The position numbers and the translations under genes are program-made. DNA of 64,000 nucleotides. It comes from Mobula hypostoma. Taxonomy: Eukaryota. Location of the stretch: assembly GCF_963921235.1 (NCBI RefSeq), contig NC_086107.1:95978001-96042000 (forward strand), given 5' to 3'. The notes below the pieces were generated by a model, which did no database searches, was not told where the DNA came from, and worked only from the letters and a program-made list of their open reading frames with translations. Below are positions 1-64,000 of the stretch, piece after piece (position 1 is the first letter of the stretch; each line of letters opens with the position of its first letter).

Positions 1-218
1 CCTTGAGCAAGGCACTTAACCACACATTGCTCTGCGACGACACTGGTGCCAAGCCCAATGGGTCCTAATGCCCTTCCCTTGGACAACATCGGTGGCGTGG
101 AGAGGGGAGACTTGCAGCATGGGCAACTGCTGGTCTTCCATACAACCTTGCCCAGGCCTGCACCCTGGAAACCTTCCAAGGCACAAATCCATGGTCTCAT
201 GAGACTAATGGATGCCTA
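1..218 (+). mobile_element. 3' part of a SINE/non-autonomous element with RTE-like tail region (truncated by window start)
   Basis: Starts with CCTTGAGCAAGGCACTTAACC, a SINE-core-like motif; its reverse complement resembles the repeats at ~6870-7405 and ~23225-23830. Confidence 0.45.
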
Positions 219-1110
219 TAAACCTCTCTGCAGAGGAGCCATGCATCCGCAGAGGGGGATGGTTCGTCTGCACCTTCCTGAAGTCCACAATGATTTCCTT
301 GGTCTTCTCCACATTCAGGGTTGGGTTGTTCTGAGACCAATCCACCAGTTGCTCCACTTGCTCTCTATACTCTGTCTTGATGCCTCAGAGATGTAACCAA
401 AGGGATCTCTGTACAATGACCATTTCAGGCCACAGCTGTGTTTCTTGGTGCGCCGTATTCCCTTGGTAAACGTTGGCAGCTTCTAATAGGCGCGGTAACT
501 GATTGAGGGATGCTGAGGAGCAGCTGAAGCTGAGTTTCTGCTGCAGTTCCTGTCTAGCTCTCTGTCTGCTGCCTCCTCGGTCCAGCCTTTTGGGCTGCGA
601 CAGTGACCGTGAAGGGAGGTGGTTTACAGAGAAAAAGTAAGTGGTCAGAATATCCAAGGTGGAGGTGAGTAGCTGCTTTATATCAGCCAGGTCTAATGTG
701 CCCCCACCTCTGGCAGCAAAGTCAACATCGTGATAGATTTTAAACAGGATTGTTTCTAAGTTAGCATGGTTGACATTGGCAGCAACAATAAAGAAACCGT
801 CAGCATGTGTGCCGTCGTAGACCTCAAGTAGCGCTTCCCCAACTTTAGCACAGAGGGGCTGTATACAGTCACAATGATGGTGAACCCCTTCGGTAAACAG
901 AAAGGCCAGCACCTCACCATTAAAATCTCCACCAGAGATGAACAGTGTGCCATCACTATGAAGCATTCACACTTTGCTGCTAGAGCTTGGGGCACATTAG
1001 ACCTGGTTGATACCAATATCTGTGGTACTTTCAAAGCAGCTTCTCACCCCCACCTTGGATACTCTGACCACTTACCTGTTATGCCAGTTCTTATTAACTT
1101 ACATAAACAG

Positions 1111-1190
1111 TCCTACCCCACGGATCTTACCAGAGATTGCGGAAGTTCTGTTGGCCTGAAAAGAGATGAAACCTTCTCTGGCCTCGTGCG
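1111..1190 (+). CDS. Candidate internal exon of unidentified host gene (SYPTDLTRDCGSSVGLKRDETFSGLV+CG)
   Basis: Acceptor ...ttacataaacag|TCC and donor CG|gtatcc; open frame; phase 0 in, phase 2 out, matching the exon at 4275. Splice sites only moderate. Confidence 0.4.
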
Positions 1191-1424
1191 GTATCCTGGA
1201 GCCATGTTTCCATTAGGAAGGGCACGCAGCAGTCTCATCTCATGCTGATTCAGTTGGAGACGCAGATACTCAGTTTACTCTCTAGCAATCTGACATTTGA
1301 AAGCAGAATCGATGGGTCAACTGGACTGTAGGGTTTCGCCTTTTGTCTTGCACAAATGCCAGCATGTTTACCGTGCTTCCGTTTCTGACACCTCTACCCC
1401 TGGTGGCACCATATGCAAAAACCC

Positions 1425-2005
1425 ATTATGCACAAAGGAGCAAATTAGGCCATTCTGCCCATTGAGTCTGCTCTGCCATTCCATCACAGCTGATTTATTA
1501 TCCCTCTCAACCCCATTCCCCTGCTTTCTCCCCTGTAACTTTTGACATTCTGACTAATCAGGAATCTATCAACCTCTGCCTTAAGTACATCCAATAACTT
1601 GGCCTGCACAGTCGTCTATGGCAATGAATTCCACAGATTCACCACCCTCTGGCTGTAGAAATTCCTCCTCATCTCTGTCCAAAATGGATGTCCATTTCTA
1701 ATCTGAGGCTGTGCCCTCTGATCCTAGACTCCCGGACTGTATGAAACATCCTCTCCACATCCACTCTACATTGGCTTTTCAATATGTGATGGGTTTCAAT
1801 GAGATTTCACCCCCCCCCCCCATTCTTCTAAACTGCAGAGAGTACAGGCCCAGAGCCATCAAAAACTCCTCAGACTTAACCTTTCATTCGTGGAATCATT
1901 CTTGTGAACGTCCTCTCCAATGTCATCACATCTTTTCTTAGAATAGGGGCCCAAAACTCCAAGTGCGGTCTGACCAATGCCTTATAAAGCCTCAGCATTA
2001 CATCC
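1425..2005 (-). mobile_element. CR1 LINE 3' fragment (decayed)
   Basis: Reverse complement resembles the CR1 ORF2 C-terminus/3'UTR of the better copy at 35855-37622. Confidence 0.75.
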
Positions 2006-2719
2006 TAAATAGCATCTTCACTATCCAGGAACTCGCTAGTGATGTAGACTTGCAGTATGTGGTGTTCTTAATATCCGGCAGTGTCTTGTGATCCTAAGAA
2101 AGAAGGAAGGGGTGAACATTTACTGCTTTAGTTGGAGCTGCAGTGGCTGCTGTGACTGGACGTGTCACCATCTTGGAGGGAACTGCAAGTGGTTTATCAA
2201 CCTTTACAACATCACACCTCGACCACAGTGACAGGAAGCCCGGCCTGTCCAATCTACCCTTGTATATAAAAACCTCCATTCCTGACAACATCCTGGTGAA
2301 TCTCTTCTGCATTCCCTCTAGCGCTGATACACCCTCCCTGTAGTGTGGTGACCAAGACTGAACACGATACTCATTTCAGGGAACTGTTGAGTTTACACTG
2401 GAAGATCTGTGTGTACAGATGCTGATTAAAGTCCCTGCCACTTGGTTTGAGACACCTCAGAGTGTCACCTCACACTTACTCCACCCTGCAATGTCCCACC
2501 AACTTTCCATTGATCTATGTCCCTCTACTGTTAGATCTTGTTTCTCCTTGACCATGACTCCACCAATTATCATGCTTTCGGGAAATGTACTAAACTGAAC
2601 CCCTACATTTATATAGTGAGTTTACAGGTAAAATCTACAGATGAATCACACATAAGTAAACAAACTAAGCTGAATTAATTAAATATTGTAAGATACAGAA
2701 CAGATTAACCAGTGGCACT

Positions 2720-3130
2720 TTGAATATAATGCGGCAGGGAGTTCAGAAGCCTAATGGCCTGGGGGAGGAATCTTTCCCATCCTGATCGTTCTTGTTTTAT
2801 GAATCACAGTCTCCTGCCTGAAGATAGAAAGTCAAAGAGGGTGCTGGGCGGATGGTGGAATCCTTAATAATACTAAGGGCCCTGCATACGCAATGCTCCT
2901 GATAAATGTCCCCGATGGATGGTAGGGAGGGGAGACTCCTATGATCCTCTTAGCCGTTCCCTCAGCCCTTTGTAAGGATTTCTGGTCCGACGCCCGGCTG
3001 CTCCCGTACCAGGTGGCGATCAATCCCTATGTACAGTCAATCACATCCTTCCAGTAGAATCCAAACCAGGAAGCAAACTACTGACCCTAGAACATCTTTT
3101 TTAAATCTTTCTAGTGCCGTTGTTAAGGAG
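2720..3130 (-). mobile_element. Rex1/L2-like LINE 3' fragment
   Basis: ORF 2832-3023 (IATWYGSSRASDQKSLQRAEGTAKRIIG) resembles the post-RT region of Rex1/Babar-like LINEs. Confidence 0.6.
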
Positions 3131-3274
3131 AGCATAAACCTCAGCGTTCTCCAGATTCACGCTGCACAGACCAGTGCCCGCCTGGCCATGGATGGCAGGA
3201 TGCAGGATGCGCAGGAGACCGCCTTCACCCAGAAGGAACTGATGGAAGACGTTCTGTGAGTACCATCCGCGGCC

Positions 3275-3960
3275 GTACGGCCCACTAACATCTGGCCAAT
3301 GCATGGCGTCCGGGACTGCCCCACTGACGTCTAGCTGGCATACTGTGCCAGTGACTGCTTCAACCAACACCTGGCTAATGTATCATATGTGGGACTGCCC
3401 CTGTTAACATCTGGCTACGCTACTGTGCCCTGGACAGCTGTTAACATCTGGCTACTCTACTGTGCCCCCCTGTTAACATCTGGCTACTCTACTCTGCCCC
3501 GGACAGCCCCTGTTAACATCTGGCTACTCTACTCTGCCCCGGACAGCTGTTAACATCTGGCTACTCTACTGTGTCCCGGACAGCACCTGTTAACATCTGG
3601 CTACTCTACTGTGCCCCGGACAGCTGTTAACATCTGGCTACTCTGTGTCCCTGACAGCCCCTGTTAACATCTGCTACTCCACTCTGCCCCGGACAGCTGT
3701 TTACATCTGGCTACTCTACTGTGTCCCAGACAGCCCCTGTTAACATCTGCTACTCCACTCTGCCCCGGACAGCTGTTTACATCTGGCTACTCTACTGTGT
3801 CCCAGACAGCCCTGTTAACATCTGGCTACTCTACTGTGCCCCAGACAGCCCCCACAAACATCTGGTTGATGTTCTGTATGTGGGGCAGCCCCTGCCAACA
3901 CCTGGCTGCCGCACTGTACCTGGGACAGCCGCCACTACCATCTGGCTGCTGAGGGATACC
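3275..3960. repeat. Minisatellite, ~36-43 bp unit CTGTTAACATCTGGCTACTCTACTGTGCCCCGGACAGC
   Basis: More than a dozen directly visible tandem units; homogeneous in the centre, degenerate at the edges. Confidence 0.95.
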
Positions 3961-4274
3961 TGGTAGCCTTCATGTGCCTCTTGTATGCGGGAGAGCCTGT
4001 AGTAATATGAGTCAGCTGTGCCCTGAGAACGTCACTCAGCTGTTACACAGAGGACCTCTGGGTGAGCTGGCTGAAGAGGGGGCGTGGGTGTGGTGTTCTG
4101 GGCTGACTAGAGAGTAGGAGAGGCTGCTTGTTTTGTTCCTGTCTGTGACTTGCCTGGTGGGCAGAGAGTGTAGTGTGCACCGACTCACAGCTATCACACA
4201 GAACAAACATTCCCCAAGTAATCCTGGGGACAGCGTCAGCTCAACAGCAGTCACAACGCCTCTACCTTCTGCAG

Positions 4275-4368
4275 GTCCCGAAGGAACGACGTGGAGCAGG
4301 AGGCGATCTATGAAAGTTGGGTGCAGTCCATGAGCCCTATTTACAGTGGTCTCAACCACCTCCAGCAG
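4275..4368 (+). CDS. Candidate internal exon (G+SRRNDVEQEAIYESWVQSMSPIYSGLNHLQQ)
   Basis: Polypyrimidine acceptor ctctaccttctgcag|G and donor CAG|gtaatc; open frame; phase 2 in, phase 0 out. Confidence 0.55.
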
Positions 4369-4739
4369 GTAATCAGACCCAGCATGCTGTTCTTTTCTTT
4401 CTCTCAGCAGGCGAAAGCCAGGCCCCATCTCAACAGTCCCACTGAACACTCCAGCCTGAGAAGGTATCGAAGGCAGGGATTGGTCAGGGTCTGTTGCTGG
4501 TAGATCTCATCAGCGTGATCAAAGTGAGTGTTTCAAAGAAGGAACAAAATCAACCAACCAGTGAAAACGGGCTTCCAGTGAGGCTGTTGGTAATGTCCTG
4601 CCTGGGAGGTTGGATCCACAGTTGCCATGGTAACCGAGGTCAAGGATGATAGTGGAGGGTTCCCTTTGCGATCACCTGTGTTCCTCGGGGATCGGTTTTG
4701 GGACTGTTATTGTTAATGCTTTGGATGTGAAAGTAACTT

Positions 4740-5180
4740 AGCAAATGTTAAGGAAATGAATGGTGGTGTTGGCACTGAGGATAATGTTGAGTCACAACAC
4801 TTGTGATTGGCTGGTAAAGTGGGCGAAGATTCAGTGGTTGGAATTTAATCCTGATTAGTGTGAGGTGATACATTTTTGGGAGGTGTATTAAGAGAGTATT
4901 AAAACCACAAATGCTAAGACCTGTACAAATCTACTGGTCCCTTGTAATGGCAACACAGGTGGTGCAGAAGTCTTACTGGATGTTGTCCTTCATTCACTAG
5001 AATGCAGAATATGATATCAGGGAGGTCGTGGTACAAAACGCTGGTTAAGACGTGACGGGAGCTCTGTGTGTAGTTCTGGTTACCACATTATGGAAAGGAT
5101 GTAACTGCCCTGGAGGGGGTGCAGAGGAGATTACCCAGAGTGTTGCCTGGGCTGGAGTGTTTCAGTTACGAGGAGAGTAA
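4740..5180 (+). mobile_element. Old CR1 LINE RT fragment
   Basis: Degenerate similarity to CR1 RT C-terminal DNA (tttaatcctgat..gtgtgaggtgatacattttt; gcagaggagattacc). Confidence 0.6.
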
Positions 5181-5224
5181 CCGGATGCATAGCAGTGAGA
5201 GGTTGAAAATGTCCTTGAATACTC

Positions 5225-5462
5225 CTGCTAGTTAGTTGGCACAGGTTTTCAGAGCCTTACCATTGGGACCTTCTGCCTTGCGAGGGTTCACTCTCTTTAA
5301 AGGCAGCCTAACATCAGCCTCTGAGACGGAGATCACAGGGTCATCAGGTGCAGCAGGGATCTTCACAGCTGTAGTTGTGTTCTCCCTTGCAAAGCGGACA
5401 TAAAAGGTGTTGAGTTCATCTGGTAGCGAAGCATCGCTGCCATTCATGCTATTGGGTTTCAT
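5225..5462 (-). mobile_element. Rex1/Babar-like LINE ORF2 fragment
   Basis: ORF LPDELNTFYVRF...VNPRKAEGPNG is the typical pre-RT segment (KAxGPDG motif) of Rex1-type LINEs. Confidence 0.75.
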
Positions 5463-5830
5463 GATCAGACTCCCCTGATGCCTGGAGTCCTCCTACACAA
5501 GCAGTTTCTAAAATCAGACCCAACCTGTGTGTGTGAAGAACAAGGAAGCTTGCCTGATTGCCTTGTGTAAACGGTCAAACAGTAAGCTCTTTGTTCCTGT
5601 CTGAGTACATTGTCGAAGCTCTTTGCTCAACAGGTAAGGTTTGAACTCCAGACATTGTCTACAGAAATACAGCAATGACGTGGACCAGCAGTGCTCAGTC
5701 ACACCAGTGCCCCTCTGGATCCAGTCAACATCCACAGCTGTCTGCCTCCTCTCCAGCTGTTTTGAGGCCCATACAGTTGTGAAGTGCAGGAAGCAAGTGT
5801 GGCTATAAACAAATCTTCCTCCTCTTCCAG

Positions 5831-5899
5831 GATAACGCGGCAACACATCCCGTGTATGAAGCAGTGCGCACCAAGGGAGACAGAGACTCAGTCGTTAAG
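5831..5899 (+). CDS. Candidate internal exon (DNAATHPVYEAVRTKGDRDSVVK)
   Basis: Strong acceptor tcttcctcctcttccag|GAT and donor AAG|gtaagg; 69 bp, phase 0/0, open frame. Confidence 0.6.
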
Positions 5900-6869
5900 G
5901 TAAGGAGACGGTCGAGCAGCCAACGCATGGGTTTCTGTGAACAGCCCGAGCCAGCAGGATTAGCCTGTTGGTTTGCTCGTGGCCGGGAACGTTGCCGTTA
6001 TTTCCCAGGCTGTTCAGAATTGTGAGAATGAGGTGCAGGCTCTGCTCCCGCACCCACCCCCGCCCCTGAGTCTGCCTTCCAATTCACAGGATCTTGCCTC
6101 AACGTTATTGTCCTGTCCTGCCCTGACACCCCTTTACTCCAATGCCCATCAGTGATGAATTCAATCAACAACTCAGCCACACAGCCTTCCAAAGATTTAC
6201 CACCCTGAATGAGGATGTTTCTCCTCCTTTCAATCGGACATGCCCTTTCCCTTCTGTTCCTCTTTCTAGATCTATAGCCTGAAAAATAACTTTTGTCTCC
6301 TCTCTGTCAAGCTCTCTGTGTATTGTTTTGACATCTTAATGGGGTCACCCTTCAGTGCTCTAAATTGCAGATGAGAAGGGGCCAAGCCAGTCCACTCCAC
6401 CATGACATGTGCACCAACCCACTCAATCCCCTTAACGCAAGTACGTCCTTCTTTGGTGAGATGTCCAAAACACTTCCAGGTGTGGTCTCACCAGTGTGCT
6501 GTACAACTGCTAATTATCCTTGTTTCTGCACTCACATCCTTTTACAATGAGCACAGTTTGCTTTCTACCCGTGTACTGCCCCCGTTAGTTACCTTTCAGT
6601 GATTTGCGAGGGAGGACACTCCTTTATACATCAATATCCCCAAGTCTCTCACCATTTGAAACGCTCAGCTGTTCCGTGTTTCTATCAATGGCTCACCCCT
6701 GCCATTACGTACTCCATCTGCAATCTTGTTGCTTGCTCATTCAGCTGACTTTATCCTCTTAGTGCCTCTTTCCTGCTCGTCACTACCAAACATCCCACTC
6801 AGTTACCCGCCATCAGCAAACTTGGAAATGTTACACTTGATTCCTTCAGCCGTCTGGTCTGAGGCCTCT

Positions 6870-7405
6870 GTCGGTCAGGGTTGACGGTGAATATTGCATC
6901 CCAGCTCTCTAGGTACACGAGCCAGGGCAGTACGATATGGAGGACAAGCTGTTACCTATGCGGCAAGTTCCCCCTCACCACGTATCTGACGAACCCAAAG
7001 GAACGGCAGAGACCGTTACAGTTTGGTATCAGTAGCCTCGCAGGAGTTGCCAGTCAGCTTTGAACTCAGTGTAGGGACTCCAGCTCTGGATTTTTCCCTC
7101 GCTGTTTACTCCCAAGCCTTCCCCATGAGTGGGTATAGCCACAAGGCAGCAGAGGTTTGAGATCAGACATTTCCTTCTCCTCGATGAGCTGCCATGGCTG
7201 ACGAGCTCCATCTGCCCTAAACGACTGGTTTTAAGGTGCCAGTAACCTGCCTTTGCCCTTTCTGTCAGAAGAAACAGTTCATCTGGGCTTAGTAGCTAAG
7301 CCACACGTGAAGGCAGGATCTGGACTTGGTTGTCAGAGGCTATTTGAGCCGCACGCCATTGGGAACATTTAATTGGGAATGGGAGCTTGTCCCCATTACC
7401 ACCCC
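6870..7405 (-). mobile_element. RTE-like non-coding repeat (family also at ~23225-23830)
   Basis: Clear similarity to 23225-23830 (tttactcccaaagcc..., actggttttaagg(t/c)gccagt, cacacgtgaaggc). Confidence 0.55.
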
Positions 7406-8519
7406 CTTCAGTTGTATTGTTATTGTAAATTGTGAATGATTTGGGTCCAAGCACCAGCCCTGCAGTATCCCACTTCACAGTCAGCTCTCATCCCACACCT
7501 AAAGGTCCCCTCCAGCCCACGTGCTCTTTGTTACGAGCCTCCTATGGGGGACATTACTGAAAACCTGAGTCCTTTGGTTTCTCCTCATCAACCCCACCAG
7601 GCCAGTCAAACTCATTCACTTCCATGCTGACTCCGCTGAATCAGGTGTATCAAATCAAATTCAAGTTTAATTATCATTCAACCAAACCTGAACGCAGGTG
7701 AATGAAACAGCGTTTCTCTGGGGCCAAGTGCGAAACATACACAGCACATCTAAAACAGCAAAAAAAAAAGTTGTGAAATTTGTAATACAGTAATAGTTTA
7801 AAAAACTATATTATAATAAATATAAATAAAAATTAAATAAGTTGTGCTAAAAGAGAAAGAACATATTGAGGTAATGTACATGGGTTCATTGTCCATTCAG
7901 AAATCTGGTGGCGGAGGGGAAGGAGCTGTTGCTGAAACGTTCAGTGAGTGTCTTCAAGCTCCTGTACCACCACCTTGATGGCAGCAATGAGAAGAGGGCA
8001 CGTCCTGGGGGCCTTTAATGATGGATGCCACCTTTTTAAGTCATTGCCCTTTGAAGATGTCCTGGATGCTGGGGAGACTGATGCCCATGATGGAGCTGGC
8101 TGAGTTTACAGCTTTCTGCAGCATTTCCGGTCCTGTGCTGTGGTGTCTCCACACCACACGGTGATGCAGCCAGTTGGAATGCTCTCCGTGGTACATCTGT
8201 AGAAATTTCCAAGCGTCTTTGGAGACATACTAAATCTCCTCAAACTCCTAAAGAAATGTAGCAGCTGTTGTACTTTCTATTCTTTCTTTTTCTTCTTCAT
8301 TTGCTTCTGTCACAAGATATTCTTTATTCTAGATTGCAACAGTTCCCCACTACAAGGCTCCAGTGGGTTCCTGTTTCCTCTCCCTCTTTTAGTCAGTATG
8401 GGGCTGGGGGAGGGTTACACCTGCTGCTGTCTGGCTGGGAACTTTTCCAGAGTCTGGAGAACTCTGGAAGGTACTAACCACTAACTTCGTTGTTACCTCT
8501 TTCGAACCTCTGGGGCTGA

Positions 8520-9635
8520 TTGGTGAGTTTGCAGGTGCAGAAAAACTGGTGGATAGTGAGGAAGATTGTCAGAAGTTTTAGCAGGACGTAAACAGTTTTG
8601 AAACTTGGGAGGAAATCTGGTAGATCAAATTTACACCAGGCACGGTGAAATGTTGCACTTTGGGAGGTCAAATGAAAGATTAAAGGAAACAGTAAATGGC
8701 AGAACCCTTGGGAACATTGATGTACTCGAGGTGCAAGCCTATAGTTCCCTGAAACTGGTTGTAAAGTAGTTTAGGGTTGTAAAGAAGGTGTGTGGCATGC
8801 TTCCTCCTTTGATTAGGGCATTGACTAGCCGCATAGTAGTTAGCACTGTGCTATGACAGCGCCAGAGACGCAGGTTCAATTCCTGAGGAGTTTATACGTT
8901 CTCCCTGTGACCACGTGGATTTCCTCCGGGTGCTCTGGTTTCCTCCCACAGTCCAAAGGCCATAGAGGTTATAGATTAATTGGTCACATGGGTGTAATTG
9001 GGTGGCATGGGCTCATTGGACCAGAAGAACCTGCTACCTTACTGTATCTCTTCATATCAATATATAAAAGTTGCAAAGTCGTGTTGCAGCTGTGTGAAAC
9101 TTTGGTTAGGCTGCACTGGGAGTACTGAGTCCAGTTCTGGCTGCCCCATTACAGGTGAGATGTGGAGGCTTTGGCAAAAGTGCGGAAGAGGTTCACCAGG
9201 ATGCTGCCTGGATTAGAGGGTATAACCTATCAGGAGAGGCTGGACAAACTTGGGTTGTTTTCTCTGGAGAGGTCGACACCTGTCAGAAGTTTACAAAATT
9301 ATGAGCAGTGTAGATAAAGTACGCAGTCAGAAACTTTCTCCCCTCCCCCAAGAATGGAAAAGTCAAACACTAGAGTGCTTAGGTTTTAGGTGTGAGGGGG
9401 AAGCTTTTAAGCAGATTTGTCAGGCAAGTTTTTACACAGAGTGGTAACTGCCTGGAATACACTGCCAGAGGACCTGATGGAAGCAGATGCTATTTCAAGA
9501 AGCAGCTAGACAGGCACACAAGCGGCAGAGAATGGAGGGATATGAATCGCGTGCAGGCAGATGGGCCAGAGTCTGGTGACACTGATAAGATGGGCTGAAG
9601 GGCCTGTTTTTGTGCTGTACCGTTCTACGTTCTAC
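8520..9635 (+). mobile_element. CR1 LINE 3' fragment interrupted by a SINE
   Basis: VVLQLCETLVRLHWEY and RFTRMLPG-like segments; CR1 3' end ggctgaagggcctgtt...ttctac. Confidence 0.75.
8826..9060 (+). mobile_element. tRNA-derived SINE (V-SINE-like)
   Basis: B-box-like GGTTCAATTCC plus central domain gtggatttcctccgggtgctctggtttcctcccacagtccaaag; inserted into the CR1. Confidence 0.7.
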
Positions 9636-11079
9636 TGATGTGTATCGGAACGCTTTGTGTTACCGCACTCTGCTTCTGCCGCACTCCTCTGCCCTGCTGT
9701 AGGAGGTCAGTCACCTCTGTACACCAATATTACACCTGCCCACTTTTCTGCTCAAGTACAAATATTTACATCTTGACCAATGAGGGATAAACTCTCTGCT
9801 TCTCGTAAGTGAGAGCATTCCGGTGGGCTGTGGTTCATTTGTTAATCATCGTCTCCAACACTGCACCTGAATGAAAGGGAACAGGTCCGACTTGTTTCAT
9901 CGGGCAGGGACATCTGATCCCCTCCGTGTTTCATACCAACTACGTCAGCATCCCACATGCCTTAAGAATGTCAACTTTGTTGTCCCCAGCAATTTGGCCA
10001 AGTAGCACAAACAGTTCTTTGTTCCCAGGGCAATCGGGCACTGTCCAGAGCAGGGGGTTCCCAACCTTTTTTATAATCATAGTCATACTTTACTGATCCC
10101 GGGGGAAATTGGTTATGCCATGGACTCTTGATTTTGAGGAATCCATGCACGTCCCCGACTTGCGCCTTTTAACTCATTTGAGGGATCTAGGCTTCACAGA
10201 CTGAGCCAGCATTAATTGCCCATCCCTAGTTAGAACATAGAACAGAAATCTACAGCACATTTCAGGCCCTTCGGCCCACAATGTTGTTCTGACCATGTAA
10301 CGTACTCTGGAAACTGCCTAGAATTTCCCTGCTGCACAGCCCTCCATTTTTCTAAGCTCCATGTACCTATCTAAGAGTCTCTTAAAAGCCTATTGTATCC
10401 GCCTCTACCACCTTCTCTGACAGTGCATTCCACGCACCCACCACTTACTGTGTGAAAAAACTTACCCCTGACATCCCCTCTGCACCTACTTCTAAGCACC
10501 TTAAAACTATGCCCCCTTGTGTTAGCCATTTCAACCCTGGGAAAAAGCCTCTGGCTATCCACACAATCAATGCCTCCCATCATCTTATTAAGTTCTCCTT
10601 GAGAAGACGGTGGGTGCTGCTTTCTCAAAATCGCTGAAGTCTATGAGGTGTGGATACACCTACAGTGCAGTTAGGGAGGCAGATCCAGGATTTTGACACA
10701 GTGACGGTGAAGATATGGCAATATATTACCAAATCAGAATGCCGTGCTGTTTGGAGGGCGTCCTGCAGACAGTACAAACTGCTGCTGCCGTGCGTCAGTG
10801 GTGGAGTGAGTGACTGGTTGTGGATGGGGTGCAGTCCGACTGGGCTGCTATGTCCTTTCTGGGGTTGGGTGTCTTGAGTGTTGTTGATGCTGCACTTGTC
10901 AAGTGAAGAGTGTGCCATCACACTCCTGATACAACCCTGTAGATGGTGGACAGGTTTTGAGGAGTTAGGAGGTCAGTTACTTGCCACAAGTTTCCCCAGC
11001 CTCTGACTTGCTTTCGTAGCCACGTTGTGAGGCTCCTCCAGGGTCAGGTTTTGGTCAATGGTAGCCCCAGAATCGTGCT

Positions 11080-13370
11080 ATAAGACTTAGGAGCAGAATG
11101 AGGCCATTCAGCCCATCGTTCTCCTGCCTTATCCTCATAAACCTTTGACACCCTGACTAAACAAGAGTCTGTCATCCTCTGCTTTAAATGCACCCAATGT
11201 CTTGGCCTCCACAGCTATATGTGGCGATAAGTTCCACACATTCATCAGCCTCTGGCTAAAAAAAATTGCTTCTCATCTCTGTTCTAAAGGGACGTGCTTC
11301 TATTCTGAGGCTGTGCCCTCTGATCATAGATTCCCCCATTAATAGAAACACCTTCTCCCTGTCCACCCTACCTAGGTCTTTCAACATTTAATAGGTTTCA
11401 ATGAGATCCCCACCCTCCCCCTCATCACAGCAAATACAGGCCTAGAGCCATCAAATGCTCCTCATGGGATCATTCTTGTGAGTGTCCCCAGGGCCTCCTC
11501 TAACGCTAGCACATCTTTTAGATAAGAGACCCAAAACTGCTCACAGTACTCCAAGTGCAATCTGCTTTAAATGTAAGCCTCAGCATTACATTTATTTTGT
11601 TTATATTCTAGTCCTTTTGAAACGAATGCTAACATTGCATTTACCTTCCTTACTATCGACTCAACCTGCAAGTTAACTTTAAGGGAATCCTGCACTCAAA
11701 CTCACAAATCCCTGTGCACGTTTGATTTCTACAGCTTTATTTTTTCTACCGAAGTGCATCACCTTACACTTCTGTGTGGTACATTCCATCTGCCACATCT
11801 GTCCAAGTCCTTCTGCAGACCTCTGCCTATCTGTGTATGGTCCACAGACCTGGCCACAGAGCTATCAACTCCAACATGCAGATTATTGGCGTATAATGTG
11901 AAAAGAGGTGTTCCCAACACAGACCCCCGTGGACCACCACTGGTCACCAGCAGCCAACCAGAAAAGGCTCCCTTTACTCTCACTCTTTGCCCCCTGCCAG
12001 TCAGCCAATCTTCTGTCTCTGCTAGTATCTTTCCTGTAATACCCTGGGCTCTTATCTTCTTTTGCAGCCTCACGTGCAGCACCTTGTCAAGGGCCTTCAG
12101 GAAATCCAAGTAAATGACGTCCACTCCCTCCCTCTCCTTTGACTATCCTGCCTGTTATTTCCTCAAAGAATTCCAACAGATTTAACAGGCAAAATTTTCC
12201 CATCAGGAAACTAGGCTCACCTTAGCCTATTTTGTCATCTCCCTCCAAGTATCTGGAAACCTTATCCTTGATAATGGGTCTCAAGTCAGGCTAACTGGCC
12301 TATAGTTTCCTGTCTTTCGCCTGTCTTCCTTCTTAAAGAGTGGAGTGGTGTAGTATATAGATTCCAGAATGTTCTAGAGTCCTCTAGAACATTCTGGAAT
12401 CTATATACTAATTCTTACACAATCTCTTCAGCCACCTCTTTCAGAACCCTGGTCGAGGTGACTTGTCTACCTTCAAACCTCTCAGTTTCATAGCACTTTC
12501 TCTTTGGTCATAGCGACTCCACTCACTTCTGCCCAATGACACCCTTGAATTTCTGGTGTACTGCTGGTGGTTTCCACAGTGAAGACTGGCACAAAATACT
12601 TATTGAGTCTGTCCACCATTTCTTTGTTTCCCCCATTGCCACCTCTCCGGCGGTCCAATAGTGTCTCCCTTTTACCCTCTATATATCTGAAAAAAACTTT
12701 TAGTATCCTACTTTATATTATTGGCTAGCTTGCCCTCCTATTTCATTTTTTTCTCCTTATTGCATTTTTAGTTGCCTGATATGTTTTTTAAAAGCCTCCC
12801 AATCCCCTACCTTCCCACTAATTTTTGCTATATTGTATACCCTCTCTTGCTTTTATGCGCCTTTGACTTCCTTTGTCAGCTACAGTTGCCTCATCCTCTC
12901 TTTTGAATACTCTTCTTCATTGATATAAACCTATCCTACCTTCTGAATTGCTCCCAGAAACTCCAGTCATTGGTGCTCTGCCATCAACCCTACTAGTGTC
13001 TCCTTGCAGTCAACTCCAGCTAGCTCCTCTCTCATGCCTCTGTAATTCCCTTTACTCCACTGTAATACTGATACATTTGACTTTATCTTCTCCCATCTCA
13101 AACTGCTTCTCCTTCTTAAATTGCAATGTGAGTTCTATCATATTATGATCACATAAGAGTTCTTTTATATTAAGTTTTTTATTCAGATATGGTTCATTAC
13201 ACAACACCAATCCAGAATTGCATTTTCCCTAATGGTCTCAAACACAAGCTGCTCTAAAAAGCTGTCTTGTGGGAATTCTACGATTTCTCTCTTTTTGGGA
13301 TCCAGCACCAACCTAATTTTCCCAATCTTCCTGCATATTGAAATCCCCCATGACTATTGTAACATTGCTC
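11080..13370 (-). mobile_element. CR1 LINE, ~2.3 kb decayed ORF2 and 3' end
   Basis: ORF 11759-12124: DVIYLDFLKALDKV...VTSGGPRGSVLGTPLFTLY (RT motifs); CR1-type tail near 11085. Confidence 0.85.
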
Positions 13371-13384
13371 TTTTTAGATATGTG

Positions 13385-13492
13385 TCAGATGCTTATTCAT
13401 TTCCATAGAAACTGCCTGACCTGCTGAGCTCCTCCAGCATTTTGTGTGTGTTGCTCTGAATTTCCAGTATCTGCTGAACCTCTTGTGTTTAT
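13385..13492 (+). mobile_element. Penelope-derived short fragment
   Basis: ctgcctgacctgctgagctcctccagcattttgtgtgtgttgc..tttccag shared with the 21973, 39041 and 50721 elements. Confidence 0.65.
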
Positions 13493-13603
13493 GATGGCCT
13501 GTTCTTGTTGAAAAAGGTTAACTGTAGATGATATAGAATCCTACAAATTCCCCTCCTTGCGTTTATCCACCTACTGACTGCATGCACATCTCTCTGTTTC
13601 CAG

Positions 13604-13696
13604 TCTCTTACCGATGATGTTGCCAATGTGGTTTATCGGCTGAAGAATGCAAAAAAGAAAATGTTCAAGAAACCAAAGTTCCTGGTACCCCTCTGA
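13604..13696 (+). CDS. Candidate terminal coding exon (SLTDDVANVVYRLKNAKKKMFKKPKFLVPL*)
   Basis: Branch-like tactgac (13572), tract tctctctgtttccag|TCT, phase 0, 30 sense codons then TGA; AATAAA downstream at ~14388. Confidence 0.55.
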   Translation, partial: SLTDDVANVVYRLKNAKKKMFKKPKFLVPL

Positions 13697-15139
13697 CACT
13701 TGCGGATAGTTTGCCAGGACTGAACACTGCAGCAGTCTGAGAAAACCAGTCAAGCCTTTCCCTCCCACAGTCAGGGAGAGGCAGTATATTCTAGCTGCGT
13801 CTGATTCCAAAATTATTCTACGTTATACCAGTGAGCGTCTGGTACCAAACGGGCTAAAACAGCGTCCATAAAATCCAGACAAGTTTCCAGTTTCCCATCA
13901 TCTCCCCTGTGCTGGAAACTACGGGATAAAGAACAACAACTGTCAGACTCGACATGACCTGGCTGAACTGAGGCAGGAAGTCATGGACTTGAGAGTCATC
14001 TCAGGACTTGATCTCACAATGTTTGCGGAGCTGGGAGAATTTGTTCTGCTGTACTGTTGAACATTAAATGGGATTATGTAGGTGGATAGGGTGGGGTGTG
14101 GACCGCGTGGGGCTAAGGGCCTGTTTCTTTTCTCTATGACTGTGTCTCCTTGATGTGGGTTTGGCTGTTGAGCTGTAGGTTAAAGATTCCTTGTCAATAT
14201 TCTTCAGTGTCAGGACTTTCCTCCGTATCACCAGCATCAATAGTTCATTCACCTTGCTGCCTTGAGACAGTCGTTCAACTGATTGTACCGGTACTGATTA
14301 ATTGTCCCTGAGTTTCAGGGGACTGGGGGACAGTGGATGCTACTTAACTACAAGTCTATCCAGTGGAGAGTCTGGATTATATACAACAATAAAGCGATGT
14401 CCAGCTGCCAGTACTCACTATTTGAGTGGTGGGTCCTTCCTCCTTATCAAGGGGGAGATGCTTCACAGACTACAAAAATATTTCAAACACAGATACAATT
14501 CTTACAAATATAAAAAGAACATATGAACAATTTGAATACAAATGAATTGTCCAACACAGAAACTGAAGGTTGAATGAATTCTAGTTCTTCTGTCTTTCTG
14601 TTGTTCTCCTTGTCATTCCCAACAATCCCCAATGCTTTCTAATATTTATACTGTTTTGGCATTATTTGCATATGATGTTTCTCAGATACTTTTGCTGGGA
14701 TGAAGTAATTCACACAGATGGTCCAAAAGCTTCTAGGGACAGAGCTCTTGATGCTCAGATTAATACTATGAGGGACAATCTCTGAGTACACAAATATCCC
14801 AACAATTGATTGGTTATACCTGTGACCATTTTTGATGTGGTAACCAATGACATCAAGCTGGTCTGCAAGTTTCCTTGAACTAAATAACAACCAGTGTCAT
14901 CTGGTTCGATGCAGGCCAGTTAACATAACCCCATTGTCTTATGTCAATTAAAATTGGCCATAGGCCAACAAGACCTCACTGTTTACCTGGGCAGGGAATA
15001 TTGGTTAGAAGTTTAACTTTGTCACAGACAACTCTGACCCTTTGGAAAGGTCATGGGCCTGTGCTAGAAAGCTGAGATCAGCAATAAGCTTGTCGGACCC
15101 TGAAAAGTGAATTTCCATCACAGTGTTTTATATGTACTA

Positions 15140-16370
15140 ACGACAATGCAGGAAATGTAAAGGTGAGTTGAGTTGTGAGTGAGGAGGGCAGTCTTTGATC
15201 ATAGCAGGAGATTGATCAGCTGGTAAACTGGCAGAGTGTGGAATTCAATCCTGAAAGGTGTGAAGTGATGTATTTTAGAGGATCAGATAAGGGTAGGGCA
15301 TATATCACATTTGGTAGGGGTTGAGCAAGTATTGAGGAGCAAAAGGGCCTTAGTGTACAAGTTCATAGGTCCCTGAGTTAGCACAGGTAGATCAAGTGGT
15401 GCACATGATTAATGCCCTTGCCACCTAGGGCGTTGAACATGAGAGCAAAGAGTTTCTGATACAACTTCATGTAACACTAGTTTCCTCAGCTGGATTAGCT
15501 GGTGTCGTTCGGGTTGCCACACTCGAGGAAGGATGAGATTGAACTGGAGGGTGTGCAGGGGTTTGATTGTGAGGGGAGGCTGGTTGGACTATCTTGAATT
15601 CTCAGAGTTGGGGGAGGCTGAAGAAAACCTGATGTGTGCAAAATTATGACAAGCACAGACTAAGAGAAGTTTTTCCCCTTGGCAGAGGGTTCCGAGAGCA
15701 GAAGGAATAGTTGTAAGGAGAGGAGTTTTTTATTTCATTTAAGGGATGTGGGCATCACCAGCTAAGCCGGCACTTATTGCCCATCCCTAGTTGCCCTTGA
15801 CAAGGTGGTGATGAGCTGCCTTCTGGAATCGCTGCAGTCCCTGAGGTGTAGGTACACCCACAGTGCTGTTAGGGAGGGAATTTCATGATGTTGACCCAGC
15901 GACTATGAAGGAACAGTGATGTGTTTCCAAGTCAGGATGGTGAGTGACTTGGAGGGGGACCTCCAAGTGGTGGCCCTCCCAGGTATTGGCTGTTCTTGTC
16001 CTTCTAGATGGTGGTGATCGTGGGTCTGGAAGGTGCTGCCCTAGGAACTTTGGTGTGTTATTGCAGTGCATCTTGTAGACAGTACACACTGCTGCAACTG
16101 TTCATCAACGGTGGAGGGATTGGATGCTTGTGGAAGGGGTAAGAGAATTAGTGAGGAGCTGCTAGTTGTGATCTAGAAGGCATTGCCTGAGGAGGTAGTG
16201 AAGGCAAGTACTCTCAGAACATCAGACATCTTCACGAGCATTTAAGTGGTGACAGTGGCAAGCAATGGAGTGAGTGCTGGTAAACAGGGTTAAATAGTGA
16301 TGGGCACTTGAAGGTCAGCATGGACACCGGGCTGAGGGGGCTGGTTCAGTGGTGTACGACTCTCTGTCTC
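15140..16370 (+). mobile_element. Old CR1 fragment with a nested second LINE-like repeat (~15735-16140, also at ~10595-11075)
   Basis: Degenerate CR1 RT/3' sequence; the nested segment (ttgcccatccctagttgcccttga...) recurs near 10210 and 10595. Confidence 0.55.
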
Positions 16371-16817
16371 TATTCGAGGAGTAACACATTGTCACAAAGG
16401 TAGGGATAATGAGGGATTGCATTAATGAATGCACCTTTGGAAGAAATACCTTTCCACTCGAAAGGTGCCGGTAGGGTACCACAGCCACTTTGCAAAGAAC
16501 AGAACAATCAAAGCAAAAAGTGCCAGAGATACAGATCAGGCAGTGCCAGTGGGGATCAGACAGGTTATCCCTGGCAAACCATTGATTAATATCACTGGCT
16601 TACTCTAGTAACCACAGATACCGTTATTTTCTTCCACCCGTGGTGTTTGTATACCAGACTGTAACAGTTCCTGCTTTGCAAAGAAGTCTTCTCTTCAAAA
16701 ATGTGTTGGGGTTGTAAAAAAAAATGTTTTGCAAAATCAGGGCTTTCCACTGAGTTTTCCATTCATAAAAATGCAAAGAACTATTCTTTGATATTTGGCC
16801 AACCATGTTGATTTCCT

Positions 16818-16915
16818 GCAACACTCACAACACGCTGGAGGAACTCAGCAGGTCGGGCAGCATCCGTGGAAACGATGAGTCGATGTTTCGGGCCGGAACC
16901 CTTTAGCAGGACAGA
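16818..16915 (-). mobile_element. Penelope-derived short insertion with 10-bp TSD TTGATTTCCT
   Basis: TSD at 16808-16817 and 16916-16925; internal sequence matches the PLE terminal repeat with a decayed hammerhead region. Confidence 0.75.
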
Positions 16916-17924
16916 TTGATTTCCTTTTTCCTAGGTGAAGAGCATCCTGGATAAATTTGTTAAATCTTTACACACCAAGTTTGCTTCATGGTTCGTTGTT
17001 ACAAAGAAAGAATCTGTTGTCAAGCACTGTCACTACAGTAACAGAATTAATCTGACAAATCTGACAAATGGGTGTCTCTAAAGCGCGGGTTGCCAACCTA
17101 GGGTCCATGGACCCCTCACTTCATAGTTGGGGTCCATGGCATTAAAAAGGCTGGGAACCCCCTGTAAAGCTCTCAACGATCAATGCGCTGTTGCGCTAAA
17201 ACTGAGCTATGTCGGCTTAATCCCATTAATCCAGCATCGAAATGCAAAGTTAACTCCCAGTAACATGTTGCCCACTAAATATTATCAAATTTTGTGTCTC
17301 AAAATCCACTGGGAGACGAAGCTGAAATACTTGCAAAAGAACCTTTTCTCACAGAGACTCAAATCAGATTCTCCCAAAGGTGTGATTCACTCGTCTGCTT
17401 TCTTCTTTCTGTTTGAGGGTTTAAACCGCTCATAAAGAAATGTTCAAAAGAGTAAAGGTTAGTGTTCCTTCCCTCCAAAACAACTGTTGTGTGAATGGAT
17501 GACGTGTCACGTAGTTGGTATTATCAAAGGTGAGTCATGGGGCCAGTCAGTTGTTGGGAGGGTTTTTTTTTACATATTTAAAGATAGTTGTGGAGAGTGC
17601 AGAAACTTAGATTACTGGGTTCTACTGCTCCGCGGGTCATGACTGGTTTCACACGACGCTGGGCGGGGGTGGAGGGGGAGATTCAGGCTGAATTCAGAGA
17701 ATAAGATTCTCTCACAGATTAGATTGATTAGACCTGACCTGTGGTATTCTCAAACCTTGTGAGAAGTTAAAGAAGAAGTGGCAGAGGTCCTTGTAGAGAT
17801 TTTTTTTCTTCATCTCCAGCAACAGGCGAGAATCCTGGGGACTGGGCGGTGGCTTCAAAAGGGTAGCAAAAACAAACCTGGACATTGCAGGCTGGTGAGT
17901 CTGACTTCAGTGGATTCAACAGTA

Positions 17925-18462
17925 AGCTGGGTCTCCGATTTCTAATGTCCTCCCTTTCCCCCTTCTGCTTGTAGATGAGGGTGATGATGCCCTTCCTCAT
18001 GGACTCTGACATGCTGCCGGCCAGAAGCATAGCATTGTACACTTCCAGCAGGTCTGGGCCTATCCAGTTCCACAGAGCCGAGTTCAACTCAGCCGGTAAG
18101 CCGTCGCTTCTGGGAGTCCTACCCGACCCAAAGGAACGGATGGAGCCTGTCAGCTCGTCCAGGGTCAGTGGCTGATCCAGACTCTCCCGCTTGCCGCCAT
18201 CTAAGACCTGCGTGATAGACGACAGGAAGTTGCGGGAGGCTGTGGATTCTGTGGCCTTTTCGTCGTACAGACCGGCATAGAAGGACCTGCAGATCCTCAG
18301 AATGTCTGTCTGCGAGGATGTGACTGAGCCGTCCTCTTCCTTAAGGTTGTGGATCACAGAGCTCCCCCTGTGCACCTTTTGGAAGAAGAAACGTGAGCAC
18401 GTCTCGTCCTGCTCCACGGTTCGGACCCTTGATCGGAAGATGATCTTGAAGGATGCGGCGTC
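17925..18462 (-). mobile_element. Tx1/Keno-like ORF2 internal fragment (linker to start of RT)
   Basis: DETCSRFFFQKV...GSMSESMRKGIITLIYKQKGEREDIRNRRP, nearly identical in the overlap to ORF 39269-40756. Confidence 0.85.
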
Positions 18463-18464
18463 GA

Positions 18465-19143
18465 GGTGCTGGGCTAGGAGGACTAAACTCCCTGTTACTA
18501 TTGATGGTGAGGACGTGGATGTGGGGGTGCTCCTGGATGACAGCTTGAGTAGAGCACTAACACAGAGGCTGTGTACAAGAAGGGCCAAGTCACCTCTACT
18601 TCCTGAGGAGACTGAGGTCCTTTGGAGTATACAGGCCTCTCCTTTACATGTTCTACTAGTCTGTTATCGTCACTGCAATCTTCTATGCGGTGGTGTGCTG
18701 GGGCAATGGCATCAACACGAGTGATGCCAACAGGCTCAATAAACTGATTAGAAAGGCTGGCTCTGTTATAGGAGTCAAACTGGACACACTGGAGGCTGTG
18801 GTAGAACAAAGGACACTATAGAGAATCCTGGAAATTCTGGGCAACGTTTCTCACCCTCTGCATGCCACCTTGGCTGAACAGAGGAGCACTTTCAGTAATA
18901 GACTAAGACATCTGTGCTGCTCCAAAGAGCGCTATATGAGGTCATTCTTACCCTCGGCTATTAGGTTCTGTAATGAGTCAACCTATAGCCGGGGAAGTGA
19001 TGACCCCCTCCTGTTAGACTGTTTGTAGTAACTTATTTTTTATTCTTTCTTACTTCTCTTCTAATATTGTATATCTGTGCACTTGTAATGCTACTGTGAC
19101 ACTGTTACTTCCTTTGGAATCAATAAAGTATCTATCTATTATC
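18465..19143 (+). mobile_element. Rex1/Babar-like LINE 3' end
   Basis: Decayed post-RT coding sequence ending AATAAAG followed by a TATC-repeat tail. Confidence 0.7.
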
Positions 19144-21271
19144 AAGGAACTATATCCTCATTTGGTGCCTCCACAATCCCACCTTCTATTCCCCCTTGGC
19201 TGCTGCTCTGGACACATCCGGATGCAATACAACCTGGCGTAGCAGATGCTCCACCCAACACCACAGGAAATTGCAGGGAGTTGTGGACACAGCCAAGTCT
19301 ACCTCGAAAATCAGTCTCCCCTTCAGTAACTCCGTCAAGATTTCCTGCTGCCAACATAATCAAAGACCCCTTCCTCCCAACCCCGTCGTTCCCTCTCTTC
19401 CCCCCGTTGGGCAGAAGATGCAACGAACTTGGGAACACGTACCACCAGATTCTAACCGTTGTCATAAGACTCTTGGAAAGATGTCTTGTATGACATGGAA
19501 GAACGCTTGACTTCTCAGCCCACTTTGTCGTAACCCTTGCTCTGCACTCTCACTGTAGCTGTAACCCTCTATTCTGCATTCTGATATTGCTTTTCCCTTT
19601 GTGTCACCCTTGTGTACGTGTGTATTGAACAACATGCAAAGCGTTTCACTGTGTCTCTGTGACAATAACAAACCAATGTCCAGTCCTCCCACTTGCCACA
19701 GCTCCTGTGAACCAAACTCCCAGCATCTTTAGGTTCGCTTGTCATACACCACGTCGTATGCCATGGGCATCTTCCCATGGCCGTGATTGTTCTTGGCAAA
19801 TTTTTCTACGGAAGTGGTTCTTTACAATACGAGTGACCCCAGCCATTGTCAATATTCTTCTGAGACTGTCTGCCTGGCGTCAGTGGTCGCATAATCAGGA
19901 CTTGTGATGTGCACCAGCTGCTCATATGACCATCCACCACCCACTCCCAGGGCTTCACGTGACCCTGATCAGGGGGACTAAGCAGGTGCTACACCTTGCC
20001 CAAAGGTGGCCTGCCGGCTAGCGGAGGGAAGGAGCGCCTTACACCTCCTTTGGTAGGGACACATCTCCACCCCTCCAACTTTAGGTAATTCCACCTAATG
20101 AGGGTTGGTGAGACCAGTCAGCAAGGAACATCGGACTGAACAAAGTGGCACCTTACTGAGTTGCTCTGTAGAAACAGAGGGGCACCAAATGGACCACCTC
20201 CCTTTCGTTCACCATGTTTTCAAACTTATTACAGCTACTGCGTTCACACGCTATGGTGCTCATCTCATTGTGTTCCTTATAACTTCAATTCATACCAACA
20301 GATGTCCACGTATTCCAAACAAAAGTTAGTTGAGATTGTCGTTCCTATACAAGACGATCACAAGCCTGCTGCAGTTGCATTTCTTACCACTAGGTGTCTC
20401 CATCCCCTCTACACTCTATTATTTCATTCAGAGCTCCTTCAGTTCCCCTGGGTGCTGCCTCAGGGTAGGGGATGAGGTGACTCCTGAGGTGATTGTGCAA
20501 CTGCAGACTGTGACAGGGCAGAGGGCTCCTGCTGTTTTACACGGGGCTCTTGATGCAGGACGTGAAGTTACTAACACTAGAGTCCCTTTTTGACTTTGAG
20601 CAGTCGTGGACCAGAGGTCAGTGTTTCCGCCACCTACCTGAAAGAGTCTTCCAGTGGCCGGATGACGTCTGTTTTCCTTGCTTGGCAACGTAAGCAATGT
20701 GGCAGGTCAGGAGAGGACATTTGCTCTGCTTAAACATGATAGCGACAAGCTGTAGACTTATAGAAAGGCCAAAGTACAAAGTAAAACTATTATCAAATAC
20801 GTATACGTATGTCATGTACTGCCGTTGGGCCTTGGTCCACGCACCAGCCAAGGCAACGCAACTCCTTCGCTGTTGGTCTCACCAGTGAACCAGACTCGCA
20901 GCATTCTACATTATCAATGTCCAGCAGAGTCTTGCAATGACAATAGACAATCACTGGCACCATTTGTTGGTCCATGGACCACCTCCACACGACAATGCTG
21001 TGCCACAAGTCCAGGCGATATGCAATTAGTCCCACGCCATCACTATCCAGCAGCTCACTGATAGGGTAGACCGGAAACACTTGATGTTCTTAATGTCCAG
21101 CAGTGTCTTGTGATCATTAAAAAAAACCCATAAAAGACAAACAATTACACCATTGATTGTCCTGGAGAGGCCACTGCAACCTTGTGCATTGCCGTCTTAC
21201 CGGACTTCCGTAGTCCAATCCCATCGAAGCTGATCCCATCCCCTCACACTTGCCCAAATGTCCCTCTAAAC

Positions 21272-21351
21272 CAGGGGTTCCCAAACTTTCTAATAGTGTG
21301 AACCCCTACAATTAATTGAAGGGTCCATGAACCCCAGGTTGAGAATCCCTG
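21272..21351. mobile_element. 80-bp hAT (Charlie-like) MITE with 8-bp TSD CTCTAAAC
   Basis: TIRs CAGGGGTTCCCAAAC / GGTTGAGAATCCCTG; exact TSD at 21264-21271 and 21352-21359; relatives near 10051, 17085 and 37846. Confidence 0.85.
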
Positions 21352-21972
21352 CTCTAAACCCTTCCTGTCCACGTACCTGTCCTTGTGTCTCTTAAGTGTT
21401 AATGTTTCTGCCTCTGCCACTTCCTCTGGCAACTTGGTCCATACACACACCACGTTCTGCATGAGGAAGTTGGCCCTCAGGCCCCTTTAAGACTGTAAGA
21501 CTGAGGAGGATCGGAACAATCGTCCCATCAAGTCTGCTTCCCCGTTCAGTCATGGCTGAGTTTCTGTTATCGTCCTTGAGTCTCCCTCCCCTAACTCCTG
21601 TAGCAATCAAGGTTAATACACCCAGTGACTTGGTCCCCACTGTCCTCCACCGAGTCTCCACCCTCTGGCGAATGGATTCCCTCCTCACCTCACTTTCATA
21701 GGGGCATCCCTTTATCCTGAGGTTATGCCCTGGGGTCTGAGGCCATCCTGCTGGTGGAAACATGCTCTCCACGTTCTCTCTGTCCGAGTATTCAGTCAGT
21801 ATAAAATGTTCCCCTTTCACCCTCCAGTTCCCCCATCTCTGGGGAAAAGACTGCGCTCACTCATCCATTGTTCCCACAACTCTCTGCAATCTCCCTACGT
21901 GCTCGTTCCTCAAACTCCCATCGACCATTTGAGGGCTTCCAGTTCCATTCCAAGGGAATGGTCACCTTGTTC

Positions 21973-22119
21973 TCTTCCTTCAGTTAGTCCTGACGAAGGG
22001 TCTCGGCCTGAAACGTCGACTGCACCTCTTCCTAGAGATGCTGCCTGGCCTGCTGCGTTCACCAGCAACTTTGATGTGTGTTGCTTGAATTTCCAGCATC
22101 TGCAGAATTCCTGTTGTTT
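21973..22119 (+). mobile_element. Penelope-derived short insertion with 9-bp TSD ACCTTGTTC
   Basis: TSD at 21964-21972 and 22120-22128; contains a hammerhead core. Confidence 0.8.
21986..22021 (+). ncRNA. Minimal type I hammerhead ribozyme motif (Penelope-type)
   Basis: AGTC-CTGACGA-agggtctcggcct-GAAA-C-GTC-GACT: conserved CUGANGA and GAAA boxes, GUC cleavage triplet, AGTC/GACT stem I, vestigial palindromic stem III. Confidence 0.75.
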
Positions 22120-22570
22120 ACCTTGTTCCTGTACTGGCTGAATTTGCTTTGAACTTCTAAATGTCGCAGTCCAGTGTAGCTACCCAAGCCCTGCATCCAT
22201 CCACCTCATCTGTCAGACCTCTCCTTGCACCCTGCCATGCTGCAGCCATTCTGCTGAATTCGAACATTCCATCTGACTCGCCACTAACCTGGACCCCAGC
22301 CCCTGCAAACCCTTCCTACCAGCACCATCTCGGGTGGCAGCGTGCAGATACATCTCTAATGCCACGGGAGTAGGCGGTGGATGGTCATATGAGTTTCTGG
22401 TGCATAGGGCAACCACTGACACCAAGTAGACAATCTCCGAAGAGTATTGACAATGGCTGGGGTCACCCTTCTTGTAAAGACACTGCCCAGAAGAAGGCGA
22501 TGGCAAACCACTTCTGCGGAAAAAAATTGCTGAGGACAATCATGGTCACAGAAAGACCACGATCGCCCAC

Positions 22571-22655
22571 GTCATATGACATGGCACATGATGATGATGT
22601 CATATGACATGGCACATAATGATGATGTCATATGACATGGCACATAGTAATAATG
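22571..22655 (+). repeat. Three tandem 28-bp units GTCATATGACATGGCACATRATGATGAT at the tail of an RTE-like SINE (22340-22655)
   Basis: Directly visible; preceded by atggcaaaccacttctg, an RTE/BovB-like motif also inverted at ~19740-19820. Confidence 0.75.
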
Positions 22656-23224
22656 ATGACTAACACCACCAAATCTCCCCTCCAGGATGTTGCTCCTCTC
22701 CAGCTCAGGTGAAAACCACCCCTCTTGTACAGGTTAACTCTGTCCCAGAGCAGATCCCAATGGGCCAAAAGTCTGAAACCCTGCCCTCTGCCCCAGCTCC
22801 TCAGCCACACACTCATCTGGCCTATCCCAGCCCTCACTAGCACTGGAATAATCTGGGCGACTGAACAATCACCACGGTGGGTGATAGGAAAGACAAGTAG
22901 AAAGGGCAATGTGATAATAATCATGGGGGTTTTCAACATGCAAGAGAAGGAATTTGTAGAATGCCCACGAGATGGCTTTTTAGAGCAGCTCGTGGTTGAG
23001 CCCACTAGGAAAAAGGCCATTCTGGATTGGGTGTTGTGTAATGAATTATATTTGGTTAGGGAGCTTAAGATATGGAGAAGGTGCTTGGGAAGCTGAAAGA
23101 TCTGAAGGTAGATAAGTCACCTGGACCAGGTGGACTACACCCCAGGGTTCTGAAAGAGTTGGCTGAAGAGATTGTGGAAGCATTAATAGTGATCTTTCAA
23201 GAATCATGAGATCTGGAATGGTTC

Positions 23225-23830
23225 AATGTGGCCTCCGTTGGTCGTGGTCAACCATGGGTACTGCGCCTCTGGTAGTCACTGGGGAGTGTCCCCTCCAGGG
23301 CGCAAGCCAGGGCAGAGTTGATATGGAGATCCGTCTGTTGCCCATGTAGTGGGACCCCCCTCTCCACGCTGATGACAGTCCAAAGGAACGACGAAAGTCG
23401 GTACGGTTTGGTGCCAGCAGCATCGCAGGAGTTGCTATGCCGGTGCTGGGTACAGCAGTCAGCCGCCTTCGGGACTCTGACTCCGGATTTTTCCTCGGGG
23501 TTTACTCCCAAAGCCTTTCCCCTGAGCGGGTATAGCTACAAGGCAATGGAGGTTTGAAATCAGAGTTTTCCCTCTCCTAGATGAGCTACCATCCGTGGTT
23601 AACGAGCCCCATCTGCCCAGAGCAACTGGTTTTAAGGCGCCAGTGGCCCACCTTTGCCCCTTCTCCTGTCAGTGAGAGCAGCTCCACCGGGCATAAGAAC
23701 TATGGCACACGTGAAGGCTGGGAGTTGGACTGGGTTATCAGAGGCTGTTTGAGACGCACGCCATGAAGAGCATTTGTTTAGCAGCGGGAGCTCGTCCCCA
23801 CTACCACCCTTCGGCTGTGACTAACTCTGG
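23225..23830 (-). mobile_element. RTE-like non-coding repeat inserted in a CR1
   Basis: Interrupts CR1 sequence between ...ggaatggttca and ggttcagaagactgg; similar to 6870-7405. Confidence 0.55.
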
Positions 23831-23924
23831 AGCCGGAATGGCTCCAAAGGGATGGTTCAGAAGACTGGAAAATCGCAAATATCACTCCATTCTTTAAGAA
23901 GGGAATAAAGCAAAATCAGGAAAC

Positions 23925-24050
23925 GATTTTGTCCCATTCGTCCCTCCCCACTGAACTTCCTCCTGGTATTTATCCTTGCAAGCGGAGCAAGTGCTACACC
24001 TGCCCCTGTGCCTCCTCCCTCACCACCATTCAGGGCCCCAAACAGTCCTG
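23925..24050 (+). mobile_element. Penelope-like ORF fragment (Cys-rich region preceding GIY-YIG endonuclease)
   Basis: Translates LPPGIYPCKRSKCYTCPCASSLTTIQGPKQS (CxxxxCxxC), continuing the frame type seen at 32649. Confidence 0.65.
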
Positions 24051-25585
24051 ACAAATCTGCTGGCATTCCTTGAGGAAATAACAGGCAGCCCGGACAAAGG
24101 AGAATCTGTGGATGTCATTTACTCAGATTTTTCTGAAGGCCTTTGACAAGGTGCCACACAGGAGGCTGCTTAATAGGATCAGAACCCTTGGTATTAACGG
24201 AAAGGTACTAGCATGGATAGATTGGCTGACAGGCAGGAGACAAAATGTGGGAGTAAAGGGGACCTTTTCTGGTTGGCTGCCTGTGACTAGATGTGTTGCA
24301 CAGGGGTCAGTTTTGGGACCACTTCTGGACAATGTTATATGTGAATGATTAGGATGATGGAATTGATTACTTTGTGGCCAAGTTTCAAAGTTCCAAGTAA
24401 ATTTATTATCAAAGTACATATATGTCACTATATACAACCCTGAGATTCTTGTGGGCTTACTCAATAAGACCATAGTAGAATCAATGAAGGACCACACCAT
24501 CTTGGGCATTCAACCAGCGTGCAAAAGACAACAAACTGCAAATACAAAAATAAATAAATAATAATAATGATAAATTAGCAATAAATATCAAGAACATGAG
24601 ATGAAGAGTCCTTGAAAGAGAGTCCATGGGTTGTGAGCCTATTTCAGTGATGGGACATGTGTAGTTGAGTGAAGTTCTCCCCACTTGGTCTTTTGCTCAT
24701 TTATAGTTATCTTCATTCATTTGATTCAACACTATTCTAATTTTAATACCAACAATGTTTCAATACAGCTGCAGTTCTACTTTATGCCCTCGGATATCTC
24801 AGTTATCTTACAAGCAACAGTGAGCTGTACTTCCGGGTTATCCCAATAGATGTCCTGGTTAACAGATCGTATTAACACACAGTAACTGGATAGTAAGAAA
24901 ATCAGGTACTGCAGGTTTACCCGATCAGCCACTTGCTCGATAACAGTAGGGCTGGTCTTATTGCATAACATTGTTGTGTGGCAATGAAGCACGTTCCAAC
25001 AAACAGAGCGAGAGATTGTCTTGGACATTTTTGTTGTGATTGCAAGTCCCTGTTGGACGCTGGTAATGTAGAATGCTGCAAGTCTGGTTCACTGCTTCAT
25101 TGGTGAGACTGATAACCAGAGAGCTGCATTCTCTCTATTGTTGTATGGTCAATGTTCTCATGCTGTGGTGTCACCTGCTGCACGAGTCCAGGAAGAAGAT
25201 GCAGGAGGTGGTGTGAACGAGAGGAGAGGTCTCTGTGGACGCGCTGGAATCTGTACTGGGTTGGAAGCTCGCTCCTCTCATTGGTGCCTCCCACCACTGT
25301 TTGCCCAGTGCTGCCCTCCACTGTTTACTTGGTGGAAGAACAAGCTGGACCCGGAAAACATCCGTGCCAATCAGGGACTTAGGCTACATGTATTATTATT
25401 CTGTGTGATTGAATGTTTTTCTGCCATCGTAACCATATGTGTGTGCTGTTGGTAATGTGTTTTGCACCTGTTTCATTTGGCTGTGTTCATGTATAGTTGA
25501 ATGATAATTAAACTTGAACTTGAAGAAGAAGAATGATCTACAGCTCCACTTCATCACAACAGATGTCTTGGTTAATAATGCAACA

Positions 25586-28511
25586 ACCAAGGAGAAAGAA
25601 TAGAAGAAAAAAACTTAAAGAATTCCACTGTAAGACCATCTGGACCAGGTGCTTTGCCAGAATTCATTGAGGAAATAACAGCTTTTATTTCTTCATCCAT
25701 AATAGGAGTTTCTAATGTTAAACATTCTTTGGGTGATAATTTCCAAAAATTCAATTTCCTTAAAAAGTCATGCATGGTGTTGGGATCGTGAGGAAATTCA
25801 GAATGGTATAAGGAGGTATAAAATTCTTGAAAAGATTTGTTTATCTCATCATGATTAACTGTCAAGGTGTCATCATGTTTGTGACTCTTGATAATTTGAC
25901 GTTTAACCGAAGCAGTTTTCAATTGATTAGCTAATAATTTACCTGATTTGTCACTATGCATATAAATCTCACTTCTAGTTTTCATTAATTGATTTTCAAT
26001 CAAGGATGTTAATAATAAGCTGTGTTCCATTTGAAGTTTGACTCTCTGTTTATAAAGCTCCTTACTAGGAGAAACAGAATATTTCTTATCGATTTCTTTA
26101 GCTTTATCAACCAACAAAAGTGTTTCATTCTTAACACGTTTTTTCAAACCAACAGAGTAAGAAATAATCTGTCCATGAATATATGCTTTAAAAGTGTCCC
26201 ATACTGTCCCATTGGAGATTTCTTCCATAATATTAGTTGAAAAGAAGAGTTCAATCTGTTCCTTCATAAACTTAACAAAATCCAGGTCTTGAAGCAGATT
26301 AGAATTAAGTCGCCATTGTCTAATACTAGGAGAAGTATCCATTAACTTGATAGAAAGTTTCATTGGAGCATGATCAGAAATGGCGATAATGTCATAATTA
26401 CAGTCAATTACAGATGGAATTAAACGAGAGTCAATAAAAATAGTCAATTCGAGAATAAGAATGATAAACATGTGAGAAGAATGAAAACTCTTTATCCTTA
26501 GGGTATGAAAATCTCCAAATTTCTGAAATTCCAGAGTCAATCATAAAAGAGTTGATAAGAGTAGCTGACTTATTCGGTAAAGCCTGACTAGATATGGATC
26601 TATCCATCAGCGGATTTAAGCAACAATTAAAATCACCACCCATTATCAACATACACTCATTTAAATTAGGGAAAAAAGTGAATAGATGCTTAAAACATTT
26701 GGGATAATCCACGTTTGGAGCATAAACATTGACCATAGCGACATAGAAATCATAATATGAAGATTATTATAGTACAGTGTTTAATTTTTCTTTTTGGATT
26801 TCAGGGGGTTCTCTTTTTAATATATATCTTTGGAGTTGCCTTCTGAAGAAATGGGAGTAGATTTAGTATTAGTTCTTAGTTCTTTTTCTAGCCCTTTCTG
26901 GCTTAATTTTGGGACTTTATGGGTGGAGGGTGGGGGAGGAGTTCTTTACTTTTATTATTAGTCTTTTCTATTGGGCTGATTCAGAACTACAAAGATGTCT
27001 GCAATGTCATGACTTCCGGTTCCTCTCTGAATATTTATTCCTCTTCCGATTTCATGAGTTTACATTGTGGTTAACTCTTTATATACCAAAGGGTTGACTT
27101 TAAAATATGGCTCAGATTATTAATTTTGTTTCTTGGAATACAAATGGTTTAAACCATCCAATTAAACAGAGAAAGATTTTTAAAGTATTCCAAAGACTGA
27201 ATGCTCATATTATTTTTGCACAAGAAACACATGTGAGGAAAGAGGATAATCAACATTTCTTTATGTTTTGGAAGGAACACTGTATCAGTCAAACTCTCAG
27301 GCCAAAGTGAAAGGAGTTCCAATTTTTATAGATTCCTCAATTACATTTTCTCATCAAGACATTGTTTCAGATCCAAGAATGAAATACATAAGTTATCATT
27401 ATATGCAGACGATTTGTTATCATACATTTCCAATCCTGAGAAATCCATTCCCGCTATTTTATCTTTGTTGGCTCAGTTTAGTAACTTTTCTGGTTATAAA
27501 TTCAACCTTAATAAGAGTGAACTATTCCCCCTAAATATGCAGGTTCCAATTTATGGATGTTTACCATTTAAATTAGTTACCGACTTTTTACATATTTAGG
27601 GGTTAAAATTACAAAAAAGCATAAGGATTTATTTAAGGCTATTTTTTTTACCATTAATTGATCAGATTAAACATCTGTTTACTAACTGGTCATCGATGTC
27701 TCTGTCATTGATAGGTTGGATCAATGCTATCAAGATGAATATTTTACCTGAATTTTTATATTTATTTCAAGCGGTGCCAACTTTTATTCTGAAATCCTTT
27801 TTTGATAATGTTGATTCCAAAATTTCTTCATATATATGGCAGAACAAAAATCCTAGGTTAGGTAAAAGATATTTACAGAAATCTAAAAAGGGGTGGGGGG
27901 TGCGTTGGCATTGCCAAATTTTAGATTTTACTATTGGGCAATTAATATTCGATATTTAAAATTTTGGTTATGGGACTTGGACGTAACTTCAAGTCCACAT
28001 TGGGTAAATCTAGAATGTATTCTTTACAAGGGTTTTCTCTGGGTTCTATTTTAGGAAATTACTCTTTCTAAATTGATAAACAAATGGATAACCAAATAGT
28101 AAAATATACTTTACGAATACGGTTTCAATTTCAAAAATTTTTGGGGTTGAATCAATTTATTCTAGCAAGTCCTATTATATCTAATTTCTTTCATCCCTCT
28201 GTCATGGATCAAGCCTATTTGGCTTGGAAAACTAAAGGTATAGTACGATTTTTGGATCTATTTTTGAATAATTGTTTCATGTCCCTTGAACATCTAATAA
28301 ATATAACCTGCCTAGATCCCATTTTTAAAGATATTTACAGATTAGTAACATTTTAAATACTGTTCTTCCTACCTTCCCGAATTTATATTCTACGGATATT
28401 TTGGAAAAAAATTTTAGATTTAAATCCTTTTCAGAAAGGTGTAATAGCAACTATTTATAATATAATTATGAAAATACGTCTAGCCGTATCTAATACAGTT
28501 AAGACTGATTG
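25586..28511. mobile_element. Rearranged L1-clade LINE insertion (inverted EN/linker + forward EN N-terminus + forward RT C-terminus), 16-bp TSD
   Basis: Minus: NVYAPN..GGDFN..SRIDY..SDHAP..GKAPGPDG (26736-25590). Plus: SWNTNGL..AQETH (27107) and YADD-region onward (27390-28510). GGTTAATAATGCAACA at 25570-25585 and 28512-28527. Confidence 0.85.
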
Positions 28512-28574
28512 GGTTAATAATGCAACAGTTTATCCCAATAGTGTAGATGTCGCTGTAAACACACAAGTAAAAGT

Positions 28575-28995
28575 TCCATTTTCTACCAACAGGTGTCTCC
28601 ATCATCTCACAGGTCAGGACAACATGCCATTCCACTATCCACCACCAGATGTCTCCATCATCTCACAGCTCAGGGCAACATGCCATTCCACTCTCCACCA
28701 CCAGATGTCTCCATCATCTCACATGTCAGGGAAACAGGCAGTTCCACTGTCCACCAACAGATGTCACCATTATCTCACTGACTGAGGCAACACGTAATTC
28801 CACTCTCCACCACCAGATGTCTCCATCATCTCACATGTCAGGGAAACAAGCAGTTCCACTGTCCACCAACAGATGTCACCATCATCTCACAGGTCACGAC
28901 AACGTGCTGTTCCGCCATCCACCAATAGATGTCTCCTTCATCCCACTGACTGAGGCAACACGTAATTCCACTCTCCACCACCAGGTGCCTCTATT
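28575..28995. repeat. Minisatellite, 56-bp unit (~7 copies) with a 112-bp higher-order repeat
   Basis: TCCACT(C/G)TCCACCA(C/A)CAGATGTC recurs at 28631, 28687, 28743, 28799, 28855, 28911, 28967. Confidence 0.9.
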
Positions 28996-29084
28996 AACAT
29001 GGAAGCTAGTGACGGGAGTTCCAGCTGACAGCAGATACCTCTCATAATACATCGGCAATCATATCATTCACTTCCAGTTTAAGT

Positions 29085-30860
29085 CATAAGACATAGGAGC
29101 AGAATTAGGCCGTTTGGCCCATCGAGTTTTCTCCACCATTCTATCATAGCACTAAATGGATGCTCCTCTATTCTGAGGCTGGGTCCTAGCTTCCCCCACA
29201 ATAGCAAAACTTCCTTTCCACATCCACTCTATCTGGGCCTTTCAATATTCAATAGGTTTCATAGAGATCCCCCTCATTCTTCTAAACTCGAGTGAGTACA
29301 GAACCAGAGTGATCAAACATTCCTCATATGTTACCTCATCATTGTTGGGATCATCCTCATGGAACTCCTCTAGATCCTCTCCAGTGCCAGCACATTTTTT
29401 CTTGAATAAGAGGCCCAAAACTGTTGTCAATACTCTGTACAGTCTGATCAATGCCTTATAAAGCCTCAGCATTACCTCCTTGCTTTTGTATTCTAGTCCT
29501 CACGAAATGAATGCTAACACTGTATTTGCCTTCCTCACCACTGACTCAAACTGAAAGTTAACCTTTAGGGAATCCTGTGCAAGGACTCGCAAGTCCCTTT
29601 GGAGCTCTGAATTTTGAATTTTCCCTCATTTAATAAATAGTCTTTATTCCTTCTACCAAAGTGCAGGACCATGTGCCACTTCTTTGCCCATTCTCCCAAT
29701 CTGTCTAAGTCCTTTTGCAGACAACCTGCTTCCTCAACACTACCTCCCCTCCAATAATCTTCATATCGCCTGCAAACCTGGCCACAAAGCCATCAATTCT
29801 TTCATCCAAATTATTGACATATAGCATGAAAAGAAGTGGTCCCAACACCAATCCCTTGGTACATGCCACTACACATTGGCAGCCAAACAGAAAAGGCCCT
29901 CTTTATTCCCACTCTTTGCCTCCTGACAGTCAGCCAATCTCCTATCCATGTTAGTATCTTTCCTGTAATACCATGAGCTCTTAAACTGTTAAGTAGCCTC
30001 GTGTGCTGCACCTTGTCAAAGATCTTCTGGAAGTCCAAATAAACAACTTCCACTGACTGTCCTTTGTCCATTCTGCCTGTTATTTCCTCAAGGAATTCTA
30101 ACAGATTTGTCAGGGAAGATTTCCACTTAAAGAAACAACGCTGACATACCTATTTTATCATGTGCCTCCGAGTACCCTGAAATCTCATCCTTAACGATCG
30201 ACTCCACCTTTCCAAACTACTGAAGGCTAATAAACGCAAACAACAAGAATTCTGCAGATGCTGGAAATTCAAGCAACACACATCTAAGTTGCTGGTGAAT
30301 GCAGCAGGCCAGGCAGCATCTCTAGGAAGAGGTACAGACGATGTTGCCTGGCCTACTGCATTCACCAGCAACTTTGATGTGTGTTACTGAAGGTTAATTG
30401 TAAGCTAATTGGCCTGGAATTTCCTTTCTTCTGCCTCTTTCCCTTCTTAAAGGGTGGAGTGCCATTTGCATTCCAAAACCATTCCAGAATATAGTGATTC
30501 TTGAAGGATCATCACTAATGCTTCCGCAATCTCTTCAGCCCCCTCTTTCAGAACCCTGGGGTGTAGTCCATCTGGTCCAAGTGAGTTATCTACCTTCAAA
30601 CCTTTCAGCTTCCCAAGTATCTTCTCCTTAGTGATAGTAATAACACTCAATTCTGCTCCCTGACACTCTCGTATTTCTGGCATTCTGCTAGTGTCTTCCA
30701 CAGTGAAGACTGATGCAAAATACTGCCATTTTTTGTCTCCCATTACTACCTCTCTAACATCATTTTCCAGCAGTCTGATGTCCACTCTCATCTCTCTTTT
30801 ACTCTTTATATTTCTGAAAACTTTTTAATATTCTCTTTTTTATTATTGATTAGCTTACCT
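29085..30860 (-). mobile_element. CR1 LINE ORF2 fragment interrupted by a Penelope-derived insertion
   Basis: ORFs with SLGPDGLHPRVLKE, VVYLDFQKIFDKV, LYSLEFRRMRG. Confidence 0.85.
30232..30384. mobile_element. Penelope-derived fold-back insertion with 14-bp TSD (1 mismatch)
   Basis: TACTGAAGG(C/T)TAAT at 30218-30231 and 30385-30398; internal inverted arms. Confidence 0.8.
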
Positions 30861-30864
30861 TCAT

Positions 30865-32640
30865 AGTCATAGAAATGTACAGCACAAAAACAGACCCTTC
30901 TGCCCATCTAGTCCATGCCGAACCATTTAAACTATCTGCTCCTATTGGCCATAGTCCTCCATACCCCTACCATCCAAATTTTGATCCAAATTTTGCTTAA
31001 ATGTTGAAACCGAGCTTGCGTGCACCACTTGTGCTGGCAGCTCGTTCCTCACTCCCATGACCCTCTCAGTGAAGAAGTTTCCCCTCCTGCTTCCTTTAAA
31101 CTTTCATCTTTCACCCTTAACCCATGACCTCTGGTTGTAGTCCTACCCAACCTCAACAGAAAAAAGCCTGCTTGCATTTACCCCATCTATACCCCTCATA
31201 ATTTTGTATACATTTATCAAATCTCCCCTCAAACTTCTATGTTCCAAAGAATAAAACCTATTTAATCTTTTCTTCTTATTCAGGTCTGTCAGTCCCGGCA
31301 ACATCCTTGTAAATTTTTTCTGTACTCTTTCAACCTTATTTACATCTTTCCTGTGCGTAGGTGATGAAAACTGCACACATACGCCAAATTAGGCTTCTCC
31401 AATGTCTTATTTACAACTTCAACATAACATCCCATCTCTGTACTCAATACTTTCAGTTATGAAGGCTAGTGTGCCAGAAGCTTTCTTTATGACCCTATCT
31501 ACCTTTGATGCCATTTTCAATGAATTATGGACCTGTATTCCCAGATCCCTTTGTTCTACCACACTGCTCAGTGCCCTACCGTTCACTGTGTAAGACCTAC
31601 CCTGGTTGGTTCCACTGAAGTGCAACACCTCGCACTTGTCTGCATTAAATTCCATCTTCCATTTATCAGTCAAATTTTCCAACCAGTCCAGGTCCCTCTG
31701 CAAGCCATGGTAGCCTTCCTCACTGTCCACTGCACGCCCAATCTTGGTGTCATCTCCAAATTTGTTGATCCAGTTTACCACATTATCATCCAGATCATTG
31801 ATTATAGACGACAAACAACAATGGATCCAGAACCAAACCCTGTGGCTCTCCACCAGTCACGGGCTTCCAGTCAGAGAGGAAAACCCCCTAAGACCACTGC
31901 AACGCTCAGGTCTATCGGCTCGTGTTTATCTAGGGGAAACCCCGTCCGCCCACCAAACCATGTCTCACGGTTGTGTAGTTGCTGTGTAATGCCACCTGGT
32001 ACAAACTCACACATCAAATATCAGACAGCACACAATGTATGATTTACAGATTACACTTTATAAATCTTACTGGAACTATGTAATTAATAGAGATGCAATA
32101 TAAAAGGGAAAGCAAAAGGCACCAAACTTATCAGAGTTCAACCACTTCGTGCACAACCGTTGGAGCTCAGTTAATGGGGTCCTCGTTCCACCAGGCTAAT
32201 CACCTCCAGCCCCCTTGACCGCCGCTCGGGACCAACCACGGTGGTTGACCAGAGCGCATCCAGCACGTCCCTCTTCTTCGGGTCTCCTCCCGAAAAGCCG
32301 GCCAAACCTCACGAGACATACGAGACAGAGTATCACCCACTAAAAGAATAACATGGACACTCATTGGTTCGTTCCCTCTCTCATCAATAATATAACCCAA
32401 ACAAGCAGGGAGAGAGAACTCCTTACATCGCAGTTATTATTACAGAAAACATACAAAGAAGCCATTTTAGACACCTCAGCAGCCAGTGTAACCAAGACCC
32501 AGTTACACCACTCTCTGGCTTTTCCCACAAAGCCAATGTCCAATCTAAATTAACCACCTCATCTTAAATGCTGAGCAACTGAACCTTTTTGATCAACCTC
32601 CCATGCGGGATCTTGTCAAATGTCTTGCTAAAGTCCAGAA
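30865..32640 (-). mobile_element. CR1 LINE 3' fragment interrupted by a solo LTR
   Basis: INDLDDNVVNWINKFGDDTKIG...EFNADKCEVLHF; LDFSKTFDKIPHGRL; CR1 tail near 30870. Confidence 0.85.
31898..32507. mobile_element. Solo LTR (610 bp) with 4-bp TSD CCAC
   Basis: Termini TGCAAC...GTTACA; CCAC at 31894-31897 and 32508-32511; CR1 sequence resumes across the gap. Confidence 0.8.
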
Positions 32641-32644
32641 CTAA

Positions 32645-33330
32645 GTAGATGTCCTCCTTCAAAGAAAGGGGCTTCCCTTCCTCCACCATCAACGCTGCCC
32701 TCAACTGCATCTCTTCCATTGAGTACACATCTGCCCTCACCACATCCACCCACCATCCCACCAGGGATAGGGTTCCTCTTGCCCTCACCTACTACCCCAT
32801 CAGCCTTCGCGTCCAGCACATAATTCTCCGTAAATTCCGTCACCTCCATCAGGACCCCACCACCGAGCAGATCTTTCCCTTCCCCACCCACTTTCCACTT
32901 TTCACAGAGATCGCTCCCTACGCGACTCCCTTGTCCACTCGTCCCTGCCCACTGATCTCCCTCCTGGCTCATGTCCCTGCAAGCAGAACATTAATGCAAA
33001 ACCCAGGCACAAAGTCGACTGCAGATTCAGGAAACCTGGAGCAACACACAAAATGCTGGCGGAGCTCAGCCCCTGGGCAACATTTCCGAAGGGAAAAAAA
33101 GGGGCGACTTTACCGAGTCCCTTCATCAGGACTGGAAAGAGGGCAGGAGCAAAGATAAAATTTGGGAGAATGAGCAGGCAGGTGATAGGTGAACCCAGGT
33201 GAGAGGGAGAAGGTGGGGAGGTAGTGAAGGGGGACGGTGGGGGAGGGAATGATGTGAGAAGCTGGGTGGAGATGGGCAGAAGAGGTATAGAGCTGAAGAG
33301 AAAGGAACCCGATAGGAGAGGTTTTCTGCC
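32645..33330 (+). mobile_element. Penelope-like element ORF fragment followed by an inverted terminal (pLTR-like) segment
   Basis: FKERGFPSSTINAAL...DRVPLALTYYP..QHIILRKFRHLHQDPTT is typical of the PLE RT-to-endonuclease linker; 33020-33330 matches the short insertion family in reverse. Confidence 0.75.
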
Positions 33331-33371
33331 TTTGTTCAAGAGTTTTTCCTGTTTTATTAAGCTAGTCAGAT

Positions 33372-34412
33372 ATAACTGGCAGGCAGTGACTAGTGGGGTA
33401 CTGCAAGGCTTGGTGCTGGGACTGCAGCTATTTACAATATACATTAATGATTTAGATGAAGGGATTAAAAGTAACATTAGCAAATTTGCAGATGACACAA
33501 AGCTGGGTGACAGTGTGAAATGTGAGGAGGATGTTATGAGAATGCAGGGTGACTTGGACAGGCTGGGTGAGTGGGCAGATGCATGGCAGATGCAGTTTAA
33601 TGTGGATAAATGTGAGGTTATCCACTTTGGTGGTAAGAACGGGAAGGCAGATTACTATCTGAATGGTGTCAAGTTAGGAAAATGGGAAGTACAATGAGAT
33701 CTAGGTGTCCTTGTACATCAGTCACTGAAAGTAAGCATGCAGGTACAGCAGGCAGTGAAGAAAGCTAATGGCATGTTGGCCTTCATAACAAGGGGAATTG
33801 GGTAGAGGAGCAAAGATGTCCTTCTGCAGTTGTACAGGGCCCTGGTGAGACCACAACTGGAATATTGTGTACAGTTTTGGTCTCCATATTTGAGGAAGGA
33901 CATTCTAGCTATTGAGGGAGTGCAACGTAGGTTCACGAGGTTAATTCCCCGGATGGCGGGACTGTCATATGTTCAAAGATTGGAGTGACTAGGCTTGTAT
34001 ACACTGGAATTTAGAAGGATGAGAGGGGATCTGATTGAAACATATAAGATTATTAAGGGATTGGACATGCTAGAGGCAGGAAAGATGTTCCCGATGTTGG
34101 GGGAGTCCGGAACCAGAGGCCACAGTTTAAGAATAAGGGGTAGACAATTTAGAACGGAGTTGAGGAAAAACTTTTTCACACAGAGGGTTGTGGTTCTGTG
34201 GAATGCTGTGCCTCAGAAGGCAGTGGAGGCCAATCCTCAGGATTCTTTCAAGAAAGAGTCAGCTAGAGCTCTTAAAGATAGCGGAGTCAAGGGATATGGG
34301 AAGAAGGCAGGAAAAGGGTACTGATTGTGGATGATCAGCCATGATCACAGTGAATAGTGGTGCTGGCTCGAAAGGCTGAATGGCCTACTTCTGCACCTAT
34401 TGTCTATTGTCT
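33372..34412 (+). mobile_element. CR1 LINE 3' ~1 kb, low divergence
   Basis: VTSGVLQG..LFTIYINDLD..KFADDTKLG; ends with an ATTGTCT-repeat tail. Confidence 0.92.
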
Positions 34413-35219
34413 AACTCCAGTCCCAGCATAGCTGTAGGTGAAAGTGACTTTACTATTCATTAATCCATTACAGCACGCAAGGAGCTGGTGTAACAGACAG
34501 TACTGCTCAGCATTCTAAAGAAAAGTAAATTCAAATATTGATTGAAATTCCTTCAACTTCCAACAAGAGCTTCTAACTACCAAATGAAATGTACAAACAA
34601 AATAAAATGGCTGCCCTGACAACGAAAGCTAATTGCACAACAGCGCGTTAAGGAGCAACCAGCAACAGCTGTGAACCCACAAGCAAGCAATGAGATCTAG
34701 TCATCAGAAATAAAATAACAATCCAGATCAGGAAAGATGTAACAAGAGGAGAAGGGAAGCATGTAATAATGAAAGGGGATGGGGAACCAGAGGGAGGAAG
34801 GAGAAGGTGATGAGCAAGTCATGAACGTGGGGGAGGGGAAAGAAAGGGTAAAGGGTCAAGAGAGATAAAGGAAAACAAGGGGGGGGGCGGTGGAACAGAG
34901 TGGGGGGGTGGTTAACGAAGGTAGGAGAAAGCTACATTAATAACATCAGGTCAGAGGGAACCAGGATAGAAGTTTGATGTCTTGCTCCTCCTATTTGCGT
35001 CTGGCCTCAATGTGGCAGAAGAGCGTAACTTGTACTTTTACTTTGCAACGTGTTGCTGTTCCAATGCATCCAACACATCTTCCCAACACAGCCAAGGTGC
35101 TGAAATCCTGAACTCACACAGAAAACGGTCGGAAATGTTAAACTTCTCAGAGCAACTATTACACCAAGAAACGTTTTGTTTTAAACCTCTACTCATTGTA
35201 TATTTAGTCAATGTATTTG

Positions 35220-35850
35220 GAAGATGGTGGCGCAACGCAGCGCGCGCGACCTCTCCGGTGATGATATCTGTTATCTGTCGGGTAGGATGCCGTGCACAAT
35301 TCTGATTTGATGGAGGCAGACGTGAGAGCACGGAGGAACATCTGGTGAAACTTCTGAAATGCCTGTTTTGCTGCCGCTGCTACTGTGTGATCCGAAATCT
35401 CCGGAGGGGAAGGCCTCGAATCCTCGGCTTTGCTTGTTGCTCGGCGGCCGGGGCGGGGTCAAAGCGCTCGGCAGAGATGGTGCTCGGTGTCGGAGGGCTG
35501 ATTGGAGGCTCGAAGTTTTTGGACGAACTCAGAGTCGGACTGTGGTCGGGTACTTCCAGGATGCTGCATCGGCAAGTTTGCGGCTCTGGAAGCTCATGGC
35601 AGGGAGAGTTTCTCCCTTCTGCCGCCCGCATGAGATGTTGGGGCTATCAGGACTTTGAGACTATTTTTTACTGTGCCCATGGTCTGTTCTTTATCAAATT
35701 ACAGTATTGCTTTGCACTGTTGTAACTGTGTGTTACAATTATGTGGTTTTTGTCAGTTTTAGTCTTGGTCTGTCCTGTGTTTCTGTGGTATCATATTGGA
35801 GGAACATTGTATCATTTTTAAATGCATGCATTTCTAAATGACAATAAACG
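35220..35850 (+). mobile_element. CpG-rich ~630-bp non-autonomous retroelement-like repeat
   Basis: Starts GGAAGATGGTGGCG (LINE-like 5' end), CpG-rich head, AT-rich tail ending AATAAA; no credible ORF. Confidence 0.45.
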
Positions 35851-35854
35851 AGGA

Positions 35855-37622
35855 TTGATTATGGGGAGCAAGGACATGGCAGACCAATGGAATAATTACT
35901 TTGGTTCTGTCTTCACTAAGGAGGACATAAATAATCTTTCGGAAATAGTAGGGGACAGAGGGTCCAGTGAGATGGAGGAACTGAGGGAAATACATATTAA
36001 TAGGGAAGTCGTGTTAGGTAAATTGAAGGGATTAAAGGCAGATAAATCCCCAGGGCCAGATGGTCTGCATCCCAGAGTGCTTAAGGAAGTAGCCCAAGAA
36101 ATAGTGGATGCATTAGTGATAATTTTACAAAACTCATTAGATTCTGGACTAGTTCCTGAGGATTGGAGGGTGGCTAATGTAACTCCACTTTTTAAAAAAG
36201 GAGGGAGAGAGAAACCGGGGAATTATAGACCGATTAGCCTAACGTCAGTGGTGGGGAAACTGCTGGAGTCAGTTATCAAGGATGTGATAACAGCACATTT
36301 GGAAAGCGGTGAAATCATCGGACAAAGTCAGCATGGATTTGTGAAAGGAAAATCATGTCTGACGAATCTCATAGAATTTTTTTGAGGATGTAACTAGTAG
36401 AGTGGATAGGGGAGAACCAGTGGGTGTGGTATATTTGGATTTTCAAAAGGCTTTTGACAAGGTCCCACACAGGAGATTAGTGTGCAAACTTAAAGCACAC
36501 GGTATTGGGGGTAAGGTATTGGTGTGGGTGGAGAATTGGTTAGCAGACAGGAAGCAAAGAGTGGGAATAAACGGGACCTTTTCAGAATGGCAGGCGGTGA
36601 CTAGTGGGGTACCGCAAGGCTCAGTGCTGGGACCCCAGTTGTTTACAATATATATTAATGACTTGGATGAGGGAATTAAATACAGCATCTCCAAGTTTGC
36701 GGATGACATGAAGCTGGGTGGCAGTGTTAGCTGTGAGGAGGATGCTAAGAGGATGCAGGGTGACTTGGATAGGTTGGGTGAGTGGGCAAACTCATGGCAG
36801 ATGCAATTTAATGTGGATAAATGTGAAGTTATCCACTTTGGTGGCAAAAATAGGAAAACAGATTATTATCTGAATGGTGGCCGATTAGGAAAAGGGGAGG
36901 TGCAGCGAGACCTGGTACACCAGTCATTGAAAGTGGGCATGCAGGTACAGCAGGCAGTGAAAAAGGCGAATGGTATGCTGGCATTTATAGCGAGAGGATT
37001 CGAGTACAGGAGCAGGGAGGTACTACTGCAGTTGTACAAGGCCTTGGTGAGACCACACCTGGAGTATTATGTGCAGTTTTGGTCCCCTAATCTGAGGAAA
37101 GACATCTTTGCCATAGAGGGAGTACAAAGAAGGTTCACCAGATTGATTCCTGGGATGGCAGGACTTTCATATGATGAAAGACTGGATGAACTAGGCTTAT
37201 ACTCGTTGGAATTTAGAAGATTGAGGGGGATCTGATTGAAATGTATAAAATCCTAAAGGGATTGGACAGGCTAGATGCAGGAAGATTGTTCCCGATGTTG
37301 GGGAAGTCCAGAACGAGGGGTCACAGTTTGAGGATAAAGGGGAAGCCTTTTAGGACCGAGATTACGAAAAACTTCTTCACGCAGAGAGTGGTGAATCTGT
37401 GGAATTCTCTGCCACAGGAGACAGTTGAGGCCAGTTCATTGGCTATATTTAAGAGGGAGTTAGATATGGCCCTTGTGGCTAAAGGGATTGGGGGTATGGA
37501 GGGAAGGCTGGTACAGGATTCTGAGTTGGATGATCAGCCATGATCATACAGAATGGCGGTGCAGGCTCAAAGGGCCGAATGGCCTACTCCTGCACCTATT
37601 TTCTATGTTTCTATGTTTCTAT
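35855..37622 (+). mobile_element. Young 5'-truncated CR1 LINE (RT domain, frameshifted)
   Basis: KSPGPDG, NYRPISLTS, QHGF, LDFQKAFDKV, GVPQGSVLGP, FADD motifs across ORFs 35822-37543; TTCTATGT-repeat tail. Confidence 0.95.
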
Positions 37623-38004
37623 GATTGGGTGTCCTCATAATCTAATGAATCTTCATTCATTATACTTTCACAATAGAAGAAAAAAAATACAACGGATTTA
37701 TAGTCATGGCTATTACATACTGTAACATTTCCGGTAACACTTGATGTCTGTCTAGGTGTGAGCCCCTGGGTCAGCTCATAGATCAGAGTCCTCTGTTACG
37801 CAGCTGCTGGGATGAATTCTTGCATCTTCCTCCAAACCCTTAGTGCAGGGGTTCAAACCTTTTTTTATGCCACAGAACAATGCCATTAAGCAAAGGGTCT
37901 TCAGACCCTTGACTTAGCAAATCAGCAGACTGCAAAAAGGTGGGTGACTGTCTTTCCCACTGTAACCATCAAAAAGTTAGTGTCTTCCCATTAGAAGATC
38001 TGAC

Positions 38005-38235
38005 TAGAAAGACCCTCCCACCATCAGCCAGGTGAAGTCTTGGTGCCTGTTGCTGCGGTCTGGTGATGAGGCATTTTGCCATACAGTTTTGACAGCCTGC
38101 TCAGGGTACCACTCCACTGCGTCCATTACGCCCTTCTCCTGCAGTGTCTGCAGGACGTCCCACACTGACCACTGCCTGATGAACTTGTGGTCAAAGATGT
38201 TTTCTTGGAAGAAATTTTCCAGAAAGAACAGCTCG
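38005..38235 (-). mobile_element. Inverted Tx1/Keno ORF2 C-terminal fragment
   Basis: FFQENIFDHKFIRQWS..LQEK..WQNASSPD..NRHQD, homologous to 41030-41220. Confidence 0.85.
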
Positions 38236-38356
38236 TGTGACTGACAGGGAGGGTGGAGTGACAAGAAGAGCAGCCGCAAGCAGCGAAGAGGAAGAAATCC
38301 CTGAAGGCACCATCCAAGGTACAACACAAACACGAGGCACAGAGGCCATAAGTCCC

Positions 38357-38675
38357 CAGCTCCAGGAAACTGGGTGTAGCAAAGTGACCAATCAAAACCC
38401 GCTCCAGGAAACTGGGTGCAGCAAAGTGACCAATCAGAACCAGCTCCGTGAAACTGGGAGCAGCACAGTGACCAATCAGAACCAGCTCCGTGAAACTGGG
38501 AGCAGCAAAGTGACCAATCAGAACCAGCTCCGTGAAACTGGGAGCAGCACAGTGACCAATCAGAACCAGCTCCGTGAAACTGGGATCAGCACAGTGACCA
38601 ATCAGAACCAGCTCCGGGAAACTGGGAGCAGTACAGTGACCAATCAGAACCAGCTCTGGGACATTGGGAGCAGCA
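38357..38675 (+). repeat. 42-bp tandem repeat (~7 copies) encoding QLRETGSSTVTNQN within the ORF1 tail
   Basis: CAGCTCCGTGAAACTGGGAGCAGCACAGTGACCAATCAGAAC repeated in frame. Confidence 0.95.
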
Positions 38676-39040
38676 CAAGAATCTTCAACCCCCAGCTCTG
38701 GGAGTCTGGGAGCAGACCAGCATCTGGCGCACCCCGGCTCCAACAGGTGGAGGGTGTGGGTTGACCAGATCAGGATATTGGAAGGAGGCAGTGACCAAAC
38801 TCACCCCTCCCCATGCACACCACCCATATCGCCACACCCAGGGAAGAATCACCCTCAGTGTCTGAGCCTACAGTGAGGTGATTCACAAAGTTTACTAAGC
38901 CTGTGGGCATGATGCCTCAGACTGAAGGGCAAGAGGACGGGAAAAGTGATTTCAGAACTCAATCATGATCATAACGCTGGCATCTTTAAACGTTAAGTGT
39001 GAAGAGCATTGTGCAATGTGTTAGTGCCTTGCAATATCTT

Positions 39041-39264
39041 ACACAACATGCTGGAGGAACTCAGCAGGCTAGGCAGAATGTATGGAAAAGAGTAAACAGT
39101 GGACGTTTCGGGCCGAGACCCCTCTTCAGGACTGATGAAGGGTCTCAGCCCAAAACATCAACTATTTACTCTTCTCCACAGAAGCTGCCCGGCCTGCTGA
39201 GTTCCTCCAGCATTTTGTGTGTGTTGATTTGGATTTCAAGCATCTGCTGATTTTCTCTTGTTTA
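39041..39264. mobile_element. Penelope-derived palindromic insertion with 16-bp TSD; hammerhead core on minus strand (39098-39133)
   Basis: TGCCTTGCAATATCTT at 39025-39040 and 39265-39280; ~90-bp inverted arms; minus strand reads AGTC-CTGAAGA-ggggtctcggccc-GAAA-C-GTC-CACT. Confidence 0.85.
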
Positions 39265-41831
39265 TGCCTTGCAATATCTTGCCAAGCTCAAGGCTGATGT
39301 GCCTTTCACAGTCAGGTCCACCGACGTCACGCCGGTGTTCTACTCCGACCACTGCCTTCTGCGAGCCACCTGTCTCTTACGGGAGGACCAGAAGGCAGGC
39401 AGGGGGACTTGGAAGCTGAATGTAAAGCTGCTGACCCCAGAGAACATCGAGGAACTAGAGAGGGAGTACACAGGTTGGAGAACCTTGAAAGCCTTCTTTG
39501 ATTCCCCAGTTCACTGGTGGGAAGCCACCAAGGAGAACATCAAGAGGTTCTTCATCCGCAAGGGTATCCAGAAAGCAAGGCAGGAGCAGAGGGAACTGCG
39601 TAAACTCCAGACAGAGTTGCAGCAACTTCTCCTTCTGCAGTCGAAGGGGGTGGATGTGAGGGTGAAAGCAGGAGAGTCTGAATCAGCCACTGACCCTCGA
39701 GGACCTCACTGGGTCTCTTTGGATTTGATGAAAACTCCTGGCAGCATGTCAGACTCCATGAGGAAGGGCATCATTACCCTCATCTACAAGCAGAAGGGGG
39801 AAAGGGAGGATATTAGAAATTGGAGACCCATCTCTCTCCTGAATGTGGACTACAAGATCCCGCCCAGGGCTGTCGCCAACAGGGTCAAGTCTGCTCTGGG
39901 ACAGGTGATCCACCCGGACCAAACCTGTGCTGTACCAGGCAGGAAGATCTCAGACAGCCTCGCGCTGCTGAGGGACACCATCGCCTACGTGCAGGACAGG
40001 GGGGTGGACGCCTGCCTGGTCAGCTTGGACCAGGAGAAAGCCTTCGACAGGATATCGCACACGTACATGGCGGACGTGCTCTCCAAAATGGGATTTGGGG
40101 AGGGAATCCGGAATTGGATCAGACTGCTCTACACAGACATCCATAGTGCAGTCCAGGTCAACGGATGGGAAACAGACAGCTTCCCCATCAGGTCTGGAGT
40201 CAGGCAGGGCTGTCCCCTCTCCCCTGTCTTGTTTGTCTGCTGCATAGAACCCTTGGCGGAAGCCATCAGGAGGGATGAGGGCATAAGAGGGGTGACGCTG
40301 CCAGGCAGTGGAGGGACCCAAGTGAAAACCTCCCTGTACATGGACGACGTCACCGTCTTCTGCTCTGATCCGAGGTCAGTTCGCAGGTTGATTAGCATCT
40401 GCGAACAGTTTGAGCTAGCGTTGGGGGCCAGGGCCAACTGCACGAAGAGCGAAGCCATGCTCTTCGGCAACTGGCCCGACCGATCCAGCATCCCCTTCAC
40501 CATCAGGTCTGACCATGTGAAGGTGTTGGGGATCTGGTTCGGAGGGGTGGAGGCGTGCAACAAGAACTGGCAGGAGCAGACTGCCAAGGTGATACAGAAA
40601 CTGGGACTGTGGGGAGGGCGCTCCCTGTCGATAACGGGCAAGAACCTGGTCATCAGGTGTGAGGTGCTCTCAGGGCTGCTGTACTTGGCGCAGGTCTGGC
40701 CCGTCCCCCGCTCCTACAGCTCGGAAATCACCCGGGCTGTCTTCAGATTCGTCTGAGGATCCAAGATGGAGCGGGTGAGACGGACCGCCATGCACAAGTC
40801 CCTGGGCAACCGGGGCAAGAACGTCCCCAATGTCGCCCTCACCCTGATGGCCAGTTTCGTATGTGGCTGCATCAGGTTGTGTGTAGAGCCCAGGTATGTG
40901 GGCACCAAGTACCACTATGTGCCCAGGTTCTACTTGTCGCCCTGGCTACGAAGGATGGGTCTGGCCCCACTCCCGCGCAACGCCCCAGTCAGCTGGTCGT
41001 TGCCGGCATACCTGTCCTACGTAGCAAAGTTCTTCCAGGAGAACGCCTTTGACCACAGGGCCATCAGGCAGTGGTCGGCACGTAGTATCCTGCAGGCACT
41101 GCAGGAGAAGGATGTGATGGACACAGTGAGGTGGTTCCCTGAGCAGACCGTCCAGTTCATCTGGCAAAATGCCTCCTCGCCAGATCTCAGCAACAGGCAC
41201 CAAGACCTCGCCTGGCCTGCGGTGAGGCATTCTCCCAGATGATCTTGAGCTCCTTGCTCACCTTTTGGCACACTGGATCTGCGAAGGGAGCATGGAGAAA
41301 GATGCAGGGGCTTGCGACACGGTTCATCCCAGGCAGCCTCACGACGGCGGGCTCTCTGATCTCCTGGCGGTTCCGAAGGACGCATGCGGAATCCGACATC
41401 AAGTGCTATTGGCAGATTATCAGCTTGGAGAAAGACCTGCTTTGGTATGCCGGAGAGTTGTTCTACCAGCACACCGAGATGCCCGCAGAGGCACGCTGCT
41501 GACTTGCACCTACCAAGCTGCAGAACTACCTGCTGAGAGATGCACCGTAGCGTGGCGCATTGTCAACCTGGGTTTAGTGGGAAAGGACTACAGTCAGGGT
41601 TCTTCTCCTGCTGGAGACGGAGGGGTGGGGTTAGGCAAGGAAACTCGTCAAATGTTGTAGGATTGTATCACTCCCTGCCCCCCCATGACAGCATGAGTGG
41701 CAATAATCCTATTGGTTTTAAAAAGTACAATAGGACAGTACTGAAAGTACTGACTGTCAATACAAGTGCAATTTATTTATTGCATGGTAATACCTTTTTT
41801 ATTTTGAATTAAGTTTATTTTAATATTAAAA

Positions 41832-41981
41832 ATCTGTTCTTATCAGTTTAATATCTGATACATCCCTTATCTGGGGACCATATATTAAATGGATTTTTGG
41901 AACAGGGAGATGGAATAGGGGCTTGCTCCGTCCACTCCACGCATCGACCCGGTATTGCAGTGCCTCTGGGAACGGTGCACT
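41832..41981 (+). pseudogene. U2: U2 snRNA 3' portion (about nt 38-187), disrupted by Keno-like insertion
   Basis: ATCTGTTCTTATCAGTTTAATATCTGATAC...GGATTTTTGG (Sm site)...GCTTGCTCCGTCCACTCCACGCATCGACC..GTATTGCAGT..GGAACGGTGCAC closely matches vertebrate U2. Confidence 0.95.
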
Positions 41982-42839
41982 CCCCTTCTGGGGAATTTCA
42001 AAGTAGCAAAGAAAAGGAAAACAACAAAAACCCCACCCAATACCAGGCCGCACAAAGAAAGATGTTTTCTCCTCTGAAAGAGGCTTGGGTGGGCAACAAA
42101 GTATCAGGTGGAAATTGCATTTTGTATAGGGTTTAGTTCCTGAAGTCTGGTTCAAACCATAATTATAGAACTCATAATTTAATGACTCTTGCTCCCCTGC
42201 TCTTTGGCTGTCTCCCATACGCAGTGGGTACAGAAATAGGAGGAGATCACAAGGTTATATCCAGAATTGCCGGATCTTCATGGTTCACGTGCAGCTCAGT
42301 TTCCCGTCAGATCGCCAGTAAACATCACCCCAACAGCAGCCGCCTTCTTCCACAGCGCCGCGGATTCTGACTTTGAGACTTCAGTGACCGACGGCACAAT
42401 TTCGAAACAACCGCCTCCTTTCCCTTCAAATATTTCCTGTTTCAGAATCAGAATCAGGTTTATTATCACCTACGCGTGATGTGAAATTTGTTCATTTAGC
42501 AGCAGCAGTTCAATGTAATACATAACCTCGCAGAGAGAAAAAAATAATAATAATGAACAAGTCAGGTCGTAATCAATATAAGTTTCATTCCACAGTGCTC
42601 ACTCCTGAACCCCCTGACAAGACACTCTTGGGCAGTAATGTTCAAAACTCATCTTTTTGTTGCCTGTTGTGGGTAACCGGAATCTTCCGTCACCGAACCC
42701 AAACGATCTTTAACAGATTCCAAAGACAGTTGGTGAAAAGCGAAAAAACAGACATGTGCTGAAAGGATCCGGCCTTTTATAAATTGCTGCTTTCCTGGTA
42801 AACCACTCACAGTTTCCTCCACAGGCTACAGGAGGGAAA

Positions 42840-43664
42840 GGTCTGACTCACTGTTGCAAAGGATGGACCTGACCCTTTTGCCACACAATGCCCCAGTCAG
42901 CTGGACGTTGCCGCCATACCTGTCCTTCATGGAGAAGTTCTTCCAGGAGAACGTCTTTGACCACAGGGCCGTCAGGAAGTGGTCAACACAGAACATCCTG
43001 TGGACACTGCAGGAGAAGGACGTGATGGACAGAGTGGGGTGGTTCCCCGAGCAGACTGTCCAGGTCATCTGGCAAAATGCCTCATGGCCAGACCTCACCA
43101 AGATATTGTGAGAGGGATCATGACTGATGACTGGAGCATCACTCCCATGGGATGACTATAGTGGGGAAGAGACAGTAAGAGACCTCTTTGCAGACTGATC
43201 TATGGCTGCTTTCTCGTGATGCACACGGGGACTGATATCAGGTGGTGCTGGCAGACCACCAACTCGGTGAAGGACGCCTTCTGGTCGGCCCGAAACTTGC
43301 TGGACTCCCAGCACATCGAGGTGTCCATGGAGGAATGCTGCTGACTAACAAGTCCCACGCTGCAGGAGTACCTGCCGAGGGACGCGGTGAAGCTTGGTGC
43401 AAGGGCTCGGTGGGGAGGGACCACAGTGTAGGGGATGTCTTCTATTGGAGAGGGAGGGGCTGGGTTGGGGGAGGAAGCCCATTCATTATTGCAGTTGTAT
43501 ACTATCCCTGGGGGGGGGCACATGAGTGGGATCAGTGCAATGGATGTGTAGGAATGTAATAGAACAGGGCTGAAAGCATTGACTATCAGTGTAGAGAATG
43601 AAAAGGCATTGCTTGGTGCACTTGTGAGAATATTTTTATTATAAATAAGGTTTACTTTGGTTAT
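42840..43664 (+). mobile_element. Tx1/Keno-like copy B, 3' fragment
   Basis: NAPVSWTLPPYLSFMEKFFQENVFDHRAVRKWS...; 3'UTR ending tttttattataaataaggtttactttgg, like copy A. Confidence 0.85.
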
Positions 43665-43730
43665 TCTGTTTTTACAACTCTGTTTAATATCTGAAACAAC
43701 CATTAACTGGGGACCAAATATCAAGCATGG
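43665..43730 (+). pseudogene. U2: Degraded U2 snRNA fragment (about nt 39-100) at copy B 3' junction
   Basis: tctgtt...gtttaatatctgaaac...ctggggaccaaatatcaagcatgg aligns to 41833-41892. Confidence 0.7.
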
Positions 43731-44387
43731 GACTTGACGACAAAACCCCATGCATAGAACACAAAGGATGAGGCCACGCTTTTCCGTCACACACCCGACT
43801 GATCCAACGTCTCTGTAAGATTTGATTAGCATTATTTGTCACAGGTACATCGAAACATACAATGAATCAACAACTAACAGTGCGAGGATGCAGGATGTGA
43901 TGGAGGCAGCCCGCAAGTGTTGCCATGCCAGCATAGCATGTCCACAGCTTACTAATCCGAACGTCCTTGGAATGTGGGAGGAAACCAGAGCACCCAGAGG
44001 AAACCCACGTTGTGACAGGAGAGAATGTACTAACTCCTTACAGGCAGCACCAGGAATGGAACCCCAATCGCTGGCACTGTGAATCGTTATGCCAGCCACT
44101 AAGTACCATGCCACCCAAAGCCCAACTTTGCATGACAATGGACTTCATTGTTTTTTTGTTCTAATTGTACACGTTCAGTATAATGTTGTAGAATTAATGT
44201 TTCTATTTCACTTGTGTCTGTGATGCTGCTGCCATTAACGTTTTCAGTGCATCAATACGTACATGTACTCGTGCAAATTAACCAGCTCGACTCTGAGGTT
44301 GGGGCACACGCGTTAGTGTAGTCTGGCTGCTGGGAATGCCCAGAGTGGGAGGGGCCATTCGGGATTCTGAGGGTGTGTGGACACCAC

Positions 44388-44391
<4 letters not shown>

Positions 44392-44440
<49 letters not shown>

Positions 44441-44480
44441 ATGTGTGTGTGTGCGCGCGTATGTGTGCGCGCACGCGTGT
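44392..44480. repeat. (TG)n / (CG) microsatellite
   Basis: Directly visible. Confidence 0.95.
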
Positions 44481-44926
44481 GACCTTTGAAAACTGACCCA
44501 AGAGGGCCATTAGTCTAGGAATATTCAACCTTCTACATTGTATTTATCATGGGAATGAATAAAATACATTCTGAGGGAAAGGTTACACCCAGCAGTGCAA
44601 GTCAGGTTGGCACCTAACAACATCTGACAACTGGTACCTTTCAGACCCGACCAGCACTGACACTGACTGCAAACACCCATAAACCTCTCAGCTCAGGACT
44701 GCATTTGGGAATGCAGAGCTTTGACCCATTGAATGTAAAGTATTCAACAGAAGCACCCTGAAGACATGCATGTCCTGTTTAAAAACCAGATGCCGGACAA
44801 ATCTGTGGATAGTACAGCCCAGCAGTGCAGAACAGTATCATGGGCCGGTGACGTGGACTGGGGGAGAGGAGATAGCTCACAAAGTAGCTGCAGTGAGTGT
44901 TGTCCCTGCACAGTGAGGGCAGAGAC

Positions 44927-45481
44927 TGTTAGAGTGAGTTTTTTTGGGTGGATGATTTATTACACTTAAGTGACTTTGGCCACCAGACTTCTATTTGACA
45001 AAGTACTGTGGATTGAGTCCACAACAATGCGCTTCCTAAAAAGGTGCGAATACCAGATGCTTCTGGCACCGTACTTTCACCTGATGCTGTAGTTTCGAAG
45101 ACAGTATTATCTATACTTTATAAATATTAATTGTCTTCTATGTTAGCACGGAAATGCCAAATAAATGCATCGTGGATTTAACTTGCATTTCTAAAGGCTG
45201 TGGATACCAACCCAGACATGTTGGCGTCGGAAGGAAAGGATGGTGTGATATTTTGTATGTAGCTTCATTAGGAAGTATTGTCTATGCAGTGTCTATAACT
45301 TTTTAAGTAGTGATTGCCTTTGTGTTTAGCATATAAATATCAAGCCCACATTCAGCTAGCAGACCTTTCTACAGAAAGCATCTCCGTCCATATGATGCCT
45401 GCTGTACCTTGTGTTGAATAAAGAAGCTGCTTTGTATCTACCAGAAACTGTCTCTCCAGTGGTTTCATCCACGCTACAACA
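44927..45481 (+). mobile_element. Solo LTR (555 bp) with 5-bp TSD GAGAC
   Basis: TGTT...AACA termini; GAGAC at 44922-44926 and 45482-45486; TATAAA ~45332, AATAAA 45417; absent from the paralogous arm near 57211. Confidence 0.88.
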
Positions 45482-45561
45482 GAGACAACCAAATCTCAAG
45501 TACATGACATAGGTGTGAATGCAGGTCCCTGTTAATTTCTGAGTCTCCCCAAAAAGCAAAA

Positions 45562-46198
45562 TTCAGCTTAGTTGCTGCAGCCTCTCTGGGTGCAAATGTT
45601 TTCCTGTGAGTACATGACCCTGTTGGACATGGGTGATACAAAATACTGCAAGTTCACTCCATTGGTTCATTGGTGAGATCGAATTCAGGGGAGCCTTGTG
45701 GCCTCAGTTTTTGCATGGACCAGGCCCTCATGCTGCAGGGTCGCCAGTCACAGCTACCCAGAGAAGGAGGCACTAGTCGCAGTGTGGGAGATTACAGAGG
45801 TGCGGTGGGGGCACTGGAATCTGTGCTGGGTTGGGGGCTAGTTCCTGCAGCCTGGCCCTCCCATCACCGCAGGTCTCCAGTGCTCGCTCCGTGGAAGACA
45901 AGCCGGATTGCCCTAATCTGCGGCTGACCCAATGCCAGATAAGGAACTGCTACATACCTGTTCCTGCAGAAACATGGCTTCAGGACAACAGCCCTTGCAC
46001 CATCAATCTTCAAGTCACGACACTCAGGGACCTGTGCTAATATTATATTGTGACTGTATGTGCTACCGTAACTATATGTGCTGTTTGCTGTGTGTGACTG
46101 TATATACCGTGTTTTGGACCTTGACCCCGGAAGAATACTGTTTCATTTAGCTGTATACGTGTGTGGTTGAATGAGAATTAAACCTGAACTTAAACTTG
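45562..46198 (+). mobile_element. Non-LTR retroelement-like insertion with AAACTTG-type tail
   Basis: Absent from the paralogous arm (~57150); 3' end attaaacctgaacttaaacttgaa resembles the tail at ~25505-25523. Confidence 0.6.
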
Positions 46199-46612
46199 AA
46201 AAATACTATCCCGAGAGTAGATATACAAAAGGAGACAGGGGCTGTCATATGCTCAGGAAATTGAGATTTAACATGGATGAGTTAGCACACAACCCATTCC
46301 TAAAACGTAGCCGGCATTGTTGCAGCCACCCTGATCAACAGGGACTGGAACCAGGACAGGATGTGTGGGTTACTCTGTCTACAGTTCTCAGTGTGGGCCA
46401 AACACAAAGACCGGGAGCTAAAAACCCGTTTACAAAAGAAACACCATTAAGCCTGATGCACTAGCAGCCAGTTACAGTTTAGCGAAGGAATTAAAACAGC
46501 AGAGGATACCAAGTGAGATTTCATGGAGTCAAGAAACCAGACAGATCATCTTGCCCTCAGTAAGCTCACATCACCACCTCAGTATCAGGAGCTGTGGTAG
46601 ATTTCCAGCATA

Positions 46613-47139
46613 CAGTACTGAGTAAAAGTCTTAGGTACATACATATTGCTAGGGTGCCTATGACTTTTGCACAGCCCTGTAGCAATTTTATCTATTGCAT
46701 TGTAAAAAAAAACAACAAAATTAATGACATATGTGAGCGACGATAAACCTGATTCTGATATGGGTCTCTATTGTGGACTGAGAGTGGGAAGGGGGTCAGG
46801 GAGAGGGGAATCATAGTTGGGAAAAGAAAAGGGAGAGGGGAGGGAGCGGGGAGTATCAGAGAGACATTTTGTAATGAACAATAAACCAATTGTTTGGAAC
46901 CAAATGACGTTGTCTTGTCTCAGAGCTGGGTGGGTCTGCACCCCACCACCGGCACTCCTTCTCTACCACCTGACCGCGCCCACCCCCCCGTGATCCTTTG
47001 CCCTCGCCATTCTCAACATCCTTTGCTCCCTCCAGATTTACAAACTCAGCCTCCAATCCACATTGACAAATACAGTACTGTGCAGAAGTCTTAAGCACCC
47101 TAGCTATATATATGTACCTAAGAATTTTGCATAGTACTG
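46613..47139. mobile_element. Tc1/mariner-like MITE with 67-bp TIRs that are themselves palindromic, TA-flanked
   Basis: TA|CAGTACTG...CAGCCCTG|TA (46613-46679) and TA|CAGTACTG...TAGTACTG|TA (47073-47139) are approximate reverse complements. Confidence 0.75.
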
Positions 47140-48139
47140 TACATGGCAATAGCAATCAATGCTGGAAAACTCCCACATTTCCCACATGTGTAGCAGCATT
47201 TTGAGGGGCTAAGTTTATCTCTTATACTAGCCCTCATCCCTAAATAAGCCCGTCTCTACAATGTCGGAGGGGAGTCACAGATCCAACTGTCTCTCACACA
47301 GCCTTTCTTTCTTTTCCTCCTTCTCCCTCTATATATCTTACTCTCTCTCTCTCTCTCTCTCTGTCTCTCTAACTTGACCTACTCCAACTCGTAGCAGTAG
47401 TACCAGTTGTGATCTAGCATAAGGCAAAGCTCTCCCCACCACACAAAGAAAGCGACCATTTTTATACCCTTTTAGATTTCTTCGAAGCCTAACAGAAGTA
47501 TCAGCCCAGTTGTTTTCCATGCCTTGGTGGTAGCAGCTGCTCCCCCTTATCTTTTACGACCTGTAGCCCAGACACATAATTGAAGAAAACAGAGGCAATC
47601 GGTTTGTCAGGAGGAAAACATTATTTATTATCTGATCTCAGGGATTTGAACTGGCGAACATCTCCAGACCACCACAACATTCCACTGACACCATCTTGTC
47701 CTCGAACTTCCATTTTGTCTTGGCATGTAATGGAGGAATCACAATTAACCCTTTCCTTATAGGCTGTGATTTAACAGTGGAATTAAACATTTTTTAAAAA
47801 TAACTACAACACACTTTGAATGCAAAATAGTACTGTTCTGGTTACTTCGGATGACTTGATTTGCCCACCAGAGACCGCGCTTAAAGTTCTATCAAACTCA
47901 GTTAATAATCTCAAATCTGAAGTCATCAGTGAGAATGACCAGCAAACCATGCTGTTGCTACAATAACTTATGGTGGTCATTAGATTGTGGGAGATCTGCC
48001 AGGCTGACCAACTCACGGTCAGACCACACACAGGTGAGCCCTACTTCCCCCTCTGACAATACAATCACCAATTCCCAGTCTGTATACATCCCGTTTAGCA
48101 GCACATGGTCTGTAGACTTCTTTACCTTGGCAACTCCAA

Positions 48140-50282
48140 TACTTGTCTAGAGATGTGAGTGGGCAACCCTGTTTGACTCCAGACTTGATGTGGAAGCTAT
48201 CTGTTTCAGTTAAAGTCACTGACTAGAAGGACTGGCTGGGATCTCAACAGTAGCAGTGGGAGCTGCTCGAGGATGACCAGTAGCTTCCTCAACAAGGGCA
48301 AGGCATACACATTGATAACCAGAGCGGAGCGTTACAGTACATTTCGTCTGCCTTGTGGAGATGCAAACCAACCACCTCCTTGCTCCCATCTCCGTAGCAG
48401 AATCCCCAGGCTGGAAGCGCGACAATCGTTCCCCATCCCCCACCCTAACCAAACAGACAAACCCTGGGGCCACCATCGCGACCAGCTCCAGTAGTTGTGG
48501 AGGTGTGGTGGCCTTCGCTCCTGTAAGAAAGTCACATCGGCATTGACCTTGGCCAGGTACTGTAAGACATCTCACAGATCTCTTTACACTGCACACATTT
48601 AATGATGCCTGTCTGAAATCAATGTCCATTATTTGTCCTTGAGGAACAGTTCATACGTGGTCACTCAGCCCGAGCAGTCATGCCCACGGCCTTCATGAGG
48701 ATAATCCTCCCCCAGGGGAAGCGGTACCGGTGGTGTGACTGGGGGAGGGGGGACATTGCTCATTGGTTCTTCTACATCCTGCACTGGCCAACCAGCCCCC
48801 TCCACCTCCCTGAGCTGGGATGACCCAACCCAGATCATCAGAGCTGGGGGGGTGGGGGTAGTGGCTCCTGTGCTTCTCCCAGTCTCCCGGATCTGGGGGC
48901 CAGAGGCCACTGTACAACTCCGGATGCCGTGAAGCTGGAGATGACTGGGCACCCTGCTGCTCTCAGCCTCCTGGGCTGGGGTCTTCTGGCCTCTGTGCTG
49001 CCCCCAGTCTCCCAGAGCTCCTTTCCCAACTCTATTTTCCTTTTCTAGCTTTTCCTGCTCTGCGACGTGCTTCCCTTGGCTGGCTGCTGGTCTCCCGCAC
49101 TTGCTTCGTCCTCTGGCGAAGATAGGCTGTCGTCGGCTGCTTGTTGCCCTGCTCTCCTTCTCTTCCCGTTCCTTTACTTTTCTTCAGTCTCTTGTCATGT
49201 TTCTTCCTCTTCACCCCCTGCCATTCTTCTTCTCCCTCTGCTCTCCCCTCCTCCTCGTCTTGTGGAGCGACCTGGAGATTTTGGGTGGGGAAGTGGGAGC
49301 TCGGGGTGGCTGGTCCTTCCTCAGTCACAGTCTCTGAACCAGTGCTGGGCATGGCCTCTGTGCTGGTGGTGGGTGTGTCGGCGTTTGCCTGAGCCTTTAG
49401 CAGTGCCAGCTCCTCCTCTGGTCACCTGTGCGTAGGTGCCCCCACGCCTCGGGCAGGCCCTGTACAGGTGGCCAGCCTGTCCGCAGAGGTTGCAGGACTT
49501 GGCCTGCGTGCAGTTCTTTGTCTGATGCCCCTCTGTCTTGCTATTCTTAAACATCATTGCCATGCACTGTGCCGCGATGTATCCCGCCTTGTGGTAGATC
49601 CGGGGTTGCCCAGCGTAGATCATTTAGCCGCGATTTTCTCCGATGGCGAAAACTGAGGGGGGGTGGATGACGCCGCCGTCGGAGTCCACACTCAGCTTCA
49701 CCTTGACCTGCCGCTTGCTGGTCCAGATTCCCAGTCCGTCCTTCACGTCTGCTGGAGTTCCTACGCTCTCCACATACCGAGCGAGGAATGTAAGGACATC
49801 TACCACTGGCACGTGCGGGTTGAACATGTGCACCGTGATTGTCCGTTCCTGCTGGGTAGCCGTGGCAAAGAGGGCCTGTGCTTTCAACAGCGACAGCGGC
49901 GCCTCTGTCCCCTTCAGCTGAAGTTGCTGGTACAGCTTCTGCCACCCTGCAACCTGCTGGAAGGTGACGTTAAAGAAGCCGGCGAAATCCTGCAGGCAGT
50001 AGATGTTCTCGGCCTTAAATCCGCAGCAGTCTATTAAGATCTTCCGGATGAAGGTCTCTCTGGTGAAGCCGGTGCCCCCGTTCTGCTCTCGCACTGTCAG
50101 CCTGACAGTTTTCCTGATTCCCGGACCTCAAGTCGATGCACGGGTAACTTTAGCCATCTTCGTTATCACCTCCGTCATCACTGGACAGGGGTGCTAGATT
50201 GGGAACCAATCCACATGAAGATCCGCCCCTGCGTCAGCGGGAAATCCTCTCCTCTGCCTTCTGATCACAGTGAGTCCACCTT
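48140..50282 (-). mobile_element. Tx1/Keno-like copy C: 5'UTR, ORF1 (RRM-like region + zinc knuckles), start of ORF2
   Basis: FTRETFIRKILIDCCGF..IYCLQDF..GIWTSKRQVKVKL; CNLCGQAGHLYRACP knuckle; ORF2 start-like ASLNV..SVK at ~48620; RT scrap IKSGVKQGCPL at ~48170. Confidence 0.88.
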
Positions 50283-50322
50283 GATACTGCACTTGATCTT
50301 AGCCAAAAAGCCGAGAAATGAC
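50283..50322 (-). pseudogene. U2: U2 snRNA 5' portion (nt 1-40) at copy C 5' junction
   Basis: Minus strand GTCATTTCTCGGCTTTTTGGCTAAGATCAAGTGCAGTATC versus recalled U2 ATCGCTTCTCGGCCTTTTGGCTAAGATCAAGTGTAGTATC (35/40). Confidence 0.9.
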
Positions 50323-50720
50323 AGCTTTACCTCTAGCTCTGAGCACTAGTCACATTCCAGGAAAAGGAAAGGTTCCTCTCTTGCACAAAGAAATTGACTC
50401 TTTTTATACCCTTAAAGACTATTTTCTATCTCATGCAACCTTTGGCCAAGACGAAGCAAATTAAAAATAGAGACAGCTGGAGTGAAAGGAGAAAAACATT
50501 CTTCACCAGTATCTAATCTTAATGATGTGTATTCAAAATAGAGACAAAACATTGGGCAATTAGAGGGGAAGATGGCCATCGCCACATTCCAAGCTAACAT
50601 CGTTTGGTTTTACACATTTTAGCATGAACTGAAGAGGAATATAACTTAACCCTTTCCTTGTAAGACCAAAGGGAATTGTTCTGACATATGACAAAAGTGA
50701 CAAAACAGACTTGTCCTGAA

Positions 50721-50908
50721 AACAAAAGATACTGTAGATGCTGGAAATTCAGAGCAACACACACAAAATGCTGGAGGAACTCAGCAGGTCAGGCAGCATC
50801 TATGGAAAAGAATAAACAGTCATGTATTGGGCCAAGACCCTTCAACAGGACCCAGTCCAGATGCCATCTGACCTGGCGAGTTCCTCCAGCATTTTGTGTG
50901 TGTTGATC
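50721..50908. mobile_element. Penelope-derived fold-back insertion with 9-bp TSD TGTCCTGAA
   Basis: TSD at 50712-50720 and 50909-50917; arms acacacaaaatgctggaggaactc / gagttcctccagcattttgtgtgt. Confidence 0.8.
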
Positions 50909-51282
50909 TGTCCTGAACTGTATCTTAAAGGCAGGTTTACAGTTTTTAACAATGTGCTAATTCAGCAGATTGTTACTTAGTGCTTTATCTGGCCTCATCC
51001 TGAAGTTTTCCATTCACTGATTAACACAAACATTCATTGATTGCCTTCCCCTGTGTAGTTTCAGTGGGACAGAATCAGAATGTCCCACACCAAATGATTG
51101 GTTACTCCAGCACAAAGTATCAGTTGGGAGTTAATACGTGTACAGATTTTATTTCCTAAAAACTGGCTCTCATTTAGTTCATCCACAATTATGCAATCCA
51201 TAATTTCATAACTCCTAAATAATCCCTAACAGTCTCAAAAAAACATGACCTTCACTGAGTTGGTGGTCAGCAACACTTGCCT

Positions 51283-51289
51283 GTGTGTG

Positions 51290-51343
<54 letters not shown>
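51283..51343. repeat. (TG)n microsatellite
   Basis: Directly visible. Confidence 0.95.
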
Positions 51344-51344
<1 letters not shown>

Positions 51345-51544
51345 ATCCACCCCTGGGAACAACCTATAGATCACAGAGTCTCTGATACAAAGAACAGGGC
51401 TGAGCTGTCTGAACTCAACCTAGTGCGGTCTGGCTGTGCTCCATCTGTAAGGGGTGCTGAAGGCGTCACTCATCGTGGCATTTTTAACCATTTCCATCAG
51501 GAACCTGGAGGTTCCATCCATTCTGCTATTGGGACTAGTCGACT

Positions 51545-52380
51545 TTGCTATTGGTGACTAGTGGTGTTCCACAAGGGTCTGTGTTGTGACTGCTCTTTTT
51601 TACGTTATATGTCAATGACTTCGATGACAGAATTGATGGCTTTGTGGCCAAGTATGCAGATGATACAAATATAGATAGAGGGGCAGGTAGTTGTGAGAAA
51701 GTAGAGAGGCTACAGAAGGACAGGCAGTTTAGGAGAATGGGCAAAGAAGTTCCAGATGGAATGCAATGTCGGGTTGAGTCAGTGGTGGAGGCGGCAAATG
51801 CAATGTTACCATTCATTTTGAGAGGAGTAGAATATAAAAGCAAGGATGTAGTGCTGAGGCTTTATAGAGTATTGGTGAGGCCTCAATTGGAGTATTGTGA
51901 GCAGGTCTGGGCCCCTTGACTTAGAAAGGATGTGCTGAACTGGAAAGGGTTCAAAGGAGGTTCACAAAAATGATTCCAGGATTGAAAGGCTTGTCATATG
52001 AGGAGTGTTAGATGGCTCTGTCCCTCTACTCTCTGGAATTCAGAAGAATGAGGGGTGACATTGAATCCTATCAAATGTTGAAAGAGCTCAATAGAATGGA
52101 TGTGGAGAGGATGTTTCCTATTGTGGGGGAGTCCAAAACCAGAGGACACAGCCCCATAATAGAGGGTGTCTTTTTAGAAGGAGATACAGAGGAATTTCTT
52201 TAGCCAGAGAGTGGTGAATCTGTGGAATTTGTTGCCAGAAGTAGCAGTGGAGGCCAAGTTGTTGGGTATATTTAAGGCAGAGGTTGATCGATTATTGATT
52301 AGTCAGGGCATGAAAGGCTATACAGAGGAGGACGGAGATTGGGGCTGAGAGGGAAGTGGCCCAATTCTGTTACTATATCT
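51545..52380 (+). mobile_element. CR1 LINE 3' fragment
   Basis: AKYADDT, LYRVLVRPQLEYC, LYSLEFRRMRGD. Confidence 0.85.
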
Positions 52381-52399
52381 GCCAGCCACTTTGATGGTA

Positions 52400-54410
52400 C
52401 AGTTGAAGTTACCAGCCAGAATGACTGACTGAGATGTCACCAGCAGCAGTGGAAGCTGCTGGAGGATGGCCAGTCGCTTGTTCCTCACAGTTGAGGCATA
52501 AGCTATTAATTAACCAGTGCGGAGTACTAAGGTACATTACTTATACCAGGAGGAGACACCTCTCCCAATCACGTCTTTGACGCCAATGATTGAAAAATTG
52601 ACTGCCTGAAGCAGAATCCCCAGATCAGGAGTGTGACTGTCATTGCCCCCTGACCACACAGACAAACTGTGGGACCACCATCGTGACCACCTCTGGTAGT
52701 TGAAGAGGTATGGTAGCCTGTACTCCTGTAAGGATATCGTGACAACCTTGAACTTGGCAAGGCATTGACATTCTTCACACTGTGCATGGCCAATGGAGGA
52801 ACTGTGTCTTGGAATTAGAATTCTAGTTCACCATCCCTCATGCCTGCAGCCTTGGTGAACTGCTTTACTGCTTGTGGGTGCAGATACTGAGTATGGTCCT
52901 CCCCTGAACAGGATGGGTCAACACTTGTGTTGTCTCTGGGGGGAGGTTGGTCTCCACTTCTGCTTCTGATATCTTGCTCTGGTTGATCAACCCCCTCCCC
53001 CGCTCTGAGCTGGGGTGCGCCATCTGTTAGTCTGTTCTGCTCGCGGTCTCCTGGAGTGGGGTGATCTGCTCCTGTGCTGCCCTCAGTCTCCCGGGGATAA
53101 GAGGAGGCCAGCAGAATTTGTTCCTCACCCATTTGTGCCTGTTGGCTCTCTTTCTCTCTGCCTTCTCCTTTCTGCACTTCCTCTGCCTGTGTTATCAGTT
53201 TCCCACAGTTGCTTCACCCTCTGACGATGAGAGGTTGTTGGCACCTTTCTGCTGCCCTGCCCTTCTCTTCCCATTCCTTTTACTCCGAGCAGTCTGTTGT
53301 CTCTCTGGGAATTCTTCTTTTCACCACCGGCCATTCGTTCTCTTGCTCATCTGCTTTCCCCTCCTCCACTTGGGGAAGGCCTGGAGTCTCAAAGCTGAGG
53401 GCTGGGAGCTCGAGGCAGTCGGCCTTTCCCCAGTTCAGTCTCGGCTAAGGCCGCTGTGCTGCTAGTGGGGGTGTCACCATTTCTCTGGGGGTTCTCAGTT
53501 CCGGCTCCCCCTCTAGTTGCTTGTGTGTAGATGCTGGCATGTTTCGGCCAGACCGTAGAGAGGTGGCCTGCCTCTCCACACAGGTTTTGCTTCCCCTGCA
53601 GTCCTTTGTCCTGTGGCCTTCCTGTTCTGTAGTTCTTGCAGGTTGCCGCACTGCACTGGGCCGTGACACGTCCAGACGAGTTGCAGTTACAGCACAGCCT
53701 GGGTTGACCGACATGAGGCAAGTAACTGTCGTTCCCTCTGACAGTGAAGAATGAGAGAGGGTGGATGATGGCAATACTCACGTTCACCCTCAGCTTGACC
53801 ATCACCTGGCGCTTACTTGTCCAAATCCTGAACGTGTCCTTGATGTCTACGCAGTTTTCTGTTCCCTCGGTGTAATGGGTAATGAAGGCGAGGACATCCA
53901 TTACGAGCACCTGTGGGTTGAACCTGTTCACTGCGATCACACGGTCCTCTGGGAGGGGACAGACAAGAGTGGCCGCACCTTCAGAAATCACAACGGCACC
54001 TAGTTCTCCCTTTCTCCTAAAAGTTCCACAGCAATGTCAACCATCCCACCATATACTTGAAGGTGACATTGAAAAAGCCCTTAGCAGTGAAGTTTTGGAC
54101 ATAGCAAAGGTTCTTCACCTGAAACTTATAGCATTCTGGCAGGACCTTCTGAAGAGAGCACTCCACGATGAAGGGGTTTCCCTCATTGCCACCCTGACTG
54201 TGTTTCGAATCCCCGGTCCTCTTGCCGATCTGTTACTGCAGCCGCCCTGACTGAGCTCAGGTGTTGCACAATTGCTGGAAAGGGGTGTGACATTGGGCTC
54301 CAAATCTGCATGAGCATCCACTCCTACGTTAGCAAGTTAGGCTCTTACCAGCAGCCTCTTATCTTCTTCAATGTCGGTGTCTGCAGAGATCTACCTCGAG
54401 CTGGTTCCTG
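52400..54410 (-). mobile_element. Tx1/Keno-like copy D (older): ORF1 and start of ORF2
   Basis: GPGIRNTVRV, FNPQVLVMDVLAFI, IWTSKRQVMVKL, GQPRLCCNC, CGEAGHL; homologous to copy C. Confidence 0.82.
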
Positions 54411-54451
54411 CAGATGCTACACTTGATCTCAGGCAATAGGCCCAGACAGAT
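54411..54451 (-). pseudogene. U2: Degraded U2 snRNA 5' portion (about nt 1-42) at copy D 5' junction
   Basis: Minus strand ATCTGTCTGGGCCTATTGCCTGAGATCAAGTGTAGCATCTG resembles U2 nt 1-42. Confidence 0.75.
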
Positions 54452-54799
54452 CACTGGGTCACAAGTTATTATGGGGACTCATGCAGGTGTAGTGTTATTC
54501 TCCCTTTCATGCATAAAAGGTGTTGAGTCCATTTGGGAGTGAAGTATGACTGCCATTTATGCTGCTTGGGTTCACCTTATAGGAAGTAACAGTGAATGAA
54601 CCCTACCACACCCGTCGTGCACCTGATTGTGTCTCTAACTTCACACACAATTGCCTTTTTGCTTGCATGATAGCATTTTAAAGGACAGACCTGGACTACA
54701 TCTCAGATTCTGAATCACTTGTTTTGAACACCACAGACCTAGCCCTTGGTAGACTGTGAATCTTCTAGTCCATCCAGGGTTTCTGGTTTTCTTTTAGTT

Positions 54800-56760
54800 T
54801 GGCAGACAAGAGACGACAAAGACAGCATGGAAGCTGTACTTTAGCAAAAATTAGCGAGATGTTAGAGGATTGGGAAGCTGTTAAAAACAAACAAAAGTTA
54901 ACTAAAAAAAGCTATAAGAGAGAAAAGATGAAACATGAAGGTGATCGAGCCAATAAATATAACACAGGATAGCGGAAGTTTTCTTGAGATATATAAAGAG
55001 AAAAAGAGATGCAAGAATGGATATCAGACCACTGTAAAATTACACTGAAGAGGTAATAATGGGGAACAAGGAACTGGTGGAAGAACTTAGGAAGTGTTTT
55101 TGTCCGTCTTCACTGGAAGGCATTAGCAGTATGCCAGAAATTCGAGAGTCACGGGGGTAGATGAGAGTGTAGTTGCTATTACAAAGCAAAGGTGCTTGGG
55201 CAGCTGAAAGATCTGAAGGAAGGTAAGTCGCCTGGACTAGAAGGATAACACCCCAGGGTTCTGAAAGAGGTGGCTGAAGAGATTGTGGAGACATTAGTGG
55301 TGATCTTTCAAGAATCATCTGATTTTGTAATAGTTCTGGAGGACTGGAATATTCCAAATGTCACCCCACCCTTTAAGAAGGGAGGGAAGCAAAAATCAGG
55401 AAATTATAGGCCAGTTAGCCTGATTTCAATGGTTGGGAAGATTATTATTAAGAGTCCATTATTAAGGATGAGATTTCAGGATACTTGGAGGCACATGATA
55501 AAATAGGCCAAAGTCAGCATGGTTCCCTTAAGGGGAAATCTTGCCTGACAAATCTGTTTATACAGTTGAGGAAATAACAGGCAGTGAGTGAGTGCTGCTT
55601 ACTTGGATTTTCAGAAGGCCTTTGGCAAGGTGCTGCACAAGAGGCTGCTAAACAAGATAAGGGCCCATGGTATTACAGGAAAGATAGTAACATGGATAGA
55701 AGATTAGCTGACTGACAGGAGGCAAAGGATGGCTGCTGGTGACTAGTGGTGCTCTGCAGGGGTCAGTATTAGGACTATATCTCTTCACATTATGTGTCAG
55801 TGATCTGGATGACAGAATTGATAGCTTTGTGGCCAAGTTTGAGGACGATATAAAAGTAGGTGGAATCCAGGTAGTGTTGAAGAAGCAGGGAGTCTGCAGA
55901 AGATTAGATAAATTAGACGACAGATTAGAAGATTGGGTGAAGAAGTAGCAGATAGAATACACTTCAGGTAAGTGTATGGTCATACATGTTTGTAGAAGAA
56001 ATAAAGGCAGAGGGTATTTCCCAAATGCAGAGCAAATTCATTAAGCAGAGGTGCAAGAAGATTTGGAGATGCTTGTGCAGGACTCCCTAACAGTTAATAT
56101 GCAGATTGAGTCAATGGCAATGAAGGCAAATGGAATGTTAGCATTGATTTTGAGAAGACTAGAATAGAAACTGAAAATGCAATGCTGGGGCTTAGTAACA
56201 TATTGGTCAGACCACACTTGAAGTATTGTGAGCAATTTGGGGCCCCTTACGTAAGGAAGGATGTGCTACCATTTGAATACGTCCAGAGGAGGTTCACAAG
56301 AATGATCCTAGAAATGAAAGGGTTAACGTATGAGGGCCCTGGCCCTATACTTGCTAGAATTTAGAAGAATGAACGGGGATCTGATTGAAACTTATCAAAT
56401 ATTGAAAGGTTGAGATAGAGTGGACACGGATAGGAGGTTTCCAATAGTGGACTAGTCTAGGACCAGAGACCACAGTCATGGAATTCAAGGACGTCCCTTT
56501 AGAACAGAGATGAGGAGGAATTTCTTTAGCCAAAGGGTGATGAATCTGTGGAATTCATTGCCACAGACGGCTGTGGAGGACAAGTCATTGGGTACATTAT
56601 GGTAAAGGTTGATAGGTTCTTCATTAGCAGGGGCACCAAAGGTCACGGGGAGAAGGCAGTAGAACACAGTTGAGAGGGCTAATAAATCAGCCATGATGCA
56701 ATCACAGAACGAATTTGATAGGCCAAATGTCCTAATTGTTCTTCTATGTCTTATGGTCAT
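54800..56760 (+). mobile_element. CR1 LINE ORF2/3' end, decayed
   Basis: GNYRPVSL, SGALQGSVLG, VRPHLKYC motifs; CR1-type tail at ~56745. Confidence 0.85.
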
Positions 56761-56961
56761 ATGGTCTTCTGGCTAAGAGAGAGAGAGGTGTCTGGCAGAC
56801 CAGTCCTCTGGGAATGAAAGCTGGAATTGGCTGTCCTCCAGGAACTGGTTGTTGAAGTGCCAGTTCGCAGACCCCACCTGCACAGGCAGTGGAATTGCAC
56901 CCCAACCACACCAGGATTGGACCGAGGACAGCATTGGTCACGTGGAGGCTGCCGAGACACC

Positions 56962-58235
56962 CCTGTGAATTGTTGACGGAGTAACCCACTCACCTCGTCC
57001 TGGCTCCAGTCCCTACTGATCAGGGTGGCTGCAGCAATGCCGGCTACATTGTAGGAATGGGTTTTGAGCAGACTAGTCCATGTTATATCTCTCTTTCCTA
57101 AACATGTGACAGCTGCTGCCTCCCTTGGTATATCTACTCTCAGGATAGCATTTTTGCTTTTTGCCAGACCCAGGGCATTCACCCTTATCTCATGTACTTG
57201 AGATTGGGTTGTCTCTGCCTTCACTGTGCAGGGATAACACTCACTGCAGCTACCTTATGAGCTCTTTCCTCTCCTCCAATCTATATCACCAGCCCATGAT
57301 ACTATTCTGCACTGCTGGGCTGTACTATCCACAGATTAGACAGGCATCTGGTTTTTCAACAAGACATGCATGTCTTTAGGGTGCTTCTGTGGAATTCTTT
57401 CCATTTAATGGGTCAAAGCTCTGCATTCCCATATGCAGTCCTGAGCTGAGAGGTTTATGGATGTTTGCAGTCAGTGTCAGGTGCTGGTTGGGTCTGAAAG
57501 GGAGCTGCTGCTGTCAGGTGTTATTAGGTGCCAAGCTGACTTACACTGCCGGGTGTAACCTTTCCCTCAGAACTTTGATTATTCATTTCCAAATGTTGAA
57601 TATTCCGACACTAATGGCCCTCTTGGGTCGGGTTTCAAAGGTCTCACACACACACATGCGCACGTTTCACTGTATGGTCTTCATGCATCTTTGGATATCC
57701 GAATGGCCCCTCTCACATTGGGCATTCTCAGTAGCCAGACTACACTAACTTTTGTGCCCCACCCTCAGAGTTGAGCTGGTTAATTTGCACGAGTACATGT
57801 ACATATTAATGCAATGAAAATGTTAATGGCAGCAGCATCACAGACACAAGAAAAATATAAACATTTATTCTACAAAATTATACGGAACGTGCACAATTAG
57901 AACAAAAAGACAACAAAGTCCATTGTCGTGCCAAGTTGGGCATTGGGTGGCATGATAGTTTAATGTCTAGCATAATGATTTACAGTGCCTGTGATTGAAG
58001 TTCCGTTCCTGCCACTGTCTGTAAGGGGTTTGTAGGCTCCCCCCATCATTGCATGGGTTCCCTCCCAGATTCAAAACGTTTGGGTTAGTAAGTTGTGGAC
58101 AGGCTATGTTGGCAACAGAAGCATGGCAACACTCGTGGGCTGCTGCCCGCACGTCCTCGGACTGTGTTGACCATTGTGGCAAACAACACATTTCACTGTA
58201 AGTTTCGATCTACATGTGACAAATAAAGCTCATCG
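56962..58235 (-). repeat. Right arm of diverged inverted duplication (partner 43822-46392)
   Basis: For example ORFs 44313-44528(-) and 57389-57748(+) share NIP.LMALLG...EWPL..WAF..ARLH. Confidence 0.9.
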
Positions 58236-58249
58236 ATCCTTTAAAGTTG

Positions 58250-58985
58250 TGATAGGGTTGCTATACCCAGGTATTGATTAGGGTTGTGTAGGTTGGTTCA
58301 AGAAGCAAATAGTTGAGTGGCAGCAGGTGTTTTTAAACATGGTGGTGTGGGGCTTCAGACTTCTGTCCCATTGTAGCAGGACCCAAATGGTGGATATCTT
58401 TGATGGATGCTGTCTTCTTGATGAAGTGGCTCATGTAGTTAATATTGGTGTCGGGGAGGGATGTGCCAGTGATGTAGTGTGTTGAATCCATTCCTCTCTA
58501 CAGCTTCTTGTGGTCCTGTGCATTCAAACTGTCACACCAGGCTATAATGCAAGTAATCAGGATAAATTAACAGTATCTGTGGACATTTGAGGTGTTCTGT
58601 GACATGCTGAGCTTCAATCTTCTAAGGAACTAAAGACATTGGTGTACCTTCCTTATGACTGTATCGCCACTGGGCCCAGGGCAGGTCATTGGAATTTAAA
58701 GCTGATGTCTCTCCACCGCTGATCCATCAATGTGACTCGCACATGTTCACCCTCTTTCTCCTTCCTGAAGTTAAAGATCAATTCTTCAGTTTTACTGCTG
58801 AGGAGTGAGAGATTGTTGGGGCACCACTCAACCAGGTGCCCTATCTCACTGTTGTGCACTGACTCATCACCAGTGAATCGCCCAAAAACAGTGGAGTCTT
58901 TAAGCAAGTTTGTACATGACTTTGGAGCTGTGCTTAGCCACATGGTTGTGTGTATAGGGAGTAAAGCAGGGCTAAGCATGCAGCA
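58250..58985 (-). mobile_element. Old Rex1/L2-like RT fragment
   Basis: LVEWCPNNLSLLSSKTEELIFNFRK resembles the WC..NNL.LN..KTKEL..DFR motif. Confidence 0.65.
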
Positions 58986-59954
58986 ATTCTGCCTGTCTCT
59001 GTCTGTTTGCAGAAACACAGTGAGGCAGTTGGATTTACCCAAGTGTGGATGAGAAATGGACTGGTAGTATAACTATATGGCGGTATCACTGTAGTCAAGT
59101 ATTCTGAGTCTCTGATGTTCCCTAGAGTACAGAATTAACTTGGTAGCAAAGGTCCCAATTCCTCTGCTAACTGCTGAGCTGATTCTTGTGATGTTGTGGG
59201 TGCAGAAACAGGACGGACTGTAAGAATGCTAAATCAAACTCATTTCTGATCTATATCACTTGCACTGACATTGCTTCAGTTAGCGATACAGTTAGACAGT
59301 CACACCTCCTAGACCATACCTGACAACCCGCAGGATTGCCATTGTCACTGTTGTGGCTGATTAAAGTCACTGGTGAGAAACTGAAGCTGGTGATATAGAG
59401 AAGCACAAGCTGGAGATTCTCTCAGTAGAGGCTCACAAATCCAAAGGCATATCACGTTTTTATACCCGAAAGATCAGAAGTAACAGTAGCTGATATAATA
59501 CAATTTTAACAATTACAGTGACAGTCTTTCTTTCTACAAACGGTATATTTAGGGTTGACAATGCTTCCTTTGAATTGCATATCCACAGCGACAGACACCC
59601 TGAATGATCAAACACCTTTGTCACAAAACAATTCACGCAAAATAGTCTAAAAGCTTCTGGATATAGGAACCCCAGACACCCAAAATTAATGTCAGGATTA
59701 TGTCTGAGTACACAAATATCTTAAATACACTAAAACAATTGATTGCTGCTTCCTGTGACCATGCTGAGTGTCAATGTCTATCTGGTCTGCCAGCTTGCAC
59801 TCAAGTCACAATATGGTGTAATTAATTTTGCCTTTGTTGCCTGGTTTGATGCAAGCCTATTAACACAACCCCATTGTTTTAATGTTTGGCTCTTGTGTAC
59901 GCAGTCCCTCAGTTTGTGGAGCAGCCTGTGCTTTTAGCTTCAATGTACTGAAAC

Positions 59955-62900
59955 ATAGCAACATAAAAAACCTACAGCACAATACAGGCCCTTCAGCCCA
60001 CAATACTGTGCCGAACATGTACTTACTTTAAAAATTAATTTGGATTACCCATAACCCTCTATTTTTCTAAGCTCCACGACCTATTAAGGAGCCTCTTAAA
60101 AGGCCCTATTGTATCCATCTCCACCACTGTCGCCCGCAGCCCATTCCACGCACTCACCACTCTCTGCATAAAAAACTTAACCCTGACATCTCCTCTGTAC
60201 CGACTTCCAAGCACCTTAAAACTATGTCCTCTTGTGGCAGCCATTTCAGCCCTGGGAAAAAGCCTCTGACTATCCAGATGATCAATGCCTCTCATCATCT
60301 TATACACCTCTAACAGGTCACCTCTCATCCTATGTTACTCCAAGAAGAAAAGGCCAAGTTCATTCAACCTATTCTCATAAGGCATGCTCGCCAATCCAGG
60401 CAATATCCTTGTAAATCTCCTCTGCACCCTTTCTATAGTTTCCACATCCTTCCTGTACTGAGGTAACCAGAACTGAGCACAGAACTCCAAGTGGGGTCTG
60501 ACCAGGGTCCTATCAAGCTGTAACATTACCTTTCGGCTCTTGAACTCAATCCCATGGTTGATGAAGGCCAATACACCGTACGCCTTCTTAACCACACAGT
60601 CAACCTGCGCAGTAGCTTTGAGTGTCCTATGGACTCGGGCCCCAAGAACCTTCTGATCTGCCACACTGCCAAGAGTCTTACCATTAATACTATATTCTGC
60701 CATCATACTTGACGTACCAAAATGAACCACCATTTTGGGTTGAACTCCATCTGCCACTTTTCAGCCAGTTTTGCATCCTATCAATGTCCCGCTGTGACCT
60801 CTGACAGCCCTCCACACTATTCACAACACCCCCAACCTTTGTGTCATCTACAAATTTACTAACACATCCCTCCCCTTCCTCATCCAGGTCATTTATAAAT
60901 ATCATGAAGAGAAAGGGTCCTAGACAGATCCCTGAGGCACACCACTGTTAACCAACCTCCATGCAGAATATGACCCATCTATAACCACTCTTTGCCTTCT
61001 GTGGGCAAGCCATTTCTAGATCCACAGAGCAAAGTCCCCTTGGATCCCATGCCTACTTACTTTCTCAATAAGCCTTGCATGGGGTACCCTATCAAATGCC
61101 TTGCTGAAATCCATATATACTACATCTACTGCTCTACCTTCATCAATGTGTTAAGTCACATCCTCAAAAAATTCAATCAGGCTCGTGAGGCATGACCTGC
61201 CTTTGACAAAGCCATGCTGACCATTCCTAATCATATTATGCCTCTCCAAATGTTCATAAATCCTGCCTCTCAGCATCTTCTCCATCAACTTATCAACCAC
61301 TGAAGTAAGACTCACTGATCTATAATTTCCTGGGCTATCTCTACTCCATTTCTTGAATAAGGGAACAACATCTGCAACCCTCCAATCCTCTGGAACTTCT
61401 CCCATCCCCATTGATGATGTAAAGATCATTGCCAGAGGCTCAGCAATCTCCTCCCTTGCTTCCCACAGTAGCCTGGGGTACATCTTGTCCGGTCCCAGTG
61501 ACTTATCCAACTTGATGCTTTCCAAAAGCTTCAGCACATCCTCTTCCTTAATATCTATATGCTCAAGCTTTTCAGTCCGCTGTAAGTCATCCCTATAATC
61601 ACCAAGGTCTTTCTCCATAGTGAATACTGAAGCAAAGTATTCATTAAGTACCTCCACTACCTCCTCTGGTTCCATACACAAGTTTCCACTGTCACTCTTG
61701 ATTGGTCCTATTCTCTCACATCTTACCCTCTTGTTCTTCATATACTTGTAGAATTCCTTGGGGTTTTCCTCAATCCTGCTCACCAAGGCTTTCTCATGGC
61801 CCCTTCTGGCTCTCCTAATTTCATTCTTAATCTCCTTCCTGCTAGCCTTATAATTTTCTAGATCTCTATCATTACCTAGTTTTTTGAACATTTCGTAAAC
61901 TCTTCTTTTCTTCTTTACTAGATTTTCTACTGCCTTTGTACACCACAGTTCACAGTTCCTGTAGCCTACCATCCCTTTCCTGTCTCATTGGAACGTACTT
62001 GTGCAGAACACCATGCAAATATCCCCTGAGCACTTGCCACATTTCTGCCATACTGTTCCCAATTTATGCTTCCCTGCCTGATAGCTTCATATTTCCCCTT
62101 ACTCTAGTTGAATGCTTCCCTAACTTGTCTGTTCCTATCCCTCTCCAATGCTATGGTAAAGGAGATAGAATTATGATCACTATCTCCAAAATGCCCTCCC
62201 ACTGAGAGACCTGACACCTGACCAGGTTCATTTCCCAATACCAGATCAAGTACAGCCTCTGCTCTTGTAGGCTTTTCTACCTGCTGTGTCAGGAAACCTT
62301 CCTGAACACACCTAACAAACTCCACCCCATCTAAACCTCTTGCTCTAGGGAGATGCCAATCAATAATGGGGAAATTAAACTCCCCCATCATAACAACCTT
62401 GTTATTACTTCACCATTCCAGAATCTGTCTCCCTATCTGTTCCTCGATGTCCCTGTTACAATTGGGTGGTCTATAAAAACACCCAGTAGAGTTATTGACC
62501 CCTTTCTGTTTCTAACTTCCACCCACAGAGACTCCGTAGACAATCTCTCCATGACTTCCTCCTTTTCTGCAGCCGTGACACTATCTCTGATCAACAGTGC
62601 CGCGCCCCCACCTCTTTTGCCTCCCTCCTTGTCCTTTCTGAAACATCTAAAGCCTGGCACTCCAAGTAGCCATTCCTGCCCCTGAGCCACCCAAGTCTCT
62701 GTAATAGCCACAACATCATACCTCCAAGTACTGATCTATGCTCTAAGCTCATCCGCTTTGTTCATGACGCTTTTTGCATAAAAATAGACACATCTCAAAC
62801 CATCAGTCTGAGCGCATCCCTTCTCTATCACCTGCCTATTCTCCTCCGCACACTGCCTAAAAGCTTTCCCTATTTGTGAGCTAACTGCCTCTTCCTCCGT

Positions 62901-63680
62901 CTCTTCAGTTTGGTTCCCACCCCCCAGCAATCCTAGCTTAAACTCTCCCCAATAGCCTTAGCAACCCTCCCTGCCAGGATATTGGTTCCCCCTCACATTC
63001 AAGTGCAACCCGTCCTTTTTGTACAGGTCACACCTGCCCCAAAAGAGGTCCCAATGATCCAGAAATCTGAATCCCTGTCCCCTGCTCCAATCCCTCAGCC
63101 ATGCATTTATCCTCCAACTCACTCTATTCTGATACTCACTGTCATGTGGCACAGGCAGTAATCCCGAGATTACTATCTTTGAGGTGCTGCTTCTCAGCTT
63201 CTTTCGTAACTCCCTGTAGTCTATTTTCAGGACCTCCTCCCTTTTCCTACCTATATCATTGGTACCAATGTGTACCGCGACCTCTGGATGTTCACCTTCC
63301 CACTTCAGGATATCATAGACACGATCAGAAACATCCCAGACCCTGGCATCTGGGAGGCAAATTACCATCCATGTTCCTTTTCCTGCATCCACAGAATTGC
63401 CTGTCTGACCCCCTAACTATGGAGTCCCCTGTCACTGCTGCCATTCTCTTCCTTTCCCAACCCTTCTGAGTCACAGGGCCAGACTGTGTTAGAGGCGCCG
63501 CCACTGTTGCTTCCCCCAGGTAGGTCGTTCCCCCCAACAGTACTCAAACAGGAGTACTTATTGTTAAGGGGGCAGCCATTGGGATACTCTCTAGTATCTG
63601 ACTCTTGCCCTTCCGTCTCCTGTTACTCACTTATCTGTCTCCCCTGGCCCCGGTGTGACTACTTGCCTATAGCTCCTTTC
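59955..63680 (-). mobile_element. Near-full-length CR1 LINE: ORF1 SGNH esterase + ORF2 APE endonuclease/RT, frameshifted
   Basis: ORF1: GDSIVRG, VHIGTNDIG, DGLHLN. ORF2: AITETW, MGEFN, LDLVL, SDHN, GPDK, GNYRSVSLTS, QHGF, FVDDTK. Confidence 0.93.
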
Positions 63681-63694
63681 TGGGGTGTATGGGG

Positions 63695-64000
63695 TGTCAG
63701 GGAGGGGTAGCACCTCTGGTAGGGGAACATGTCACCTCCTTTTCAGGCGGTTTGTCCACCTTTGGTCCCCACCTGGCACTCAGCTCTCACCTGTGGCTCC
63801 CCGTAGCTGTTTGCATGCGACAGTGGCGACACCCCGGGCAACAGCCTCGGCAAGCCGGCTAAACCAGGTGAGGGTAGCCGACGGGTCTCAAACCCTCAGT
63901 GAGATAGGGAGTTGTCTATCCCAGCACGTGAAGACAGACTCCGGTGGATTGAGCGAACAAGACCAATGGAAGGTCCAACGGTCAAGAAGGTGGTCTCTGC
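63695..64000 (+). mobile_element. RTE-like element 5' region (runs off window)
   Basis: GC-rich repeat-like sequence directly after the CR1 5' break; family call by resemblance only. Confidence 0.4.

What the first reader, a model, noticed from the sequence alone, without database searches (positions are those of the whole stretch)
38237..54451. Cluster of four U2-snRNA-targeting Tx1 (Keno-like) retrotransposons, with both junction types breaking U2 at about nt 38-42
Seen: copy A (+) ends directly on U2 nt 38 (41832) and copy B (+) on a degraded U2 nt ~39 (43665). Copies C and D (-) begin directly after U2 nt 1-40 (50283-50322) and nt ~1-42 (54411-54451). Established: Keno is a Tx1-clade family inserting sequence-specifically into U2 near this position, the branch-point recognition region (GUAGUA). 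Inference: four copies of visibly different age and ORF sequence within 16 kb point to a U2/Keno graveyard with several subfamilies. The A and C junctions both include (A)TC, suggesting a 2-3 nt TSD.
Basis: partly seen in the sequence, partly recalled or inferred. Interest (0 to 1): 0.8.

Follow-up and report, generated by a model that had tools for sequence, protein, structure and literature searches.

The report
Dead Keno-type LINEs splitting U2 genes
Several decayed copies of a known kind of jumping gene (Keno, a LINE that inserts only into U2 spliceosomal RNA genes) lie here against the broken halves of the U2 genes they hit, which is real but expected behaviour for this family.

Summary
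The window has four U2 snRNA remnants and no others. Each abuts the end of a Tx1-type LINE copy. Copies A and B (+ strand) end on U2 from nt 38/39. Copies C and D (- strand) begin straight after U2 nt 1-40 and about 1-42. The copies carry a ZCCHC3-like ORF1 with a zinc knuckle, an AP-type endonuclease and an RT. In a careful tree, A's RT falls in a clade with 100/99 support that also holds two fish-type elements which I found split-U2-flanked in metagenome contigs. The 3' junction is the one published for Keno (PMC4640811, PMC6136364). I also found two more Keno fragments (38004-38240; 17914-18477). All copies are dead and internally deleted. Three things are not shown: genome-wide specificity (no genome held), that the locus was a U2 array (flanks unrelated), and B's U2 identity independent of A. 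Verdict: a new member of a known kind, low interest. In passing: a U1-specific Tx1 lineage in fetched invertebrate arrays.

The parts
38241..41831 (+). Copy A: 5'-truncated, internally deleted Keno-type LINE. It holds the ORF1 tail/linker with a 42/84-bp tandem repeat at 38356-38720, a foreign hairpin repeat at 39041-39266, a few endonuclease N-terminal residues and the endonuclease C-terminal end, the RT at 39728-40756, the ORF2 C-terminus, the 3' UTR and a short A tail.
   Evidence: RVT_1 E 9.2e-36 in 39251-40756. tblastn to P0003 aa 227-363 and 515-1015, so aa 364-514 are missing. In-frame stop at 40754-40756 and a later frame change. Linker aligns to copies C and D at 65-66%. Tandem repeat.
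41832..41985 (+). U2 snRNA gene remnant, nt 38/39 to the last Rfam model position, directly after copy A's A tail.
   Evidence: Rfam RF00004, 120.5 bits, with good alignment only from about model nt 38. Sequence. Matches the published Keno 3' target (PMC6136364 passage).
42859..43664 (+). Copy B: short 5'-truncated copy of the same family (ORF2 C-terminus plus 3' UTR).
   Evidence: 84% nt identity to A 40951-41193. tblastn to P0003 aa 1080-1138. 3' UTR colinear with A up to the junction.
43665..43740 (+). Degraded U2 remnant from about nt 39 to about nt 105, directly after copy B.
   Evidence: 40 nt at 87.5% to A's U2 piece, E 7.6e-6. Alignment. Not above background with an invertebrate U2 query.
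48148..50282 (-). Copy C: complete 5' end. It holds the 5' UTR, ORF1 (49321-50127, one in-frame stop), the linker, and the endonuclease up to the GDFN motif (about 48209). That is joined directly to a 20-aa RT piece (48207-48148), after which homology ends.
   Evidence: ZCCHC3 RBD1 E 6.3e-12, RBD2 E 7.3e-24, zf-CCHC_2 E 3.4e-6. tblastn.
50283..50322 (-). U2 nt 1-40 directly upstream of copy C's 5' end (5 mismatches by my reading against the U2 5' end of L089).
   Evidence: Rfam 33.3 bits, E 0.006. Top score (28) of the whole-window scan.
52360..54410 (-). Copy D: complete 5' end (about 45 nt more than C between U2 and the shared 5' UTR), decayed ORF1, and endonuclease to 13 aa past the GDFN motif. 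It is cut off there by the 3' end of another LINE.
   Evidence: RBD2 E 1.3e-9. tblastn to P0003 aa 71-180 and P0027 aa 26-156. Translation. C-D alignment at 61-66%. Boundary sequence.
54411..54451 (-). Degraded U2 nt about 1-42 directly upstream of copy D.
   Evidence: Rfam 22.1 bits, E 2.9. Second-best score (25, background 13 or less).
38004..38240 (-). Fragment E: inverted piece of a further copy (ORF2 C-terminal region) abutting copy A's truncated 5' end.
   Evidence: 80% to A 41026-41216 and 77% to B 42920-43101 in reverse orientation. ORF translation.
17914..18477 (-). Fragment F: isolated RT N-terminal piece of the same family, 20 kb away. It covers the part that copy A lacks.
   Evidence: tblastn to P0003 aa 366-553, 44%, E 1e-45. 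91% nt identity to A 39740-39844 over 105 bp. Translation.

Best explanation
These are dead copies of a Keno-type LINE, a Tx1-group non-LTR retrotransposon whose AP-type endonuclease cuts U2 snRNA genes just 3' of the branch-point-recognition sequence.

Inferred mechanism: the bottom strand is nicked opposite U2 nt 38/39. The A-rich 3' tail of the element RNA is reverse-transcribed from that nick (target-primed reverse transcription). The top strand is cut 2-4 nt further on. A full-length insertion therefore sits between U2 nt 1-40/42 and U2 nt 38/39-188, duplicating 2-4 nt and killing that gene copy.

At least four separate insertions of diverged sublineages hit U2 gene copies in this neighbourhood. 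Two further fragments are also present. Later deletions, other repeat insertions and rearrangements removed the other half of every copy, and no working U2 gene is left in the window.

Shown here: the junctions, the domains and the tree placement. Inferred: the nick positions, the order of events, and that the locus was once a U2 gene cluster.
For: Junctions:
- Four of 4 U2 pieces in the window abut a Tx1-type end.
- Both 3' ends join U2 at nt 38/39, and both 5' ends follow nt 40 or 40-42.
- A and B align through the 3' UTR to the same junction. C and D align from their 5' UTRs.

Domains:
- RVT_1, ZCCHC3-type RBDs and a CCHC knuckle appear in 5 of 16 ORF translations scanned.
- C and D match aa 22-63 and 26-156 of P0027, whose Exo_endo_phos domain spans aa 7-227.

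Relatives:
- 1977 proteins had E<=1e-3 among 7999 scored. The best are amphibian entries at 55-57% identity. One listed hit is named 'transposon TX1' (Danio), and two are the older Danio and Takifugu LINE deposits BAC82621 and BAD04856.

Trees:
- FastTree, 230 rows: A falls in a 71-row clade (support 97) that holds only L001 and L002 among the 113 locus rows.
- Careful IQ-TREE, 46 rows: the clade {A + 5 amphibian-type rows, the P0039 group, the fish group with L001/L002} has support 100/99.

Independent junctions in relatives:
- L001: U2 nt 1-26 | element | A run + U2 nt 38/39-188, in a U2-U5 array.
- L088: U2 nt 1-40/41 | element | A13GG + U2 nt 38 onward.
- L091: A10 + U2 nt 38/39 onward.

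Literature (passages read):
- Keno is a Tx1-clade element specific for U2 (PMC4494074).
- Its 3' flank equals Utopia's, starting at nt 39 (PMC4640811).
- The quoted 20-nt 3' target is given in PMC6136364.
Against: - No copy here keeps both junctions, so the target-site duplication is not read from the window itself.
- B's U2 is not recognisable with an independent U2 query.
- No named Keno consensus (Repbase) could be put in the tree. The 'U2' label rests on two related loci, L001 and L002, that I labelled from their flanks.
- L002 shows U2 only at its 5' side and none within 1.7 kb after its ORF2 stop.
- The two other U2-split relatives, L088 and L091, fall outside A's clade. U2 targeting therefore does not map to one clean clade in my trees.
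- A + amphibian rows have only 86/78 support.
- Copy A's 5' end abuts an inverted Keno fragment, not U2.
- The flanks of the U2 pieces share no similarity, so a former U2 array is not shown.
- Genome-wide specificity is untested.
Confidence: 0.9

Rival explanations
1. The U2 nt 1-40 pieces in front of C and D are not target flanks. They are snRNA 'heads' added when the reverse transcriptase switched template onto U2 snRNA, as in crocodilian SINEU and snRNA-headed Tx1 families. On this reading the copies need not sit in U2 genes.
For: snRNA-derived 5' heads on Tx1-mobilised elements are in print (PMC4494074, passages). The sequences upstream of U2 nt 1 at C and D are unrelated to each other, and I could not show a U2 promoter there.
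Against: The break falls at the same U2 position (nt 40-42) in two copies that are only 61-66% identical, and also in the invertebrate L088. It is complementary to the 3' junctions at nt 38/39 in A, B, L001, L088 and L091. A 3' flank cannot arise by template switching. In L001 and L088 the split U2 halves sit in real snRNA gene arrays.
Confidence: 0.04
2. There were fewer insertion events than copies. C/D (and A/B) would each descend from one insertion that was copied by segmental or array-unit duplication and then diverged.
For: C and D share orientation, the junction position, and a break within about 40 bp of the same endonuclease motif. A and B share orientation and junction.
Against: C and D align over 1.3 kb at 61%, but 780 bp of upstream flank on each gives no alignment, even with word size 7 and E<=1. 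D has about 45 nt more between U2 and the shared 5' UTR. A and B are truncated at different points, and their downstream flanks are unrelated.
Confidence: 0.12
3. The elements are Utopia, the other U2-specific LINE lineage that uses the same site, or an untargeted LINE lying next to U2 pseudogenes by chance.
For: Utopia's 3' junction is identical to Keno's (PMC4640811 section 6).
Against: Utopia encodes a restriction-like endonuclease. These copies and all their close relatives carry an AP-type endonuclease N-terminal to the RT, and their RT falls among Tx1-type proteins. Four of 4 U2 pieces at element ends, with no other U2 piece in 64 kb, is not chance.
Confidence: 0.01

Closest known systems
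Keno (KenoDr1/KenoFr1, Keno-1_SSa; Tx1 group of the L1 clade; Kojima and Fujiwara 2004, known to me only through passages in PMC4494074, PMC4640811 and PMC6136364)
   Same: AP-type endonuclease plus RT. Insertion into U2 with the 3' flank starting at nt 38/39. The RT sits in the same strongly supported clade as fish elements that I found flanked by split U2.
   Different: A's RT is only 45-47% identical to the fish members and 55-57% to its nearest (amphibian) database proteins. It forms a branch beside the fish group, not inside it. Every copy here is fragmentary.
Utopia (U2-specific non-LTR lineage with a restriction-like endonuclease; PMC4640811)
   Same: Same insertion site in U2. Arrays can hold several diverged families side by side.
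   Different: Different endonuclease type and different RT lineage. Reptile Utopia makes 20-bp duplications, whereas the relatives here show 3-4 nt (L088) or a 12-nt target deletion (L001).
Crocodilian Tx1-Mar families and SINEU (PMC4494074)
   Same: Tx1 lineage clustering with Keno in that paper's tree. U2-derived sequence at element 5' ends.
   Different: Those insert into a Mariner transposon and carry the snRNA piece as part of the element. Here U2 also follows the 3' ends, at the complementary position.
R1/R2 in 28S rDNA and Mutsu in 5S rDNA (recalled general knowledge)
   Same: The strategy of living in a multicopy RNA gene, killing the hit copy and leaving the rest to serve the host.
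   Different: Different target and, for R2, a different endonuclease.

Membership tests
Keno (U2-specific Tx1-group LINE) | RT groups within the Tx1 group with U2-inserted elements | tested here: met
   Careful IQ-TREE, 46 rows: a clade with the split-U2-flanked L001/L002 has support 100/99. FastTree, 230 rows: a 71-row clade (97) holds L001/L002 and none of the other 111 locus rows. Caveat: no Repbase Keno reference was available, so the labels come from my own flank analysis.
Keno (U2-specific Tx1-group LINE) | AP-type endonuclease N-terminal to the RT | tested here: met
   C and D match aa 22-63 and 26-156 of P0027, whose Exo_endo_phos domain is aa 7-227. A keeps only the domain's end. Pfam itself does not call the decayed fragments.
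Keno (U2-specific Tx1-group LINE) | 3' end followed by U2 from nt 38/39 (the published 20-nt 3' target) | tested here: met
   Copy A: exact match to the 20 nt quoted in PMC6136364. Copy B: the same position, degraded.
Keno (U2-specific Tx1-group LINE) | Full-length 5' end preceded by the U2 5' part | tested here: met
   C follows nt 40 and D follows nt 40-42.
Keno (U2-specific Tx1-group LINE) | Most genomic copies of the family lie in U2 genes | not testable with these tools
   No genome is held for this window and no reads were laid. Only the six pieces in the window could be seen.
Utopia | Restriction-like (PD..D/ExK) endonuclease, no AP-type endonuclease | tested here: not met
   An AP-type endonuclease is present. 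The relatives carry PF03372.
snRNA-headed Tx1-Mar / SINEU type | The snRNA piece is part of the element, and copies insert into a non-U2 target | tested here: not met
   U2 also follows two 3' ends at the complementary nucleotide. For C and D alone the test is inconclusive, because the upstream flanks are uninformative.

The most novel reading that the evidence does not exclude
The window is the wreck of a local U2 gene cluster in which every U2 copy was hit: 4 of 4 remnants are split at the Keno site and none is intact. The hits came from at least two or three diverged sublineages of a previously unsampled vertebrate branch of Keno. The same 2-4 nt staggered cut (U2 nt 38-41) is kept from invertebrate to vertebrate lineages that are far apart in the RT tree, which would mean the site choice is ancestral to a large part of the Tx1 group and not a property of one family.
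Probability: 0.3. Interest if true: 0.35.

Novelty: new member of a known kind. Interest (0 to 1): 0.2.

Why it matters
This adds a diverged vertebrate branch to a target-specific LINE family known since 2004. It also gives clean examples of both junction types. For genome annotation it explains why Rfam reports a 'full-length' U2 here that is really a 3' piece. It shows what an exhausted target locus looks like: only split U2 remnants, and elements that were later gutted. It does not change what is known about how such elements work.

Tried and rejected
No reads were laid either, so the orthologous locus in the second organism that holds a third of the stretch's words was not examined.
- Naming the two older database entries in A's clade (BAC82621, BAD04856) as Keno: one search found one paper, which lists BAD04856 without a family name. 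That they are Keno remains my guess from their position next to L001/L002.
- Viral contigs: no relative found.
- Earlier notes of this scan on this genome or on look-alike stretches: none.
- A and C as the two halves of one element split by an inversion: rejected. They overlap in the linker and endonuclease start at only 66% identity.
- E + A as a twin-priming inversion: rejected. E corresponds to a region inside A's own span and is only 80% identical to it.
- Array-spacer homology among the flanks of the four U2 pieces: none found.
- The inverted duplicate 43824-46391 / 58234-56963 was considered as a U2 spacer. It looks like an ordinary interspersed repeat and was not pursued.
- A snRNA 3' box after A's U2 and a proximal promoter element before C's U2: I could only compare these with motifs recalled from memory, so I make no claim.
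Full report
OBSERVATION. The Rfam gathering scan of all 64 kb returns a single match, U2 at 41790-41985 (+), 120.5 bits. Its alignment is poor over the first ~37 model positions: low posterior, a 20-nt insert and a 5-nt gap. It is excellent from about nt 38 (window 41832) to the last model position. So this is a U2 3' part, not a whole gene.

The permissive scan (15 matches with E<=10) adds two sub-threshold U2 matches: 50239-50322 (-), 33.3 bits, E 0.006, and 54372-54453 (-), 22.1 bits, E 2.9. To judge these without leaning on the window itself, I scanned both strands with an intact U2 nt 1-42 taken from an unrelated fetched locus, L089. The two best scores in the whole window are 28 (copy C's piece) and 25 (copy D's piece), and the next best is 13.

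Copy B's piece matches A's U2 piece over 40 nt at 87.5%, E 7.6e-6. It is colinear with A through the 3' UTR into U2. With the invertebrate U2 nt 39-100 it scores 12, which is background, so B's U2 identity depends on A's.

Four of 4 U2 pieces lie at the very end of a LINE copy, and none lies elsewhere.

ANATOMY. Pfam was run on 16 ORF translations of the region. It finds:
- RVT_1 in 39251-40756 (E 9.2e-36).
- ZCCHC3-type RNA-binding domains 1 and 2 in C's ORF1 (E 6.3e-12 and 7.3e-24).
- A CCHC knuckle just after them (E 3.4e-6).
- RBD2 in D's ORF1 (E 1.3e-9), and RBD1 weakly (E 0.0012, below the cut-off).
- One spurious sub-threshold hit, and nothing in the other 10 translations.

tblastn with full-length relatives gives the layout of each copy.

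- Copy A (38241-41831, +) starts in the ORF1 tail/linker. There a 42/84-bp unit is tandemly repeated, whereas C and D have one unit. It carries a foreign hairpin repeat at 39041-39266. It keeps only a few residues of the endonuclease start and its end. It lacks RT N-terminal aa 364-514 of P0003. It then runs through the RT and the ORF2 C-terminus, with one in-frame stop and a frame change, to a short A tail.
- Copy B (42859-43664, +) is an 0.8-kb 5'-truncated copy.
- Copy C (50282-48148, -) has a complete 5' end and an ORF1 with one stop. Its endonuclease runs up to the GDFN motif, which is joined directly to a 20-aa piece of the RT around the GVRQGCPLS motif. Homology then stops.
- Copy D (54410-52360, -) has a complete 5' end, a decayed ORF1, and the endonuclease to 13 aa past GDFN. 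There the 3' end of another LINE abuts it.

Two more pieces belong to the family. E (38004-38240, -) is 80% identical to A. F (17914-18477, -) covers aa 366-553 of P0003 and is 91% identical to A over 105 bp.

Pairwise nucleotide identities are A-B 84%, A-C 66%, A-D 65% and C-D 61-66%. All copies are dead.

FAMILY. A's RT finds 1977 proteins with E<=1e-3 among 7999 scored. Nearly all of the 120 listed carry RVT_1 and an AP-type endonuclease domain. The nearest are amphibian entries at 55-57% identity. One listed hit is named 'transposon TX1' (Danio), and two are the older Danio and Takifugu LINE deposits.

Because no Repbase names were available, I labelled relatives by their own flanks. A scan of metagenome contigs kept 80 loci of 529 confirmed. 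A scan of prokaryote genome contigs gave 72 loci, which are host DNA mis-binned into MAGs. Viral contigs gave none.

Of these 152 loci, 10 hold U2 sequence. Four have U2 split at the Keno site:
- L001: U2 nt 1-26 | element | A run + nt 38/39-188, in a U2-U5 array.
- L002: 5' side only.
- L088: nt 1-40/41 | element | A13GG + nt 38 onward.
- L091: A10 + nt 38/39 onward.

In a FastTree of 230 rows (1 window, 116 database proteins, 113 loci), A sits with five amphibian-type proteins (support 99). That group sits inside a 71-row clade (97) that contains L001 and L002 and no other locus row.

In a careful IQ-TREE of 46 rows, with four long-branch rows left out, the clade {A + amphibian-type rows, an unlabelled 5-row group, the fish group with L001/L002, BAD04856 and BAC82621} has support 100/99. 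A + amphibian rows have 86/78.

Against a tidy picture, L088 and L091 fall in the other half of the tree, next to lancelet proteins and a lineage with a different target. L002 shows no U2 within 1.7 kb after its ORF2 stop.

LITERATURE. I read passages or named sections, not whole papers.
- PMC4494074: Keno is a Tx1-clade element specific for U2, found in vertebrates, lancelet and cnidarians.
- PMC4640811 section 6: Utopia's 3' flank starts at U2 nt 39 and is identical to Keno's. Keno has the AP-type endonuclease.
- PMC6136364: quotes the 20-nt Keno 3' target, which equals window 41833-41852.

The original description (Kojima and Fujiwara 2004) was not available to me.

MECHANISM. The junctions are shown. 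The rest follows from established target-primed reverse transcription and is inference here.
1. The bottom strand is nicked opposite nt 38/39.
2. Reverse transcription is primed on the A-rich tail.
3. The top strand is cut after nt 40-42.
4. The result is a 2-4 nt duplication, which is seen directly only in L088. L001 shows a 12-nt target deletion instead.

The insertion splits U2 right after the branch-point-recognition sequence and so kills that gene copy.

RIVALS.
- Template-switch 'heads' (PMC4494074) cannot explain the 3' flanks or the complementary positions.
- Duplication of one insertion is disfavoured for C/D. The elements still align at 61% over 1.3 kb, but 780 bp of upstream flank do not align at all.
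- Utopia is excluded by the endonuclease type.

NOT SHOWN.
- Genome-wide specificity.
- That this was a U2 array: flanks are unrelated, and no intact U2 or other snRNA reaches the gathering score.
- The order and dates of events.
- Why C and D both break within about 40 bp of the GDFN motif.

VERDICT. This is a correct and careful first reading of a known phenomenon: a new, diverged member of the Keno kind, with low interest (0.2). The scan's earlier notes concern other genomes. They gave me the snRNA-head rival and a lead on breaks at coding motifs, which I could only partly test.

Noticed in passing
L089:2303-8425; also L004, L018, L083, L084, L086, L087, L088, L093: Contigs binned into a bacterial MAG, plus independent metagenome contigs, are an invertebrate-type 2081-bp U2-U1-5S tandem array (Rfam). 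A Tx1-type LINE lineage sits inside the U1 genes: U1 nt 1-15/18 | element | short A run + U1 nt 3 onward, so 13-16 bp of the 5'-splice-site-recognition end are duplicated. The same 3' junction occurs at 10 places in 8 loci, including tandem insertions. The lineage is a 98-99-supported clade. PMC4640811 lists only a DNA transposon (Dada-U1) for U1. My two searches (listings only) showed no paper on a U1-specific LINE.
   Followed up: partly
window 48148-48209 and 52360-52400: Copies C and D, which otherwise look like independent insertions, both lose homology within about 40 bp of the endonuclease GDFN motif. C jumps from there to a 20-aa RT-motif piece. D is met by the 3' end of another LINE. 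I have no explanation.
   Followed up: partly
window 17914-18477 (-) and 39682-39728: An isolated RT N-terminal fragment lies 20 kb away. It covers almost exactly the part deleted from copy A (aa 364-514), overlaps A by 105 bp at 91% identity, and ends right after the NWRP motif.
   Followed up: partly
window 39041-39266; also 50720-50851, 13390-13493, 16818-16912, 21977-22119, 30238-30345: A short hairpin (MITE-like) repeat family. One copy is inserted in copy A and another lies just upstream of copy C's U2 piece. Rfam gives only sub-threshold plant-miRNA-like matches.
   Followed up: no
window 43824-46391 (+) versus 56963-58234 (-): Inverted duplicate segments at 75-85% identity, lying downstream of copy B and beyond copy D. 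This is probably an interspersed repeat. A sub-threshold SCARNA2 match at 44335-44537 overlaps a (TG)n run.
   Followed up: no
window 35822-37235 (+), 51590-52354 (+), 25572-26540 (-), 61151-61984 (-): Other LINE families unrelated to Keno: RVT_1 hits, a YADD-type RT tail at 51590-51919, and repeats of it at 1501-2006, 11142-11666, 29165-29549 and 56106-56642. The window is largely repeats, and no host gene was recognised among ORFs of 170 aa or more.
   Followed up: partly
L001:6549-6665: The fish-type Keno locus L001 lies in a tandem unit holding U2 and U5 genes. The next unit's U2 is again broken at nt 26, so successive units carry the same insertion.
   Followed up: no
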